Source: Acidimicrobiia bacterium
GTDB lineage: Bacteria > Actinomycetota > Acidimicrobiia > Spongiisociales > JAHEDJ01
Assembly: GCA_029210695.1 (NCBI GenBank)
Contig: JARGFH010000007.1
Coordinates: forward strand, 62,001-105,107
Direction of reading: 5' to 3'
Length of the DNA stretch: 43,107 nt
In this document: positions 1-43,107 of the stretch, one piece after another
Layout of the letters: each line of letters opens with the position of its first letter
Position numbering within the stretch: position 1 is the stretch's first letter
Made by a program: the position numbers and the translations under genes
Notes under the pieces: model-generated
Databases searched by the model: none
Told to the model about the DNA's origin: nothing
What the model saw: only the letters and a program-made list of their open reading frames with translations

Positions 1-2
1 GC

Positions 3-761
3 ATCGACGTAACGACCACGCCGGAGCTGACCGAGGCCGCTGATGCGCTGGCCGCCCTGGACGTCGAGGCTTTGGGTGGAGGCGTCGTGGATCCGACGTT
101 CCTCGCCCCGGTGGTCGCCCCCGGCAAGCTGATGGCGATAGGTCTCAACTACTCGGACCACATTCGTGAAACCAACTCGAACGCGCCGGTGAACCCGATC
201 CTGTTCATGAAAGCGAATACGTCGCTGACAGGGCCCGAGGACGACATCATCGTTGATGCAGCCATGACCTCAATGGCCGACTACGAGACCGAACTCACCG
301 CCATTATCGGGCGCCGTACCAAAGGCGTCTCCAAGAGCGAAGCACTCGATGCCGTCTTCGGCTACACCGTTGCCAACGACGTCACCGCCCGCGACTGCAT
401 GAAGTCCGACGGCCAGTTGGTCCGGTCCAAGAGCTTCGATACCTACTGTCCGATCGGGCCGTGGATCACCACCGCCGACGAGGTACCCGATCCGCAGGCA
501 CTCGGGATCAAGACGCTGGTCAACGGGGAAGTACGGCAGGACTCCACGACGGGCGAGATGCTGTTCCCGCTCGACCACCTCATTCACTTCCTTGCCAGGG
601 GAATGACCTTGGAGCCCGGTGACGTGTTGCTGACCGGAACCCCACACGGAGTGGGGTTCGTCATGGATCCGCCCCGTTTCCTCCAACCCGGGGACGTTGT
701 GGAGTGTGAAGTGGAGGGGCTAGGTAAGCTCCGCAATCGGGTCGTCGCACCCGCCAAGTAA
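3..761 (+). CDS. Fumarylacetoacetate hydrolase (FAH) family protein, 5'-truncated by window edge
   Basis: Frame is open from position 3. Motifs IGLNYSDH, DYETEL, GYTVANDVTARD, KSFDTYCPIGP and PGDVLLTGTP are typical of the FAH family. Confidence 0.9.
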   Translation: MDVTTTPELTEAADALAALDVEALGGGVVDPTFLAPVVAPGKLMAIGLNYSDHIRETNSNAPVNPILFMKANTSLTGPEDDIIVDAAMTSMADYETELTAIIGRRTKGVSKSEALDAVFGYTVANDVTARDCMKSDGQLVRSKSFDTYCPIGPWITTADEVPDPQALGIKTLVNGEVRQDSTTGEMLFPLDHLIHFLARGMTLEPGDVLLTGTPHGVGFVMDPPRFLQPGDVVECEVEGLGKLRNRVVAPAK

Positions 762-783
762 TCCGCCGGGAAGGAGTGCCGCG

Positions 784-1629
784 ATGGACGTAGGATTCAT
801 GGGATTGGGCGCCATGGGACGACCTATGGCTTCAAACCTCGCACGAGCAGGACACCGGGTGGTCGCCTGGAATCGCTCACCGCTCGAGGCGCCCGAGGGA
901 GTCGAATCGGCCGGCTCTCCACGGGCCGTCGGCGAGCAAACGGAAGTCGCCTTCGTCATGGTCTCGGCCGCCGATGCGGTCGAAGAAGTCGTGTTTGGCG
1001 AGAACGGCTGGGCCGATGGGGCCAAGCCGGGATCGGTGCTCATCCAATCATCCACCGTCGGACCGGCCGCCGCCGAGCGTATCGGAGCACGAGTCGCAGC
1101 AGCAGGGTTTGGTTTCCTCGACGCACCGGTCAGTGGCTCGGTGAAACCGGCCGAATCCGCCCAACTGACGGTTCTCGGCGGCGGCGACCAGGCCCTGTTC
1201 GACCGCTTCCAGAGTCTGTTCGACGCAATCTCCAAACGAACCGTGGTGTTCGGACCGGTCGGGAGCGGGTCGGTAGCCAAGCTCGGAGTGAACGGGTTTC
1301 TCGTAGCTGTGATCGCGGCTGCTTCCGAGAGTCTGTCGTGGCTCCGCGAAGCAGATCCCGAACTCGATATCACAACCTTTGCCTCGGTCATCGAGCGGAT
1401 TTCTCCGTTGGCGGCAGCCCGGGCTGAATCCATAACCGGTGAGGCGCCGGCGGGAGGCTTCTCGCTCCGGCAGGCTGCGAAAGACATGGAACTGGTCGGC
1501 GAGGAGTTTGGTTCCGGAGGCGTCATGGAAGCGGTGCGCAGCCTGACCCGATCGGGCCTCGAGCTGGGATTCGGCGAGCTCGACGTGTCGTGTCTCGGTG
1601 CTGTTGTCCGCAACCAGGGCAAAGCGTGA
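784..1629 (+). CDS. NAD(P)-dependent beta-hydroxyacid dehydrogenase (3-hydroxyisobutyrate/tartronate semialdehyde reductase family)
   Basis: N-terminal GFMGLGAMG Rossmann motif, FLDAPVSGS, catalytic Lys region AKLGVN, KD motif; AAGGAG RBS upstream. Confidence 0.88.
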   Translation: MDVGFMGLGAMGRPMASNLARAGHRVVAWNRSPLEAPEGVESAGSPRAVGEQTEVAFVMVSAADAVEEVVFGENGWADGAKPGSVLIQSSTVGPAAAERIGARVAAAGFGFLDAPVSGSVKPAESAQLTVLGGGDQALFDRFQSLFDAISKRTVVFGPVGSGSVAKLGVNGFLVAVIAAASESLSWLREADPELDITTFASVIERISPLAAARAESITGEAPAGGFSLRQAAKDMELVGEEFGSGGVMEAVRSLTRSGLELGFGELDVSCLGAVVRNQGKA

Positions 1630-2240
1630 CGGCAACGGCCGCTTTCGACGCAGAGGCCTGGGATTCGATAGCAGCCGCCAACCTATCCGACGTCATCGGT
1701 CGAGTAGGAGCGATGGACGGCGGTATCCGCCGCTTGAGTGGGCGGCGGATGGCCGGCCCGGCCCACACCGTTGTGACCGGCACCGGCGATTCGTCGACTA
1801 TTCACCGGGCACTGGTGCACGCCCAACCCGGCTCGGTGCTGGTCGTCGACGCCCAGGGTGGGACAGCCCGGGCCGTGTGGGGAGCCGTCATGACGGCGGC
1901 TGCGATGGCCCGCGGAATTGTCGGCGTGGTCATCGACGGTGCCGTCCGAGACATCGACGAGGTTGCAGCCACCGGTCTTTCGGTGTACGCCAGGGCGACC
2001 TGCCCGGCGGGCCCTCACAAGGGTTTCCGGGGCGCGCATGGGGTGCCGATCCAGTGTGGTGGGGTAGTGGTCAACCCCGGCGATGTCGTCGTAGGTGATG
2101 CCGACGGCGTCACGGTCGTACCCGCGCTCCAGGCCGAGGCGGCGCTCGCCGCGGTTGCGCGCGTGATCAGCGCGGAACGGGAATGGATGGATCGCATCCG
2201 GGCCGGTGAGTCGACGGCCGATATCCTGGGGTTGGAATAG
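1626..2240 (+). CDS. RraA-like / HMG-CHA aldolase family protein
   Basis: ANLSD, GPAHTV, GSVLVVD, WG, GVVIDGAVRD and PGDVVVGDADGV motifs. GTG start at 1626 overlaps the previous stop (GTGA). Confidence 0.85.
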   Translation: MTATAAFDAEAWDSIAAANLSDVIGRVGAMDGGIRRLSGRRMAGPAHTVVTGTGDSSTIHRALVHAQPGSVLVVDAQGGTARAVWGAVMTAAAMARGIVGVVIDGAVRDIDEVAATGLSVYARATCPAGPHKGFRGAHGVPIQCGGVVVNPGDVVVGDADGVTVVPALQAEAALAAVARVISAEREWMDRIRAGESTADILGLE

Positions 2241-2270
2241 CGGGTCGCTCCGACCGCGCGGAGCAACCCG
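2241..2270. terminator. GC-rich hairpin between convergent genes
   Basis: CGGGTCGCTCCG-accgcg-CGGAGCAACCCG: 12-bp stem with one mismatch, directly after the stop at 2240. Confidence 0.55.
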
Positions 2271-2299
2271 GTCCGATCCGTCCGCCTCCTTCGGATTGC

Positions 2300-3532
2300 C
2301 TAGCCGGTCCGGCCCGGCAGTACCTCTCCGACGATCTCGAGGAATTCGTCGTTGGTGAGAAGCCCTTTCTTGGCGAGCGACTTGCCCTTGACTTCAGCGA
2401 GGATCGTCTCGATCTGAGTCGTCTCTGCGTCGTTGATCCCGTTCTTGCCGAGCCAGATGGCAACTGAATCGATACCGGAGCCCTTGCCGAGGACGGCCTC
2501 CGGCTGCGGCTGACCAACGAGTTCCGGCCGGTAGGGGAAGGGCTCGGTGAGGTCATCACCGACGTTCTTCAACCAGGTGGTGATGATCCCGGATTCGACG
2601 TTGTACAGCTTCTCTCCGGTCACAGGTCGATTCGAAGGTTGCTGGACTCCCGATAAGTCGGCCACCAGACGGGCAATCTCTGTGAATTTCTCGGTCTTGA
2701 TGCCGAGGTCGACGCCGTACATCGTGAGGAGGGCCAGCACCGTCTCCTCAGTTGGGGCGTTTCCGGCCCGTTCCCCGATGCCGCTCACGGTGGTTTGGAG
2801 CACCGAGGCGCCCTCGCCTGCGGCCAGGATGGTGTTGGCGACGCCCATACCGAAGTCCATGTGGAAGTGTGTCTCGACCGGCACCTTCAAACGTTCCCGA
2901 ACCCGGCGCGTGTAGTAGGTGATGGCGTGGGGTGAACAAACGCCGAACGTGTCAACCAGGCCGATGTTGTCGACGTAACCGTTCGTGGCCACTGCTTCGA
3001 GATCGTCGAGCAAGTCGGTCATCGTGGCGCGCGTTGCGTCGATCGGGAAGAACGTGACTTTGAGGCCGTTCTCGTGGGCGAACAGAGTCGACTCGACCGA
3101 TGCTTCGATCGCTCGTTCCAGCGGCCAGCGGTAGGCCTTCTCAATCACGTGATGACTGGCCGGAACCTCCATGATCACCCCGGATACACCGCATTCGAGG
3201 GCCAGTTCGACATCGGAGATCATGCAACGCGAAAACGCATAGATCTCAGCATCGAATCCCGCCGCCGCGATCCGTTTCACCGCCTCGGTATCGGATGGAG
3301 AGACCGCAGGCAGACCTGCTTCGATGCGATGGATACCAGCCTCCGAGAGAGCCTCGGCTATTCGCAGTTTGTCGTCTACGGTGAACTCAACGCCGGCTTG
3401 TTGCTCACCATCTCGCAGTGTGACGTCGTGGATTTGAATCTTCTCGGGCAGATTGAACGAATCGGTCACCTCTGGCAAGTAATTCCAGGGGCTCGAGAAG
3501 AACATATCTGTTTTCCACGGGTGTTCTGACAT
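2300..3532 (-). CDS. DRE-TIM metallolyase of the LeuA/homocitrate synthase/citramalate synthase family
   Basis: HDVTLRDGEQQ, HFHMDFGMGVAN and GIGERAGNA motifs. About 410 aa, so no LeuA regulatory domain. ATG at 3532 with GAGGAG RBS. Confidence 0.85.
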   Translation of the reverse strand: MSEHPWKTDMFFSSPWNYLPEVTDSFNLPEKIQIHDVTLRDGEQQAGVEFTVDDKLRIAEALSEAGIHRIEAGLPAVSPSDTEAVKRIAAAGFDAEIYAFSRCMISDVELALECGVSGVIMEVPASHHVIEKAYRWPLERAIEASVESTLFAHENGLKVTFFPIDATRATMTDLLDDLEAVATNGYVDNIGLVDTFGVCSPHAITYYTRRVRERLKVPVETHFHMDFGMGVANTILAAGEGASVLQTTVSGIGERAGNAPTEETVLALLTMYGVDLGIKTEKFTEIARLVADLSGVQQPSNRPVTGEKLYNVESGIITTWLKNVGDDLTEPFPYRPELVGQPQPEAVLGKGSGIDSVAIWLGKNGINDAETTQIETILAEVKGKSLAKKGLLTNDEFLEIVGEVLPGRTG

Positions 3533-3559
3533 CTCTGCTCCTCGCGATTCGACCCACAC

Positions 3560-3580
3560 TATCCTGCATCCTGTAGGATA
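3560..3580. promoter_or_regulatory. Inverted repeat, candidate operator of the adjacent GntR regulator
   Basis: TATCCTGCA-tcc-TGTAGGATA (9-bp arms, one mismatch) in the divergent intergenic region. Confidence 0.5.
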
Positions 3581-3695
3581 TCAGATCGAACGCCGACGGC
3601 CCGATTGCAGTCCGATGGAACGTCGTTCAGGCGCTCTTTCGGTCCGGGGTAGGCTGCCGGCTTGGCTCGGAGTTGGATCTAGTGGCAGCAAAGGA

Positions 3696-4385
3696 ATGGA
3701 GTACGAGGTGAGTGAACCGATGGGTGGGACGGCGACCAATGCCGGCTCGATCTCCAACGCCCGAAGAACCACCCACGAACTCGTTCTAGAGATGCTGCGG
3801 CGACAGATCCTCTCAGGCGAACTCGCCGCCGGCGCTCGTCTGGTCCAGTCGGAACTCGCTCTTTCGATGGAGGTGAGTACGACCCCCGTTCGAGAAGCTC
3901 TGCGCGATCTCGCATCTGAGGGCCTGGTCAGATTCGACCCTCACATTGGAGCCGTCGTGCAGGGGTTGAGCTCCGTCGAGTTCCGCGAGATCTACGAAGT
4001 TCGGATGCTTCTCGAGCCGATGGCGATACGCAAGGCCACGGGTGCGATGACGGCTGAGCTCCTGGATCGCCTCGAGCAGATCCATCATTCAATGCAGGAA
4101 GAGGAGGATCCCGCTCGCTGGGTCCAGCTCAATCGAAGTTTCCACCTGGGTATCTATGAGACGGGTGTCTCTCCCCGGATCGCCGCCATCATTCGATCAT
4201 TGCAGGATGCCTCAGTGATGTACGTCGGCGTCGCGCTCGGTCAAACCGATCTGCTCGGCGAAGGAAATGAGGGCCACGGTGCCATCATCAGCGCGCTTCG
4301 CGCCGGCGATCCGGACATGGCAGCCAAAGCGACGCTCCATCACCTCCAGGTGACGATGAAGGCATTCGACAGCCTCCACGACTGA
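3696..4385 (+). CDS. GntR family transcriptional regulator (FCD domain)
   Basis: wHTH segment LRRQILSGEL...VSTTPVREALRDLASEGLV; FCD features EIYEVRMLLE, NRSFH, EGHGAIISAL. Start uncertain (3696, 3708 or 3720). Confidence 0.9.
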   Translation: MEYEVSEPMGGTATNAGSISNARRTTHELVLEMLRRQILSGELAAGARLVQSELALSMEVSTTPVREALRDLASEGLVRFDPHIGAVVQGLSSVEFREIYEVRMLLEPMAIRKATGAMTAELLDRLEQIHHSMQEEEDPARWVQLNRSFHLGIYETGVSPRIAAIIRSLQDASVMYVGVALGQTDLLGEGNEGHGAIISALRAGDPDMAAKATLHHLQVTMKAFDSLHD

Positions 4386-4544
4386 CCGACGCCGTCTGCC
4401 TTATGATCGCGCTCCCCGCTCGTAGACGCGCAACCCCAAACCTGCACCCTTTCCCGGTTTGGTGAGCCTTTGGGGGTCCTCCGCATACTCCCTCGTGGAT
4501 GGGTGCCACATAGGGGCTCGCCTGCAAAGAAGGAGATCGAGTAC

Positions 4545-5474
4545 ATGAAGTCCTTTCTCGTTTTGGTTGTTGTTGGGTTGACGATCTCAGCGTGTGGAGG
4601 TGGCGCCGAAACCGGGGGAACGGCGGCGACGTCCGACGGTGGATCCACGCAAAGCGAAGCTGTTGAAACGTCCGGCGCCACAAACCAGGCAGCGGCCGGG
4701 GGGTCGGGCTTCTGTCGAGCAGTTCTCGACCTGGTCGACGAGTTCATTGCTTTGGACGAGAACGACCCCACTCTGGAAGGGAATGACTTCTACGGGTTCA
4801 TGGAGGACATCTTCCGACGTCTGTCCGCCGAGGCTCCAGCAGAACTCGAAGCCGACTTCTCCCTGACTATCGCGGCCGTCGAACGATTCGGCGAGTGGGC
4901 GAAGGATCCGCTTCAGCCGGAGCCACTTAACGATGCCGAACTGCAGGCGTTCGAAGAGGCGAACCTCCGGATTGAAAGCTACATAGAGGACGAGTGCGGG
5001 GTCGACCTCACAGATGAAGACGCGCAAGCCGCCGAGGGATTTGACACGGCAGGGTCGGCCGGAACCAGCGGCGCCGCCTCCTTGGCCACTCAGACGATCA
5101 CCATCGGTGGTGAGACCTACGAGGAGAACCTAAGTGGAGATTATGAGGTGTCGTGCGATTTGTATGGTGACGCCGAAACCGGTGCGATCGGTATCTACCT
5201 GGACGGTCCCGAGTTCCAATCGTCCGTATCGAGCTACGACTCGGGAGTCGAACCCGGGACCTATGAAGGACAGGTATTCGTGTTCGCCTCGGATCCGGTC
5301 CTCGACGAACTCACCTGGGATCTTCAGGAGGTTGACGGCACATTCGTCCTGGACCAGGCAGAATCGGTTTCGGACGAAGAGTGGTCCTTCTCAGGGAGCT
5401 TCTCCGCCTCGATCGAAGATCCGGCTGCGTCAATCGATGTGACGTTCAGCTGCATCGGGCTGGTGGGGTACTAG
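4545..5474 (+). CDS. Hypothetical acidic lipoprotein
   Basis: AAGGAG RBS; signal peptide MKSFLVLVVVGLTISA-C with lipobox; T/S/G-rich linker; very D/E-rich mature part with four further Cys. Confidence 0.75.
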   Translation: MKSFLVLVVVGLTISACGGGAETGGTAATSDGGSTQSEAVETSGATNQAAAGGSGFCRAVLDLVDEFIALDENDPTLEGNDFYGFMEDIFRRLSAEAPAELEADFSLTIAAVERFGEWAKDPLQPEPLNDAELQAFEEANLRIESYIEDECGVDLTDEDAQAAEGFDTAGSAGTSGAASLATQTITIGGETYEENLSGDYEVSCDLYGDAETGAIGIYLDGPEFQSSVSSYDSGVEPGTYEGQVFVFASDPVLDELTWDLQEVDGTFVLDQAESVSDEEWSFSGSFSASIEDPAASIDVTFSCIGLVGY

Positions 5475-5569
5475 GCCGACCCGCACCCGTGTGGTGGTGA
5501 TGTTCCCGGTCGTGATGATCGAGTGGGGCCGGCGATCCCGGTCACCGTCAACGGGAACAGGGGGTGCGG

Positions 5570-5818
5570 CTAGCTATCGGATGGTGGCCGGATCCGCGAC
5601 GCGACGACAAATCCGACAATCGGCCCGGCGGTCAAAATCGCCACGGTCGTAATGCCCAGCAGCACGTTGGTCTCGAAGACCTCGGGGAGGCTCGCTTCAT
5701 AGCCCTGGTCGACCCCGGCGAAGATAACGAGGTTGACCGCAACGATCCCTCCAATCATCAGGCCGATGATCGCTCCGGCCAGTCTTCCAATGATGCGGCC
5801 GGGCGTATGTGTGCTCAT
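5570..5818 (-). CDS. Small hypothetical membrane protein (two predicted TM helices)
   Basis: 82 aa with two long hydrophobic stretches separated by a short acidic loop; GAGG upstream. Confidence 0.6.
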   Translation of the reverse strand: MSTHTPGRIIGRLAGAIIGLMIGGIVAVNLVIFAGVDQGYEASLPEVFETNVLLGITTVAILTAGPIVGFVVASRIRPPSDS

Positions 5819-5955
5819 CTAAGTAGCCTCGCGCCGCCGGGTGAGTACCTCATAGAGGCTTCTTCCTCAGCCCCGTGGGACCAGGCCGCTTCCGGGATAC
5901 CCGGATGCGCACCGTCCTGTAGGATGCTGGCAAAACGCTCTAGAGGAGGCCCCTA

Positions 5956-7914
5956 GTGGCATACGGATATGCGGGCAAGATCCTGCACGTCGACCTGACG
6001 TCGGGCTCACTCGAAATCGAGAAACCACCGGAAGAGCTGTACCGCACCTACATGGGCGGAAGCGCCCTCGGCCTCTATTACCTGCTCAAGAACACTCCTG
6101 CCGGCGCAGATCCCTACGGACCTGAAAACACACTGGCCTTCATGTTGTCCGGCATCACCGGTGCGCCAATCGCCGGTCAGAGTCGGGCCACCGTCGTCGC
6201 CAAGTCGCCGCTGACCGGCGGGGTAGGGGACAGCCAGGCCGGAGGCTTCTGGCCGGCCGAGCTCAAGTTCGCCGGATTCGACGGCATCGTCGTGCGCGGA
6301 ATCTCCCCCAAACCGGTCTACCTCTGGATCAATCAGGGCGAGGTGGAACTGCGCGATGCCTCACATCTCTGGGGCAAGATGACCGTCGAGACCGAAGAAA
6401 TCCTGCAAGAGGAACTCGGGGACAACCGCATCCAGGTCGCCCAGATCGGACCGGCTGGGGAGAACCTGGTCCGCTTCGCCGCCATCATGAACATGGCGAC
6501 CCGGGCCCATGGGCGGACCGGGATGGGCGCCGTGATGGGCAGCAAGAAGCTGAAGGCGATCGTGGTCCGCGGCGGCAAGAAGAAACTGCCGATGGCCGAT
6601 CCGGAAGGCGTTAGGGCGATCATGCAGCCGTCGATCCCGGCCATCCGGGAAGACGAAGACGTTTGGGAAATCGCCAAGTACGGAACCCTCGGAATCCTCG
6701 AGAGCCAGAACGCGGTGGGAGGGCTGCCGACCCGCAACTATCAGAGCGGCTGGATGGGCTTCGACCGGGCGGCTGCGATCGGTGGCGAGCGCCTCTTCAA
6801 TGAACTCCTTCGCGGCGCCGATGAAGGCAATCAACTGAAGCTGGGTCGCGAGACCTGTTACTCGTGTGCGGTTCGGTGCAAGCGAGTGGTCGACGCTGAG
6901 TGGCAGGGCCGGAACGTCGACCCGAAGTCGGGTGGCCAGGAGTACGAAACCTCATCGGTGTTTGGTTCCTACTGCGACATCGACGACATACATGCCATTG
7001 CCTATGCCAACCAACTCTGTAATGAATACGGCGTGGATACCATTGCTGCAGGTGCGACGATGGCTTTTGCCATCAATTGCTTCGAGGCGGGTCTGATCAC
7101 GGCGGCCGATACCGGGGGCATCGAACTCGGGTGGGGAAAGGCCGACGCCATGATCGCCATGCTGGAGAAGACGCTCAACCGGGAGGGGTTCGGTGATGTC
7201 CTGGCGGAGGGCTCGGCCCGGGCCGGCGCACATATCGGCAACGGTGCAGAGGATTTGGTAATCGCGGTCAAGGGTGCCGAGCTTCCCGCCCACATGCCGC
7301 AAGTCAAACCGTCTCTGGCGGTGATCTACGCGGTGAACCCGTTCGGGGCCGACCACCAGTCCAGTGAGCACGATCCCAACTACACGCCGGAACTAGTCGC
7401 AGAGTCGCCGGAGAAGTACGGCAAGCGGGCGGCCGACATCGGCCTGACGAATCCTCAGCCGGAGGAAGCGCTCAACGCGGCCAAGGTCGAGTATGCGCTG
7501 ATCACCCAGTACGCCTACTCGGCGCTGGACTCCGCAGACGTCTGCCAGTTCGTGTTCGGGCCGGGTTGGCAACTTCTCGGTATGGAGGAGTTGGCCGCGG
7601 TCATCACTGCAGTACACGGTGAGGAGACGACGGTCGCCGACCTGCTGACACTGGGGGCTCGCCGGCTCAACATGCTCCGGGCCTTCAATGCACGTGAAGG
7701 CATCACACGTGAGCGAGACACCCTTCCCAAGCGATTGTTCGAACCACTCGACGGCGGACCCAGCGACGGCAAGTTGGTTGATCGGGTCGAATTCGAGGCT
7801 GCCCTCGAGACCTATTACGAGATGGCGGGCTGGGATCCGATCACGGGCAACCCGCCCAGAGAGACGCTCGAGAACCTCGAGCTCGGCTGGGTGGCCGACG
7901 AACTCGGCGTGTAG
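5956..7914 (+). CDS. aor: Aldehyde:ferredoxin oxidoreductase (tungsten AOR/WOR family)
   Basis: GYAGKILHVDL, KSPLTGG, GRTGMGAVMGSKKLKAI, [4Fe-4S] motif CYSCAVRC plus distal C (DVCQF), CNEYGVDTI; GAGGAGG RBS. Confidence 0.92.
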   Translation: MAYGYAGKILHVDLTSGSLEIEKPPEELYRTYMGGSALGLYYLLKNTPAGADPYGPENTLAFMLSGITGAPIAGQSRATVVAKSPLTGGVGDSQAGGFWPAELKFAGFDGIVVRGISPKPVYLWINQGEVELRDASHLWGKMTVETEEILQEELGDNRIQVAQIGPAGENLVRFAAIMNMATRAHGRTGMGAVMGSKKLKAIVVRGGKKKLPMADPEGVRAIMQPSIPAIREDEDVWEIAKYGTLGILESQNAVGGLPTRNYQSGWMGFDRAAAIGGERLFNELLRGADEGNQLKLGRETCYSCAVRCKRVVDAEWQGRNVDPKSGGQEYETSSVFGSYCDIDDIHAIAYANQLCNEYGVDTIAAGATMAFAINCFEAGLITAADTGGIELGWGKADAMIAMLEKTLNREGFGDVLAEGSARAGAHIGNGAEDLVIAVKGAELPAHMPQVKPSLAVIYAVNPFGADHQSSEHDPNYTPELVAESPEKYGKRAADIGLTNPQPEEALNAAKVEYALITQYAYSALDSADVCQFVFGPGWQLLGMEELAAVITAVHGEETTVADLLTLGARRLNMLRAFNAREGITRERDTLPKRLFEPLDGGPSDGKLVDRVEFEAALETYYEMAGWDPITGNPPRETLENLELGWVADELGV

Positions 7915-7977
7915 CAGAGGACCCCGCTCGACGGAGTGATCCGGCCGGGGTGCTGTTTACGCACGTGAGGACGAATA

Positions 7978-9483
7978 TTGGCCACAGTCAGGCTCCCAAG
8001 CTCGCTCGACAAGTACGCCGGTGGGCGAAGGTCCATCGAGGTAACCGCCGCGACCGTCGACGCCGCCCTGCGGCAGGCGGTAGAGGCACATCCCGATCTC
8101 CGCATCCGGCTCTTCGATGACTCGGGAGAACTGCACCCGCATCTGATGGTGTTCTGTCGCGAGGCGGAAGTTCCCCGCCGGGACCTGGCGGCGACTGCGC
8201 TAGAGGAAGGCGATCGGGTAGATCTGCTGATCGCCATAGCCGGAGGTGCAGATGACGTTCGCATGCGAGGGTTCCGGCAGCGAGCGAGCGTCGAACAGGC
8301 GATATCGGCGGCCCTCGACGGCGTGGATCCGTTGGACGCTGAGGCCGTCGAGGTCACCGAGTGTGCCGGGAGGGTGCTGGCCGGCGACGTGCGGAGCGAG
8401 GTGAACGTGCCGGGGTTCCGCCGGGCAACGATGGATGGGTTCTCCGTTCGGGCAGCCGACACGTTCGGGGCGTCTGCGTACAACCCGGTGATCCTGAATC
8501 TGGTCGGATCTTCGATGCCGGGGGTTTCGACGACGGGCTCGATCGAGGGCGGCGCCGCCGGACGGATCATGACGGGTGCGCCGGTCCCGGACGGCGCCGA
8601 CGCGGTGTTGCGAGCTGAGGACGCCCTGGAAACCGGCGGTCGCGTCGAGGTGCGGGCTCCGGTAGCCCCAGCGAAGAACGTCGGCAGGGTCGGAGAGGAT
8701 ATCGAGACCGGGACGACCGTGTTACGCCGAGGGAGGCGTCTGCTACCCCAGGATGCGGGGTTGCTGGCGTCGATCGGACACCATCCCGTGCTGGTGCACC
8801 GGCGGCCGGTGGTGCGTGTCATCGTGTCTGGTGATGAGTTGCTGGCACCGGGTGAACGCCCTGAGGGCTCGAAGATCGTCGACAGCAACTCTCCTATGCT
8901 CGCCGCGCTGGTGATTCGCGACGGTGGTAGCCCGGAGATCGTGCGGCTCCCGGATGACGAGCAGGCGATGCGCGACGCGCTGAGCCGGCCGGGCGCCGAT
9001 GTGATCGTTACCGCCGGCGCTGCCTCGGTCGGGACGGAGGACCGGGTACCGGTGATCGTCGATGAACTGGGCGAACTCGTTGTCCACGGTGTGGCTATGC
9101 GCCCGTCCTCGCCGACCGGGGTGGGCAGGATCGCCGGTGTTCCAGTGCTTCTCCTGCCGGGCAATCCGGTGTCGTGCCTGGTTGCCTACGACTTCTTCGC
9201 CGGGCCGGTCATACGCCGGATGGGGGGATTGCCCGAGCAGTGGCCATATCTGTCCGTCCGACTGCCGCTCGAACAGCGTCTCGTGTCACAGATCGGCCGC
9301 ACTGATTACGCCAGGGTCCAGATCGAGAACGGGCGCGTTCGCCCGCTCGCCATCTCCGGTGCATCGGTTCTGTCCTCGGTAACCAGAGCTTCCGGTTTCG
9401 TGGTGGTTCCCTCCGGGCTGGAAGGATATGCGGAGGGGACCGGAGTGGAAGTTCACCTCTACGACCCGGCGCTCGTCCGATGA
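7978..9483 (+). CDS. moeA: MoaD/ThiS ubiquitin-like domain fused to molybdopterin molybdo/tungsto-transferase MoeA
   Basis: Residues 1-90 look like a beta-grasp domain ending IAIAGG. Then MoeA motifs RATMDGFSV, IMTGAPVP, SGDEL, DSN, LPGNPVS. TTG start with GAGGA RBS. Confidence 0.88.
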   Translation: MATVRLPSSLDKYAGGRRSIEVTAATVDAALRQAVEAHPDLRIRLFDDSGELHPHLMVFCREAEVPRRDLAATALEEGDRVDLLIAIAGGADDVRMRGFRQRASVEQAISAALDGVDPLDAEAVEVTECAGRVLAGDVRSEVNVPGFRRATMDGFSVRAADTFGASAYNPVILNLVGSSMPGVSTTGSIEGGAAGRIMTGAPVPDGADAVLRAEDALETGGRVEVRAPVAPAKNVGRVGEDIETGTTVLRRGRRLLPQDAGLLASIGHHPVLVHRRPVVRVIVSGDELLAPGERPEGSKIVDSNSPMLAALVIRDGGSPEIVRLPDDEQAMRDALSRPGADVIVTAGAASVGTEDRVPVIVDELGELVVHGVAMRPSSPTGVGRIAGVPVLLLPGNPVSCLVAYDFFAGPVIRRMGGLPEQWPYLSVRLPLEQRLVSQIGRTDYARVQIENGRVRPLAISGASVLSSVTRASGFVVVPSGLEGYAEGTGVEVHLYDPALVR

Positions 9484-11414
9484 GGCAGCGCCAGTTCCTC
9501 GATGTTGTCGATGAATCGGTAGCGCATCAGCGCTTCGACGATGCCTGCGCGCATCTCGAACCGCAGACGGAGACCATCCGGTTGGAGTCTGCATTGGGAC
9601 GTGTGCTGGCCGGTGACGTTGTGGCCGCGGTCGACGTCACCGCCTTCGACAGGAGCAATGTGGACGGCTACGCGGTGCGGGCGCAGGACACGTTCGGGGC
9701 CGAGGAACTTCAACCGATCACGATGGCCGTCTCAGAAGTCGCCCTCGCAGCCGGCCAGGCGCCTCCTCCCGGGTTCGAGGTCGAGCCCGGCGTGGCGGTG
9801 GCTCTTGCCACCGGCGGGGTGGTTCCGCGCGGGGCAGATGCCGTGCTGATGGTGGAGTACACCGAACCCGACGGGGAGCGAATCCGCGTCGTCCGGCCGG
9901 CGGTCCCGGGCGGGAACATCACGTTTGCAGGATCCGATATCGGTCGCGGAGAGACGGTGATGCGGCGAGGCACCCGGCTCAGTTCACGCGAGACCGGAGT
10001 GCTGGCGGCGGTTGGAGCCGACCGGCTGGACGTGGTCGCCAGGCCCCGGGTAGCGGTGGTGTCCACCGGTGATGAGATCGTTGAGCCGGGACTCATGCTC
10101 GGTGTCGGCCAGGTGTACGACTCGAACCAGCGCATGTTGCTCGACGCCGTCATCGAACTCGGATGTGAGCCGGTGCCGTGCGGGATCATCCCGGACGACG
10201 AAGCCCTCCTCGAGCGGGCTGTCGAGGGCTTGCTGTCGGGGCCGGAGGCCGTGGACGTGGTGTTGTTGTCCGGTGGAACCTCGAAAGGCGAGGGCGACCT
10301 CAACGCCACGGTCGTCGAACGGTTGGCGCTGAGCATGCCCGATTCGGCCGGGATCGTCGTGCACGGGGTCGCTCTCAAACCGGGCAAGCCCGTTCTGCTC
10401 GCCGTTGTGGGCCGAGTGCCGGTAGTCGTTCTGCCGGGCTTTCCAACCTCGGCGATTTTCACCTTTCACGAATTCGTAGCTCCGTTGCTGCGCCGCCTGT
10501 CGGGCCTTCCCCCTCACGATCGATCTCTGGTGCAGGCGATGGTTCCGTTGCGGATCACCTCTGCGTCGGGGCGAACGGAGTACAACCTGGTCGATCTGGT
10601 GCAGGGACCGGTAGGCCTGGCTGCCTATCCGCTCGGTGCAGGATCGGGCAGTGTGACGGCTTTCGGACGCGCCGACGGCTTTATCCGGATTCCCGCCGCC
10701 ATCGAGTATGTCGACGAGGGGGCCGTGGTCGATGTTCATCTCCTGCATCCGGAGGTACGTCCCGCCGACCTCGCCGCCATCGGGAGCCACTGCGTCGGTT
10801 TCGACTATCTGCTCGGGGTGCTGGCCGGGCGTGGGTATCGCGTGAAGATGGTGCCGGTCGGGTCGACGGGTGGGCTCACGGCCGTGGGCCGGGGGGAGGC
10901 CGATGTGGCCGGAATCCATCTCATGGATCCAGCGACCGGTGAGTACAACCGTCCGTTTCTGCCGCCGGGGGTGCGGCTCATGTCCGGCTACCGGCGCCGG
11001 CAGGGAATCGTGTTCCGGTCGGGTGATACGACGCTGGCGGACCTCGATGCGGAGGCCCTGGCGGCTGAACTGGGCGAGGGTCCGTTTCGAATGGTCAATC
11101 GCAACCCTGGAAGCGGGACACGGGTGCTCATCGATCAACTGCTCGGCGGGCGGCAACCTGAGGGTTACCTGCATCAGGCCAGCACCCACCACTCCGTGGC
11201 AGCCGCCGTCGAGCAGGGGAGGGCGGATTGGGGCGTGACTCTCGACACCGTGGCGGGAAGGGCCGGTCTGGAGTTCCGGTTCCTCCAGGACGAGCAGTTT
11301 GACTTTGCGGTGCCGGAATCGCGGTGGGATAGGCCCGCCATCGTGGCACTTCGGGAGTTGCTCGACGCCCCGACGATCATCGCGGAGTTGCAGGGGCTCG
11401 GCTTCCACCGCTAG
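9480..11414 (+). CDS. moeA: MoeA fused to a C-terminal PBP/LysR-substrate-binding domain
   Basis: DRSNVDGYAV, STGDE, SGGTSKG, KPGKP, LPGFPTS. C-terminal GSHC, GSTGGL, NRNPGSGTR PBP domain. ATGA overlap with the upstream gene. Confidence 0.9.
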   Translation: MRQRQFLDVVDESVAHQRFDDACAHLEPQTETIRLESALGRVLAGDVVAAVDVTAFDRSNVDGYAVRAQDTFGAEELQPITMAVSEVALAAGQAPPPGFEVEPGVAVALATGGVVPRGADAVLMVEYTEPDGERIRVVRPAVPGGNITFAGSDIGRGETVMRRGTRLSSRETGVLAAVGADRLDVVARPRVAVVSTGDEIVEPGLMLGVGQVYDSNQRMLLDAVIELGCEPVPCGIIPDDEALLERAVEGLLSGPEAVDVVLLSGGTSKGEGDLNATVVERLALSMPDSAGIVVHGVALKPGKPVLLAVVGRVPVVVLPGFPTSAIFTFHEFVAPLLRRLSGLPPHDRSLVQAMVPLRITSASGRTEYNLVDLVQGPVGLAAYPLGAGSGSVTAFGRADGFIRIPAAIEYVDEGAVVDVHLLHPEVRPADLAAIGSHCVGFDYLLGVLAGRGYRVKMVPVGSTGGLTAVGRGEADVAGIHLMDPATGEYNRPFLPPGVRLMSGYRRRQGIVFRSGDTTLADLDAEALAAELGEGPFRMVNRNPGSGTRVLIDQLLGGRQPEGYLHQASTHHSVAAAVEQGRADWGVTLDTVAGRAGLEFRFLQDEQFDFAVPESRWDRPAIVALRELLDAPTIIAELQGLGFHR

Positions 11415-11418
11415 ACGG

Positions 11419-11448
11419 CCGACCGTGCCGGTTGTCGATGTCGGTCGG
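11419..11448. terminator. Hairpin between convergent moeA-PBP and second aor
   Basis: CCGACCG...CGGTCGG inverted repeat in the 74-bp gap. Confidence 0.4.
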
Positions 11449-11454
11449 ACCCGG

Positions 11455-11481
11455 CAGAACCTACAACCCAGAACCTACAAC
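11455..11481. repeat. Short tandem direct repeat, 2 x CAGAACCTACAAC
   Basis: Exact 13-mer at 11455 and 11469 (14-bp period). Confidence 0.75.
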
Positions 11482-11488
11482 TGGCTTC

Positions 11489-13303
11489 CTACATGAAGCC
11501 GGCTGCTACCGCCCGCTGATCCAGAGTCTCTATCACCCGACCTCGCAACTCATCGAAGAACTCTTCGGTGTTGAACTGCGGCACAGTCGAGTGTTCGATT
11601 GGTAGGTGGGCGTCGGCAGGCATCAAGTAGTCGTCTTCTGTGAATCCGTGTTTCCGCTCGGAGGCGTAGCCGCGCAGGAATGTTCGGTCGACGGCCGCCA
11701 GCAGGTCGTCGGCCTCTACGCCGAGGCCGGTGATCAACCGAATCGCCTCCGCTTCCAGATCGGGGCCGATCATGGAGAACTTACAGAGCCCGGTGATGTC
11801 ATCGAGGATGAACCTGGGCCCCCGATTGACGGTGGCATCGATCCAGTACTCGAGGCCGGTTTCTCGCTCGACGATCGCCAGAAGGTATGTGCGCATCGAC
11901 ATGTGACCTCCGGCCAGCGCCCATGGATAGGAGGGATTGGTGTGTGGCAGATAGGCGGGGTACTCGACGCCTTTCGATTGCATGGCGAATCCTGTGGCAC
12001 CCTGGTGGATGGACAACCGCATGGAGCCTTGCCCTAACTCCGGGAACAGGCCGGTTCCGACCGCCTCGATGGCTGTCCTGGTGGCGGCCGCGTCGCCGTA
12101 GCTGAGCCCGCCGGCGATGGGGGAGTCGGGATGGCGCAGATTCCACTCCATCGCGTATCCGATGGTTCCTCCGAGCGAGATCGAATCCATGCCCAGTTCG
12201 TCGGAGAGATCGATCAAGGTCAAGGCGGCGTCGGCGTCATAGATGCCCAGGTTCGAGGTGAGTAGGGCAAGGGGCTCGTAGTCGACCTTGGCCCGGAATC
12301 TCCCGGCCTCTCCATCCGTACGGTCGTAGACGTTCTTGTGGCATTTGATGCCACAGAGGTAGCAGGCCTCCGCTTTGACGATATAGGGGCCTGCTTCGAA
12401 GGCTGGCCGGGTGAGAAGCTGACCATCTTCGTTACCCGGAGGGGCGAAGTTGAACTCGGGGAGACCGCCGGCCGGATGGAGCATCCCGACCATGCGCCAG
12501 GTACCGACGTCGCGATACCCCTTGCTCCCGTCTCCGAGGTTGATCTCCCGGTTGATGTCTTTGAGACCCCGGCTCGAAGCCTTCGGATTTGGGCCGTCGG
12601 CGGCGATCGCCAGAAGGTTTTTCGAACCCATCACGCCGCCGTATCCGCCCCTTCCGCAGAATCGGGGCTTGGCGTCCCCCGACTTCAACTGGTTGTCGGT
12701 CGACAGCGCAATCGACGCATACCGGACCGACTCGTAGTTCTCTCCGGCCGGACCGATCACGGCGAAATGCGCCTCCGGATAGCGGTTGTGGAGTTCCTGG
12801 ATCTTGTCGTTGACCGTGCGTCCGATGAGGTCATCGGCGGCCAGGAAGGTGAACTCTGCCGGGCCGCCGGGTCCTTCGGGATCGTCGGCAGGGGTCAGGC
12901 GGAGGAGGGTCGCTTGCTCGCACCGGCCGGTGAAGATGACTTCTTCGATGCCGAGGCCACGTAGTTTGGTGCCGAAGTGCCCCGATCCTGCCGACCACAT
13001 GAGACCCGGCGCACCGGCCAGCGAGGTCTTGAGCGGGGAGTAGCCGTGGAAAAAGGTCCGCAGACCCGTCATCGCCCGTGTCCCGCTCAGCAGGCCCAGG
13101 TTCATGACCAGCGGTGCGTCAGGTGCGTAGGGATCGGTGATTTCGAGATCGCCCAGCAGTTTGGTGGCGCGGGCGATTCCACCGAGGGCGTCCTCGAGAT
13201 CTTGGCAGGGGAAGGATTCGAATCTGACGGTCCGGTTCGTGAGGTCCACGTGGTAGCGATTCACGGTGAAGTCCGTAGCCGGTCGCAATGCGGTCACTTC
13301 CAC
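11489..13303 (-). CDS. Divergent aldehyde:ferredoxin oxidoreductase family protein
   Basis: YSPLKTS, IGPAGEN, GRGGYGGVMGSKNLLAI, CYLCGIKC plus GLCKF, DELGMDSIS. GTG at 13303 with GGAGG RBS 7 nt upstream. Confidence 0.85.
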   Translation of the reverse strand: MEVTALRPATDFTVNRYHVDLTNRTVRFESFPCQDLEDALGGIARATKLLGDLEITDPYAPDAPLVMNLGLLSGTRAMTGLRTFFHGYSPLKTSLAGAPGLMWSAGSGHFGTKLRGLGIEEVIFTGRCEQATLLRLTPADDPEGPGGPAEFTFLAADDLIGRTVNDKIQELHNRYPEAHFAVIGPAGENYESVRYASIALSTDNQLKSGDAKPRFCGRGGYGGVMGSKNLLAIAADGPNPKASSRGLKDINREINLGDGSKGYRDVGTWRMVGMLHPAGGLPEFNFAPPGNEDGQLLTRPAFEAGPYIVKAEACYLCGIKCHKNVYDRTDGEAGRFRAKVDYEPLALLTSNLGIYDADAALTLIDLSDELGMDSISLGGTIGYAMEWNLRHPDSPIAGGLSYGDAAATRTAIEAVGTGLFPELGQGSMRLSIHQGATGFAMQSKGVEYPAYLPHTNPSYPWALAGGHMSMRTYLLAIVERETGLEYWIDATVNRGPRFILDDITGLCKFSMIGPDLEAEAIRLITGLGVEADDLLAAVDRTFLRGYASERKHGFTEDDYLMPADAHLPIEHSTVPQFNTEEFFDELRGRVIETLDQRAVAAGFM

Positions 13304-13331
13304 GGTGAAACCTCCTCGAGATCCGTCGGCG

Positions 13332-14672
13332 TTATCCAAGCGCCTGCCCGGCGATGAACTCGTCGAGTACACCGGTCAGAGTCGGTTCGCCGATCTCCTG
13401 TAGATCGTAGAACACGCGCGTATTCGGCTTCTGGATATCGACGATGCGGGCAAGGTCGATGGGCGTTCCGATCACGACGGCGTCGCAATCCGTGGCGTTG
13501 ATCGTGGCTTCGAGATCGCGAAGCTGTTCCTCGCCGTATCCCATTGCGGGCAGGATGGTCCCGATTTCGGGGTACGTGGCGAAAGTGTCTTTGAGCTTGC
13601 CGACCAGGTAGGGGCGGGGATCGACGAATTCGATGGCACCGTATTTGGTGGCGGCGACGACGGCTGCGCCGATCTTCATGCCCCCGTGGGTGAGGGTTGG
13701 ACCGTCTTCGATCGCCAGGACGCGCTTGCCGGCAACTACCGAGGGGTCCTCCAACCGCATCGTCGAGGCTGCGTCGATGACCTTGGCGGACGGGTTCACC
13801 TTGGCGATGTTGGCCCGGACCGTTTCGATTCCGGCCAGGTCGGCGGAGTCGATCTTGTTGATGATCACGACATCGGCCGTGCGCAAGCTGACCTCGCCGG
13901 GGTAGTATCGCAACTCATGTCCCGGCCGATGCGGGTCGACGATGGTGATCGCCAGGTCGGCCTCGTAGAACGAGAAATCGTTGTTGCCACCATCCCAGAC
14001 GATCACATCGCATCCATTGGGGTCGTCTTCTGCCGCTCGGAGGATCGCCTCGTAGTCGACTCCGGCGTAGATGACGTTGCCTCGCACGATATGTGGCTCG
14101 TACTCCTCCATCTCTTCGATGGTGCAGTCGTGCTTTTCGAGGTCGGCGATCTCGGCGAAGCGCTGGACTCTCTGGGCGGTGAGATCGCCGTACGGCATCG
14201 GGTGGCGGACGGCAACGACCTTGAGGCCCCTGGCCATGAGCGTCTCGACGACCTTGCGCGAGGTCTGGGACTTGCCGGATCCGGTCCGCACCGCGCACAC
14301 AGAGATCACCGGCTTGGTGCTCTTCACCTGGGTGTCGCGCGGTCCCAGCAGAGTGAACGATGCCCCGGCGGCCTGTACGACTGCCGAGACGCCCATCACG
14401 TGCTGGTATGAAACGTCGCTGTAGGAGAAAGCACACTCGTCGACTTCGAGGTCCCGGATCAACGCGGGGAGTTGGTCTTCAGCGTAGATCGGGATTCCGT
14501 TCGGGTAGAGCGGCCCGGCCAGCTCAGGCGGATAGGTTCGGCCTTCGATGCCGGGGATCTGTTCGGCCGTGAAGGCGACCACTTCGACTGATTCGTCGTC
14601 GCGGTAGTGGGTGTTGAAGTTGTGGAAGTCGCGCCCCGCGGCGCCGATGATGATCACCTTGCGTTTGGCCAT
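13332..14672 (-). CDS. COG2403 P-loop enzyme resembling arginine synthetase ArcE (often annotated cyclic 2,3-diphosphoglycerate synthase/GTPase)
   Basis: GAAGRDFHNFN, AVRTGSGKSQTSR (P-loop), RHPMPYGDL, TIEEMEEYEP, WDGGNND, EDGPTLTHGGM, LPAMGYG; AGGAG RBS. The ArcE relationship is from my recall of the family, not an alignment. Confidence 0.82.
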   Translation of the reverse strand: MAKRKVIIIGAAGRDFHNFNTHYRDDESVEVVAFTAEQIPGIEGRTYPPELAGPLYPNGIPIYAEDQLPALIRDLEVDECAFSYSDVSYQHVMGVSAVVQAAGASFTLLGPRDTQVKSTKPVISVCAVRTGSGKSQTSRKVVETLMARGLKVVAVRHPMPYGDLTAQRVQRFAEIADLEKHDCTIEEMEEYEPHIVRGNVIYAGVDYEAILRAAEDDPNGCDVIVWDGGNNDFSFYEADLAITIVDPHRPGHELRYYPGEVSLRTADVVIINKIDSADLAGIETVRANIAKVNPSAKVIDAASTMRLEDPSVVAGKRVLAIEDGPTLTHGGMKIGAAVVAATKYGAIEFVDPRPYLVGKLKDTFATYPEIGTILPAMGYGEEQLRDLEATINATDCDAVVIGTPIDLARIVDIQKPNTRVFYDLQEIGEPTLTGVLDEFIAGQALG

Positions 14673-14701
14673 CTGGTTCTCCTGCCTCTCGTGCGTGTGC
14701 G

Positions 14702-15835
14702 CTAGTAACCCGGAATCTGGCGGGGGAAGTAGTCCTGGAGTGTGCCTTCCCGATACACATCGGCCGTTGCGCAATGGAGGCCTCCACCGAACGGTCCGAC
14801 CGCCCAGAACGGCACCTCGATCACCTCGAAGCCGAGTTCGTAGAACTGCTGCTGCTGGGCCTTCTCCGATTCCTCAACGAAGATGGTGTGCTCATCGAGG
14901 AGCAGCGTGTTCATAGACAGCCAGACGCTGCAGAAACACAGTGGAGGTTTCTCCGGCAGGGCGGGTTCGGCGCACGGAACGATCTCCCAATCGTTCATGG
15001 CGAACAGCTTCTTCATCTCTTCGGTTAGGGGCACACGTTGCCGGTTGCTGAGGGCCAGGCCCGGCCGGAGCGGTATGAACGTGGCATCGATGTGCATCGG
15101 GTGCGCCTCCCAGAAGAGCACCTCGTGGAGTCGGTGCTCCGGAAAATGCCGCCGGAGCCAATCGATACCGGCCCCGTTGGTGGCCGTTGACCGCTGTACG
15201 AACAGATCCCTGCCGAACCGTCCGACGTCGGCGGCATCGAAAAGCGGCTCTTCTTCGGTGAGGTTCCACTGCTTGTTCTTTGTGAAGCGTTCGATCTGTT
15301 CCGCGTCCGGGAGGGACTCGGCGTACTCCCAGAACTCCATGCCGTCCACGTAGGAAGCATCCGTAAGGCGCGGTTTCGGGGCGGCTTCCCACCGGAAGTC
15401 CGGATCCTCCCGGAAGTACTTCTGGAGGAGTGGACGGTAGGCGAGGTACTCGAACCAGCGAGAGCGCTGCGACATCGTGGCTTCGAGGATCTCGTTGCCG
15501 ACCGTCAAGAGGATGTCGCGGGGTGGCATCACGCCGAACATGGAGTCCTGGGTCCAGTCGGGCGTGGTGACTGCCTGAGAGAAGTCGAGAACTTCCGGTC
15601 GGTCGACCGCTACACCATGCTTCTCCAGGAGAGCAACGAAGTTGTCCAGTTGCGCGTTGGCGGCGTCCTCCATCTCCTGCGGAAGCCGGCCGTAGGTGCC
15701 CTTCGGAAAACCCCACTTCGGCCAGTCACGGACTGTGGCAGGTTCGGGCGCCTGCACCATGGTGCCATCGGCGCGGCCGACGATGACCCGCTTGAGCGGG
15801 TCCCACTCGGTCCACGAGTTCACGATCTTTGCCAC
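14702..15835 (-). CDS. Amidinotransferase (glycine/inosamine-phosphate amidinotransferase family), copy 1
   Basis: VNSWTEWDPLKRVIVG, PRDILLTVGNEILEA, and the Asp-His-Cys triad in FDAAD, MHID, GGGLHC. GTG start with GAGGAGG RBS. Confidence 0.9.
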   Translation of the reverse strand: MAKIVNSWTEWDPLKRVIVGRADGTMVQAPEPATVRDWPKWGFPKGTYGRLPQEMEDAANAQLDNFVALLEKHGVAVDRPEVLDFSQAVTTPDWTQDSMFGVMPPRDILLTVGNEILEATMSQRSRWFEYLAYRPLLQKYFREDPDFRWEAAPKPRLTDASYVDGMEFWEYAESLPDAEQIERFTKNKQWNLTEEEPLFDAADVGRFGRDLFVQRSTATNGAGIDWLRRHFPEHRLHEVLFWEAHPMHIDATFIPLRPGLALSNRQRVPLTEEMKKLFAMNDWEIVPCAEPALPEKPPLCFCSVWLSMNTLLLDEHTIFVEESEKAQQQQFYELGFEVIEVPFWAVGPFGGGLHCATADVYREGTLQDYFPRQIPGY

Positions 15836-15896
15836 CGCGCCTCCTCGTTCGAGTTCCTCCGGCTCCGGCGTTGCCGGGCCCGGCTGCATGCGATAG

Positions 15897-15920
15897 ACTA
15901 CCTATCAATCGATAGGTAGT
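15897..15920. promoter_or_regulatory. Palindromic operator, site 1 (CCTATC-N4-GATAGG)
   Basis: ACTACCTATC-aatc-GATAGGTAGT, perfect 10-bp arms, between divergent amidinotransferase and transaminase genes. Confidence 0.85.
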
Positions 15921-15942
15921 GCCAATCAGGAGGCCGCGGCCC

Positions 15943-17157
15943 ATGCCCAGCTCGTTCTTGCATCCGTTCACGCCACCTCGAAAGACGGAGTTCATCTCGA
16001 TCACCGGTGGTAAGGGCGCCGTCGTTTTTGATGACCAGGGAAACGAGTACATCGACGGAATGGGCTCGTTGTGGTACGCCAACGTTGGCTACGGCCGGGA
16101 AGAAATCGCCGAGGCGATCGCCGACCAGGCGAAGAAGCTAGGCGCCTATCACACCTTCGACCCGTTCACGAACCCGCAAACCGAGGAACTCGCCGCCAAG
16201 GTCGTCGAGCTGTCGCCGTTCGACAACGCTCGGGTATTCCTGGGTTCGTCTGGATCCGAGGCCGTCGACACGGCCATGAAACTCGCCCGCATCGCCCAGC
16301 GCGAGTCGGGCCATCCTCAGAAGCAGATCATCGTGAGCCGTGAGCGCGGGTACCACGGCACCAACTACGGCGGAACCTCGGTGCAGGGCATTGCTCCCAA
16401 CCGCGAAGGGTTTGGGCCGCTGGTGCCGGGCATCATCAACGTGGTCGCCGACGACGATGAAGCGATGAAGAAGATCTTTGCCGAGCACGGTGACGAAATC
16501 GCGGCGGTGATCACCGAGCCGATCCAGGGAGCGGGCGGGGTGTGGCCACCCCCCGAGGGCTATCTGTCGCATCTGCGCGATCTCTGCGACACCTACGGGG
16601 CCTTTCTCATCCATGATGAAGTCATCACCGGATTCGGGCGCACCGGGAAGTGGTTCGGCAGCCAGTTCTACGGGGTAACACCCGACATGATCACGTTCGC
16701 CAAAGGTGTGACCTCGGGCTACGTGCCGCTGTCAGGGGTGATCGTCGGCCCTGCCGTTCTGGCCGGGCTCGAAGCAAACGACGGCTTCATCCTACGGACG
16801 GGCTACACATATTCTGGGCACCCGCTGGGTTGTGTCGCCGCGCTGAAGTGCATCGAGATTCAAGAGCGGGAAGGCCTGTTGGCCAGGGCGACCGAGATCG
16901 GGAAGCGCCTGTCCGCCGGGCTCAACACCTTGCGCGATGAAGGGTTGCTGAGCGATGTGCGCGGCGAGGGAGCCGTTTGGGGAATCTCCGTACCGGACGG
17001 CGTCAACGTCGTGGCGGTGCGTGACGCTCTTCTGAAGAAGGGCGTGATCATCCGCCCGATTCCACCGAACCATCTCACGATGTGCCCGCCGCTCGTCATC
17101 ACCGACGACCAGATCGACACGATCGTCTCTTCCCTGCGGAGTGTGTTGAAGGGGTAG
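15943..17157 (+). CDS. Class III PLP aminotransferase (omega-amine/polyamine:pyruvate type)
   Basis: YIDGMGSLW, SGSEAVDTAMK, YHG, EPIQGAGG, DEVITGFGRTG, FAKGVTSGY, GYTYSGHP; AGGAGG RBS. Confidence 0.92.
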   Translation: MPSSFLHPFTPPRKTEFISITGGKGAVVFDDQGNEYIDGMGSLWYANVGYGREEIAEAIADQAKKLGAYHTFDPFTNPQTEELAAKVVELSPFDNARVFLGSSGSEAVDTAMKLARIAQRESGHPQKQIIVSRERGYHGTNYGGTSVQGIAPNREGFGPLVPGIINVVADDDEAMKKIFAEHGDEIAAVITEPIQGAGGVWPPPEGYLSHLRDLCDTYGAFLIHDEVITGFGRTGKWFGSQFYGVTPDMITFAKGVTSGYVPLSGVIVGPAVLAGLEANDGFILRTGYTYSGHPLGCVAALKCIEIQEREGLLARATEIGKRLSAGLNTLRDEGLLSDVRGEGAVWGISVPDGVNVVAVRDALLKKGVIIRPIPPNHLTMCPPLVITDDQIDTIVSSLRSVLKG

Positions 17158-17224
17158 GAGATCGTTCATGACGACACGGCAACCGGAATTGTGAGTTAGC
17201 CCACCGCAACGGAGGTACAGCGAG

Positions 17225-18346
17225 ATGCTTGTTGGGGCGCCGAAAGAGATCAAGAAGGCAGAACGACGCGTCGGCCTGACGCCGTCGAGTGTGAGAGAAC
17301 TGGTGGCTCACGGTCACGAGGTTCTGGTCGAGACGGCTGCCGGAGCCGGTATCGGCGCTTCGGACGAGGACTACGTATCGGCCGGTGCTCGCATCGCCGC
17401 GACTGCGGTGGAGGTGTGGGATCAGGCGGAGATGATCGTCAAGGTCAAGGAACCGCAGGCAGTCGAGCGGGCCCAGCTCAGCGAAGATCAGGTGCTGTTC
17501 ACCTACCTCCATCTCGCTCCCGATCCCGACCAAACGAGAGACCTCGTCGACGGAGGTGCAACCTGCATAGCCTACGAGACGGTGACCGATCGCAATGGCG
17601 GCCTGCCGCTGCTTGCTCCGATGTCTCAGGTCGCAGGTCGTATGTCGATTCAGGCAGGCGCCCACTGCCTCGAGGCTCCCAGTGGTGGGGCAGGGCTCCT
17701 GCTGGGTGGCGTACCGGGTGTCCACTCGGCGAAGGTAGTGGTGATCGGTGGGGGTGTCGTCGGCGAGCATGCGATCGAGATGGCAGTCGGCCTCGGCGCG
17801 TTTGTCACCGTGCTGGATCGCGACATTGGCGTTCTGGATCGTCTCGCCAGGCGCTTCGGCACTCTGCTGGAGACCGTTTACTCGACCGCGTCGGCCCTCG
17901 AGGAACTGGTGCTCGACGCCGACCTCGTCATCGGGGCCGTCCTGGTCAAGGGTGATCGAGCCCCTCGCCTCGTGACGGCCGAAATGGTCAAGGCGATGCG
18001 CCCGGGTTCCGTCCTGGTGGATGTGGCGATCGATCAGGGCGGCTGTTTTGAGACCTCACGCCCGACCACACATGAGGAGCCAACGTACATCGTCGACGGC
18101 GTTGTGCATTACTGCGTAGCCAACATGCCTGGCGCCGTGCCACGTACGTCCACCTACGCGCTCAACAACGCCACGCTTCCATTCGCACTGGCGCTGGCCG
18201 ACAAGGGCGCCAAACAGGCGATGCTCGATGATGTTCACCTCCTGGGCGGCCTCAACGTGTGCAGAGGACAAGTAACGGAAGAGCACGTCGCCAGAGAACT
18301 CGGTTATGAGTACGTGGAAGCGGCGGAGGCACTGAGGGCCTGCTGA
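17225..18346 (+). CDS. ald: Alanine dehydrogenase
   Basis: [54 protein letters not shown]. Confidence 0.95.
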
Positions 18347-18398
18347 TGCACGGTCATCAATTCTCTCACCGGTCATGGCTCGTGCGACGGTGGCCGCG

Positions 18399-19268
18399 AT
18401 GAGCGTAGCTCCGGGCGAGTTTGCCTGGCCGGCCGGGTACCGTTCGGCCGTCGCGCTGACGTTCGATCTTGATGCCGAGTCGGTCGTGCTGGCGGTTGAT
18501 CGGTCGTATGCCTCCCGCCCTTCGGTGATGACGCATCAAGCATACGGACCTTTGACTGGACTACCGCGGTTGCTCGAGGTGCTTGGTGGGGAGGCGTTGC
18601 ATGCCACGTTCTTCATTCCCGGGTTCACGGCCGACCGATATCCCGGCGCCGTTGCCGCGGTCCTCGAGGCAGGACACGAGGTGGCTCATCACGGGTATCT
18701 GCACCGTCCACCTGCACATCTTCTCGTGGAAGAGGAGCGAGCGGAGCTGGAGCGTGGGCTCGAGGCTCTTGGGAAACACGGGGTGCGGCCCGCCGGGTTC
18801 CGTGCGCCCTGGTGGGAGACGTCTGCCGACACACTCGGCCTGCTGGCGGAGTTCGGATTCGAATACGATGCCAGCCTGTTTGATCGCGATACCCCCTACC
18901 CGGTGGCGACGGATCAGGGCGTGATCGTGGAGATACCGCAGTCGTGGGCATTCGACGATTGGGAACGATATGCCTATCTGCCGGACCCTCCGGCCGGTCA
19001 AGGGGTGATCGAGCGTCCCTCCGACGTCATGGAAACCTGGTGGCAAGACATCTTGGCCTACCGGGAGTACGGCGGTTGCGCCGTCCCGGTGATGCACCCC
19101 TTTCTGTCGGGGCGACCGGCCCGGGCGCTGGCGCTGGCAGGGTTGCTTGAACGCCTGGCTTCACTGCCGGATGTGTGGGTGACCACGTTGGGGGAGATTG
19201 CCTCTCACACTTCCGACCTGGGGATGGAGGCCGCCCCGCTCGATCTTCCTGACCTCGACGGCGTCTGA
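18399..19268 (+). CDS. Polysaccharide deacetylase/PuuE-like (CE4) metal-dependent hydrolase
   Basis: LTFDLDAE, YG, ATFFIPG, EVAHHGYLH, GFRAPWW, YDAS, MHPFLSGRP. Start at 18375 or 18399. Confidence 0.85.
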   Translation: MSVAPGEFAWPAGYRSAVALTFDLDAESVVLAVDRSYASRPSVMTHQAYGPLTGLPRLLEVLGGEALHATFFIPGFTADRYPGAVAAVLEAGHEVAHHGYLHRPPAHLLVEEERAELERGLEALGKHGVRPAGFRAPWWETSADTLGLLAEFGFEYDASLFDRDTPYPVATDQGVIVEIPQSWAFDDWERYAYLPDPPAGQGVIERPSDVMETWWQDILAYREYGGCAVPVMHPFLSGRPARALALAGLLERLASLPDVWVTTLGEIASHTSDLGMEAAPLDLPDLDGV

Positions 19269-19271
19269 CCG

Positions 19272-20327
19272 CTACGACTCGAGGAGCACGAAGTCGTCGA
19301 GGTCGGCGCTGACACGCACTATCTGATCGACGGCCAGAGCCGGTTTGGCGGGCGAGTTGAGGATCAGTTCCGCATGTCCCAGCGCAATTCTGCACCGCTG
19401 GTGAGCCCCGATGAAGTGGCGGTCGACGACCCGGCCCTCTCCGAGCTGAAATCCTCCCGTTTCGTCTGCCCGGAGGTGCTCGGGACGAATCGCCAGCGTG
19501 ACCGAAGCGTCCCGGCTTGCCCGGCCGGGCACCGAGAACGTCCCGAACGCGGTTCCCACCTCGACCGTTCCGCCGGCGGTGTCCCTCACCGTTCCATCGA
19601 CCAGGTTGCTGTCACCCATGAACGTTGCGGCGAAGCGTGTTGATGGGCGGAGGTACAGGCGGTCCGGGGGTCCGTGATCTTCGATCCGGCCGTCGCGGAG
19701 CACCACGATGGTGTCTGCAAGACTCATGGCCTCCTCTTGATCGTGGGTCACGTGGACGAAGGTGGTTCCTAGCCGTCTCTGGATTTCGCTCAGCTCATCC
19801 TGCATCTGACGTCGGAGCTTGAGGTCGAGGGCGCCCAATGGTTCATCGAGAAGCAACACCCGGGGTTCGATGACCACCGCCCGGCCGAGTGCGATTCGTT
19901 GTCGCTGTCCGCCGGACAGTGAGGCGATATGGCGATCGCCGATGCCTGGTAGACCGACCAGCTCCAGAGCAGTTTCAACGCGCCGGCGGCGTTCGTCACC
20001 CTTTATGCCATGCATGGCGAGGCCGAAGCCGATGTTCTTGGCGACGGTCATGTGCGGGAACAGGGCGTAGTCCTGAAAGACCGTGGTGGTGGGTCGCCGG
20101 ACCGGCGGGAGGTCGGTCACATCGCTGTCGTCGATGTGTATACGCCCCTCCGTGGGCTCCGTGAAGCCGCCCAGAATGCTCAGCAGCGTCGTCTTGCCGC
20201 TGCCGGACGGACCCAGGATGACCACATAGGAACCCGGCTCAACCACGAGATTCACGTCATCGAGCGCGGCGGTATCACCGTAGCGCTTCGTGACACCGTC
20301 GATAGTGAGCCGTGCGCCGCGCGTCAT
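19272..20327 (-). CDS. PotA-like ABC transporter ATP-binding protein
   Basis: GPSGSGKT, VFQDYALFPH, LSGGQRQR, LLLDEPL, C-terminal TOBE region (IRPEH). Confidence 0.93.
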   Translation of the reverse strand: MTRGARLTIDGVTKRYGDTAALDDVNLVVEPGSYVVILGPSGSGKTTLLSILGGFTEPTEGRIHIDDSDVTDLPPVRRPTTTVFQDYALFPHMTVAKNIGFGLAMHGIKGDERRRRVETALELVGLPGIGDRHIASLSGGQRQRIALGRAVVIEPRVLLLDEPLGALDLKLRRQMQDELSEIQRRLGTTFVHVTHDQEEAMSLADTIVVLRDGRIEDHGPPDRLYLRPSTRFAATFMGDSNLVDGTVRDTAGGTVEVGTAFGTFSVPGRASRDASVTLAIRPEHLRADETGGFQLGEGRVVDRHFIGAHQRCRIALGHAELILNSPAKPALAVDQIVRVSADLDDFVLLES

Positions 20328-21112
20328 CGCTGTTTCTCCAGTCTTCGTCTGATGAGGGCATAGGTGATGATGAGCATGCCGATCGACAGGGCGAACACGA
20401 TCGTGCCTGCTGCGTTGGTCTTTGGATTGAGCCCGGTCCGCAGGGCCGACCAGATCTCAACCGGGAGCGTCACATCGAACCGGGTGAGCAGTAGAGCGAT
20501 GACGAACTCGTCCCAGGAAAGCGTGAAGGACAGCAGGAAGGCAGCGAGCAACCCGGGCGCGAGCAATGGGACGGCTACTAGCGCGAGAACCCGTGACTCC
20601 CGGGCCCCGAGATCACGGGCGGCCTGCTCGAAGCGCGCTTGTTGCTCGTTCATCTGACTCAGGATGATGGCGAAGGCGAGGGGAAGATTGATCACCACAT
20701 GGCCGATCGTGACCGTGATCAGCGATCTCCCGATTGCGAGCTCGCTGAAGGCGAGGGACAGGCCGAGTCCTATGACGAGATAGGAGACACCGAGAGGTGC
20801 AATCAAGAACGCCCGGAGTGCCTGGACTCCTTTGGGACGGAATCTGGCCAGGCCGTAGGCAGCGAGGAACCCGAGCACTGTGCAGATCAATGCTGAGGTT
20901 ATGGCGACCAGCGCCGAGTTGCGCAACGCCGCCATCATCCGCCCATCGGCGAACAAGGCCTCATACCAGCGCAAGGACAGGCCGCGGAGTGGAGGAACGG
21001 CTAACGCCCCGTCCTGGAAGGAGAAGAGCACGAGTGCCAGCACGGGCAGAAGGATGAAACCGAATACGGCAGCGAGGTATGAGTAGCGGATCACACCGCC
21101 GATCCGTTTCAT
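20324..21112 (-). CDS. PotC-like ABC permease
   Basis: Hydrophobic; EAA-like loop EQAARDLGA; FTLSWDEF. Confidence 0.9.
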   Translation of the reverse strand: MKRIGGVIRYSYLAAVFGFILLPVLALVLFSFQDGALAVPPLRGLSLRWYEALFADGRMMAALRNSALVAITSALICTVLGFLAAYGLARFRPKGVQALRAFLIAPLGVSYLVIGLGLSLAFSELAIGRSLITVTIGHVVINLPLAFAIILSQMNEQQARFEQAARDLGARESRVLALVAVPLLAPGLLAAFLLSFTLSWDEFVIALLLTRFDVTLPVEIWSALRTGLNPKTNAAGTIVFALSIGMLIITYALIRRRLEKQR

Positions 21113-21984
21113 TCCTGCTCCAGCGTGAGCCGCTTGGCCGAGGCGGCATAGACCACGATGACGACAACGAGGAGAACAACGCTGAGCGCCGCAGCCAGCG
21201 GAAAGTCTCCCCGCCGCTGCACCTGGAGCATGATCGCCTGGGGGAGCAGCAGCTCCTGGCCACCACCGAGGATCTGCGGAGTGATGAAGTCACCGATGGC
21301 GAGGACGAAGGTGAGGAAGGCACCGACGACAACACCGGGCATGCTGAGCGGGAGCGTCACCCGAAGGAAAGTCAAGAAAGACGAGGCGCCGAGGTCCCTC
21401 GCTGCCTTCCGGTACGACTCGGGTATCTGGGTCAGGCTGGCATAGATCGTGAGGGAGGTGAGCATCGTGAAGAAGTGCACGAATCCGACCACGGTTGCCA
21501 GCCGTGTGTTGGACAGTGTGATCGGCGACGAGATCAATCCGGTGGATGTCATCAGTTCGTTGACGACACCGTTCTTGCCCAGAACCAACAGCCAGCTGTA
21601 AGAGCGGACCACGTAGGAGGTCCAGAACGGGAGCACGGCGAGCAGCAGGAGCGGGCGTTGCCAGCGCGGAGGCACGCGATACGCCAGGATGTAGGCGAAC
21701 GGATAGGCCACGAGAATGCTGAAAACGACTGTGATGGCCACGACCTCGAGCGAATTCCGCAACGCGTCGAAGAACACCGGTTCGTCGATGATCCTCCGGT
21801 AGTTGTACAAGCTGGGCGAAGTGTCGATCGTGCCGCCGACTCTTCGAAAGAGGCTGTAGGCGACCACCAACCCCATCGGAGCGAGGAAGAAGAGACTCGT
21901 CCAGAGAAGGGCTGGACCCGCCAGGGTCCAACCCTTCCTCGAAGATGTCTGGGCTGCCGTCAACCCTGCAGGAACCTTGTCCAC
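21109..21984 (-). CDS. PotB-like ABC permease
   Basis: AYPFAY, LPFWTSYVVRSYSW, AARDLGA, TLPLSMPG. Confidence 0.9.
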   Translation of the reverse strand: MDKVPAGLTAAQTSSRKGWTLAGPALLWTSLFFLAPMGLVVAYSLFRRVGGTIDTSPSLYNYRRIIDEPVFFDALRNSLEVVAITVVFSILVAYPFAYILAYRVPPRWQRPLLLLAVLPFWTSYVVRSYSWLLVLGKNGVVNELMTSTGLISSPITLSNTRLATVVGFVHFFTMLTSLTIYASLTQIPESYRKAARDLGASSFLTFLRVTLPLSMPGVVVGAFLTFVLAIGDFITPQILGGGQELLLPQAIMLQVQRRGDFPLAAALSVVLLVVVIVVYAASAKRLTLEQE

Positions 21985-23063
21985 ACGTCGAGCATGGCCG
22001 CGTCGAGGTCGGCGTCCGGGATGAAGTACGGGTACGAGTTACCGACGAACCCCTCCTGTTCGTCCCAGCGGAGGATCTTCTTTTCGGCGTCGCTCAGCGT
22101 GGCTTTTGAGTTGGCCGGCATCGCCCAGTAACACGAGGAGGTAGCCAGACGTGCCTGGCCCTCCGGGCTCACGATGTACTGAACGAACTTGGTGGCCAGG
22201 TCCTTCTTCTCCGAATCTGCGAACACCCCGATAGCTTGCTGCCAGCGGATTCCGCCTTGATTCGGGAGGATCCAGTCGAACGCCGGGTTCTCGGCGTTGA
22301 GGACGCCCGTCACGAACTCGCCGCCGCCGACGATGATGTCGACTTCTCCGGTGGCGAGTGCGGTCTGCGTGGTGACCACATCTCCGATCAAAGCGACATG
22401 CGGCTTGAGGTCCATCAAGCGTTGCTCGATGGCCGGGAGGTCGTCGACGGTCAGGTCGGCAGGCTTGATGCCGAGGCTGATTGCTACCTGCTCCATCACC
22501 GGTATGTAGTAGTCGTACACGGCGATCCGCCCGTCGTACTCCGGATCCCACAGCGATTCGACGTCGCGCATGGCGTCCACCGAGACGTTGTCGCCGTTGA
22601 AGGCGATCGTGTTGTAGCCGAACTTCTCAGGCACTGCGTAGAGCTTGTCGTTCTGGTAGTGCGTTCCGGGTAGATCGACGTCGGCGAAGAAATCATCCCA
22701 CGGATAATCATCCGGGTTCAGCTCGGCGAGCAACCCGGCATCGACAATCCGCGGGACGTCCACCGAATCGACCACGAACACATCCCATTCACCGGGCTGT
22801 GACTGCTCAATGAGCCCCAATGCAACTCCGGTGCCGTCGTAGTCTTTGACGTTGACCGTGACGTTGTTGGCCTCCTCGAAGGGCTGGAGCAACGCCGGAT
22901 CGGTGTGATCACACCACACCAGGGCGTTCAGCTCCGTGGGTGTGTCGCCGGATACCGCACCGCCCTCGGTGGTGTCGGATTCTGCATCGCCGCAGGCGGA
23001 AGCAATGAGTGCGAAGGCGAGGAGTGCTCCGATCAACTGAAGGATCCTGTTGCGTGAATTCAT
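21960..23063 (-). CDS. PotD/PotF-like substrate-binding lipoprotein
   Basis: ATG at 23063 with AGGAG RBS; lipobox IASAC; FEEANNVTV, LWDPEYDGRI, SPEGQA. Confidence 0.88.
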   Translation of the reverse strand: MNSRNRILQLIGALLAFALIASACGDAESDTTEGGAVSGDTPTELNALVWCDHTDPALLQPFEEANNVTVNVKDYDGTGVALGLIEQSQPGEWDVFVVDSVDVPRIVDAGLLAELNPDDYPWDDFFADVDLPGTHYQNDKLYAVPEKFGYNTIAFNGDNVSVDAMRDVESLWDPEYDGRIAVYDYYIPVMEQVAISLGIKPADLTVDDLPAIEQRLMDLKPHVALIGDVVTTQTALATGEVDIIVGGGEFVTGVLNAENPAFDWILPNQGGIRWQQAIGVFADSEKKDLATKFVQYIVSPEGQARLATSSCYWAMPANSKATLSDAEKKILRWDEQEGFVGNSYPYFIPDADLDAAMLDVWTRFLQG

Positions 23064-23099
23064 CTTCTCTTTCTCCTGATGGGAATTGGGCTGTGAGCT

Positions 23100-23115
23100 C
23101 CTATCGGTCGATAGG
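23100..23115. promoter_or_regulatory. Palindromic operator, site 2
   Basis: CCTATC-ggtc-GATAGG between the divergent SBP and agmatinase genes. Confidence 0.8.
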
Positions 23116-23243
23116 TTAGCGGGTGCATGATTCGGCCGGTTTCTTGCAGCGAGCGGATGGCTGCCGCCCCGGACATCGGTTGGTATTCTCCGGCCGGGCC
23201 GGTGGCGACCGGCACCCGCAATTCTAAAGCTTGGAGGCACGGC

Positions 23244-24227
23244 GTGAATCCCGGAACACCCTTTGACGCCAGCCGTGTTCACGCCTTTTCTTCCGGTTCT
23301 ACGTTTGCGGGTGTTCCGGCTGCGACTCTCGAGGACCTCCAGGGAGCACGCGCCGTGATCGTTGGTGCTCCGTTCGACTGGGGCACGTCATATCGTCCCG
23401 GCACGAGGTTCGGGCCCAAAGCCATTCGGGAGAGTGACTACCTTGCCGCCGATGCCTATCGGCCTCATCTGCCGACCGGCCTCAACGCCCTCGAGGGGGT
23501 GGTCGACATCGGAGATATCGAGCTTCGTCCGGGAGACATCGAGGGTGATCTCGATCGGATCGCCGCCACAATCGAACGGATCAGCGGGGACGGATCCATT
23601 CCCATCGTGCTGGGTGGCGATCACACCATCACATATGCCAACGCCACCGGCGTGGCCAGGACATACGGTTTTGGGGAGGTAGCGCTGGTTCACTTTGACG
23701 CCCACGCTGATACCGGAGAGACGACCGGCTATGGATCCCTCTACGGTCATGGAACACCGATGCGCCGGCTGATCGAGTCGGGTGCAGTACCCGGAAGCAG
23801 GTTCGTCCAGATCGGCCTACGCGGGTACTGGCCGGGCCCGGACACGGTTGCCTGGATGCGGGAACAGGGATTGCGCGGCTACCTGATGACCGAGATCGAG
23901 GATCGGGGATTGAAGTCGGTCGTCGACGAGGCGGTCGCGCACGCCGGCGACGGCGCCGACGCAGTGTTCCTGTCCGTCGACATCGATGTTGTCGATCCGG
24001 GCATGGCGCCGGGTACGGGCACCCCGGAGCCGGGCGGTCTCACCTCGAGGCAGATCCTCGACACGGTGCGGAGGATGTCTCGTGAGCTGCGCATCGTCGG
24101 AGCCGACATCGTCGAAGTCTCACCGCCCTACGACGGACCGGGCGCCATCACGTCGTTTCTCGCCAACCGAATCGTCATGGAGGTCCTCAACGGCCTGGCC
24201 GAGCGAGCTGCCGGCGTGAGTTCATAG
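23244..24227 (+). CDS. Agmatinase/guanidinobutyrase-type ureohydrolase
   Basis: RPGTRFGP, GGDHTIT, HFDAHADT, HGTPMRR, SVDIDVVDP, GTGTPEPGG, EVSPPYD. GTG at 23244 after GGAGG. Confidence 0.9.
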   Translation: MNPGTPFDASRVHAFSSGSTFAGVPAATLEDLQGARAVIVGAPFDWGTSYRPGTRFGPKAIRESDYLAADAYRPHLPTGLNALEGVVDIGDIELRPGDIEGDLDRIAATIERISGDGSIPIVLGGDHTITYANATGVARTYGFGEVALVHFDAHADTGETTGYGSLYGHGTPMRRLIESGAVPGSRFVQIGLRGYWPGPDTVAWMREQGLRGYLMTEIEDRGLKSVVDEAVAHAGDGADAVFLSVDIDVVDPGMAPGTGTPEPGGLTSRQILDTVRRMSRELRIVGADIVEVSPPYDGPGAITSFLANRIVMEVLNGLAERAAGVSS

Positions 24228-24267
24228 CCGGTCGGATGGCATTGTGTTACGGCGGAATCTTCGGTAG

Positions 24268-24283
24268 CCTATCGATTGATAGC
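24268..24283. promoter_or_regulatory. Palindromic operator, site 3
   Basis: CCTATC-gatt-GATAGC upstream of TetR gene 1. Confidence 0.75.
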
Positions 24284-24341
24284 CTCGATCGGGCATTCCC
24301 TCGGCTGCTGCTGCAGCTTCACCCTCACACCGAGAGACGGC

Positions 24342-24977
24342 ATGACCGGACCTGAACTCGAATCCGAAGAGCTTCCGACCAGGGAGCGCATTCTGCGCGA
24401 GGCTTCGAGGTTGTTCGGCAAGAAGGGGTATCACGGGACCTCAACCCGCAAGATCGCGGAGGCTGTGGATATCCGCCAACCGTCGCTCTTCCATCACTTC
24501 GCCTCCAAGGACGCCATCATGGCTGAGCTGATCGATATCGATCTCGACGAGGCGGCGAGGGTAGCGCAGGCCCAAGCGTCGGCCGGCGGGTCCGCCGCAC
24601 TCCGGCTCTACAGGTATCTGATCTGGGACATCTCCTTCATCTGCCGGTGTGCGTACGACCTGTCCGCCGTCGAGTCGGTGCTCGACGATCCCGCTTTCTC
24701 AGACAAGCGGGCGCGCCACCAAACGCTCGTCGACGCCAGGCGGTCGTTGATCGAGGAGGCGATCGACTCGGGAGAATTCGTGAAGGTGGATCCCGAGGTG
24801 GCCGAGAGGGCCATCGCCTGGATCCTGAGGGGCGACATCAACGATACGGCCGGACAAACCATCCCCGATGCGGACGTCGTCGCCGACCAGCTCGCTTCGT
24901 TCGTTCTGCGGGCACTCCTGTCCGATCCGTCGCAACTCGACGAGATCAGATCCGCAGCCGGAGAAGATTTCGCGTGA
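24342..24977 (+). CDS. TetR family regulator, AmtR-like (copy 1)
   Basis: HTH TRERILREASRLF...TSTRKIAEAVDIRQPSLFHHFASK resembles the AmtR recognition helix (IADAVGIRQASLYYHF, from memory). Confidence 0.9.
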   Translation: MTGPELESEELPTRERILREASRLFGKKGYHGTSTRKIAEAVDIRQPSLFHHFASKDAIMAELIDIDLDEAARVAQAQASAGGSAALRLYRYLIWDISFICRCAYDLSAVESVLDDPAFSDKRARHQTLVDARRSLIEEAIDSGEFVKVDPEVAERAIAWILRGDINDTAGQTIPDADVVADQLASFVLRALLSDPSQLDEIRSAAGEDFA

Positions 24978-25007
24978 GAACGTAGCGACTGGACGGAGTG
25001 CCTCGGA

Positions 25008-26687
25008 TCAAGCGAAGTGGTACCGCTGCCCGAGGGGGACTTCCGTGACCGGCGCCAGCCGGGCCGGGCGGCCTTCGATCAGCACCGGACCGTCGTCATC
25101 AGGAACCTCGACCTTCGGTACGGAGTTGTTGGCCACCATTTGCGCCCGGGTCAGCCGGCGCGTGTTGCGGACGGCCTCCACGTGGCGGCCGGGGAGACCA
25201 TCAGAGATGCCGGCTACTGCTGCTGCTTGCGAAACGAACACGGTCGCCAGCCTTCCTGGAGCATCGCCCAGTCCGCCGAACATCGGTCCGTACATCCTGG
25301 GCTGGCCGCGACGGATCGAGGAGCTGCCATCACCGGAGGCACCCCAGGCGATGAAACCTCGCTTCACCACCATTTCTGGTTTCGTGCCGAAGAACTCAGG
25401 ACGCCAGAGAACGAGGTCGGCGAGCTTGCCGGGTTCCAGGGAGCCAACCTGCGAGCTCAATCCATGGGTGATGGCAGGGTTGATCGTGTATTTGGCCAGA
25501 TAGCGGCGAACCCGCTCGTTCTGCTGTCCCTCGGCGGCGACTTCCCGCCCCATCACATCGGCGAGCTGCCAGGTGCGGCGAATCACTTCGCCACCTCGTC
25601 CCATTCCGAGCGAGTCCGAATTGATGATGCTGATGGCTCCCTGCTCGTGAAGCCAGCTCTCGGCCTCCATCGTGCGCGCCCTGACTCGTGATCTCGTGGC
25701 GGCGACATCGGAAGCCACTGCGGCGTTCTGGTGGTGGACGATCATGGCCATAGGGACGATCTCGTCGAGGGCGTTGACTCCGAACGGCACGGTTGGCGTG
25801 GTGGAGGAAGCGAGAACATGAGGTTGCGAGACCAATTCGATCGAGTTGGGCACATGCCCGCCGCCGGAGCCCTCCACGTGATATGCGTGCACCGTTCGAC
25901 CATCGAGGGCATCCAGACTATCGGCGAGCGAACCCGACTCGTTGAGCGAATCTGTGTGCATGGCGACGGCTACGTCGAACTCCTCCGCCACCGTCAAGCA
26001 ACAATCAACAATGGACGGAGATCCTCCGAAGTCCTCGTGGATCTTCAGCCCGGATGCTCCTGCGCTCAGTGCCTGCTCGAGGGCCGATGGGTCGTAGGCC
26101 CCTCGCGCCAGGAACGCTACGTTGAGCGGAATCGCTCGCCAGGCCTCTAGCATTCCCTGGAGGTGGGCACGTGGATTGACGCCGACGTCCCACACGCCTC
26201 CCGACCCCATGCCCACGATCGTCGTGATACCCGAGCCGAGCAACACGGGGAGCACGGCCGGAGACGAGAGGTGCACGTGCGAGTCGACTCCCCCAGGAGT
26301 AGCGATCATCCCCTCGCCGGGTAGCAGGCTGGTGTGGGGTCCGATGACCAGGTCGACATTGTCCATCACGTCCGGATTTCCGGCCCGACCGATTCCGACG
26401 ATCCGCCCATCCTTGATCCCGATGTTCCCTTTGAAGACGCCGAGGAGAGGATCCATGATCACCACGTTGCTAATCACGAGATCCAGCATCGAGGCGGAGC
26501 CCGGCCGACTCTGCACGAGCATCCCGGCCTGTGTCGTCTTCCCGCATCCAGCGAGAACCTCGTCGCCGTAGGAAGTCTCATCCCTTTCGATCTCCACGAG
26601 GATCGAGGTATCGCCGAGGCGAATCCGGTCTCCGACGGTGGGACCGTACAGCGTCCCATACAACTCCCGGTCGACTTCACCGGGCAT
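25008..26687 (-). CDS. ureC: Urease alpha subunit-like protein, divergent
   Basis: YGPTVGDRIRLGDT, DSHVH, GLKIHED, HTDSLNE, HAYHVEGSGGGH, SD..MGR, KYTINPAITHG, GKLADLV. Confidence 0.85.
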   Translation of the reverse strand: MPGEVDRELYGTLYGPTVGDRIRLGDTSILVEIERDETSYGDEVLAGCGKTTQAGMLVQSRPGSASMLDLVISNVVIMDPLLGVFKGNIGIKDGRIVGIGRAGNPDVMDNVDLVIGPHTSLLPGEGMIATPGGVDSHVHLSSPAVLPVLLGSGITTIVGMGSGGVWDVGVNPRAHLQGMLEAWRAIPLNVAFLARGAYDPSALEQALSAGASGLKIHEDFGGSPSIVDCCLTVAEEFDVAVAMHTDSLNESGSLADSLDALDGRTVHAYHVEGSGGGHVPNSIELVSQPHVLASSTTPTVPFGVNALDEIVPMAMIVHHQNAAVASDVAATRSRVRARTMEAESWLHEQGAISIINSDSLGMGRGGEVIRRTWQLADVMGREVAAEGQQNERVRRYLAKYTINPAITHGLSSQVGSLEPGKLADLVLWRPEFFGTKPEMVVKRGFIAWGASGDGSSSIRRGQPRMYGPMFGGLGDAPGRLATVFVSQAAAVAGISDGLPGRHVEAVRNTRRLTRAQMVANNSVPKVEVPDDDGPVLIEGRPARLAPVTEVPLGQRYHFA

Positions 26688-27384
26688 CGCTCTGCTCCTC
26701 GTGGGCGTATCCTCGGCGAATCGCACTTGCGACCGTCTCGTCTATGTCGACCTCATCGAGTGGGCCGTCGACCAGACCACCGAATCCCCAGACTTCCCGA
26801 TTGCCACCGAGTGGAATCAGGCTGACTTCTTTGCGTTCATGTGGCTCCCATCTCACGGCCGTTCCGGCCGGAATGTCTAGGCGCCTGCCGAGCGCCGCCC
26901 TCCGGTCGAAGTTGAGACTCCGGTTGGCCTCGGAGAAGTGGAAGTGCGAAGTTACTTCGATCGGTGTACTCGACTGGTTCTCAACGATGACTGCGAGCGG
27001 GGTCCGTCCGGCATTGATCAATACCGGCTCGGTTCCCGGGATGACCTGGCCCGGGACGTCACGATCGTCACGGGCTAGGGCAGGCCCGAAGGGATACTCG
27101 ACTACCACGAGCGCTGTGCCGCTCGGGAAGAGCGCGTCGATCTCAATCCTGCCAACGATCTCCTGGACGCCCTCCATTACGTCTTGGCGGCCCAACACCG
27201 TTTCGGCTCGGGCAACGACCTCCCGGAGAGGCAGCCCGTCCCACGCCATTTCGAGGATCTCGTCACAGATAACGGCGACGGCCTCGGGGGCGTTCAGCTT
27301 TCGGCCTCTGTCGCGTCGTCGCCGTGCCAGTTCGGCCAGGGTGAAGATGGTCAGACGATTGCGTTCCTTGGCGGTCAAGCGCAT
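26677..27384 (-). CDS. ureAB: Fused urease gamma/beta subunit
   Basis: MRLTAKE..., RGRKLNAPEA, ALFPSGT (gamma); SHFHFSEAN, RRLDIPAGTAVRWEP, GFGGLVDG (beta). Confidence 0.9.
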   Translation of the reverse strand: MRLTAKERNRLTIFTLAELARRRRDRGRKLNAPEAVAVICDEILEMAWDGLPLREVVARAETVLGRQDVMEGVQEIVGRIEIDALFPSGTALVVVEYPFGPALARDDRDVPGQVIPGTEPVLINAGRTPLAVIVENQSSTPIEVTSHFHFSEANRSLNFDRRAALGRRLDIPAGTAVRWEPHERKEVSLIPLGGNREVWGFGGLVDGPLDEVDIDETVASAIRRGYAHEEQSDAR

Positions 27385-27402
27385 GAGTGGAGTCCCTTCT
27401 CG

Positions 27403-28842
27403 TCAGGCCCGATCAGCAGGTCGGTCTAGGCCGAGGCCGGGGCTATGTTTCTCAAAGAGATTGCCGAACGACGATTCCAGTCCGAGCGCCACCCGGAATG
27501 GGACGGCATCAGAATGGGGCGGGCCGACGATTTGCATGCCGATCGGCACTCCCGTGCTCGGTGCGAGTCCGATCGGCAAGTTGACCACGGGGAGCGTGCC
27601 GAGGATGTTGAACGGATAGGTCATAACCAGGTCGAGCATGTCCCCGAGATCGCCGGTGCCTCCCGAATCGGGATGACCGAGGTCGGCCGCGATCGAAGTG
27701 GTGACGAGTGTCGGGCATATCAACGCTTCGTACCCGGCGTGGAACACGGTGCGTTGAAGTCCGGCAAACATCTCATCTCCGTAGCGCCAGCTCTCTATCC
27801 ACTCCTCGACGGATACCGGCGCTCTCCCGAAGAACTCGCGAATGTATGGAGTCAGGCGGTCGTCACTCGTGTCAGGGATGGACCCTCGGAGAATGGCGCC
27901 GGACTGGAATGAGAGGTGGGTCATCGCGATGTTCGCGGCTCGCCCTGTCCAGTCGAGTTCTACGGTTTCAACCGTTGCACCGAGTCCGCGCAGCCGGTCG
28001 GCCACAGCCTCGAGCGCGTCGACGATCTCCGAGTCGGGTGAGAAGTAGCCAAGGTCGGGGCTCATCGCGATTCGCATGCCGGAAACCGGCAGGAACTGCG
28101 ACGGCAACTCGAGCGGGGGAGCGGAGTACATGTCGCCATCCAATGGACCGGCGATTGCGTTCTCGAGGAGTATGACATCCGCCACCGTGCGGCCGAGTGG
28201 CCCGGAGGCAGCGTAGGGCTCGCGATTCCACGGCCAATACTCGGGAACCCGGCCCCAGGGAGGCTTGAAGCCGACGACACCGTTCATCGACGCCGGAATC
28301 CTGATCGACCCACCGATATCGCTGCCGGTCGCCAGGATGGAAGATCCGGCGGCCAGGCTCGCTCCCGAGCCGCCGGACGACCCTCCGCTGGTCATTGCCA
28401 GGTTCCACGGCGAACGCGTAATCCCGTGGAGAAACGACCAGGTGACGATGGCCATCGAGAACTCCGGCGTCGTGGTGTGCGCGTGAACAATCCCACCGGC
28501 ATCGAGTATCCGCTGAGTGATTGGGTCGGTGCCGGAGGCGATCTCGTCCTGGAAAAGCAGCGACCCCTGTGTCCACCGGCGGCCGTCGATGCGCGGTTCG
28601 TCCTTGGCGGCGATCGGGAGCCCCTCGAGCGGTCGGGCCGTGCCGCCGGCGTATCGTTCGCCGGCCTCCCTGGCCCGGTCGAGAGCTTCCTCGAAGTATG
28701 TGTCGACAAAGGCGTTGATCAGAGGTTCGGTCGCTTCGGCCCTGGCGATGATGGCCTCGAGCAATTCGAGCGGTGAGAGTTGGCGAGTTCGGAACCCGGC
28801 CAGTGCTTGCGTAGCGTCTAAGTAGGCAAGTTCGTTGGACAT
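27403..28842 (-). CDS. Amidase signature family protein
   Basis: Lys (AAKD), GGSSGGSGA and GSDIGGSIRIPAS give the Ser-cisSer-Lys triad. ATG at 28842 with GGAG RBS. Confidence 0.92.
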   Translation of the reverse strand: MSNELAYLDATQALAGFRTRQLSPLELLEAIIARAEATEPLINAFVDTYFEEALDRAREAGERYAGGTARPLEGLPIAAKDEPRIDGRRWTQGSLLFQDEIASGTDPITQRILDAGGIVHAHTTTPEFSMAIVTWSFLHGITRSPWNLAMTSGGSSGGSGASLAAGSSILATGSDIGGSIRIPASMNGVVGFKPPWGRVPEYWPWNREPYAASGPLGRTVADVILLENAIAGPLDGDMYSAPPLELPSQFLPVSGMRIAMSPDLGYFSPDSEIVDALEAVADRLRGLGATVETVELDWTGRAANIAMTHLSFQSGAILRGSIPDTSDDRLTPYIREFFGRAPVSVEEWIESWRYGDEMFAGLQRTVFHAGYEALICPTLVTTSIAADLGHPDSGGTGDLGDMLDLVMTYPFNILGTLPVVNLPIGLAPSTGVPIGMQIVGPPHSDAVPFRVALGLESSFGNLFEKHSPGLGLDRPADRA

Positions 28843-28904
28843 CGCTCTCCACTTCCTGCTCGCTTGACCGTGGGCAGATGTGCTACCGGCCATCTTCGCG
28901 CAAC

Positions 28905-28920
28905 CCTATCAAACGATAGG
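28905..28920. promoter_or_regulatory. Palindromic operator, site 4
   Basis: CCTATC-aaac-GATAGG upstream of the amidase-urease operon. Confidence 0.8.
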
Positions 28921-28934
28921 CGAGACCGGGCTTT

Positions 28935-29606
28935 CTAGACCGAACGGTCGTCGTACAGCGGCAGCAGCGCCATTGCGTCCCGCCTCACCCGATCGAGTGA
29001 GTCGGACTCGGCCAGGAGGCTACGGAGAATGAGGGTGGCCGCCTCGTCTGGATGCGATTGTCGCTTGAGATAGTCGGTGGTGGCGAAGAGGTTGGCCCGC
29101 GCCAGCAAAGCGCTCACCATCTGCTGTGCGAGCCAGGAGTCGCCATCGGCAAACTCGCCGGACTCCTGACCGGAGCAAATCAACGAATGAGTGAGGTCGT
29201 CAAACTGGTTGACCAGAGTTTGGAAGAGGGCCAGGTCGGGGTCATTGAGGACTTCGTAGCTGATGTGGGCCCGCATGTCGTAGGGGGAGTTGACGATCCG
29301 GGTGATCTCCCCGCGGATCATGGCGTACAGCTTGGCCGCTGGTGCAGCGTCGGCCTCCACCAGGCGCTTGAGGCCGGCAACTGCGGGAAGGAGGTCATGC
29401 TTGTACAGCTCTTCGGCGATAGCCCGTTTGGTGGGGAAGTGAAAGAACAGTGAGGGCTGGCTGATCCCGACGGCGGCCGCGATCTCTCTGGTGGTCGTTC
29501 CGTGGTACCCGTTGACCGCCAGCAGCCGGGAAGCTTCGATCAGGATGCGCTCGCGAGTATCCGGAGTGTCGACTGCGGTCGTCTTGTCATTCCCTTTGCT
29601 GTTCAT
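28935..29606 (-). CDS. TetR family regulator, AmtR-like (copy 2)
   Basis: TRERILIEASRLL...TTTREIAAAVGISQPSLFFHFPTK. Corresponds to the C-terminal third of track ORF 28935..30779. Confidence 0.88.
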   Translation of the reverse strand: MNSKGNDKTTAVDTPDTRERILIEASRLLAVNGYHGTTTREIAAAVGISQPSLFFHFPTKRAIAEELYKHDLLPAVAGLKRLVEADAAPAAKLYAMIRGEITRIVNSPYDMRAHISYEVLNDPDLALFQTLVNQFDDLTHSLICSGQESGEFADGDSWLAQQMVSALLARANLFATTDYLKRQSHPDEAATLILRSLLAESDSLDRVRRDAMALLPLYDDRSV

Positions 29607-29670
29607 GTCCACCACCGAGCGAATCCCATTGTCTCTTCGGAGGCCGTGACCGGCCACCTTCGACAGTCTA

Positions 29671-29686
29671 TCTATCATTTGATAGG
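29671..29686. promoter_or_regulatory. Palindromic operator, site 5
   Basis: TCTATC-attt-GATAGG between divergent TetR2 and amidinotransferase 2. Confidence 0.78.
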
Positions 29687-29717
29687 CTGGGCGCAGGATC
29701 CGTTGTCGGAGGTGTAG

Positions 29718-30851
29718 ATGACCCGGGTGAACTCGTGGAACGAGTGGGATCCGCTCAAGCACGTGGTCGTTGGCCGTATCGACAGCCGGATGGTAGGTGC
29801 ACCCGAGGCCGGCATGGTTCTCGATCTTCCGGGCGTCGGTCTGAAGCCGGGCGAGTGGCACGAAATACCCGATCATTACGTGGATAAGGCCACCGCGCAG
29901 ATGGAGAGCTTCGCTTCCCTGCTTGCCGGACGAGGCATCAAAGTCGACCGACCGACTTCGATGGACGATCACCAGTACGTTCGCACTCCGGACTGGGAAT
30001 GCAACCACATGTTTGGGACGATGCCGCCCCGCGACATCCTGATGGCGTACGGCAACGAGATCCTCGAGGCGACCATGTCGCAGCGATCCCGCTGGTTCGA
30101 GTTCCTCGCCTACAAGCCGCTCCTCGAGCGGTACTTCAAAGAGGATCCCAACTTCCTGTGGGAGGCAGCTCCCAAACCGCGTTTGTCTGATGAGTCCTAC
30201 GTCCCCGGCTACTGGGACGACTTCTACGGCACATGGTCGAACGAGGAACTGACGGCCCGCATGGAGCGGTTTGAGTTTCATCTGACCGAGAAGGAGCCTC
30301 TCTTCGATGTTGCCGACGCCATGCGATTTGGCAAAGACATCTTCATCCAGCATTCGGCACCCACCAACAGAGCCGGCATCGACTGGTTCAAACGCCACTT
30401 CGAAGCGCGGGGTTTCCGCGTACATGTTCTGGCGTTTGGCGGGACTGTTCAGCCTTGGCATATCGACGTAACGCTCGTTCCGCTGCGGCCGGGTCTGATC
30501 ATCGTGAACCCGAACCATCCGTCCCTCGTTCCAGAGTTCTACGAACTGTTCAAGATCAACGATTGGGAGGTCGTCGAGGCGGTTCCCGTCTCCAGGGCCA
30601 AGCAGCCGCCCTACAGCATGTGCCACGAGTCGCTCGGCTACAACGTGTTCTCGCTCGATCCGAGCACCGTGTGCGTGGAGTCGAACGAAGTTGAGTTCAT
30701 GGATCAACTCGACGGACTCGGTCTTGACGTCGTCCCCATCGACTTCATCGATGTATCGATGTTCGGCGGCGCCCTGCACTGCGCAACCCTCGACGTTGAG
30801 CGGGACGGCGACATGGAGGACTACTTCCCGAACCAGATTCCCGGATTCTGA
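29718..30851 (+). CDS. Amidinotransferase, copy 2
   Basis: VNSWNEWDPLKHVVVG, PRDILM, FDVAD, WHID, GGALHC; GGAGG RBS. Confidence 0.9.
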   Translation: MTRVNSWNEWDPLKHVVVGRIDSRMVGAPEAGMVLDLPGVGLKPGEWHEIPDHYVDKATAQMESFASLLAGRGIKVDRPTSMDDHQYVRTPDWECNHMFGTMPPRDILMAYGNEILEATMSQRSRWFEFLAYKPLLERYFKEDPNFLWEAAPKPRLSDESYVPGYWDDFYGTWSNEELTARMERFEFHLTEKEPLFDVADAMRFGKDIFIQHSAPTNRAGIDWFKRHFEARGFRVHVLAFGGTVQPWHIDVTLVPLRPGLIIVNPNHPSLVPEFYELFKINDWEVVEAVPVSRAKQPPYSMCHESLGYNVFSLDPSTVCVESNEVEFMDQLDGLGLDVVPIDFIDVSMFGGALHCATLDVERDGDMEDYFPNQIPGF

Positions 30852-30897
30852 AGAATCGACTCTTCAACCGACACCGTTTGCAGGAAAGGACCCAGAG

Positions 30898-32307
30898 ATG
30901 GCGGACTACATGAGCACCGAGACCCCGGCGGTTGTTGAACGCGATAAGCGCCACCATGTTCATCCATATCAGGTGTTCGACTCGTTCGCCGAGCATGGCG
31001 CACTCCCCATCGCCTCCGGGCACGGTGCCTTCATCACCGACACCGACGGCAAGCGGTATGTGGACGCGGTCGGCGGTCTGTGGTGCACGAACATCGGGTT
31101 GGGACGCGAGGAAATGGTCGAGGCTATCGCCCACCAGGTGAGACGACTCGCCTATTCCAACCCGTTTGTCGATATGACACATGTGCCGGCGGCTGATCTA
31201 GCGACCAAACTCGCCGAGCTCGCTCCCGGTGACTTGAACCACGTGTTCTTCAGTACGGGTGGTTCGACCGCCAACGATCTTGCCTACCGGATCATTCAGT
31301 TCTATCAAGCAGTACGCGGCAAACCCGAAAAGCGCCACGTGATCTCTCGCATCGACGCCTATCACGGTCAGACGTACGCGGCCGTGTCGATCGGAGGCAA
31401 GCCGGGTGACCGGATCGATGAGTTCGAGTTCCTCGACAACATCCATCATCTCAGCTCACCAAACCAGTATCGGTACGGGCGCCATCTCTCCGAGAAGGAA
31501 TTCGGCGACCAGTTGTACGACGAGTTCGAGAGCAAGGTGGCCGAACTCGGTGGGGCCGAAAAGGTCGCCGCCTTTTTCGCCGAGCCGATCATGGGTGCAG
31601 GTGGCGTTGTCCCTCCTCCCGACAACTATCTGAAACGCATCTGGGAGTTCTGCCGGGACAACGACATCATCTATGTTTCGGATGAAGTCGTCACCGGTTT
31701 CGGGCGTCTGGGCGAATGGTTCGCTTCTGAGAAGATCTTCGGTATCGAACCCGACATCATCACCTCCGCCAAGGGTCTCACGTCTGGATACTTGCCACTA
31801 GGCGCAACGATCTTCTCAGATCGGATCTTCGATGTGATCGCCGAACCCGGACACCATCGTTATCTGCCGCTGGGTTTCACGTACGGCGGTCATCCTGTCT
31901 CCTGCGCGGCCGCTCTCAAGAACATCGAGATAATTGAGAACGAGGGCATCCTCGAGCACGTCCGTGAGATCGGGCCATACCTCATGGAGCAGTTGGAGAC
32001 TCTGCGGGAGCTGCCGATGGTTGGTGACGTCCGGGGCTCCCACCTGATGGTGTGCATCGAGTTCGTGCGTGATGTCGAGACCGGTGAGGCATATCCAGAC
32101 GAAATCGACATCGGCAAGCGGGTGTCGAACGAGTGCGATGCTCGCGGCTTGATCGTGCGACCGGTCGAGAACCTCAACATCATGTCGCCGCCGCTCATCA
32201 TCACACGGCAGGACATCGAGTTCATCGTCGACACGTTACGGGAGTCGATCCCGCCGGCCTATGCGGCGGCCGAGAAGGCGATGACCGAGATTGGGAAGGG
32301 GACATAG
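30898..32307 (+). CDS. Class III PLP aminotransferase (SpuC/putrescine-pyruvate-like)
   Basis: DAVGGLWCTNIG, AYHG, EPIMGAGG, DEVVTGFGRLG, SAKGLTSGY, GFTYGGHP; AAGGA RBS. Confidence 0.92.
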   Translation: MADYMSTETPAVVERDKRHHVHPYQVFDSFAEHGALPIASGHGAFITDTDGKRYVDAVGGLWCTNIGLGREEMVEAIAHQVRRLAYSNPFVDMTHVPAADLATKLAELAPGDLNHVFFSTGGSTANDLAYRIIQFYQAVRGKPEKRHVISRIDAYHGQTYAAVSIGGKPGDRIDEFEFLDNIHHLSSPNQYRYGRHLSEKEFGDQLYDEFESKVAELGGAEKVAAFFAEPIMGAGGVVPPPDNYLKRIWEFCRDNDIIYVSDEVVTGFGRLGEWFASEKIFGIEPDIITSAKGLTSGYLPLGATIFSDRIFDVIAEPGHHRYLPLGFTYGGHPVSCAAALKNIEIIENEGILEHVREIGPYLMEQLETLRELPMVGDVRGSHLMVCIEFVRDVETGEAYPDEIDIGKRVSNECDARGLIVRPVENLNIMSPPLIITRQDIEFIVDTLRESIPPAYAAAEKAMTEIGKGT

Positions 32308-32311
32308 GTCG

Positions 32312-33937
32312 ATGACTGCGGTGCGGGTCTTCCACAGTGGGATGGTCTACACGGCGGACGCCGCAGGGACCCGGACGCAGGCAGTGGCAGTCGGCCACGG
32401 CCGCATCATGGCCGTGGGCAGCGACAACGAGGTGCTAACCGCCTATCCGAGCGCCGAACTGATGGATCTCGGAGGCCGCACCATGGTCCCCGGCTTCATC
32501 GACGCTCACAACCACTATCTGGCTACCGGGGAAGGGCTGGCAGCCATCGATGCGCGCTTTCCGGGAGTTGCTTCGCCTGATGACCTCGTGGCGGCAGTAG
32601 CCGCAGCAGCCGACGACCGAGCGGCCGGGCAGTGGTTGTCCGGTTTTGGGTTCGATCACGCCAAGTACGACCGGTGGCCCACCCGGTGGGACCTCGACCG
32701 AGCGACCACGGAGCATCCTGTCGCCATCCGTCACGTCTCGGGTCATTACCTGCTGGTCAACTCCGTCGCCCTGGCTGCAGCCGGCGTTAACGACTCCACC
32801 CCCGATCCAAAGGGCGGCGCTTTCGTACGGGACGAAGTCGGACACCTCACCGGGCTGTGCCTCGATGCAGCGATGGGCATCGTCGAGCCGGTCGCGGTTG
32901 ACATCGGTTCGCACGGCCCGAACTTCCACGTGCAGGCTTCGATGGACGACCTGGTGGCTGCCGTTGATCGGGCTGGCCGGGCCTACGTGGCCGCCGGCCT
33001 TACGACCGTGTGCGACGCCCAGGTCACCAGACGTGAAATGGCCGCCTATCGCCGGGCCCGGGCGCTGGGTTCCTGGTGGGTGCGAGTGGCTTGCATGCCT
33101 CTCTCCAACCAACTGGCCGAGTACGGTGCCGCCGGTCTGGCCAGTGGGTTCGGAGACGACATGCTCTGGTTGGGGCCGATGAAGTTCTACATGGATGGCT
33201 CCCTGATCGGTGGAACGGCGGTCTTCACGGAACCGTATGGAGAACACGGGGAGTTCGAGGGGATCTTCTACTGGCAGCCCGAGGAGATGCGGTCGATGAT
33301 CACCGAAGCGCATCGCCAGGGATGGCAGGTGGGAGTGCACACCCAGGGAGACCGCGCCATTGAAGCAACCCTCGATGCCATCGAGGCGGCTATGGAGTCC
33401 GATCCACGTCCGGACCCGCGGCACCGAATAGAGCACTGCGGCCTTCCAACGGCGGAGCAGGTCGCCCGCATGGCACGCCTGGGCGTGGTAGCAATCAACC
33501 AGCCCAACTATCTGCACGATCAGGGGGACGAGTTCCTCGCCAGGCTCGGCGAGCGGGCTCATCGGCTCCAGCCCCTTCGAGCCGAGCTCGAGGCTGGAGT
33601 GACGATCGCCCTGAGCAGCGACGCCGACGTCACCACTTTCCGGCCGCTCGAGACCATCACCAACGCGGTGATGCGCACGACTATGGGAGGTCGAGCGATC
33701 GGCGCCGACCAGGCGTTGACCGTTGAGGAGGCGATCCGAGCCCACACCATCGACGCGGCATACTCCATCTTCGCCGAAGACCGGCTCGGATCCATCGAAC
33801 CCGGCAAACAGGCCGATCTGGTCGTCATCGACGGTGACCCCTTCTCGGCTCCGCCCAACGAGATTCGTGATCTGGAAGTGTGGATGACCGTGATCGACGG
33901 AAAGACGGTCTTCGATCCGGGCGGGCTGATCCTGTGA
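32312..33937 (+). CDS. YtcJ-like amidohydrolase (Amidohydro_3)
   Basis: PGFIDAHNH, KFYMDGS, VHTQGD, RIEHC, SSD, GSIEPGKQADLV. Confidence 0.9.
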   Translation: MTAVRVFHSGMVYTADAAGTRTQAVAVGHGRIMAVGSDNEVLTAYPSAELMDLGGRTMVPGFIDAHNHYLATGEGLAAIDARFPGVASPDDLVAAVAAAADDRAAGQWLSGFGFDHAKYDRWPTRWDLDRATTEHPVAIRHVSGHYLLVNSVALAAAGVNDSTPDPKGGAFVRDEVGHLTGLCLDAAMGIVEPVAVDIGSHGPNFHVQASMDDLVAAVDRAGRAYVAAGLTTVCDAQVTRREMAAYRRARALGSWWVRVACMPLSNQLAEYGAAGLASGFGDDMLWLGPMKFYMDGSLIGGTAVFTEPYGEHGEFEGIFYWQPEEMRSMITEAHRQGWQVGVHTQGDRAIEATLDAIEAAMESDPRPDPRHRIEHCGLPTAEQVARMARLGVVAINQPNYLHDQGDEFLARLGERAHRLQPLRAELEAGVTIALSSDADVTTFRPLETITNAVMRTTMGGRAIGADQALTVEEAIRAHTIDAAYSIFAEDRLGSIEPGKQADLVVIDGDPFSAPPNEIRDLEVWMTVIDGKTVFDPGGLIL

Positions 33938-34941
33938 GCTTCCGAATGCCGGCCGAATGGGAGCCACACGAGCGCACCCTGATGGCCTGGCCGGTGCACC
34001 ACTCGTGGGGAGCCCACCTCGACCGTGCTCGGCAGGCGTATGCCGATCTGGCCAACGCCATCATCGACTTCGAGCCGCTCACGATGCTCGTCAACCCTGG
34101 CGAGGGCGCCGGAGCCCATCGCCTCCTGAGCAGCCGGATCGACCTGGTCGAGATCCCCTACGAGTCGGCGTGGCAGCGCGACTCCGGGCCCCTCGTCGTG
34201 GTGGATGACCAGGGATCTCGCCGCGGAATCGATTTCCGCTTCAACGCCTGGGGTGAACGCTTTTTGCCCTACCAACAGACCGCCGAAGCCGCCGGGGCGA
34301 TCCTGTCCCACCTGGGCATCGAGCGGGTCGCCTCGTCCATGGTGCTCGAAGGAGGCTCGATCACCGTCGACGGTGAGGGCACGCTCATCACCACCGAGCA
34401 ATGTTTACTCAATCCCAACCGCAATCGGGATATGACGAGAGGAGACATCGAACGGGAACTCGGGGAGAAGCTGGGTATCGAGAAGGTCATCTGGCTCCCC
34501 GTCGGCATCGCCGCCGACTTCGCTACCGACGGACACGTAGACGCGGTGTGCACATTCGCGGCGCCGGGCGCCGTCCTCCTCCAAGGCTGCACCGACCCCC
34601 ACGATCCCGATTTCGAGCGTATGGCGGCCAACCGGGCGGCGCTCGACACGCAGACCGACAGCTCCGGACGCTCCTTGCAGGTCATCGAACTCCCCGACTT
34701 GCCCGGCGAGCCGTTCAAGGGGGCCGACATCGGGGTTGCCTACGCCAACCTCGTCATCGTCAACGGGGCCGTGATCGGCGGGATCGGCGGATACCCAACC
34801 GACGATGAGGCCCTGGAGATCATCGGCACGGCGTTCCCCCAACGCGCGGTGGTCGGTGTCGATGCAAGGATCATCTCGTACGCGGGCGGCGGTCCCCATT
34901 GCACGACGATGCAGATACCGGCAGGAGGGTCCACAACATGA
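33934..34941 (+). CDS. aguA: Agmatine deiminase family protein
   Basis: MPAEWEPH, WQRDSGP, FNAWG, LEGGSI, TEQCLLNPNRN, TDGHVD, GGGPHCTTMQIP. GTGA overlap start. Confidence 0.9.
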   Translation: MSFRMPAEWEPHERTLMAWPVHHSWGAHLDRARQAYADLANAIIDFEPLTMLVNPGEGAGAHRLLSSRIDLVEIPYESAWQRDSGPLVVVDDQGSRRGIDFRFNAWGERFLPYQQTAEAAGAILSHLGIERVASSMVLEGGSITVDGEGTLITTEQCLLNPNRNRDMTRGDIERELGEKLGIEKVIWLPVGIAADFATDGHVDAVCTFAAPGAVLLQGCTDPHDPDFERMAANRAALDTQTDSSGRSLQVIELPDLPGEPFKGADIGVAYANLVIVNGAVIGGIGGYPTDDEALEIIGTAFPQRAVVGVDARIISYAGGGPHCTTMQIPAGGSTT

Positions 34942-35879
34942 CCGACTTCCAGGTGATCACGAGAATCGACGACGTGCTTCCCTCACCGGCTCGGCATGAG
35001 GCGCCGAGCGGTCGGGGTGTGTTGCGAATTGGGGCCGTGCAGTGTGCCTGGGACGCCGACCCCGACCTGCATCAGGCAACGCTGGCGGAAGGGATTCGGC
35101 TGGCGGCGTCGCAGGGGGCGAGAGTGATATGCCTGCAGGAGCTCACGCTTTCGCCCTACTTCGCGGTCGCCCCCGACGACATCGAGGCGGCCGCCCGCTG
35201 GATCGAAGACCTCGAAGAAGGACCGACCGCGACTTTCGCCAGACGGATGGCAGCCGAGACCGGCGCGACCATCCACGCCAGTCTCTATGAGCGAGATCCC
35301 GGCGGGCTCGGCTTCAACACCGCCATCGCGATGGATGCGGCCGGAGAACTGCGGGCTCGCACTCGCAAGGTACATATTCCCCAGTTCCCGCTCTATCACG
35401 AAGATCGCTACTTCGCTCCGGGCGACAGCGGGTTCCCCGTGATCGACATCGAAGGAGCCGGCTTCGGGTTCCCGACCTGCTGGGACCAGTGGTATCCGGA
35501 ACTGGCCCGCATCTACTCGCTCGAAGGCGCAGAGATTCTCGTCTATCCCACAGCAATCGGCATCGACCCGGACGAACTCGACTACGACACGCAACCCATG
35601 TGGCGGCACATCATCACCGCCAACGGCATGGCCAACGCGACCTTCATGGTGGTGATCAACCGCATCGGCACCGAAGGTCCGACCACCTTCTACGGCTCGT
35701 CGTTCATCTCCGATCCATACGGGCGAGTCGTTGTCGAAGCCCCGCGCGACGAACCGGCGGTGCTGGTCGCGGACCTCGATCTCGACCAACGAAGGGACTG
35801 GATGACCTTCGGGCTCTTCGACACCAGGCGCCCGGATCAGTACCAGCGATTGGCACAGTCGGACGGGGACGGTGCATGA
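34938..35879 (+). CDS. aguB: Nitrilase-family hydrolase, N-carbamoylputrescine amidase-like
   Basis: Glu-Lys-Cys triad (LQEL, RKVHIP, TCWDQWYPE), YPTAIG, NRIGTEG, FYGSSFI; adjacent to aguA. Confidence 0.85.
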   Translation: MTDFQVITRIDDVLPSPARHEAPSGRGVLRIGAVQCAWDADPDLHQATLAEGIRLAASQGARVICLQELTLSPYFAVAPDDIEAAARWIEDLEEGPTATFARRMAAETGATIHASLYERDPGGLGFNTAIAMDAAGELRARTRKVHIPQFPLYHEDRYFAPGDSGFPVIDIEGAGFGFPTCWDQWYPELARIYSLEGAEILVYPTAIGIDPDELDYDTQPMWRHIITANGMANATFMVVINRIGTEGPTTFYGSSFISDPYGRVVVEAPRDEPAVLVADLDLDQRRDWMTFGLFDTRRPDQYQRLAQSDGDGA

Positions 35880-35920
35880 ACACGACTCGGACGACACCCC
35901 GTCAATCACGGATCCTTAGG

Positions 35921-35943
35921 ATTGGATCTAAACCAGATCCGAT
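35921..35943. promoter_or_regulatory. Inverted repeat upstream of peptide-type ABC operon
   Basis: ATTGGATCT-aaacc-AGATCCGAT (one mismatch); distinct from the CCTATC motif. Confidence 0.45.
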
Positions 35944-35976
35944 TCTCCAAACAGCACCCGAGAGGAGATAGAAACC

Positions 35977-37548
35977 ATGAGGCGAAGAACAGGAATCATC
36001 GTATTCGTGTTGATGGCGCTGCTGGTCGCGGCTTGCGGTGATAGCACAGATGGCACCGAGGCCACCGACGATACGCCGACCGGGACGACGCAGCCGGGAA
36101 CCGAGCCGACGGTGGCGCCCGGCGACGATGGGGGAGGCACGCTCACTGCCGTTCGCTTCGAGTCGTTCGACGGCTGGGTACTCGACTCCGCGGCTGCCTA
36201 TTCCAGCTACCAGACGCACCAGGCGGTGATCGAGCCGTTGATGCGTTTCGGTTCCGACGGGCAGTCGATCGAGCCGGGGCTGGCCGAGAGCTGGGATTAC
36301 GACCCGGACGGGCTGACGATCACTTTCACGCTGCATGAGGGAACACGCTTCAGCAACGGCGACCCCGTCACCGCAGAGGATGTCGCCTTTTCGCTCGACA
36401 TCTGGAATGCCGGACCGAACTTCGGCGGATCCTGGGATGCCATCGCCGGAGTAACGGGTGAGGGACGAGAGATCGTTATGGAACTCGCCTACCCGGACAA
36501 TACGGTCATGGCGGTACTCGCCTCCTCGATCTCGGGCATCATGCCCAAGGATTTCGGCGGACTGACCGAAGATGACTACTACAACAATCCGATCGGCGCA
36601 GGTGCCTTTGTCGTGGATGAGTGGTCGATCGGCGGCCGCATAATCCTGTCGCCCAACGAGTTCTACTACGACCCGGAGCGCCCGTATGTGGATGAGCTCA
36701 TTCTCGATGTGGTGACCGACGAGGCCGAGCGGCAAATCCTCTTTGATAGCGGCGAGGCCCAGATCATCGAGTACCTGTCGCCAACCGTCGCCCCACAGTA
36801 CGACCCGGCGGACGTCTACATCTGCACGGTTCACTCCGTTGAACACATCGGACTCAACGTGCTGAGGCCACCATTCGACGATCTGTTGGTACGTCAAGCG
36901 GTTGCCTACGCGATCGATTACGACGCCATCGACGCCGCGCTGGGTGAGTACTTCGGCCTCCCGAGCGGGATTCTGTCGCCCAACATCCTCAACTGGGCTC
37001 CACCGTCCAAACCGTATTTCAGGCGGGACCTGGATACGGCCAATGATCTCCTGGCACAGTCGTCGGCGGCGGGAGGTACTTCGGCGGAGCTGATTTACGA
37101 CGCCGGCAACGCTCTGGATACTCTCGTTGTGCAGATCATTCAGGCGAATCTCGCCGAGATCGGCATCGACGTGTCGTTGAGTGCGCTCGAAACCGGTGCG
37201 TTCCTGGATCGGGCGTTTTCGATCGACGCCGACATGACGATCTGGAACTACGGAGCTATCTCGCCGAATATCTCCGACCCCATGATCTGGATTTATGCGA
37301 CCGGGTGGCTGTTCTCCGGGTTCGAGACCGATACATTGTTCGACCAGTTCCTGGCCTACGCAGACGCCGCCACGAATGAGGATATGCAGGCAATCGTCAC
37401 CGAGATCCAGGACGGTGCCATCGACGAGGCTGCCGCCATCGCCGTGGCAGAAGGTTCCTACCTTCACGCGGTGAATCAGAACCTGACCGGGTTCGCGTCC
37501 GCCCCATGGGGCCTGTACTACTACGACACCATCGGGCTCGGCGGCTAG
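35977..37548 (+). CDS. ABC transporter substrate-binding lipoprotein, family 5 (Opp/Dpp-like)
   Basis: Lipobox LVAAC; PGLAESW, FSNGDPVTAEDVAFS, PIGAGAF, PFDD..VRQAVAYAID. Confidence 0.92.
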   Translation: MRRRTGIIVFVLMALLVAACGDSTDGTEATDDTPTGTTQPGTEPTVAPGDDGGGTLTAVRFESFDGWVLDSAAAYSSYQTHQAVIEPLMRFGSDGQSIEPGLAESWDYDPDGLTITFTLHEGTRFSNGDPVTAEDVAFSLDIWNAGPNFGGSWDAIAGVTGEGREIVMELAYPDNTVMAVLASSISGIMPKDFGGLTEDDYYNNPIGAGAFVVDEWSIGGRIILSPNEFYYDPERPYVDELILDVVTDEAERQILFDSGEAQIIEYLSPTVAPQYDPADVYICTVHSVEHIGLNVLRPPFDDLLVRQAVAYAIDYDAIDAALGEYFGLPSGILSPNILNWAPPSKPYFRRDLDTANDLLAQSSAAGGTSAELIYDAGNALDTLVVQIIQANLAEIGIDVSLSALETGAFLDRAFSIDADMTIWNYGAISPNISDPMIWIYATGWLFSGFETDTLFDQFLAYADAATNEDMQAIVTEIQDGAIDEAAAIAVAEGSYLHAVNQNLTGFASAPWGLYYYDTIGLGG

Positions 37549-37555
37549 AACGATC

Positions 37556-37592
37556 AGAGTGGGCGCCGGGGCTACCGCCCGGCGTCCACTCT
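37556..37592 (+). other. Intercistronic stem-loop after the SBP gene
   Basis: AGAGTGGGCGCCGGG-gctaccg-CCCGGCGTCCACTCT, 15-bp stem with one G-U pair and no U-tract. Confidence 0.65.
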
Positions 37593-37602
37593 CAACGGGA
37601 AG

Positions 37603-38553
37603 GTGGATGTGGGGCGGTTTGGCTTCGTAGCCAGAAGGCTGTTGCAGACCATTCCGATGCTGTTCGGCATCGTGCTGGTGGTCTTCCTCGTGCTGCAGAT
37701 CACTCCGGGCGATCCGGCCCGGCAGATTGCCGGCCTGCGGGCAAGCGAAGCCGACCTCGAGGAGGTTCGCCAGGAACTGGGATTGAACGACCCGATCATC
37801 GCTCAGTACGGACGATACGTCGGCAACGTGCTCCAGGGCGACCTGGGCTACTCGTACAAATCACGCAAACCCGTCGCCGATATCATCGGCGACCGTATCT
37901 CCGTGACGGTTTGGCTTCTCGCCACCGGCGTCCTGATGACCTTGCTGATCAGCGTCCCACTTGGCGTAGTCGCCGCCCTTCGGAAGGATCGGATTGCGGA
38001 TCACGCCATACGTGGCTTCGGGTTGCTCGGATTGAGTATGCCGGCGTTCTGGACCGGAGTCATCCTGCTGTTGCTCGTGGCGCTTCCGACCGGGTGGTTC
38101 CCGGCGGGCGGATTCGGGGATACCTTTGGTGAGAAACTCCGGGCAATCTTCTTGCCGGCATTGACCCTGGCAATCGGCTCATCGCCGTTCATCATCCGCG
38201 GATTGCGCGCCGCCATGATCTCGGTGATGGAATCCGACTACATCTCCACCGCACGATCCGTCGGCGTTTCCGGTGGACGACTGGTCCGCCGTTTCGTGCT
38301 CCGCAACGCGGCAGGACCCGGCGTCACGTTGCTGGCGATCGAGATCGGTTACCTCTTGTTCGGCGCCGTCGTGATCGAGACGACCTTCGCGCTGCCGGGT
38401 GTCGGCCAGGGTCTGGTGATTGCCGCGCAGGGACGGGACCTACCTTCGGTCCAGGGTTACACGCTGCTGTTCGCTCTGGTTGTCGTCGCGGTCTACCTTC
38501 TCTCGGATGTCGTGACCGCGATGCTCGATCCGCGGGTGGAGATCGACACATGA
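37603..38553 (+). CDS. ABC permease (DppB-like)
   Basis: PGDPA, LGLNDP, GDLGYS, SMPAFW, IETTFALPGVG, LDPR. Confidence 0.92.
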   Translation: MDVGRFGFVARRLLQTIPMLFGIVLVVFLVLQITPGDPARQIAGLRASEADLEEVRQELGLNDPIIAQYGRYVGNVLQGDLGYSYKSRKPVADIIGDRISVTVWLLATGVLMTLLISVPLGVVAALRKDRIADHAIRGFGLLGLSMPAFWTGVILLLLVALPTGWFPAGGFGDTFGEKLRAIFLPALTLAIGSSPFIIRGLRAAMISVMESDYISTARSVGVSGGRLVRRFVLRNAAGPGVTLLAIEIGYLLFGAVVIETTFALPGVGQGLVIAAQGRDLPSVQGYTLLFALVVVAVYLLSDVVTAMLDPRVEIDT

Positions 38554-39425
38554 CCACTCCCGCCTTCGAAGCAGTCCCCGAGGCTCCGCAGATCGCAGAG
38601 GCATCCCTGGCCGAACCGGGAGTGTGGAAGCGCATGCCGAAGAAGGTCTGGGTTGGGTTTGCCATCGTGGCCCTTTATGTGCTCGTTGCTCTTCTAGCCC
38701 CCGTGATTGCCCCCTACGATCCTCTAGCCATCGAACCGGTCAACCGGCTCGCCTCGCCTGATACGGCCCATCTCCTGGGTACCGATGAGCTCGGACGGGA
38801 CATTCTTTCGAGGCTGATCTACGCGGCCCGGGTTGACATTCCGATCGGATTCCTCGGTGCGCTCCTTCCGGCCATTCTGGGCACGATGCTGGGGGCAATC
38901 GCCGGGTACTTCGGCCGCTGGGTCGACACGGCCATCATGCGCACAGCCGACGTGGTGCAGGCGTTCCCCGCCTACATCCTCGTGATTGTGCTCGTCTTCG
39001 CACTTGGCCAGGGGGCCGGTTCGATCATCCTCGCCTTCACGGTGCTGGCCTGGGTCATCTATGCCCGCATCATCAGGGGGGAAGTGCTGCGCGTGCGTGA
39101 TCGGGACTATGTGCAGGCCGCCCGCGTCGCCGGATTGCGGAAAATGCGGATTCTCCGGGTCCATGTGTTCCCGAACGTCATCAACCAGACCCTGGTCTAT
39201 CTGCCCAACGACATAGTGTTTGCCACGCTGGCGCTGGCCGCGTTCTCGTTTCTGGGGTTGGGTATCCCGCCTCCCACGCCGGAGTGGGGAGCGATGATTG
39301 CCGAGGGTCAACCGTTCCTTCGCACGAACTGGTGGTTTGCGACTGTGCCCGGGTTGGTGATCGTGGGTCTCGGACTCGGTCTGTCCCTCATCGGCGAGGG
39401 GCTCGAGGAAGGCCTCCGGGCATGA
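38550..39425 (+). CDS. ABC permease (DppC-like)
   Basis: HLLGTDELGRD, YVQAAR, SFLGLGIPPPTPEWG. Confidence 0.92.
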   Translation: MTTPAFEAVPEAPQIAEASLAEPGVWKRMPKKVWVGFAIVALYVLVALLAPVIAPYDPLAIEPVNRLASPDTAHLLGTDELGRDILSRLIYAARVDIPIGFLGALLPAILGTMLGAIAGYFGRWVDTAIMRTADVVQAFPAYILVIVLVFALGQGAGSIILAFTVLAWVIYARIIRGEVLRVRDRDYVQAARVAGLRKMRILRVHVFPNVINQTLVYLPNDIVFATLALAAFSFLGLGIPPPTPEWGAMIAEGQPFLRTNWWFATVPGLVIVGLGLGLSLIGEGLEEGLRA

Positions 39426-40402
39426 CCGGGCAGCTACTCGAGGTGGCCGACCTCAAGATCACGCTTCCGGCAGGTGGCGGCACGATCACGCCGGTGGACG
39501 GAGTGTCGCTGTCCCTCGGAAGAGGCGAAGCTCTCGGCATCGCAGGTGAGTCGGGGTCCGGCAAGACTCTCACACTCAAATCGATCATCGGATTGCTGCC
39601 CCCTGGAGCGTTCGTGGAGGGCGATCTGCGATTCGCGCTCGAGGACGAAGCACCGATCCCCTATTCGGCCACCGACGTGCACGGTCGCGGAATATCGATC
39701 ATCTTTCAGGAACCGATGACCGCGCTCAACCCGACGATGCGGGTAGGGGATCTGATCGCGGAGGGTCCCCGAATTCACGAGGGGCTCGGCAAAGCGGCGG
39801 CCAGGCAACGGGCCGTTGAACTGATGCGGCAGGTCGGCATACCCGCCCCGGAGCGAAGGGCCAGGATGTGGCCCCATCAGCTCTCCGGGGGTCTCCGCCA
39901 GCGAGTCATGATTGCGACGGCCCTCTCCACCCGTCCCAAGCTCCTGCTCTGCGATGAGCCGACAACGGCGCTGGACGTGTCGATTCAGGATCAGATCCTC
40001 GGGTTGTTGCAGGAGATCCGGACCACGCTGGGGATGTCGATCATCTTCGTTTCGCATGATCTCGCAGTTCTCGGCGAGCTCTGCGAACGGCTCGCCATCA
40101 TGTACGGGGGCCAGGTCGTCGAGACCGGACCGACGGAAGCGGTGTTCTCCAGACCGAATCATCCCTACACCGAGGCGTTGATGACCTCGGTTCCTTCCTT
40201 CGACGCGACCTCCGACAAGCTGGCCGGCATCGAGGGACATCCGCCGGATCCCAGGTCGTTCCCGCCCGGTTGCCGGTTCGCCCCGCGTTGCCGTTATGCG
40301 CAGGACGATTGCGCTGAGGTGCAGTTCAGGCTGGTGCCCACCTCCGCCGAACGTTCGACGGGGTGCATTCACACTGAGATCTTCGCCGAGGGGGAGCGGT
40401 GA
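39422..40402 (+). CDS. ABC ATP-binding protein (DppD-like)
   Basis: GESGSGKT, FQEPMTALNP, LSGGLRQR, DEPTTALD, C-terminal GCRFAPRC. ATGA overlap start. Confidence 0.93.
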   Translation: MTGQLLEVADLKITLPAGGGTITPVDGVSLSLGRGEALGIAGESGSGKTLTLKSIIGLLPPGAFVEGDLRFALEDEAPIPYSATDVHGRGISIIFQEPMTALNPTMRVGDLIAEGPRIHEGLGKAAARQRAVELMRQVGIPAPERRARMWPHQLSGGLRQRVMIATALSTRPKLLLCDEPTTALDVSIQDQILGLLQEIRTTLGMSIIFVSHDLAVLGELCERLAIMYGGQVVETGPTEAVFSRPNHPYTEALMTSVPSFDATSDKLAGIEGHPPDPRSFPPGCRFAPRCRYAQDDCAEVQFRLVPTSAERSTGCIHTEIFAEGER

Positions 40403-41388
40403 GCGCCTTCCTAGAGGTGCGGGATCTCACGGTCACTTTCCGGGTCGGGTCCGCGCTCAAGGCCCGGCTGAAAGGTGAGCCGCCTCCGGATCTCACCGCC
40501 GTCGACGGAATCTCGTTCACGGCGGAGCGGGGGGATTCCATCGGGATCGTCGGTGAGTCGGGGTGTGGGAAGTCGACCCTCGCCAAAGCGATCACGGGTC
40601 TGGTCCCGGTGGCTTCTGGTTCACTTCATCTCGATGGTGAGCCGCTCCTCGCCAAGCGCGACCGGACGAAGATGCGTCGTATCCAGATGGTGTTTCAGGA
40701 TCCCAGTTCGTCGCTCAATCCGTCCCTCACGATCGAGCGGATGCTCTCGGAGCTCCTCACAGTCCATCGGATCGTACCCGGAGACAACGTCGCCGATCGT
40801 TGCGGAGAGCTGATGGAACTCGTTGAGCTGCCCCGTAGCCTGCTCAAGGTCAGACCCGGCCGGTTGTCGGGCGGACAGAGGCAGCGGGTTGGTATCGCCC
40901 GGGCGCTCGCCCTCGAGCCGGATGTTCTGATCGCGGATGAAGCCGTCGCCGCACTGGATGTGTCGGTGCAGGCGCCCGTGCTCAACCTCCTGAATTCGCT
41001 CAGAGAGAACCTTGGACTCACCCTCATGTTCATTTCGCACGACCTGGCGGTGGTCCGATATGTGAGCGATCGGGTGATCGTGATATACCTGGGCAAGGCG
41101 GTCGAGGATCGGTCGACCGCGGAGTTGTTTGACGATCCCCGCCATCCCTATACCAGGGCGCTCATGGCCGCCGCCCCCAAGTTCGGGGTGAAGAAAGCGC
41201 CGGGTGAGTCGGCGTTGAAGGGCGAGCCGCCGAGTGCGTTGAAACTCCCGAGCGGTTGTCGGTTCAGTCCGCGCTGCCCGATCGCGGCGGAGGTCTGTCA
41301 CCAGATGGAGCCCGATCTGACCGGGCCCTCTCCAGTCCAGAGGGCTGCGTGCCACTTTGCCTGGGACCCGCACGGTGTTACATCATGA
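40399..41388 (+). CDS. ABC ATP-binding protein (DppF-like)
   Basis: GESGCGKST, FQDPSSSLNP, LSGGQRQR, HPYT, GCRFSPRC. Confidence 0.93.
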   Translation: MSAFLEVRDLTVTFRVGSALKARLKGEPPPDLTAVDGISFTAERGDSIGIVGESGCGKSTLAKAITGLVPVASGSLHLDGEPLLAKRDRTKMRRIQMVFQDPSSSLNPSLTIERMLSELLTVHRIVPGDNVADRCGELMELVELPRSLLKVRPGRLSGGQRQRVGIARALALEPDVLIADEAVAALDVSVQAPVLNLLNSLRENLGLTLMFISHDLAVVRYVSDRVIVIYLGKAVEDRSTAELFDDPRHPYTRALMAAAPKFGVKKAPGESALKGEPPSALKLPSGCRFSPRCPIAAEVCHQMEPDLTGPSPVQRAACHFAWDPHGVTS

Positions 41389-43013
41389 AACCCGCCGACG
41401 TGGTTCTGCGTGGAGCGCCGATCTGTACCTTCGATGCTGCCCGGCCTTGGGCTCAGGCCGCTGCGGTAGCCGCAGGTTCGATCCAAGGCGTCGGCAGCGC
41501 CGACCAGATGGCGGAGCTGATTGGTCCGGACACCACAGTTGTCGACCTCGGGCGCGACCAGCTGGTTCTTCCCGGGTTCATCGATGGTCACACGCATTAC
41601 GTCAATGGCCCCCTGGAAGCTGCAGGAGTTGTGCTTTCTGAGTGCGAGACACTCGAGGAGGTCGTGAGTGCGCTTCGGGCCGCGCCCCCCGGTGACGGGA
41701 CCGTGCTCGGCGGAGGGTGGCGTTCCCACATCTTCCCCGACGGGCCGGATCGCCGGATCCTCGATGAGATCTTCGGAGACGTCCCGGTCATGTTGCGGGA
41801 GATCAGCAGCCACTCGCTCTGGGTCAACTCTGCGGCGCTGGCGAGAGCCGGGATCACCGCCGCCACACCGGATCCGGATCCCGGGTTCTCGATGTTCGTT
41901 CGCGACGAAGCAGGCATGCCCACGGGGTGGGTGCTCGAAGAAGGGGCAATGGCGATGGTGCGATCGGCCGTCTCTCCGGCGACACCGGGCCAGGCGCGAC
42001 GGGAGCTACTGGCGGCCCAGCCCGGCTACGCGGCGGCCGGGCTCACAGGCGCCTTTGACGCAGGGGTCTTCCTGATTGACGAGTGGGCGGCGTGGGAGAT
42101 GCTCGTCGAACTCGATCATCGTGGTGAGATCGGCCAGAGGGTCGTTGGGGCGAAGGCCGCCATCTTCGGCGCCGACCCGGTGGCGATGCTGCGGGAAGCT
42201 AATCAGACCTTCCGTTCACCCAACGTGACGATCGACACGCTCAAGATATTCGTCGATGGGGTGCCCGAAGCGCACACCTCGGCTTATCTGGAACCGTATG
42301 ACGACCGGCCCGACACGCGCGGGCCACTGGCGGCTCCCGAGGAGGACATCCGGCGATGGGCGCTCGAGGCGGACGCCGCCGGTTTTCCTTGCCACTTCCA
42401 TGCCATCGGCGACCGGGCCGTGCGGGTCGCACTCGATGCGGTCGCAGGCGTCAGATCGTCGGGCAACTCGGGCCTGCTCCATACGATCTGCCACGGTGAC
42501 CTGGTCGATCCTGCCGACCTGCCCCGATTCGCTGAGCTCGGTGTAGTGCACAACACCTCCGGGCAGTGGATAGCCAGCACCCCGATCGACGAAGTCATGA
42601 CCCGGCGCGTGGGCGAGCGAGCGCGGCGCCACTACACCATTCGCAGCGCCCTCGAGGCCGGGACCGTCGTGACACTCGGGGCGGACTATCCAGCTTCGTC
42701 GTATGTGTCGACCTACCGGCCGCTCGTGCTGATCGAATCGGCGGTGACACGGCGGCTGGCCGGAGTGACGACGGATGAGCCCCTTCCACCGGCACATGAG
42801 GCGCTGCCGGTCGAGGCTGCGATCCGGGCGATGACTATCGATGCCGCCCGCCAGCTGCGAATTGACCATGTCGCCGGCTCACTGCGGGTGGGGAAGGATG
42901 CAGATCTCGTCGTACTGGGCCGGAACGTCTTCGAGATTCCACCCCATGAGATTGCCGCCACGCCGATTGCTCTCACGATGCGCGGCGGCCGGATCACCTA
43001 CGAACAAGTCTGA
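41385..43013 (+). CDS. YtcJ-like amidohydrolase (Amidohydro_3), second copy
   Basis: PGFIDGHTH, KIFVDGV, FHAIGD, TICHG, GAD, GSLRVGKDADLV. ATGA overlap start. Confidence 0.9.
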   Translation: MKPADVVLRGAPICTFDAARPWAQAAAVAAGSIQGVGSADQMAELIGPDTTVVDLGRDQLVLPGFIDGHTHYVNGPLEAAGVVLSECETLEEVVSALRAAPPGDGTVLGGGWRSHIFPDGPDRRILDEIFGDVPVMLREISSHSLWVNSAALARAGITAATPDPDPGFSMFVRDEAGMPTGWVLEEGAMAMVRSAVSPATPGQARRELLAAQPGYAAAGLTGAFDAGVFLIDEWAAWEMLVELDHRGEIGQRVVGAKAAIFGADPVAMLREANQTFRSPNVTIDTLKIFVDGVPEAHTSAYLEPYDDRPDTRGPLAAPEEDIRRWALEADAAGFPCHFHAIGDRAVRVALDAVAGVRSSGNSGLLHTICHGDLVDPADLPRFAELGVVHNTSGQWIASTPIDEVMTRRVGERARRHYTIRSALEAGTVVTLGADYPASSYVSTYRPLVLIESAVTRRLAGVTTDEPLPPAHEALPVEAAIRAMTIDAARQLRIDHVAGSLRVGKDADLVVLGRNVFEIPPHEIAATPIALTMRGGRITYEQV

Positions 43014-43107
43014 CTGACTGGCGACTCTGCCTAGGTGGCTGCCGAAAAAGTTGGTGGTTGTGGGTCGGGGGTGCTCGCGTTCGAGGTCGTTTTCGGTCAC
43101 ACTGGAG

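What the first reader, a model, noticed from the sequence alone, without database searches (positions are those of the whole stretch)
11489..15920. Amidinotransferase - ArcE-like synthetase - AOR operon: candidate ATP-conserving amidino shuttle for guanidino-compound catabolism
Seen: three co-oriented genes with 29- and 28-bp gaps behind the strongest copy of the region's operator. Established: amidinotransferases reversibly move an amidino group between arginine/ornithine and another amine, and are known mostly from biosynthesis (creatine, streptomycin, cyanotoxins). Arginine synthetase ArcE of Thermococcus kodakarensis (COG2403-type) reversibly converts Arg+ADP+Pi to citrulline+NH3+ATP, and to my knowledge is usually linked to ornithine carbamoyltransferase and carbamate kinase. 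Neither of those is in this window. Inference: the amidinotransferase runs catabolically, loading amidino groups from non-arginine guanidines (agmatine, guanidinoacetate, guanidinobutyrate, taurocyamine) onto ornithine. ArcE then pulls the reaction and makes ATP, while the freed amine is transaminated by the divergent class III enzyme and the aldehyde is oxidised by the AOR. Alternatively the ArcE homolog acts directly on a non-arginine guanidine. I know of no described pathway with this arrangement.
Basis: partly seen in the sequence, partly recalled or inferred. Interest (0 to 1): 0.9.

Follow-up and report, generated by a model that had tools for sequence, protein, structure and literature searches.

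The report
Amidinotransferase coupled to arginine synthetase
An Acidimicrobiia-type bacterium places an enzyme that moves guanidino groups onto ornithine directly in front of the recently discovered ATP-making arginine deiminating enzyme, which suggests, but does not prove, a new energy-conserving way to break down guanidino compounds other than arginine.

Summary
Three co-oriented minus-strand genes (amidinotransferase AT1, ArcE-like, divergent AOR) have 29- and 28-nt gaps and lie behind a perfect 10+4+10 palindrome.

The palindrome core recurs 6 times in the window against about 1 expected. It marks a TetR regulon of guanidino/polyamine catabolic genes.

AT1 is a true AGAT-family enzyme with its catalytic residues intact. 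The ArcE-like protein is not a cDPG synthase. It is 66-85% identical to homologues from many phyla that sit beside carbamate kinase, OTC, pyrBI or argS.

An amidinotransferase is adjacent to ArcE in 3 of 80 other loci:
- two Chloroflexota strings that also hold carbamate kinase, one of them also OTC;
- one string with GABA-transaminase-like and succinate-semialdehyde-dehydrogenase-like genes.

In the nearest relative, ArcE-AOR and OTC carry the same operator but no amidinotransferase.

The AOR's role, the substrate and the direction are inferred. TK2200 itself could not be compared. No paper in the library joins the two enzymes.

The parts
15897..15920 (.). Operator: perfect inverted repeat ACTACCTATC-N4-GATAGGTAGT between AT1 and the divergent aminotransferase
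   Evidence: Read. The core motif occurs 6 times against about 1 expected. The same core sits in front of ArcE and of OTC in L001.
14702..15835 (-). AT1, AGAT-family amidinotransferase (377 aa, GTG start)
   Evidence: phmmer against the PDB: human AGAT 1jdw E 6.5e-78, SxtG 7e-69, HsvA 6e-67, StrB1 9e-52. The Pfam ADI match is only 21.1 bits, below the 22.8 cut-off. The positions aligned to AGAT D170, D254, H303, D305 and C407 are invariant in 7 of 7 aligned relatives.
13332..14672 (-). ArcE-like P-loop protein (446 aa), candidate arginine synthetase
   Evidence: No Pfam or NCBIfam family reaches its cut-off. cDPG synthetase 9sxb matches at only E 0.002 over about 100 residues. Identity is 66-85% to 80 genome loci from many phyla. 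Those homologues lie beside carbamate kinase (8 of 80), OTC-like genes (7 of 80), pyrB (18 of 80) and argS (15 of 80). A carbamate kinase-ArcE fusion, P0125, exists.
11489..13303 (-). AOR2, divergent member of the aldehyde:ferredoxin oxidoreductase family (604 aa)
   Evidence: Pfam AFOR_N 3.7e-36 and AFOR_C 4.3e-40. P. furiosus AOR 1aor matches at only E 3.5e-26, with the CxxCxxxC motif kept. A 64% identical orthologue lies directly after ArcE in L001.
15943..17157 (+). AmT3a, class III (omega-type) aminotransferase, divergent from AT1
   Evidence: Pfam Aminotran_3 3.2e-96. All NCBIfam matches are below their cut-offs; the best are PRK07481 and PRK07036. The start was read.
17225..18346 (+). 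Alanine dehydrogenase
   Evidence: TIGR00518 at 512.6 bits, above the 391.85 cut-off. An 81% identical orthologue lies divergent from ArcE in L001.
18375..19268 (+). Polysaccharide-deacetylase-fold hydrolase, specificity unknown
   Evidence: Pfam Polysacc_deac_1 1.1e-13. The best NCBIfam match, the PuuE domain, scores 68 bits, far below its cut-off.
19272..23282 (-). PotABCD-type ABC importer (ATPase, two permeases, binding protein). Operator copy at 23100-23115 in the divergent region shared with the agmatinase-family gene.
   Evidence: Pfam; weak match to PotD; operator.
23127..24227 (+). Agmatinase/ureohydrolase-family enzyme (guanidino-compound hydrolase)
   Evidence: Pfam Arginase 2.6e-85. 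TIGR01230 at 198.5 bits, above the 174.3 cut-off.
24276..24977 (+). TetR1 regulator, with an operator copy at 24268-24283 at its 5' end
   Evidence: Pfam TetR_N; operator. A 65% identical orthologue lies divergent from OTC in L001.
25008..28893 (-). Amidase - fused urease gamma/beta - urease alpha operon, with an operator copy at 28905-28920 upstream
   Evidence: Pfam; operator.
28935..29606 (-). TetR2 regulator, divergent from AT2; operator copy at 29671-29686
   Evidence: TetR_N lies at residues 412-458 of the over-long ORF. The start was read. Operator.
29718..30851 (+). AT2, second amidinotransferase (377 aa), 50% identical to AT1
   Evidence: tblastn with the L018 amidinotransferase; BLASTP against AT1 E 5e-132; catalytic columns kept.
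30898..35879 (+). Genes after AT2: class III aminotransferase AmT3b (30898-32307), Amidohydro_3 protein (32291-33937), agmatine-deiminase-like (33880-34941), N-carbamoylputrescine-amidase-like (34899-35879)
   Evidence: Pfam. NCBIfam: PRK07036 at 674 bits, above its 618 cut-off; the aguA-like and aguB-like matches are below their cut-offs.
5956..11414 (+). Canonical AOR1 followed by two MoeA genes, the second fused to a PBP-like domain. Convergent with AOR2. Likely pterin-cofactor supply.
   Evidence: Pfam. AOR1 against 1aor E 2.4e-105. The MoeA pair is also next to AOR2 in L001.

Best explanation
AT1 and the ArcE-like protein form a catabolic funnel. A guanidino compound other than arginine is imported. 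It is most likely an omega-guanidino acid or amine such as 4-guanidinobutyrate; the substrate is inferred.

Proposed steps:
1. AT1 transfers the amidino group to ornithine, giving arginine and the free amine.
2. ArcE converts arginine, ADP and phosphate into citrulline, ammonia and ATP.
3. An ornithine carbamoyltransferase encoded elsewhere regenerates ornithine and makes carbamoyl phosphate. Carbamate kinase can turn that into a second ATP. Ornithine therefore acts as a catalytic carrier.
4. The freed amine is transaminated by the divergent class III aminotransferase, with alanine dehydrogenase recycling pyruvate. The aldehyde is then oxidised, possibly by AOR2.

A TetR-type repressor binding the CCTATC-N4-GATAGG palindrome controls the set, together with an importer, a ureohydrolase, an amidase-urease operon and a second amidinotransferase operon.

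Shown: gene identities, spacing, the operator copies, and recurrence of the pairing in other genomes. Inferred: direction of flux, substrate, co-transcription, the role of AOR2, and the presence of OTC and carbamate kinase in this genome.
For: 1. AT1 is AGAT-like, with the catalytic Cys/His/Asp and both guanidino-binding Asp positions kept.
2. Human AGAT interconverts arginine/ornithine with GABA, beta-alanine and taurine derivatives (PMC9772407, abstract and passages).
3. TK2200 ArcE did not accept D-arginine, agmatine, guanidine or Arg dipeptides (PMC11032458, section 9 passages). Other guanidines can therefore reach it only after conversion to L-arginine.
4. An amidinotransferase is adjacent to ArcE in 3 of 80 loci:
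   - L018: ArcE-AT-Na+/solute symporter-carbamate kinase.
   - L056: ArcE-AT-carbamate kinase-HAD-OTC.
   - L002: GntR-SSADH-like-GABA-transaminase-like-IlvD-family-AT-ArcE.
5. The gene order differs (AT then ArcE, or ArcE then AT) and so does the amidinotransferase subtype. AT1 and L002 share HPMHIDA and keep the Arg aligned to AGAT R322. AT2 and L018 share PWHIDV and lack that Arg.
6. ArcE homologues 69-73% identical to this one lie in OTC-carbamate kinase-ArcE strings (L033, L013).
7. In the nearest relative, L001, perfect operator copies precede both ArcE-AOR2 and OTC-transporter, with the TetR1 orthologue beside OTC.
8. Amidinotransferase plus class III aminotransferase recurs three times: AT1/AmT3a, AT2/AmT3b, and L002.
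9. Five coincidences of source and longest-contig length occur between the top-120 lists for ArcE and for AT1 (11577, 39997, 9729, 19186, 9006). This suggests further contigs carry both genes.
Against: - 77 of 80 ArcE loci have no amidinotransferase. Of the four other Actinomycetota-type loci (L001, L004, L010, L074), none has one.
- L001 keeps operator-ArcE-AOR2 without an amidinotransferase or aminotransferase. ArcE and AOR2 therefore work without AT1.
- No OTC or carbamate kinase is in the window, and the rest of the genome could not be read.
- In L056 the amidinotransferase has two frameshifts and the carbamate kinase is interrupted. These may be errors or decay.
- The L002 gabD-like and gabT-like ORFs are truncated.
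- The same regulon holds hydrolytic routes (ureohydrolase, urease, agmatine-deiminase-like), so an ATP-conserving route is not required.
- The 80 loci are only the best of at least 595, so the frequency in the whole family is unknown.
- TK2200 itself was not compared.
Confidence: 0.5

Rival explanations
1. Neighbours without coupling. ArcE (with AOR2, alanine dehydrogenase and OTC) is this lineage's arginine-catabolic set. An independent module, AT1-operator-aminotransferase, landed in its promoter region. The two share a regulator but not a pathway.
For: L001 has the same operator, ArcE-AOR2, alanine dehydrogenase, the MoeA genes and TetR-OTC, but no amidinotransferase or aminotransferase. 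77 of 80 loci lack an amidinotransferase.
Against: The pairing recurs in two gene orders and with two amidinotransferase subtypes in other phyla. In L018 and L056 the amidinotransferase sits between ArcE and carbamate kinase. AGAT-type enzymes use arginine/ornithine as one substrate pair by definition, so the two share a metabolite.
Confidence: 0.2
2. Biosynthetic direction. The amidinotransferase makes a guanidino product from arginine, such as an osmolyte, phosphagen-like compound or secondary-metabolite precursor. ArcE runs as a synthetase, re-making arginine from citrulline, ammonia and ATP.
For: Characterised amidinotransferases are biosynthetic: AGAT, StrB1, SxtG and HsvA are the PDB relatives. 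ArcE is reversible and supports arginine synthesis in vivo (PMC11032458, abstract).
Against: The neighbours are catabolic or import genes: urease, amidase, ureohydrolase, omega-transaminases, alanine dehydrogenase, ABC importer and Na+/solute symporter, and carbamate kinase. The L002 string holds gabT-like and gabD-like genes. No biosynthetic tailoring genes were seen.
Confidence: 0.1
3. Indirect arginase. AT1 and AT2 take the amidino group from arginine to a carrier amine. The ureohydrolase-family enzyme cleaves that product to urea and the carrier, and urease finishes the job. ArcE is a parallel, separate arginine outlet.
For: An agmatinase-family enzyme and urease lie in the same operator-marked set. 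Amidinotransfer is freely reversible (established enzymology of AGAT; recalled).
Against: It does not explain why the amidinotransferase lies between ArcE and carbamate kinase in Chloroflexota loci that show no ureohydrolase or urease in the stretch read. It also wastes the ATP that ArcE could conserve.
Confidence: 0.1
4. The ArcE homologue itself deiminates a non-arginine guanidine, with ATP formation.
For: No substrate-binding residues of ArcE are known. No structure of it was found among PDB sequences or in 19 papers since 2024 that contain the term (search listing only). Specificity therefore cannot be read from the sequence.
Against: Identity is 66-85% to homologues linked to OTC, carbamate kinase, pyrBI and argS, and the protein sits on a short branch nested among them. 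TK2200 is strictly L-arginine specific.
Confidence: 0.05

Closest known systems
Arginine synthetase pathway (ArcE-ArcB-ArcC) of Thermococcus kodakarensis (PMC11032458; PMC13260591)
   Same: It uses an ArcE-family P-loop protein. Close bacterial homologues lie in strings with OTC and carbamate kinase. In the nearest relative, OTC carries the same operator as ArcE.
   Different: Here an amidinotransferase is the first gene of the unit, and OTC and carbamate kinase are not in the window. The proposed input is a non-arginine guanidine. Neither paper mentions an amidinotransferase partner: the term has 0 occurrences in the main text of PMC11032458, and it occurs once in the SI, as creatine biosynthesis. 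For PMC13260591 I saw only passages, and no paper in the library holds both terms.
L-arginine:glycine amidinotransferase family (AGAT/GATM, StrB1, SxtG, HsvA, CyrA, AmtA)
   Same: Same fold family, with the catalytic residues conserved. Human AGAT also handles GABA, beta-alanine and taurine (PMC9772407).
   Different: The known members act in biosynthesis. The context here is catabolic and the proposed direction is reversed (guanidine to ornithine). The position aligned to AGAT N300 is His in AT1 and in 5 of the 6 relatives aligned with it; it is Gln in AT2.
Agmatine deiminase pathway (AguA, putrescine carbamoyltransferase, carbamate kinase) and the arginine deiminase pathway
   Same: They gain ATP from a guanidino group through a carbamoyl intermediate and carbamate kinase.
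   Different: In those pathways each guanidine needs its own deiminase, and the deimination step is hydrolytic, with no ATP. Here one transferase would feed different guanidines into a single deimination step that does conserve ATP.
Hydrolytic guanidino-acid routes (guanidinobutyrase/guanidinopropionase with urease; Pseudomonas GbuA/GpuA, cited in PMC12623156)
   Same: Same class of substrates. A ureohydrolase-family gene and urease lie in the same regulon.
   Different: Those routes release urea and conserve no energy. They use no amidinotransferase.
Cyclic 2,3-diphosphoglycerate synthetase (the name NCBI gives many homologues)
   Same: Distantly related P-loop fold. The ArcE authors used these proteins as the outgroup (SI legend to Fig. 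S10).
   Different: The match to the solved cDPGS 9sxb is only E 0.002 over about 100 residues. The database name is therefore not a function call.

Membership tests
AGAT-type amidinotransferase (AT1) | Significant full-length similarity to characterised amidinotransferases | tested here: met
   AGAT E 6.5e-78 over residues 5-370; SxtG, HsvA and StrB1 also match.
AGAT-type amidinotransferase (AT1) | Catalytic Cys407/His303/Asp254 and guanidino-binding Asp170/Asp305 (residue roles recalled from the AGAT structure papers) | tested here: met
   All five aligned positions are identical in AT1 and invariant in 7 of 7 aligned relatives.
AGAT-type amidinotransferase (AT1) | Pfam PF02274 gathering score | tested here: not met
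   21.1 bits against a cut-off of 22.8, matching the C-terminal part only. The model is built around arginine deiminases, and several close homologues do carry PF02274. I do not read this as exclusion from the amidinotransferase branch.
AGAT-type amidinotransferase (AT1) | Amidino transfer between arginine/ornithine and a second amine | not testable with these tools
   Needs an enzyme assay.
Arginine synthetase ArcE | Homology to TK2200 at the authors' threshold (BLASTP E < 1e-100; SI legend to Fig. S10) | not testable with these tools
Indirect link: 48% identity and E 9.6e-127 to P0126. Named relatives of P0126 come from Desulfurococcales and from Aenigmarchaeota, Woesearchaeota, Bathyarchaeota and Nanoarchaeota MAGs. 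The paper lists Desulfurococcales, Bacillus, Clostridium and Actinomycetota as ArcE holders.
Arginine synthetase ArcE | Distinct from cDPG synthetase | tested here: met
   9sxb matches at E 0.002 in a partial stretch.
Arginine synthetase ArcE | P-loop nucleotide site (LpxK-like core, per PMC11032458 section 8) | tested here: met
   GSGKS is read in the translation. Weak Pfam matches to cobW, LpxK and MobB fall over that region.
Arginine synthetase ArcE | Genomic link to arcB and/or arcC | tested here: inconclusive
   Not in this window. Present for close homologues: carbamate kinase in 8 of 80 loci, OTC-like genes in 7 of 80, and a carbamate kinase-ArcE fusion. OTC carries the same operator in L001.
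Arginine synthetase ArcE | ATP formation from L-arginine, ADP and phosphate | not testable with these tools
   Needs an enzyme assay.
Aldehyde:ferredoxin oxidoreductase family (AOR2) | AFOR_N and AFOR_C domains above the Pfam cut-offs | tested here: met
   125.2 and 138.5 bits.
Aldehyde:ferredoxin oxidoreductase family (AOR2) | [4Fe-4S] cysteine ligands and the pterin-binding DxxGxD motif (ligand numbering recalled) | tested here: inconclusive
   CxxCxxxC and DELGMD align with 1aor. The fourth Cys is probably the one in GLCKF, but HMMER aligned that stretch differently.
Aldehyde:ferredoxin oxidoreductase family (AOR2) | Membership of a characterised subfamily (AOR, FOR, GAPOR, WOR5, BamB) | tested here: not met
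   The best PDB E-value is 3.5e-26, against 2.4e-105 for AOR1 in the same window. The NCBIfam AOR equivalog scores 43.6 bits against a cut-off of 868.

The most novel reading that the evidence does not exclude
Amidinotransferases act as general adaptors in catabolism. They load amidino groups from many guanidino compounds onto a catalytic carrier amine whose guanidino form has a dedicated deiminating enzyme.

With ornithine as carrier (AT1, or the L018-type enzyme, plus ArcE, OTC and carbamate kinase), the result is a urea cycle run in reverse. It yields up to two ATP per guanidino group.

The AT2 operon, with agmatine-deiminase-like and N-carbamoylputrescine-amidase-like genes, would be the hydrolytic twin, using putrescine as carrier.

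This would be a new mode of substrate-level phosphorylation on phosphagen-type and plant or animal guanidines. It would occur in Acidimicrobiia, Chloroflexota and an Acidobacteriota-labelled MAG.
Probability: 0.3. Interest if true: 0.85.

Novelty: new variant of a known kind. Interest (0 to 1): 0.66.

Why it matters
Arginine synthetase was described only in 2024, and its known role is arginine breakdown and carbamoyl-phosphate supply. Suppose a transferase widens its input to guanidinobutyrate, guanidinopropionate, guanidinoacetate, taurocyamine or agmatine. Guanidino compounds would then become fermentable, ATP-yielding substrates rather than only nitrogen sources released as urea.

This would also give amidinotransferases their first catabolic role. 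It would explain orphan 'glycine amidinotransferase' genes, which are common in metagenomes: at least 120 clusters are 70% or more identical to AT1.

The proposal can be tested directly with two purified proteins.

Tried and rejected
- Direct comparison with TK2200 failed. A search from the archaeal-type representative P0126 gave no Thermococcus entry. Short N- and C-terminal motifs translated from the paper's cloning primers matched none of 389 stored proteins.
- Rfam found no riboswitch, guanidine classes included, at gathering thresholds in the window.
- The sigma-70 promoter scan gave 0 sites and the terminator scan gave nothing useful.
- The ESM Atlas returned only the family's own clusters, with the usual GTPase and cDPGS names.
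- The idea that this ArcE is a diverged paralogue with a new substrate was rejected on the tree and on identity.
- The ORFs L002 7049-8713 (-) and 11583-13145 (+) were dropped. They are antisense artefacts of an IlvD-family gene and an acyl-CoA dehydrogenase gene.
- The 614-aa ORF 28935-30779 (-) was split. Only its last 223 codons are TetR2; the rest is antisense to AT2.
- No complex prediction was run, because no physical binding is claimed.

Full report
**What is there**

The window has 61-67% G+C. The closest named relatives of its proteins are from Acidimicrobiia MAGs.

On the minus strand lie three genes:
- AT1, 15835-14702;
- an ArcE-like gene, 14672-13332;
- AOR2, 13303-11489.

Each gene has a Shine-Dalgarno-like GGAGG or GAGGAGG in front of it. 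The GTG start of AT1 is preferred over the upstream ATG because close homologues are 377-387 aa.

Sixty-one nucleotides upstream of AT1 lies a perfect palindrome, ACTACCTATC-N4-GATAGGTAGT (15897-15920). A class III aminotransferase, an alanine dehydrogenase and a deacetylase-fold hydrolase follow divergently.

**The operator defines a regulon**

The core CCTATC-N4-GATAGG occurs six times at up to two mismatches, against 1.04 expected; 0 of 100 shuffles reached six. Five copies lie in promoter regions:
- AT1 / aminotransferase (15901);
- PotD-type importer / agmatinase-family gene (23100);
- TetR1 (24268);
- the amidase-urease operon (28905);
- TetR2 / AT2 (29671).

The sixth (20769) is inside a permease gene and may be chance.

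The finding is therefore one arm of a larger TetR-controlled island for guanidino and polyamine-type compounds. No riboswitch was found.

**AT1**

AT1 matches human arginine:glycine amidinotransferase at E 6.5e-78. It also matches SxtG, HsvA and StrB1. The positions aligned to the AGAT catalytic triad and to both guanidino-binding aspartates are identical, and they are invariant in seven aligned relatives. The residue roles are recalled from the AGAT structural literature.

Pfam's ADI model misses its cut-off by 1.7 bits. I treat this as a weakness of the model, not as exclusion.

Human AGAT is known to make guanidinobutyrate, guanidinopropionate and taurocyamine from GABA, beta-alanine and taurine (PMC9772407, abstract and passages). 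omega-Guanidino acids are therefore chemically reasonable donors in the reverse direction.

**The ArcE-like protein**

It has no Pfam or NCBIfam family. It matches the solved cDPG synthetase only at E 0.002 over about 100 residues. The database name 'cyclic 2,3-diphosphoglycerate synthase' is therefore not a function call.

The family is large and unusually conserved:
- 3762 representatives at E <= 0.001.
- At least 595 loci in the species genome set. The best 80 are 66-85% identical to this protein although they come from many different groups, among them Bacteroidota, Bacillota, Chloroflexota, Acidobacteriota and delta-, alpha- and gammaproteobacterial MAGs.

Among those 80 loci:
- carbamate kinase lies nearby in 8;
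- OTC-like genes in 7;
- pyrB in 18, with pyrI in 15;
- a divergent arginyl-tRNA synthetase gene in 15.

L033 and L013 show OTC-carbamate kinase-ArcE strings. One representative, P0125, is a carbamate kinase-ArcE fusion.

On a tree of 93 sequences the window's protein sits on a short branch inside this bacterial clade.

All this fits the published ArcE family, which the authors report in Bacillus, Clostridium, Actinomycetota and many others (PMC11032458, Discussion passages). I could not obtain TK2200 itself, so direct membership by their E < 1e-100 criterion is untested.

**Is the pairing conserved?**

An amidinotransferase lies next to ArcE in 3 of the 80 loci.
- L018 (Dehalococcoidales MAG): ArcE, amidinotransferase, Na+/solute symporter, carbamate kinase.
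- L056 (Chloroflexota MAG): ArcE, amidinotransferase, carbamate kinase, a HAD hydrolase, OTC. The amidinotransferase has two frameshifts and the kinase is interrupted.
- L002 (labelled Holophagae): GntR regulator, succinate-semialdehyde-dehydrogenase-like, GABA-transaminase-like, IlvD-family dehydratase, amidinotransferase (84-85% identical to AT1), ArcE (80% identical), all on one strand. The first two ORFs are truncated, probably by frameshifts.

The gene order is AT then ArcE in the window and L002. It is ArcE then AT in the Chloroflexota. The Chloroflexota enzymes share motifs with the window's second amidinotransferase rather than with AT1. The association therefore arose, or was kept, in at least two forms.

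Five coincidences of contig length and source between the top-120 lists for ArcE and for AT1 hint at more co-located pairs among close relatives. This is indirect.

Against a general link:
- 77 of 80 loci lack an amidinotransferase.
- The other Actinomycetota-type loci (L001, L004, L010, L074) lack one.
- Only the best 80 loci were seen.

**The nearest relative**

L001 (Acidimicrobiia; ArcE 85% identical) has alanine dehydrogenase, then the operator, then ArcE-AOR2, followed by the two MoeA genes. It has no amidinotransferase and no aminotransferase.

A second perfect operator copy lies between the TetR1 orthologue and an OTC gene (381.6 bits, cut-off 306). A transporter follows the OTC gene.

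Two points follow:
- ArcE and OTC are co-regulated in this lineage. This supports a real arginine synthetase pathway and makes an OTC elsewhere in the source genome likely.
- AT1-operator-aminotransferase behaves as a module that is present in the window and absent in L001. This links AT1 more closely to the aminotransferase than to AOR2.

Amidinotransferase plus class III aminotransferase recurs with AT2/AmT3b and in L002.

**AOR2**

AOR2 belongs to the AOR family but is far from all characterised members: E 3.5e-26 to 1aor, against 2.4e-105 for AOR1 in the same window. It keeps the CxxCxxxC and DELGxD motifs.

Its pairing with ArcE is seen only in the window and L001. L002 has an NAD(P)-type aldehyde dehydrogenase in the corresponding cluster.

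AOR2's substrate is open. This is the weakest part of the model.

**Mechanism favoured**

TK2200 ArcE accepted only L-arginine. It did not accept D-arginine, agmatine, guanidine or Arg dipeptides. The reaction lies modestly towards citrulline and ATP (abstract).

An amidinotransferase is the simplest way to bring other guanidines to such an enzyme, with ornithine recycled by OTC. The L002 context points to 4-guanidinobutyrate giving GABA, then succinate semialdehyde, then succinate. The window's pyruvate-type transaminase candidates and its alanine dehydrogenase fit any omega-amine.

I put this reading at about 0.5. The rivals are coincidental neighbourhood, biosynthetic direction, an indirect arginase, and a changed ArcE specificity. 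They are listed with their tests.

**Second amidinotransferase**

AT2 (29718-30851) is 50% identical to AT1. It heads an operon with:
- a PRK07036-type aminotransferase, above its cut-off;
- an amidohydrolase;
- agmatine-deiminase-like and N-carbamoylputrescine-amidase-like genes, both below their cut-offs.

By analogy it could use putrescine/agmatine as the carrier pair. This is speculation. It does show that linkage between an amidinotransferase and a deiminating enzyme occurs twice in one regulon.

**Novelty**

No paper in the searched library contains both 'arginine synthetase' and 'amidinotransferase'. Searches joining amidinotransferase with carbamate kinase/OTC, with guanidino catabolism, or with guanidinobutyrate gave no listing that describes a catabolic amidinotransferase route. 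I judged this from titles and abstract starts in the listings (15 of 333, 20 of 53 and 6 of 7 papers shown) and from passages of two of those papers.

The 19 papers since 2024 that hold 'arginine synthetase' include only the two Atomi-group enzyme papers as relevant work (search listing only). Subscription-only papers were not searched.

I rate this a new variant of a known kind: the arginine synthetase pathway with a transferase front end. Interest is 0.66. The hypothesis is specific, supported across phyla and cheap to test, but it rests on gene context alone.

Noticed in passing
window 29718-35879 (+): A second amidinotransferase, AT2, is 50% identical to AT1. It lies behind its own operator copy and a divergent TetR2. 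It is followed by a class III aminotransferase, an Amidohydro_3 protein, and agmatine-deiminase-like and N-carbamoylputrescine-amidase-like genes.
   Followed up: partly
window 15901, 20769, 23100, 24268, 28905, 29671; L001 9930 and 19082: CCTATC-N4-GATAGG operator copies define a TetR regulon spanning about 20 kb. In the relative L001 the same motif precedes ArcE-AOR2 and an OTC-transporter pair.
   Followed up: yes
window 25008-28893 (-): An amidase-signature gene is followed by a fused urease gamma/beta gene and a urease alpha gene. No urease accessory genes (ureDEFG) appear anywhere in the 43 kb. Whether this is a true urease is open.
   Followed up: no
window 5956-11414 (+): A canonical AOR is followed by two MoeA genes, the second fused to a PBP-like (possibly oxyanion-binding) domain. 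The cluster is convergent with AOR2. The MoeA pair is kept next to AOR2 in L001.
   Followed up: partly
loci L008, L015, L017, L034, L035, L039, L040, L042, L044, L049, L051, L060, L065, L066, L070, L072, L076, L078: In Bacteroidales-type genomes the ArcE homologue lies directly upstream of pyrB (18 of 80 loci; pyrI follows in 15), and in 15 of the 80 loci overall it is divergent from argS. This fits the 2026 report that the pathway supplies carbamoyl phosphate for pyrimidines in T. kodakarensis, but in bacteria.
   Followed up: partly
protein P0125 (766 aa); protein P0247 (806 aa): P0125 is a natural fusion of carbamate kinase with an ArcE homologue. P0247 is an ArcE homologue interrupted by an intein with a LAGLIDADG domain.
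   Followed up: partly
L056 3432-5583: The amidinotransferase (two frameshifts) and the carbamate kinase (in-frame stop) are both disrupted in this Chloroflexota MAG. The cause may be assembly error or decay of the cluster.
   Followed up: partly
window 3-5474: An unrelated catabolic cluster: FAA-hydrolase family, 6PGDH-type NAD-binding dehydrogenase, RraA-like aldolase, HMGL-like lyase, GntR/FCD regulator, and a 334-aa ORF with no family match.
   Followed up: no

Follow-up and report, generated by a model that had tools for sequence, protein, structure and literature searches.

Organization of the locus

In the window, the whole 43,107-nucleotide stretch of DNA that we analyzed, the minus strand at 28935-25008 encodes a TetR-family regulator, an amidase, a fused UreA/UreB protein and a UreC-like protein. 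The open reading frame of the ureC-like gene, which encodes the catalytic subunit (25008..26687), extends to a GTG at 26726; the likely start is the ATG at 26687, which is preceded by GAGGAG and gives a protein of 559 amino acids, the length of its homologs. This start overlaps by 11 nt the stop of the fused gamma-beta gene, ureAB (26677..27384, minus strand, 235 amino acids), and the two genes are translationally coupled. Eighteen nucleotides separate ureAB from the amidase-signature gene (27403..28893, minus strand, 496 amino acids), which has an alternative start at ATG 28842; the interval of the initial annotation ran from the ureC stop at 25008 to this second ATG of the amidase frame. That annotation had the operon starting with the amidase, which is indeed present; however, a TetR-family gene (28935..29606, minus strand, TetR_N domain, start mapped) ends 41 nt upstream on the same strand, so the first gene of the operon may instead be the regulator. 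This gene is conserved at three other loci (L002, L006 and L086). A second TetR-family gene (24342..24977, plus strand; PF00440, 58 bits; start inferred) is convergent with ureC, and a homolog lies beside ureC at L002, L004, L005, L006 and L086.

The amidase gives a PF01425 match of 260.6 bits over residues 43-463 and carries a GGSSGGS stretch, which places it in the amidase signature family. It reaches no equivalog cut-off (best NCBIfam model NF004815, 305.7 bits against 506), and its best solved relatives, at 100-138 bits, are GatA, 6-aminohexanoate-cyclic-dimer hydrolase and urethanases. The gene adjoins ure(AB)C at 7 of 68 loci (L002, L003, L004, L006, L007, L009 and L086), all in the Acidimicrobiia-type subclade, and therefore does not define the chemistry of the larger clade described below.

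Genes for guanidino-compound metabolism surround the urease genes, namely a ureohydrolase, two amidinotransferases and an agmatine-deiminase-like/N-carbamoylputrescine-amidase-like pair. The arginase-family ureohydrolase (23244..24227, plus strand; agmatinase, guanidino-acid hydrolase or guanidine-hydrolase-like; PF00491, 286.7 bits) lies two genes from ureC, its nearest neighbor apart from regulators, and is predicted to be a urea-releasing enzyme. It exceeds the cut-off of the TIGR01230 agmatinase model (198.5 bits against 174.3); among solved structures it is closest to 7esr/7oi1, "Probable agmatinase 2" (E 1.2e-57), followed by proclavaminate amidinohydrolase, 3-guanidinopropionase and guanidinobutyrase, and a homolog 84% identical to it lies beside ureC at L087. 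Divergent from the ureohydrolase gene is a PotABCD-type ABC importer with a weak PotD match (19272..23282, minus strand), made up of a binding protein, two permeases and an ATPase (SBP_bac_8, BPD_transp_1 twice, ABC_tran plus TOBE_2). A gene for an arginine:glycine-amidinotransferase-like enzyme (29718..30851, plus strand) is oriented divergently to the TetR-amidase-urease operon; its product matches human AGAT 1jdx over residues 4-370 (E 2.4e-64) as well as SxtG, HsvA and StrB1, gives no Pfam or NCBIfam match at the thresholds used, and has homologs 84-96% identical at L002, L003, L004, L006 and L086. Downstream on the same strand are genes for a class-III (omega) aminotransferase (30898..32307, start inferred; PF00202, 288.5 bits; NF005447, 673.6 bits against a cut-off of 618), an Amidohydro_3 metal-dependent hydrolase (32291..33937; PF07969, 333 bits), an agmatine-deiminase-like PAD_porph enzyme (33880..34941; PF04371, 350 bits; TIGR03380, 294 bits, below the cut-off of 381.8) and an N-carbamoylputrescine-amidase-like CN-hydrolase (34899..35879; PF00795, 165 bits; TIGR03381, 231.5 bits, below the cut-off of 410).

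A conserved catalytic core with a rebuilt pocket

The UreC-like protein combines a urease alpha domain (Pfam Urease_alpha, PF00449, 141 bits) with an amidohydrolase barrel (Amidohydro_1, PF01979, 164 bits), and the gamma and beta subunits are encoded alongside it, which places it in the urease structural family. In the ureAB product, Urease_gamma (PF00547) covers residues 1-98 and Urease_beta (PF00699) residues 111-207, and the protein passes NF009671, "bifunctional urease subunit gamma/beta" (258 bits, cut-off 243). The only UreC model that the catalytic subunit passes is NF009686, a "subfamily" model (711.6 bits, cut-off 354); it scores 624.5 bits against the TIGR01792 equivalog cut-off of 680 and falls below the cut-offs of the remaining UreC equivalogs as well. 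Its identity to all solved ureases is 41-46%, and Foldseek gives TM scores of 0.89-0.92 to 39 urease chains; the AlphaFold model has pLDDT below 50 at residues 45-64 and 164-169 and cannot be relied on in the very loop that is remodelled.

Alignment to H. pylori UreB shows that the protein has kept all six metal ligands together with the substrate His/Asp, the catalytic flap His and the Arg (H137, H139, K215, H244, H270, D358, H217, D219, H318 and R334 in the 559-residue numbering); across 122 sequences, each of these ten residues reaches at least 97% conservation. K215 corresponds to the Lys that is carbamylated in canonical ureases. Residue-by-residue comparison with H. pylori and jack bean urease, together with 52 other UreC sequences, agrees with the initial reading of the motifs: the translation of 25008-26726 (minus strand) retains DSHVH, GLKIHED, HTD, HAYH and NSDS, and MAMIVHHQ, GMGSGGVWDVGVNP, SDSLGMGR and AGCGKTTQAGM stand in place of the canonical strings. 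The protein thus does not have the canonical first-shell segments (the GGGTGPAxGT..TPG loop, the MVCHH flap and SDSQAMGR). Its pocket loop is three residues shorter through deletion of the "GPA" of GGGTGPA, the flap Cys is replaced by Val317, and Gly361 replaces the Ala of SDSQAMGR, Ala363 in K. aerogenes numbering; the shortened loop also contains two new, nearly invariant residues, Trp166 and Asp167. We take the fixed changes to occupy first-shell positions that contact the urea nitrogens in urease structures, and the invariant substrate His and Asp, flap His and Arg to be those that orient and protonate urea in the urease mechanism.

A separate clade under purifying selection

A comparison of 81 clade with 41 canonical sequences finds ten alignment columns in which each set is fixed for a different state, among them the deleted loop Pro-Ala, the flap Cys to Val change and the Ala to Gly change in SDSQAMGR, whereas 94 columns show at least 97% identity in both. 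The deleted loop Pro-Ala/Gly, Val317 and Gly361 are fixed in all 81 clade sequences and seen in none of the 41 canonical ones. Because the pocket changes are fixed across these 81 relatives and dN/dS is 0.09-0.23 in 28 pairs, they are under purifying selection and are not the unconserved decay for which the initial annotation had allowed.

The clade separates from canonical UreC in an 83-row IQ-TREE phylogeny (SH-aLRT 100, branch 0.26, 41 rows) and in an independent 151-row FastTree, where it comprises 102 rows (support 94, branch 0.24) and includes the window's UreC together with Streptomyces-like sequences (L076, L078-L083). It spans Actinomycetota, Chloroflexota, Thermomicrobiota and metagenomes, and on sequence grounds we regard it as a large branch of the urease family with a full catalytic core and a rebuilt pocket. 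The initial view that the protein is not a canonical urease is borne out by the TIGR01792 score, by this placement in a clade of its own rather than within canonical ureases, and by the conserved pocket changes.

Absence of maturation genes

The reported lack of accessory genes nearby holds for the window, where tblastn with queries from a Roseburia-type locus finds no UreE, UreF, UreG or UreD, and it extends further. Family searches of the whole genome (a 3.91-Mb draft in 181 contigs, 97.85% complete) detect a single UreC and no match to the models for UreD, E, F and G (TIGR00101, PF01730, PF01774 and PF05194); the helper-family controls give matches in known ureolytic genomes. Within 6 kb of ureC, UreG, UreF and UreD are each found at 0 of 68 clade loci, compared with 32, 29 and 25 of 39 canonical loci, respectively. 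When clade members with enough flank are taken in, a linked helper (ureD/F/G, 6 kb) occurs at 0 of 77 labelled loci in the 102-row clade and at 38 of 46 outside it. A Pfam control recovers ureEFGD at the Roseburia-type loci L024 and L025 and at none of eight clade loci; a UreF-like gene is retained downstream of ureC at L155, a basal clade member on a short contig. Fourteen of 16 clade-bearing genomes have no UreG-level match, and two have UreG at or near the cut-off, where 15 of the 16 were reached through their loci and come without a completeness figure and the window's own is in 181 contigs. The same search applied to a 401-genome sample of the phylum finds UreG in 48 genomes and a UreC homolog without UreG in 18; 14 of these 18 fall in a single family, whose type is related and non-canonical (0 of 22 with UreG).

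The statement that the window lacks a nickel transporter is less safe: the ABC importer at 35977-41388 has nickel-type Nik/Opp components as its best matches, all below cut-off (NikA, 104 bits against 393; Opp2B, 286 against 350; NikC, 251 against 358). The genome also encodes Ni-SOD, so the cell handles nickel. The suggested different route of maturation is a well-supported inference, since the window, the genome and most clade-bearing genomes all lack accessory genes.

Comparison with known systems

The gene arrangement of the window has already been recorded for Streptomyces SCO5525/5526. A 2008 report noted a Streptomyces "ure(AB)C-only" cluster that lacks accessory genes (PMC2492869), and a study on cave Streptomyces counts "ure(AB)C-only" as one of three cluster types (PMC5489568); as in the window, the S. 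coelicolor and S. avermitilis genes (SCO5525-SCO5526, SAV2715) pair a fused gamma-beta gene with an alpha gene, and their cluster holds no accessory genes. The window agrees with this type in its clade placement and in having no linked accessory gene. The UreC of the Streptomyces-like loci is 46-47% identical to the window's (tblastn) and shares the shortened loop (FGPVWGVGVNS) and SD(A/S)xGMGR, but it has Gly in place of Asp167, and its neighbors are a PAD_porph deiminase and a BetI-type TetR rather than an amidase. Because the Streptomyces-like genomes, unlike the window's, also hold a canonical urease and UreG, helper independence is not visible there. Our literature search found no biochemical study of the SCO5525/5526-type enzyme, nor did it find assays, metal analyses or expression data for any clade member.

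Like the window's urease, B. subtilis UreABC is encoded by structural genes only, in a genome without ureDEFG (searches with the UreF, UreD and UreG families give no match), but it comprises three separate subunits in a single species, whereas the type described here has a fused UreAB and forms a large clade. PMC8600894, citing Kim et al. 2005, describes B. subtilis ureABC as lacking accessory genes and as having very low activity. The H. mustelae-type UreA2B2 (PDB 3qga) also pairs a fused gamma-beta with an alpha subunit and offers a metal alternative. This iron urease is reportedly active without nickel accessory proteins, as Carter et al. are said to have found in 2011. Its iron cofactor and distribution are covered in PMC11541087 and PMC3919588. 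We considered and rejected a specific kinship between the window's UreC and UreB2: at 499 bits, 3qga_C ranks behind 25 nickel-urease sequences (H. pylori UreB reaches 513), and by fold 3qga (43% identity, TM 0.90, rank 30) is no closer than the nickel ureases. UreA2B2 is moreover a recent paralog within Helicobacter, and the Helicobacter row L037 sits with canonical ureases in the tree. The canonical nickel ureases (K. aerogenes 2kau, S. pasteurii 4ubp, H. pylori 1e9y and jack bean 3la4) share the fold, ligands, catalytic residues and subunit domains, but are matured by UreDEFG and differ from the window's enzyme in sequence, loop length, flap Cys, SDSQAMGR Ala and TIGR01792 score as given above.

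Proposed function

The probable substrate of the UreC-like protein is urea or a compound closely derived from it. At about even confidence, we propose that TetR-amidase-ureAB-ureC encodes a helper-independent urease that would finish the release of guanidino nitrogen. Plain urea is favored as the substrate because a urea-releasing ureohydrolase lies nearby and no other urea-degrading route scores over cut-off; no urea carboxylase does so in the window's genome, which makes the urease-type enzyme the sole candidate urea degrader. Against this reading, no UrtA-type urea transporter scores over cut-off in the genome. Helper independence alone leaves the remodelled pocket unexplained, since the two ureases known to work with no or almost no helpers are not known to have needed such changes. 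An agmatine-deiminase-type enzyme yields a ureido compound, not urea, and it is possible, if more tentative, that the rebuilt pocket shifts a helper-free enzyme to N-substituted ureas (ureido compounds such as N-carbamoylputrescine) or another small amide. The protein would then be a ureidohydrolase on a urease scaffold, and its substrate may be the deiminase product of a guanidino compound. The fixed Pro-Ala deletion, Cys to Val and Ala to Gly changes at first-shell positions, the new Trp166 and Asp167, and the score below the UreC equivalog cut-off are consistent with such a shift. A ureido substrate is also favored by the agmatine-deiminase-type neighbors in other lineages and the Pot-type importers around sister lineages: the arrangement ure(AB)-ureC-PAD_porph-TetR occurs at 7 of 7 Streptomyces-like loci, with a PAD_porph 40% identical to the window's, another PAD_porph gene adjoins ureAB at L070, and in sister non-canonical lineages (L014, L017 and L071) ure(AB)C lies inside Pot-type (polyamine-type) importer operons. 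APC permeases adjoin ureC at L088, L103, L138, L142 and L152, and 16 of 68 clade loci have an Amidohydro_3 homolog (29-36% identity) no more than 6 kb from ureC, often directly flanking ureAB-ureC. Against a ureido substrate, the window's agmatine-deiminase-like gene is already paired with an N-carbamoylputrescine-amidase-like gene (33880-35879), and the closest non-regulatory neighbor of ureC is the ureohydrolase; arginase-family neighbors recur at other clade loci, two of them together with DUF1989 beside ureAB-ureC at L099, L101 and L104. Moreover, the substrate His and Asp, flap His and Arg are invariant, and no single new binding residue is shared, because Gly replaces Asp167 in the Streptomyces-like type.

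An ordinary nickel urease whose accessory genes were missed, either in the unassembled 2% of the draft genome or because they are too divergent for the models, is very unlikely. The fragmented assembly, the importer with nickel-type best matches 7 kb away and the UreF-like gene of one basal relative would fit it, but four separate helper families are all absent while their controls are positive, UreG ranks with the best-conserved proteins of the urease system, and the lack of UreG in 14 clade-bearing genomes and of any linked helper throughout the clade points the same way. Also very unlikely is an inactive or degenerating remnant of a urease, or a protein retained for some function other than catalysis. 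The missing helper genes and the very low activity of helper-free B. subtilis urease (PMC8600894) could be read in its favor, but they stand against the low dN/dS, ligands and catalytic residues that are invariant across several phyla, the translational coupling of ureAB and ureC, and the conserved operon partners.

In the helper-independent urease that we favor, the operon would encode a two-gene urease-family amidohydrolase of the "ure(AB)C-only" type, with the amidase as a subclade-specific partner. Its metal centre would be assembled without the UreDFG GTPase machinery, through spontaneous nickel uptake or with another metal. Guanidino compounds taken up by the cell (agmatine, guanidino acids or guanidine) would be catabolized in a guanidino-nitrogen island that two TetR repressors may control; the arginase-family ureohydrolase would release urea, and UreAB-UreC would hydrolyze this neighbor-released urea as the last, ammonia-releasing step.

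A conserved urease variant encoded in a compact operon

Four minus-strand genes are packed within positions 29606-25008 of the window: a TetR regulator (28935-29606), an amidase-signature amidase (27403-28893), a fused gamma-beta urease subunit, ureAB (26677-27384), and a UreC-like alpha subunit (25008-26687). The second ATG of the amidase, at 28842, is where the interval of the initial annotation ended. Gaps of 41 nt and 18 nt separate the genes of the TetR-amidase-ureAB stretch, and the ureAB stop is overlapped by 11 nt by the ureC ATG, with GAGGAG ahead of it; thus, ureAB and ureC are translationally coupled. A search for sigma-70-like promoter sites found none, a single terminator-like site was detected (fewer than in shuffled sequence), and the operator search found no inverted repeat between the TetR gene and the divergent amidinotransferase gene. 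Rfam returned nothing at gathering score across the whole window and nothing at E up to 1 in 22800-30200, leaving no guanidine or other riboswitch as a clue to the substrate. No specific curated model or solved relative was found to identify the amidase.

The UreC-like protein passes the broad NCBIfam subfamily model NF009686 (711.6 bits vs a cut-off of 354), but misses the UreC equivalog TIGR01792 (624.5 vs 680), along with three other equivalogs. Every solved urease is 41-46% identical to it, with TM scores of 0.89-0.92 (Foldseek). An AlphaFold2 model built from a 26-row alignment has a mean pLDDT of 78.8 and a pTM of 0.87, with pLDDT below 50 at the remodelled loop (residues 164-169 of the 559-amino acid protein) and in the AGCGK region (45-64); Foldseek comparison of the model confirms the urease fold and nothing beyond it. 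Helicobacter UreA2B2 is an iron urease (PMC11541087, PMC3919588). Because the Helicobacter iron urease structure 3qga is no nearer to the window protein than the nickel enzymes are, sequence alignment and fold comparison rule out membership in that type.

In an 83-row IQ-TREE phylogeny, the window UreC falls in a 41-row clade (SH-aLRT 100, branch 0.26) of sequences from Actinomycetota, Chloroflexota and Thermomicrobiota, whereas the canonical ureases of Bacillota, Pseudomonadota, Acidobacteriota, Helicobacter and others fall outside. Rooting a 151-row FastTree on four canonical alphaproteobacterial rows gives a clade of 102 rows (support 94, branch 0.24); FastTree and the quick search are weaker on long branches, and several representatives are long. 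By these scores, identities and trees, the window enzyme is not a canonical urease.

The catalytic core is retained. The metal ligands align with those of H. pylori UreB and jack bean urease (His, His, Lys, His, His, Asp), as do the substrate residues His and Asp in KIHED, the flap's first His and the SRxR Arg; in canonical ureases the ligand Lys is carbamylated. The H. pylori residue numbers were verified against the printed alignment; numbering for K. aerogenes and S. pasteurii is taken as background, and so are the roles assigned to the Ala carbonyls. All motifs quoted in the initial annotation were found as written in the translation. Among the 12 commonest strings for each motif in the 120 best database matches (55-100% identity), the loop reads G-M-G-x-G-G-V-W/F-D-V-G-V-N-P, the flap M-x-M-T/I-V-H-R/H-Q, and the Asp motif N-S-D-S-M/L-G-M-G-R. 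When 81 clade sequences were compared with 41 canonical ones, ten columns proved to be fixed in different states, each at 85% or more of its own set. They comprise the substitutions Lys to Arg101, Thr to Gly169, Lys to Arg195, Val to Leu254, Cys to Val317, Ala to Gly361 and Ile to Val526, together with the loss of Pro-Ala after 163 and of Gly after 172. A further 94 columns, every ligand and catalytic residue among them, reach 97% identity or more in the clade and the canonical set alike. Within the shortened loop, conservation of Trp166 and Asp167 reaches 90% or more in the 26-row alignment.

Pairwise dN/dS among eight close relatives is 0.09-0.23, with values of 0.12, 0.11 and 0.095 for the three least saturated pairs, and together with residue conservation this rules out gene decay. 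The pocket changes noted in the initial annotation amount to an alternative first shell that the clade conserves. Thus, clade placement, conserved residues and dN/dS jointly argue against canonical membership and against decay, the two outcomes that the initial annotation had set against its own reading.

Accessory genes are missing from the genome and from nearly all clade loci

Annotation of the called ORFs with Pfam and NCBIfam revealed no gene for the nickel-insertion accessory proteins UreD, UreE, UreF or UreG in the window, nor did tblastn with UreE, UreF, UreG and UreD of a Roseburia-type locus. The genome (3.91 Mb, 181 contigs, 97.85% complete, 0.38% contamination) gave no match to UreG, UreF, UreD or UreE either, although each search was positive in known ureolytic control genomes. 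The lack of accessory genes, noted initially for the window, thus extends to the whole genome. The second, canonical ureC whose presence had been considered did not materialize, since the genome encodes a single UreC.

Loci were grouped by loop motif, and accessory genes were counted within 6 kb of ureC where total flank was at least 4 kb. UreG, UreF and UreD were each found at 0 of 68 clade loci, versus 32, 29 and 25, respectively, of 39 canonical loci. On the 151-row tree, a linked accessory gene occurs in 0/77 labelled rows inside the 102-row clade vs 38/46 outside it, with 25 rows inside left unlabelled for want of flank. Over the 123 labelled rows, the accessory-gene state requires a minimum of seven changes, and five of these changes are single canonical rows without a detected accessory gene. 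The exception is L155, a locus on a 3.3-kb contig (L155:882-3230), where a UreF-like gene lies directly downstream. The UreC of L155 has the loop GGGMGLAFDVGTNP and branches off before all other clade members, on a long branch; this suggests that the accessory genes were lost after its lineage split off.

At the genome level, UreG was sought in 16 clade-bearing genomes, 15 of them reached via their loci and listed without completeness figures. One genome had a match above the cut-off (260 bits), a second a fragment 0.5 bit below it, and the remaining 14 none, two of these giving weak 29- and 51-bit matches. In a 401-genome sample of the phylum, which takes in an unpublished genome having both genes, 65 genomes encode a UreC homolog, 48 UreG, 47 both, and 18 UreC alone. 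These 18 are the window's genome, 14 members of one family (f62) and three others; UreG was found in 0 of the 22 f62 genomes. Six f62 loci that were fetched have another non-canonical loop (FEEP...) and are placed inside the 102-row clade. The window gene cluster is a real and conserved urease variant that is free of accessory genes.

Separately, two Roseburia/Lachnospiraceae ureases (L024:11686-14425, L025:11747-14400) have a different shortened loop, GGGCGAKTLSIEAPG, and Ala at the flap Cys, and retain a full ureEFGD set; thus, loop remodelling and loss of accessory genes are separable.

The urease lies in a guanidino-compound island

The genes around the urease concern guanidino compounds. 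A second TetR gene is convergent with ureC, and beyond it lie an arginase-family ureohydrolase, which passes the agmatinase equivalog (198.5 vs 174.3), and then a Pot-type ABC importer. The best solved relatives of the ureohydrolase (182-199 bits) are 7esr/7oi1 "Probable agmatinase 2" (the guanidine hydrolase of Synechocystis), proclavaminate amidinohydrolase, guanidinopropionase and guanidinobutyrase, each of which acts on a guanidino group or releases urea. On the other side, an amidinotransferase divergent from the TetR-amidase-urease operon matches human arginine:glycine amidinotransferase (E 2.4e-64). It belongs to one of two amidinotransferase plus class-III aminotransferase modules, at 14702-15889 (-) with 15919-17157 (+) and at 29718-30851 (+) with 30898-32307 (+), whose amidinotransferases are 50% identical to each other and have no Pfam or NCBIfam match at the thresholds used. 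The copy at 29718 is 84-96% conserved among relatives, more than UreC itself, and is followed in order by the class-III aminotransferase, an Amidohydro_3 hydrolase, an agmatine-deiminase-like gene and an N-carbamoylputrescine-amidase-like gene. Neither a urea carboxylase nor a UrtA-type urea binding protein scored above cut-off in the genome.

The island also holds an unexpected tungsten/molybdenum aldehyde oxidoreductase set for an actinobacterium (5956-7914 (+), 7978-11414 (+), 11489-13372 (-)), in which a pair of MoeA-like molybdopterin genes lies between two AFOR_N/AFOR_C genes; one MoeA-like product carries a SAMP-like stretch at its N-terminus. Two further ORFs are coding-like and have no Pfam or NCBIfam match: 13332-14774 (-), 480 amino acids, GC3 0.80, and 4470-5474 (+), 334 amino acids, GC3 0.69.

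As to nickel, no NiCoT permease was found in the genome. A nickel superoxide dismutase is present, so the cell handles nickel. An Opp/Nik-family importer (35977-41388) best matches nickel- or opine-type components, all below cut-off; it is followed, within 35977-43013 (+), by a second Amidohydro_3 hydrolase that is 34% identical to the copy at 32291. Its cargo could be a metal, a metallophore or the island's substrate.

Across the clade, the urease sits consistently among C-N hydrolases for nitrogen-rich compounds, with the partner varying. Within 6 kb at the 68 loci with enough flank, Amidohydro_3 genes occur at 16, often directly adjoining ureAB-ureC, and arginase-family genes at four, plus L087 and the window. 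The amidase (7/68, in three different orientations), amidinotransferase (5/68) and isochorismatase-like hydrolase (6/68) are confined to an Acidimicrobiia-type subclade. All seven Streptomyces-like loci carry a PAD_porph deiminase and a TetR gene, and have homologs of aldehyde dehydrogenase, leuB, ilvE and leuA as neighbors, which matches the SCO5520-5529 region. An ArgR paper (PMC3293853) lists SCO5527 as the homolog for the agmatine-deiminase pathway. APC permeases adjoin ureC in five loci, and ure(AB)C lies within Pot-type (polyamine-type) importer operons in sister non-canonical lineages (L014:9275-15000, L017:9274-14955) and at an f62 locus (L071:3626-10125), with no accessory genes nearby; these lineages have the gammaproteobacterial GIGSAFAVDSGSLH loop or the actinobacterial FEEP loop. 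At L099:10708-13307, and also at L101 and L104, a DUF1989 gene and a tandem pair of arginase-family genes come after ureAB-ureC. DUF1989 is the family of carboxyguanidine deiminase subunits, and would be another guanidine link.

The close subclade is patchy: ureases at least 74% identical occur in 2 of 301 genomes of the class, two same-genus genomes lack a match at the threshold used, and in 400 other genomes of the phylum identity stays at or below 53%. One relative, L002, carries a 21-kb syntenic copy with 85-96% protein identity. Together these observations suggest that the island is accessory and mobile.

Substrate and significance

We infer that the window enzyme is an active dinuclear hydrolase whose center is assembled without UreDFG. 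The readings opposed to this are both unlikely: accessory proteins overlooked in a genome of this completeness seem highly improbable given the positive controls, and a dead enzyme is scarcely credible beside the retained ligands and low dN/dS. Urea is the substrate we favor, at about even odds. On this reading, the amidino group of imported guanidino compounds would be released as urea, either directly or once the amidinotransferase has transferred it, and the urease would then free nitrogen from that urea. In its favor are the unchanged urea-orienting residues, a urea-releasing ureohydrolase next door and arginase-family neighbors elsewhere, a genome with no other urea-degrading enzyme, and simple pathway logic. 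A substrate other than urea, such as a ureido compound, is possible rather than probable; the position of the fixed pocket changes, the deiminase neighbors and the polyamine-type importers of sister lineages point toward it, and the helper-free precedents are not known to have needed a rebuilt pocket. In its broadest form, which is tentative and somewhat doubtful, a widespread urease branch of Actinomycetota, Chloroflexota, Thermomicrobiota and others may have shed UreDEFG, rebuilt its pocket, and come to hydrolyze N-substituted ureas that deiminases produce from guanidino compounds, perhaps using a different metal in place of nickel. What the initial annotation observed is confirmed, and its interpretation holds in part: the enzyme is non-canonical, conserved and helper-free, and a substituted urea or other C-N compound is one possible substrate.

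The ure(AB)C arrangement itself is already in print for Streptomyces: a 2008 Brucella urease paper notes that S. coelicolor and S. avermitilis have a cluster made up of ure(AB)C alone (PMC2492869), and a 2017 paper recognizes three cluster types in Streptomyces, ure(AB)C being one of them (PMC5489568). Beyond these two genomic mentions, open-access papers and bioRxiv gave no characterized helper-free or non-canonical urease of this type, and no account of the clade as large and deep, as having a fixed alternative pocket, or as devoid of linked accessory genes, often in genomes wholly without them. Two candidate mentions were discarded: the "orphan urease" of PMC2667541 concerns animals, and "SCO5526" in PMC4991794 labels another operon. 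In B. subtilis, ureABC without accessory genes gives very little urease, according to PMC8600894, which also names the need for accessory genes as a hurdle for engineered ureolysis such as calcite precipitation. If the window enzyme is a true helper-free urease, it would be an attractive two-gene part for such uses.

Urease is the textbook example of an enzyme whose nickel center depends for its assembly on a dedicated set of GTP-driven chaperones. A large helper-less clade with the catalytic core makes self-assembly and metal identity, a question of long standing, testable with two genes. In soils and oceans, ureC is used to track ureolysis, and the clade is annotated "urease subunit alpha" throughout. 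If the N-substituted-urea reading is true, the clade would represent a new enzyme activity and a new self-assembling metallocenter on the urease scaffold, and many soil and marine metagenome "ureC" matches would not be ureases. If ureido compounds are preferred, the enzyme would fill a step in the recycling of nitrogen from guanidino compounds and polyamines.
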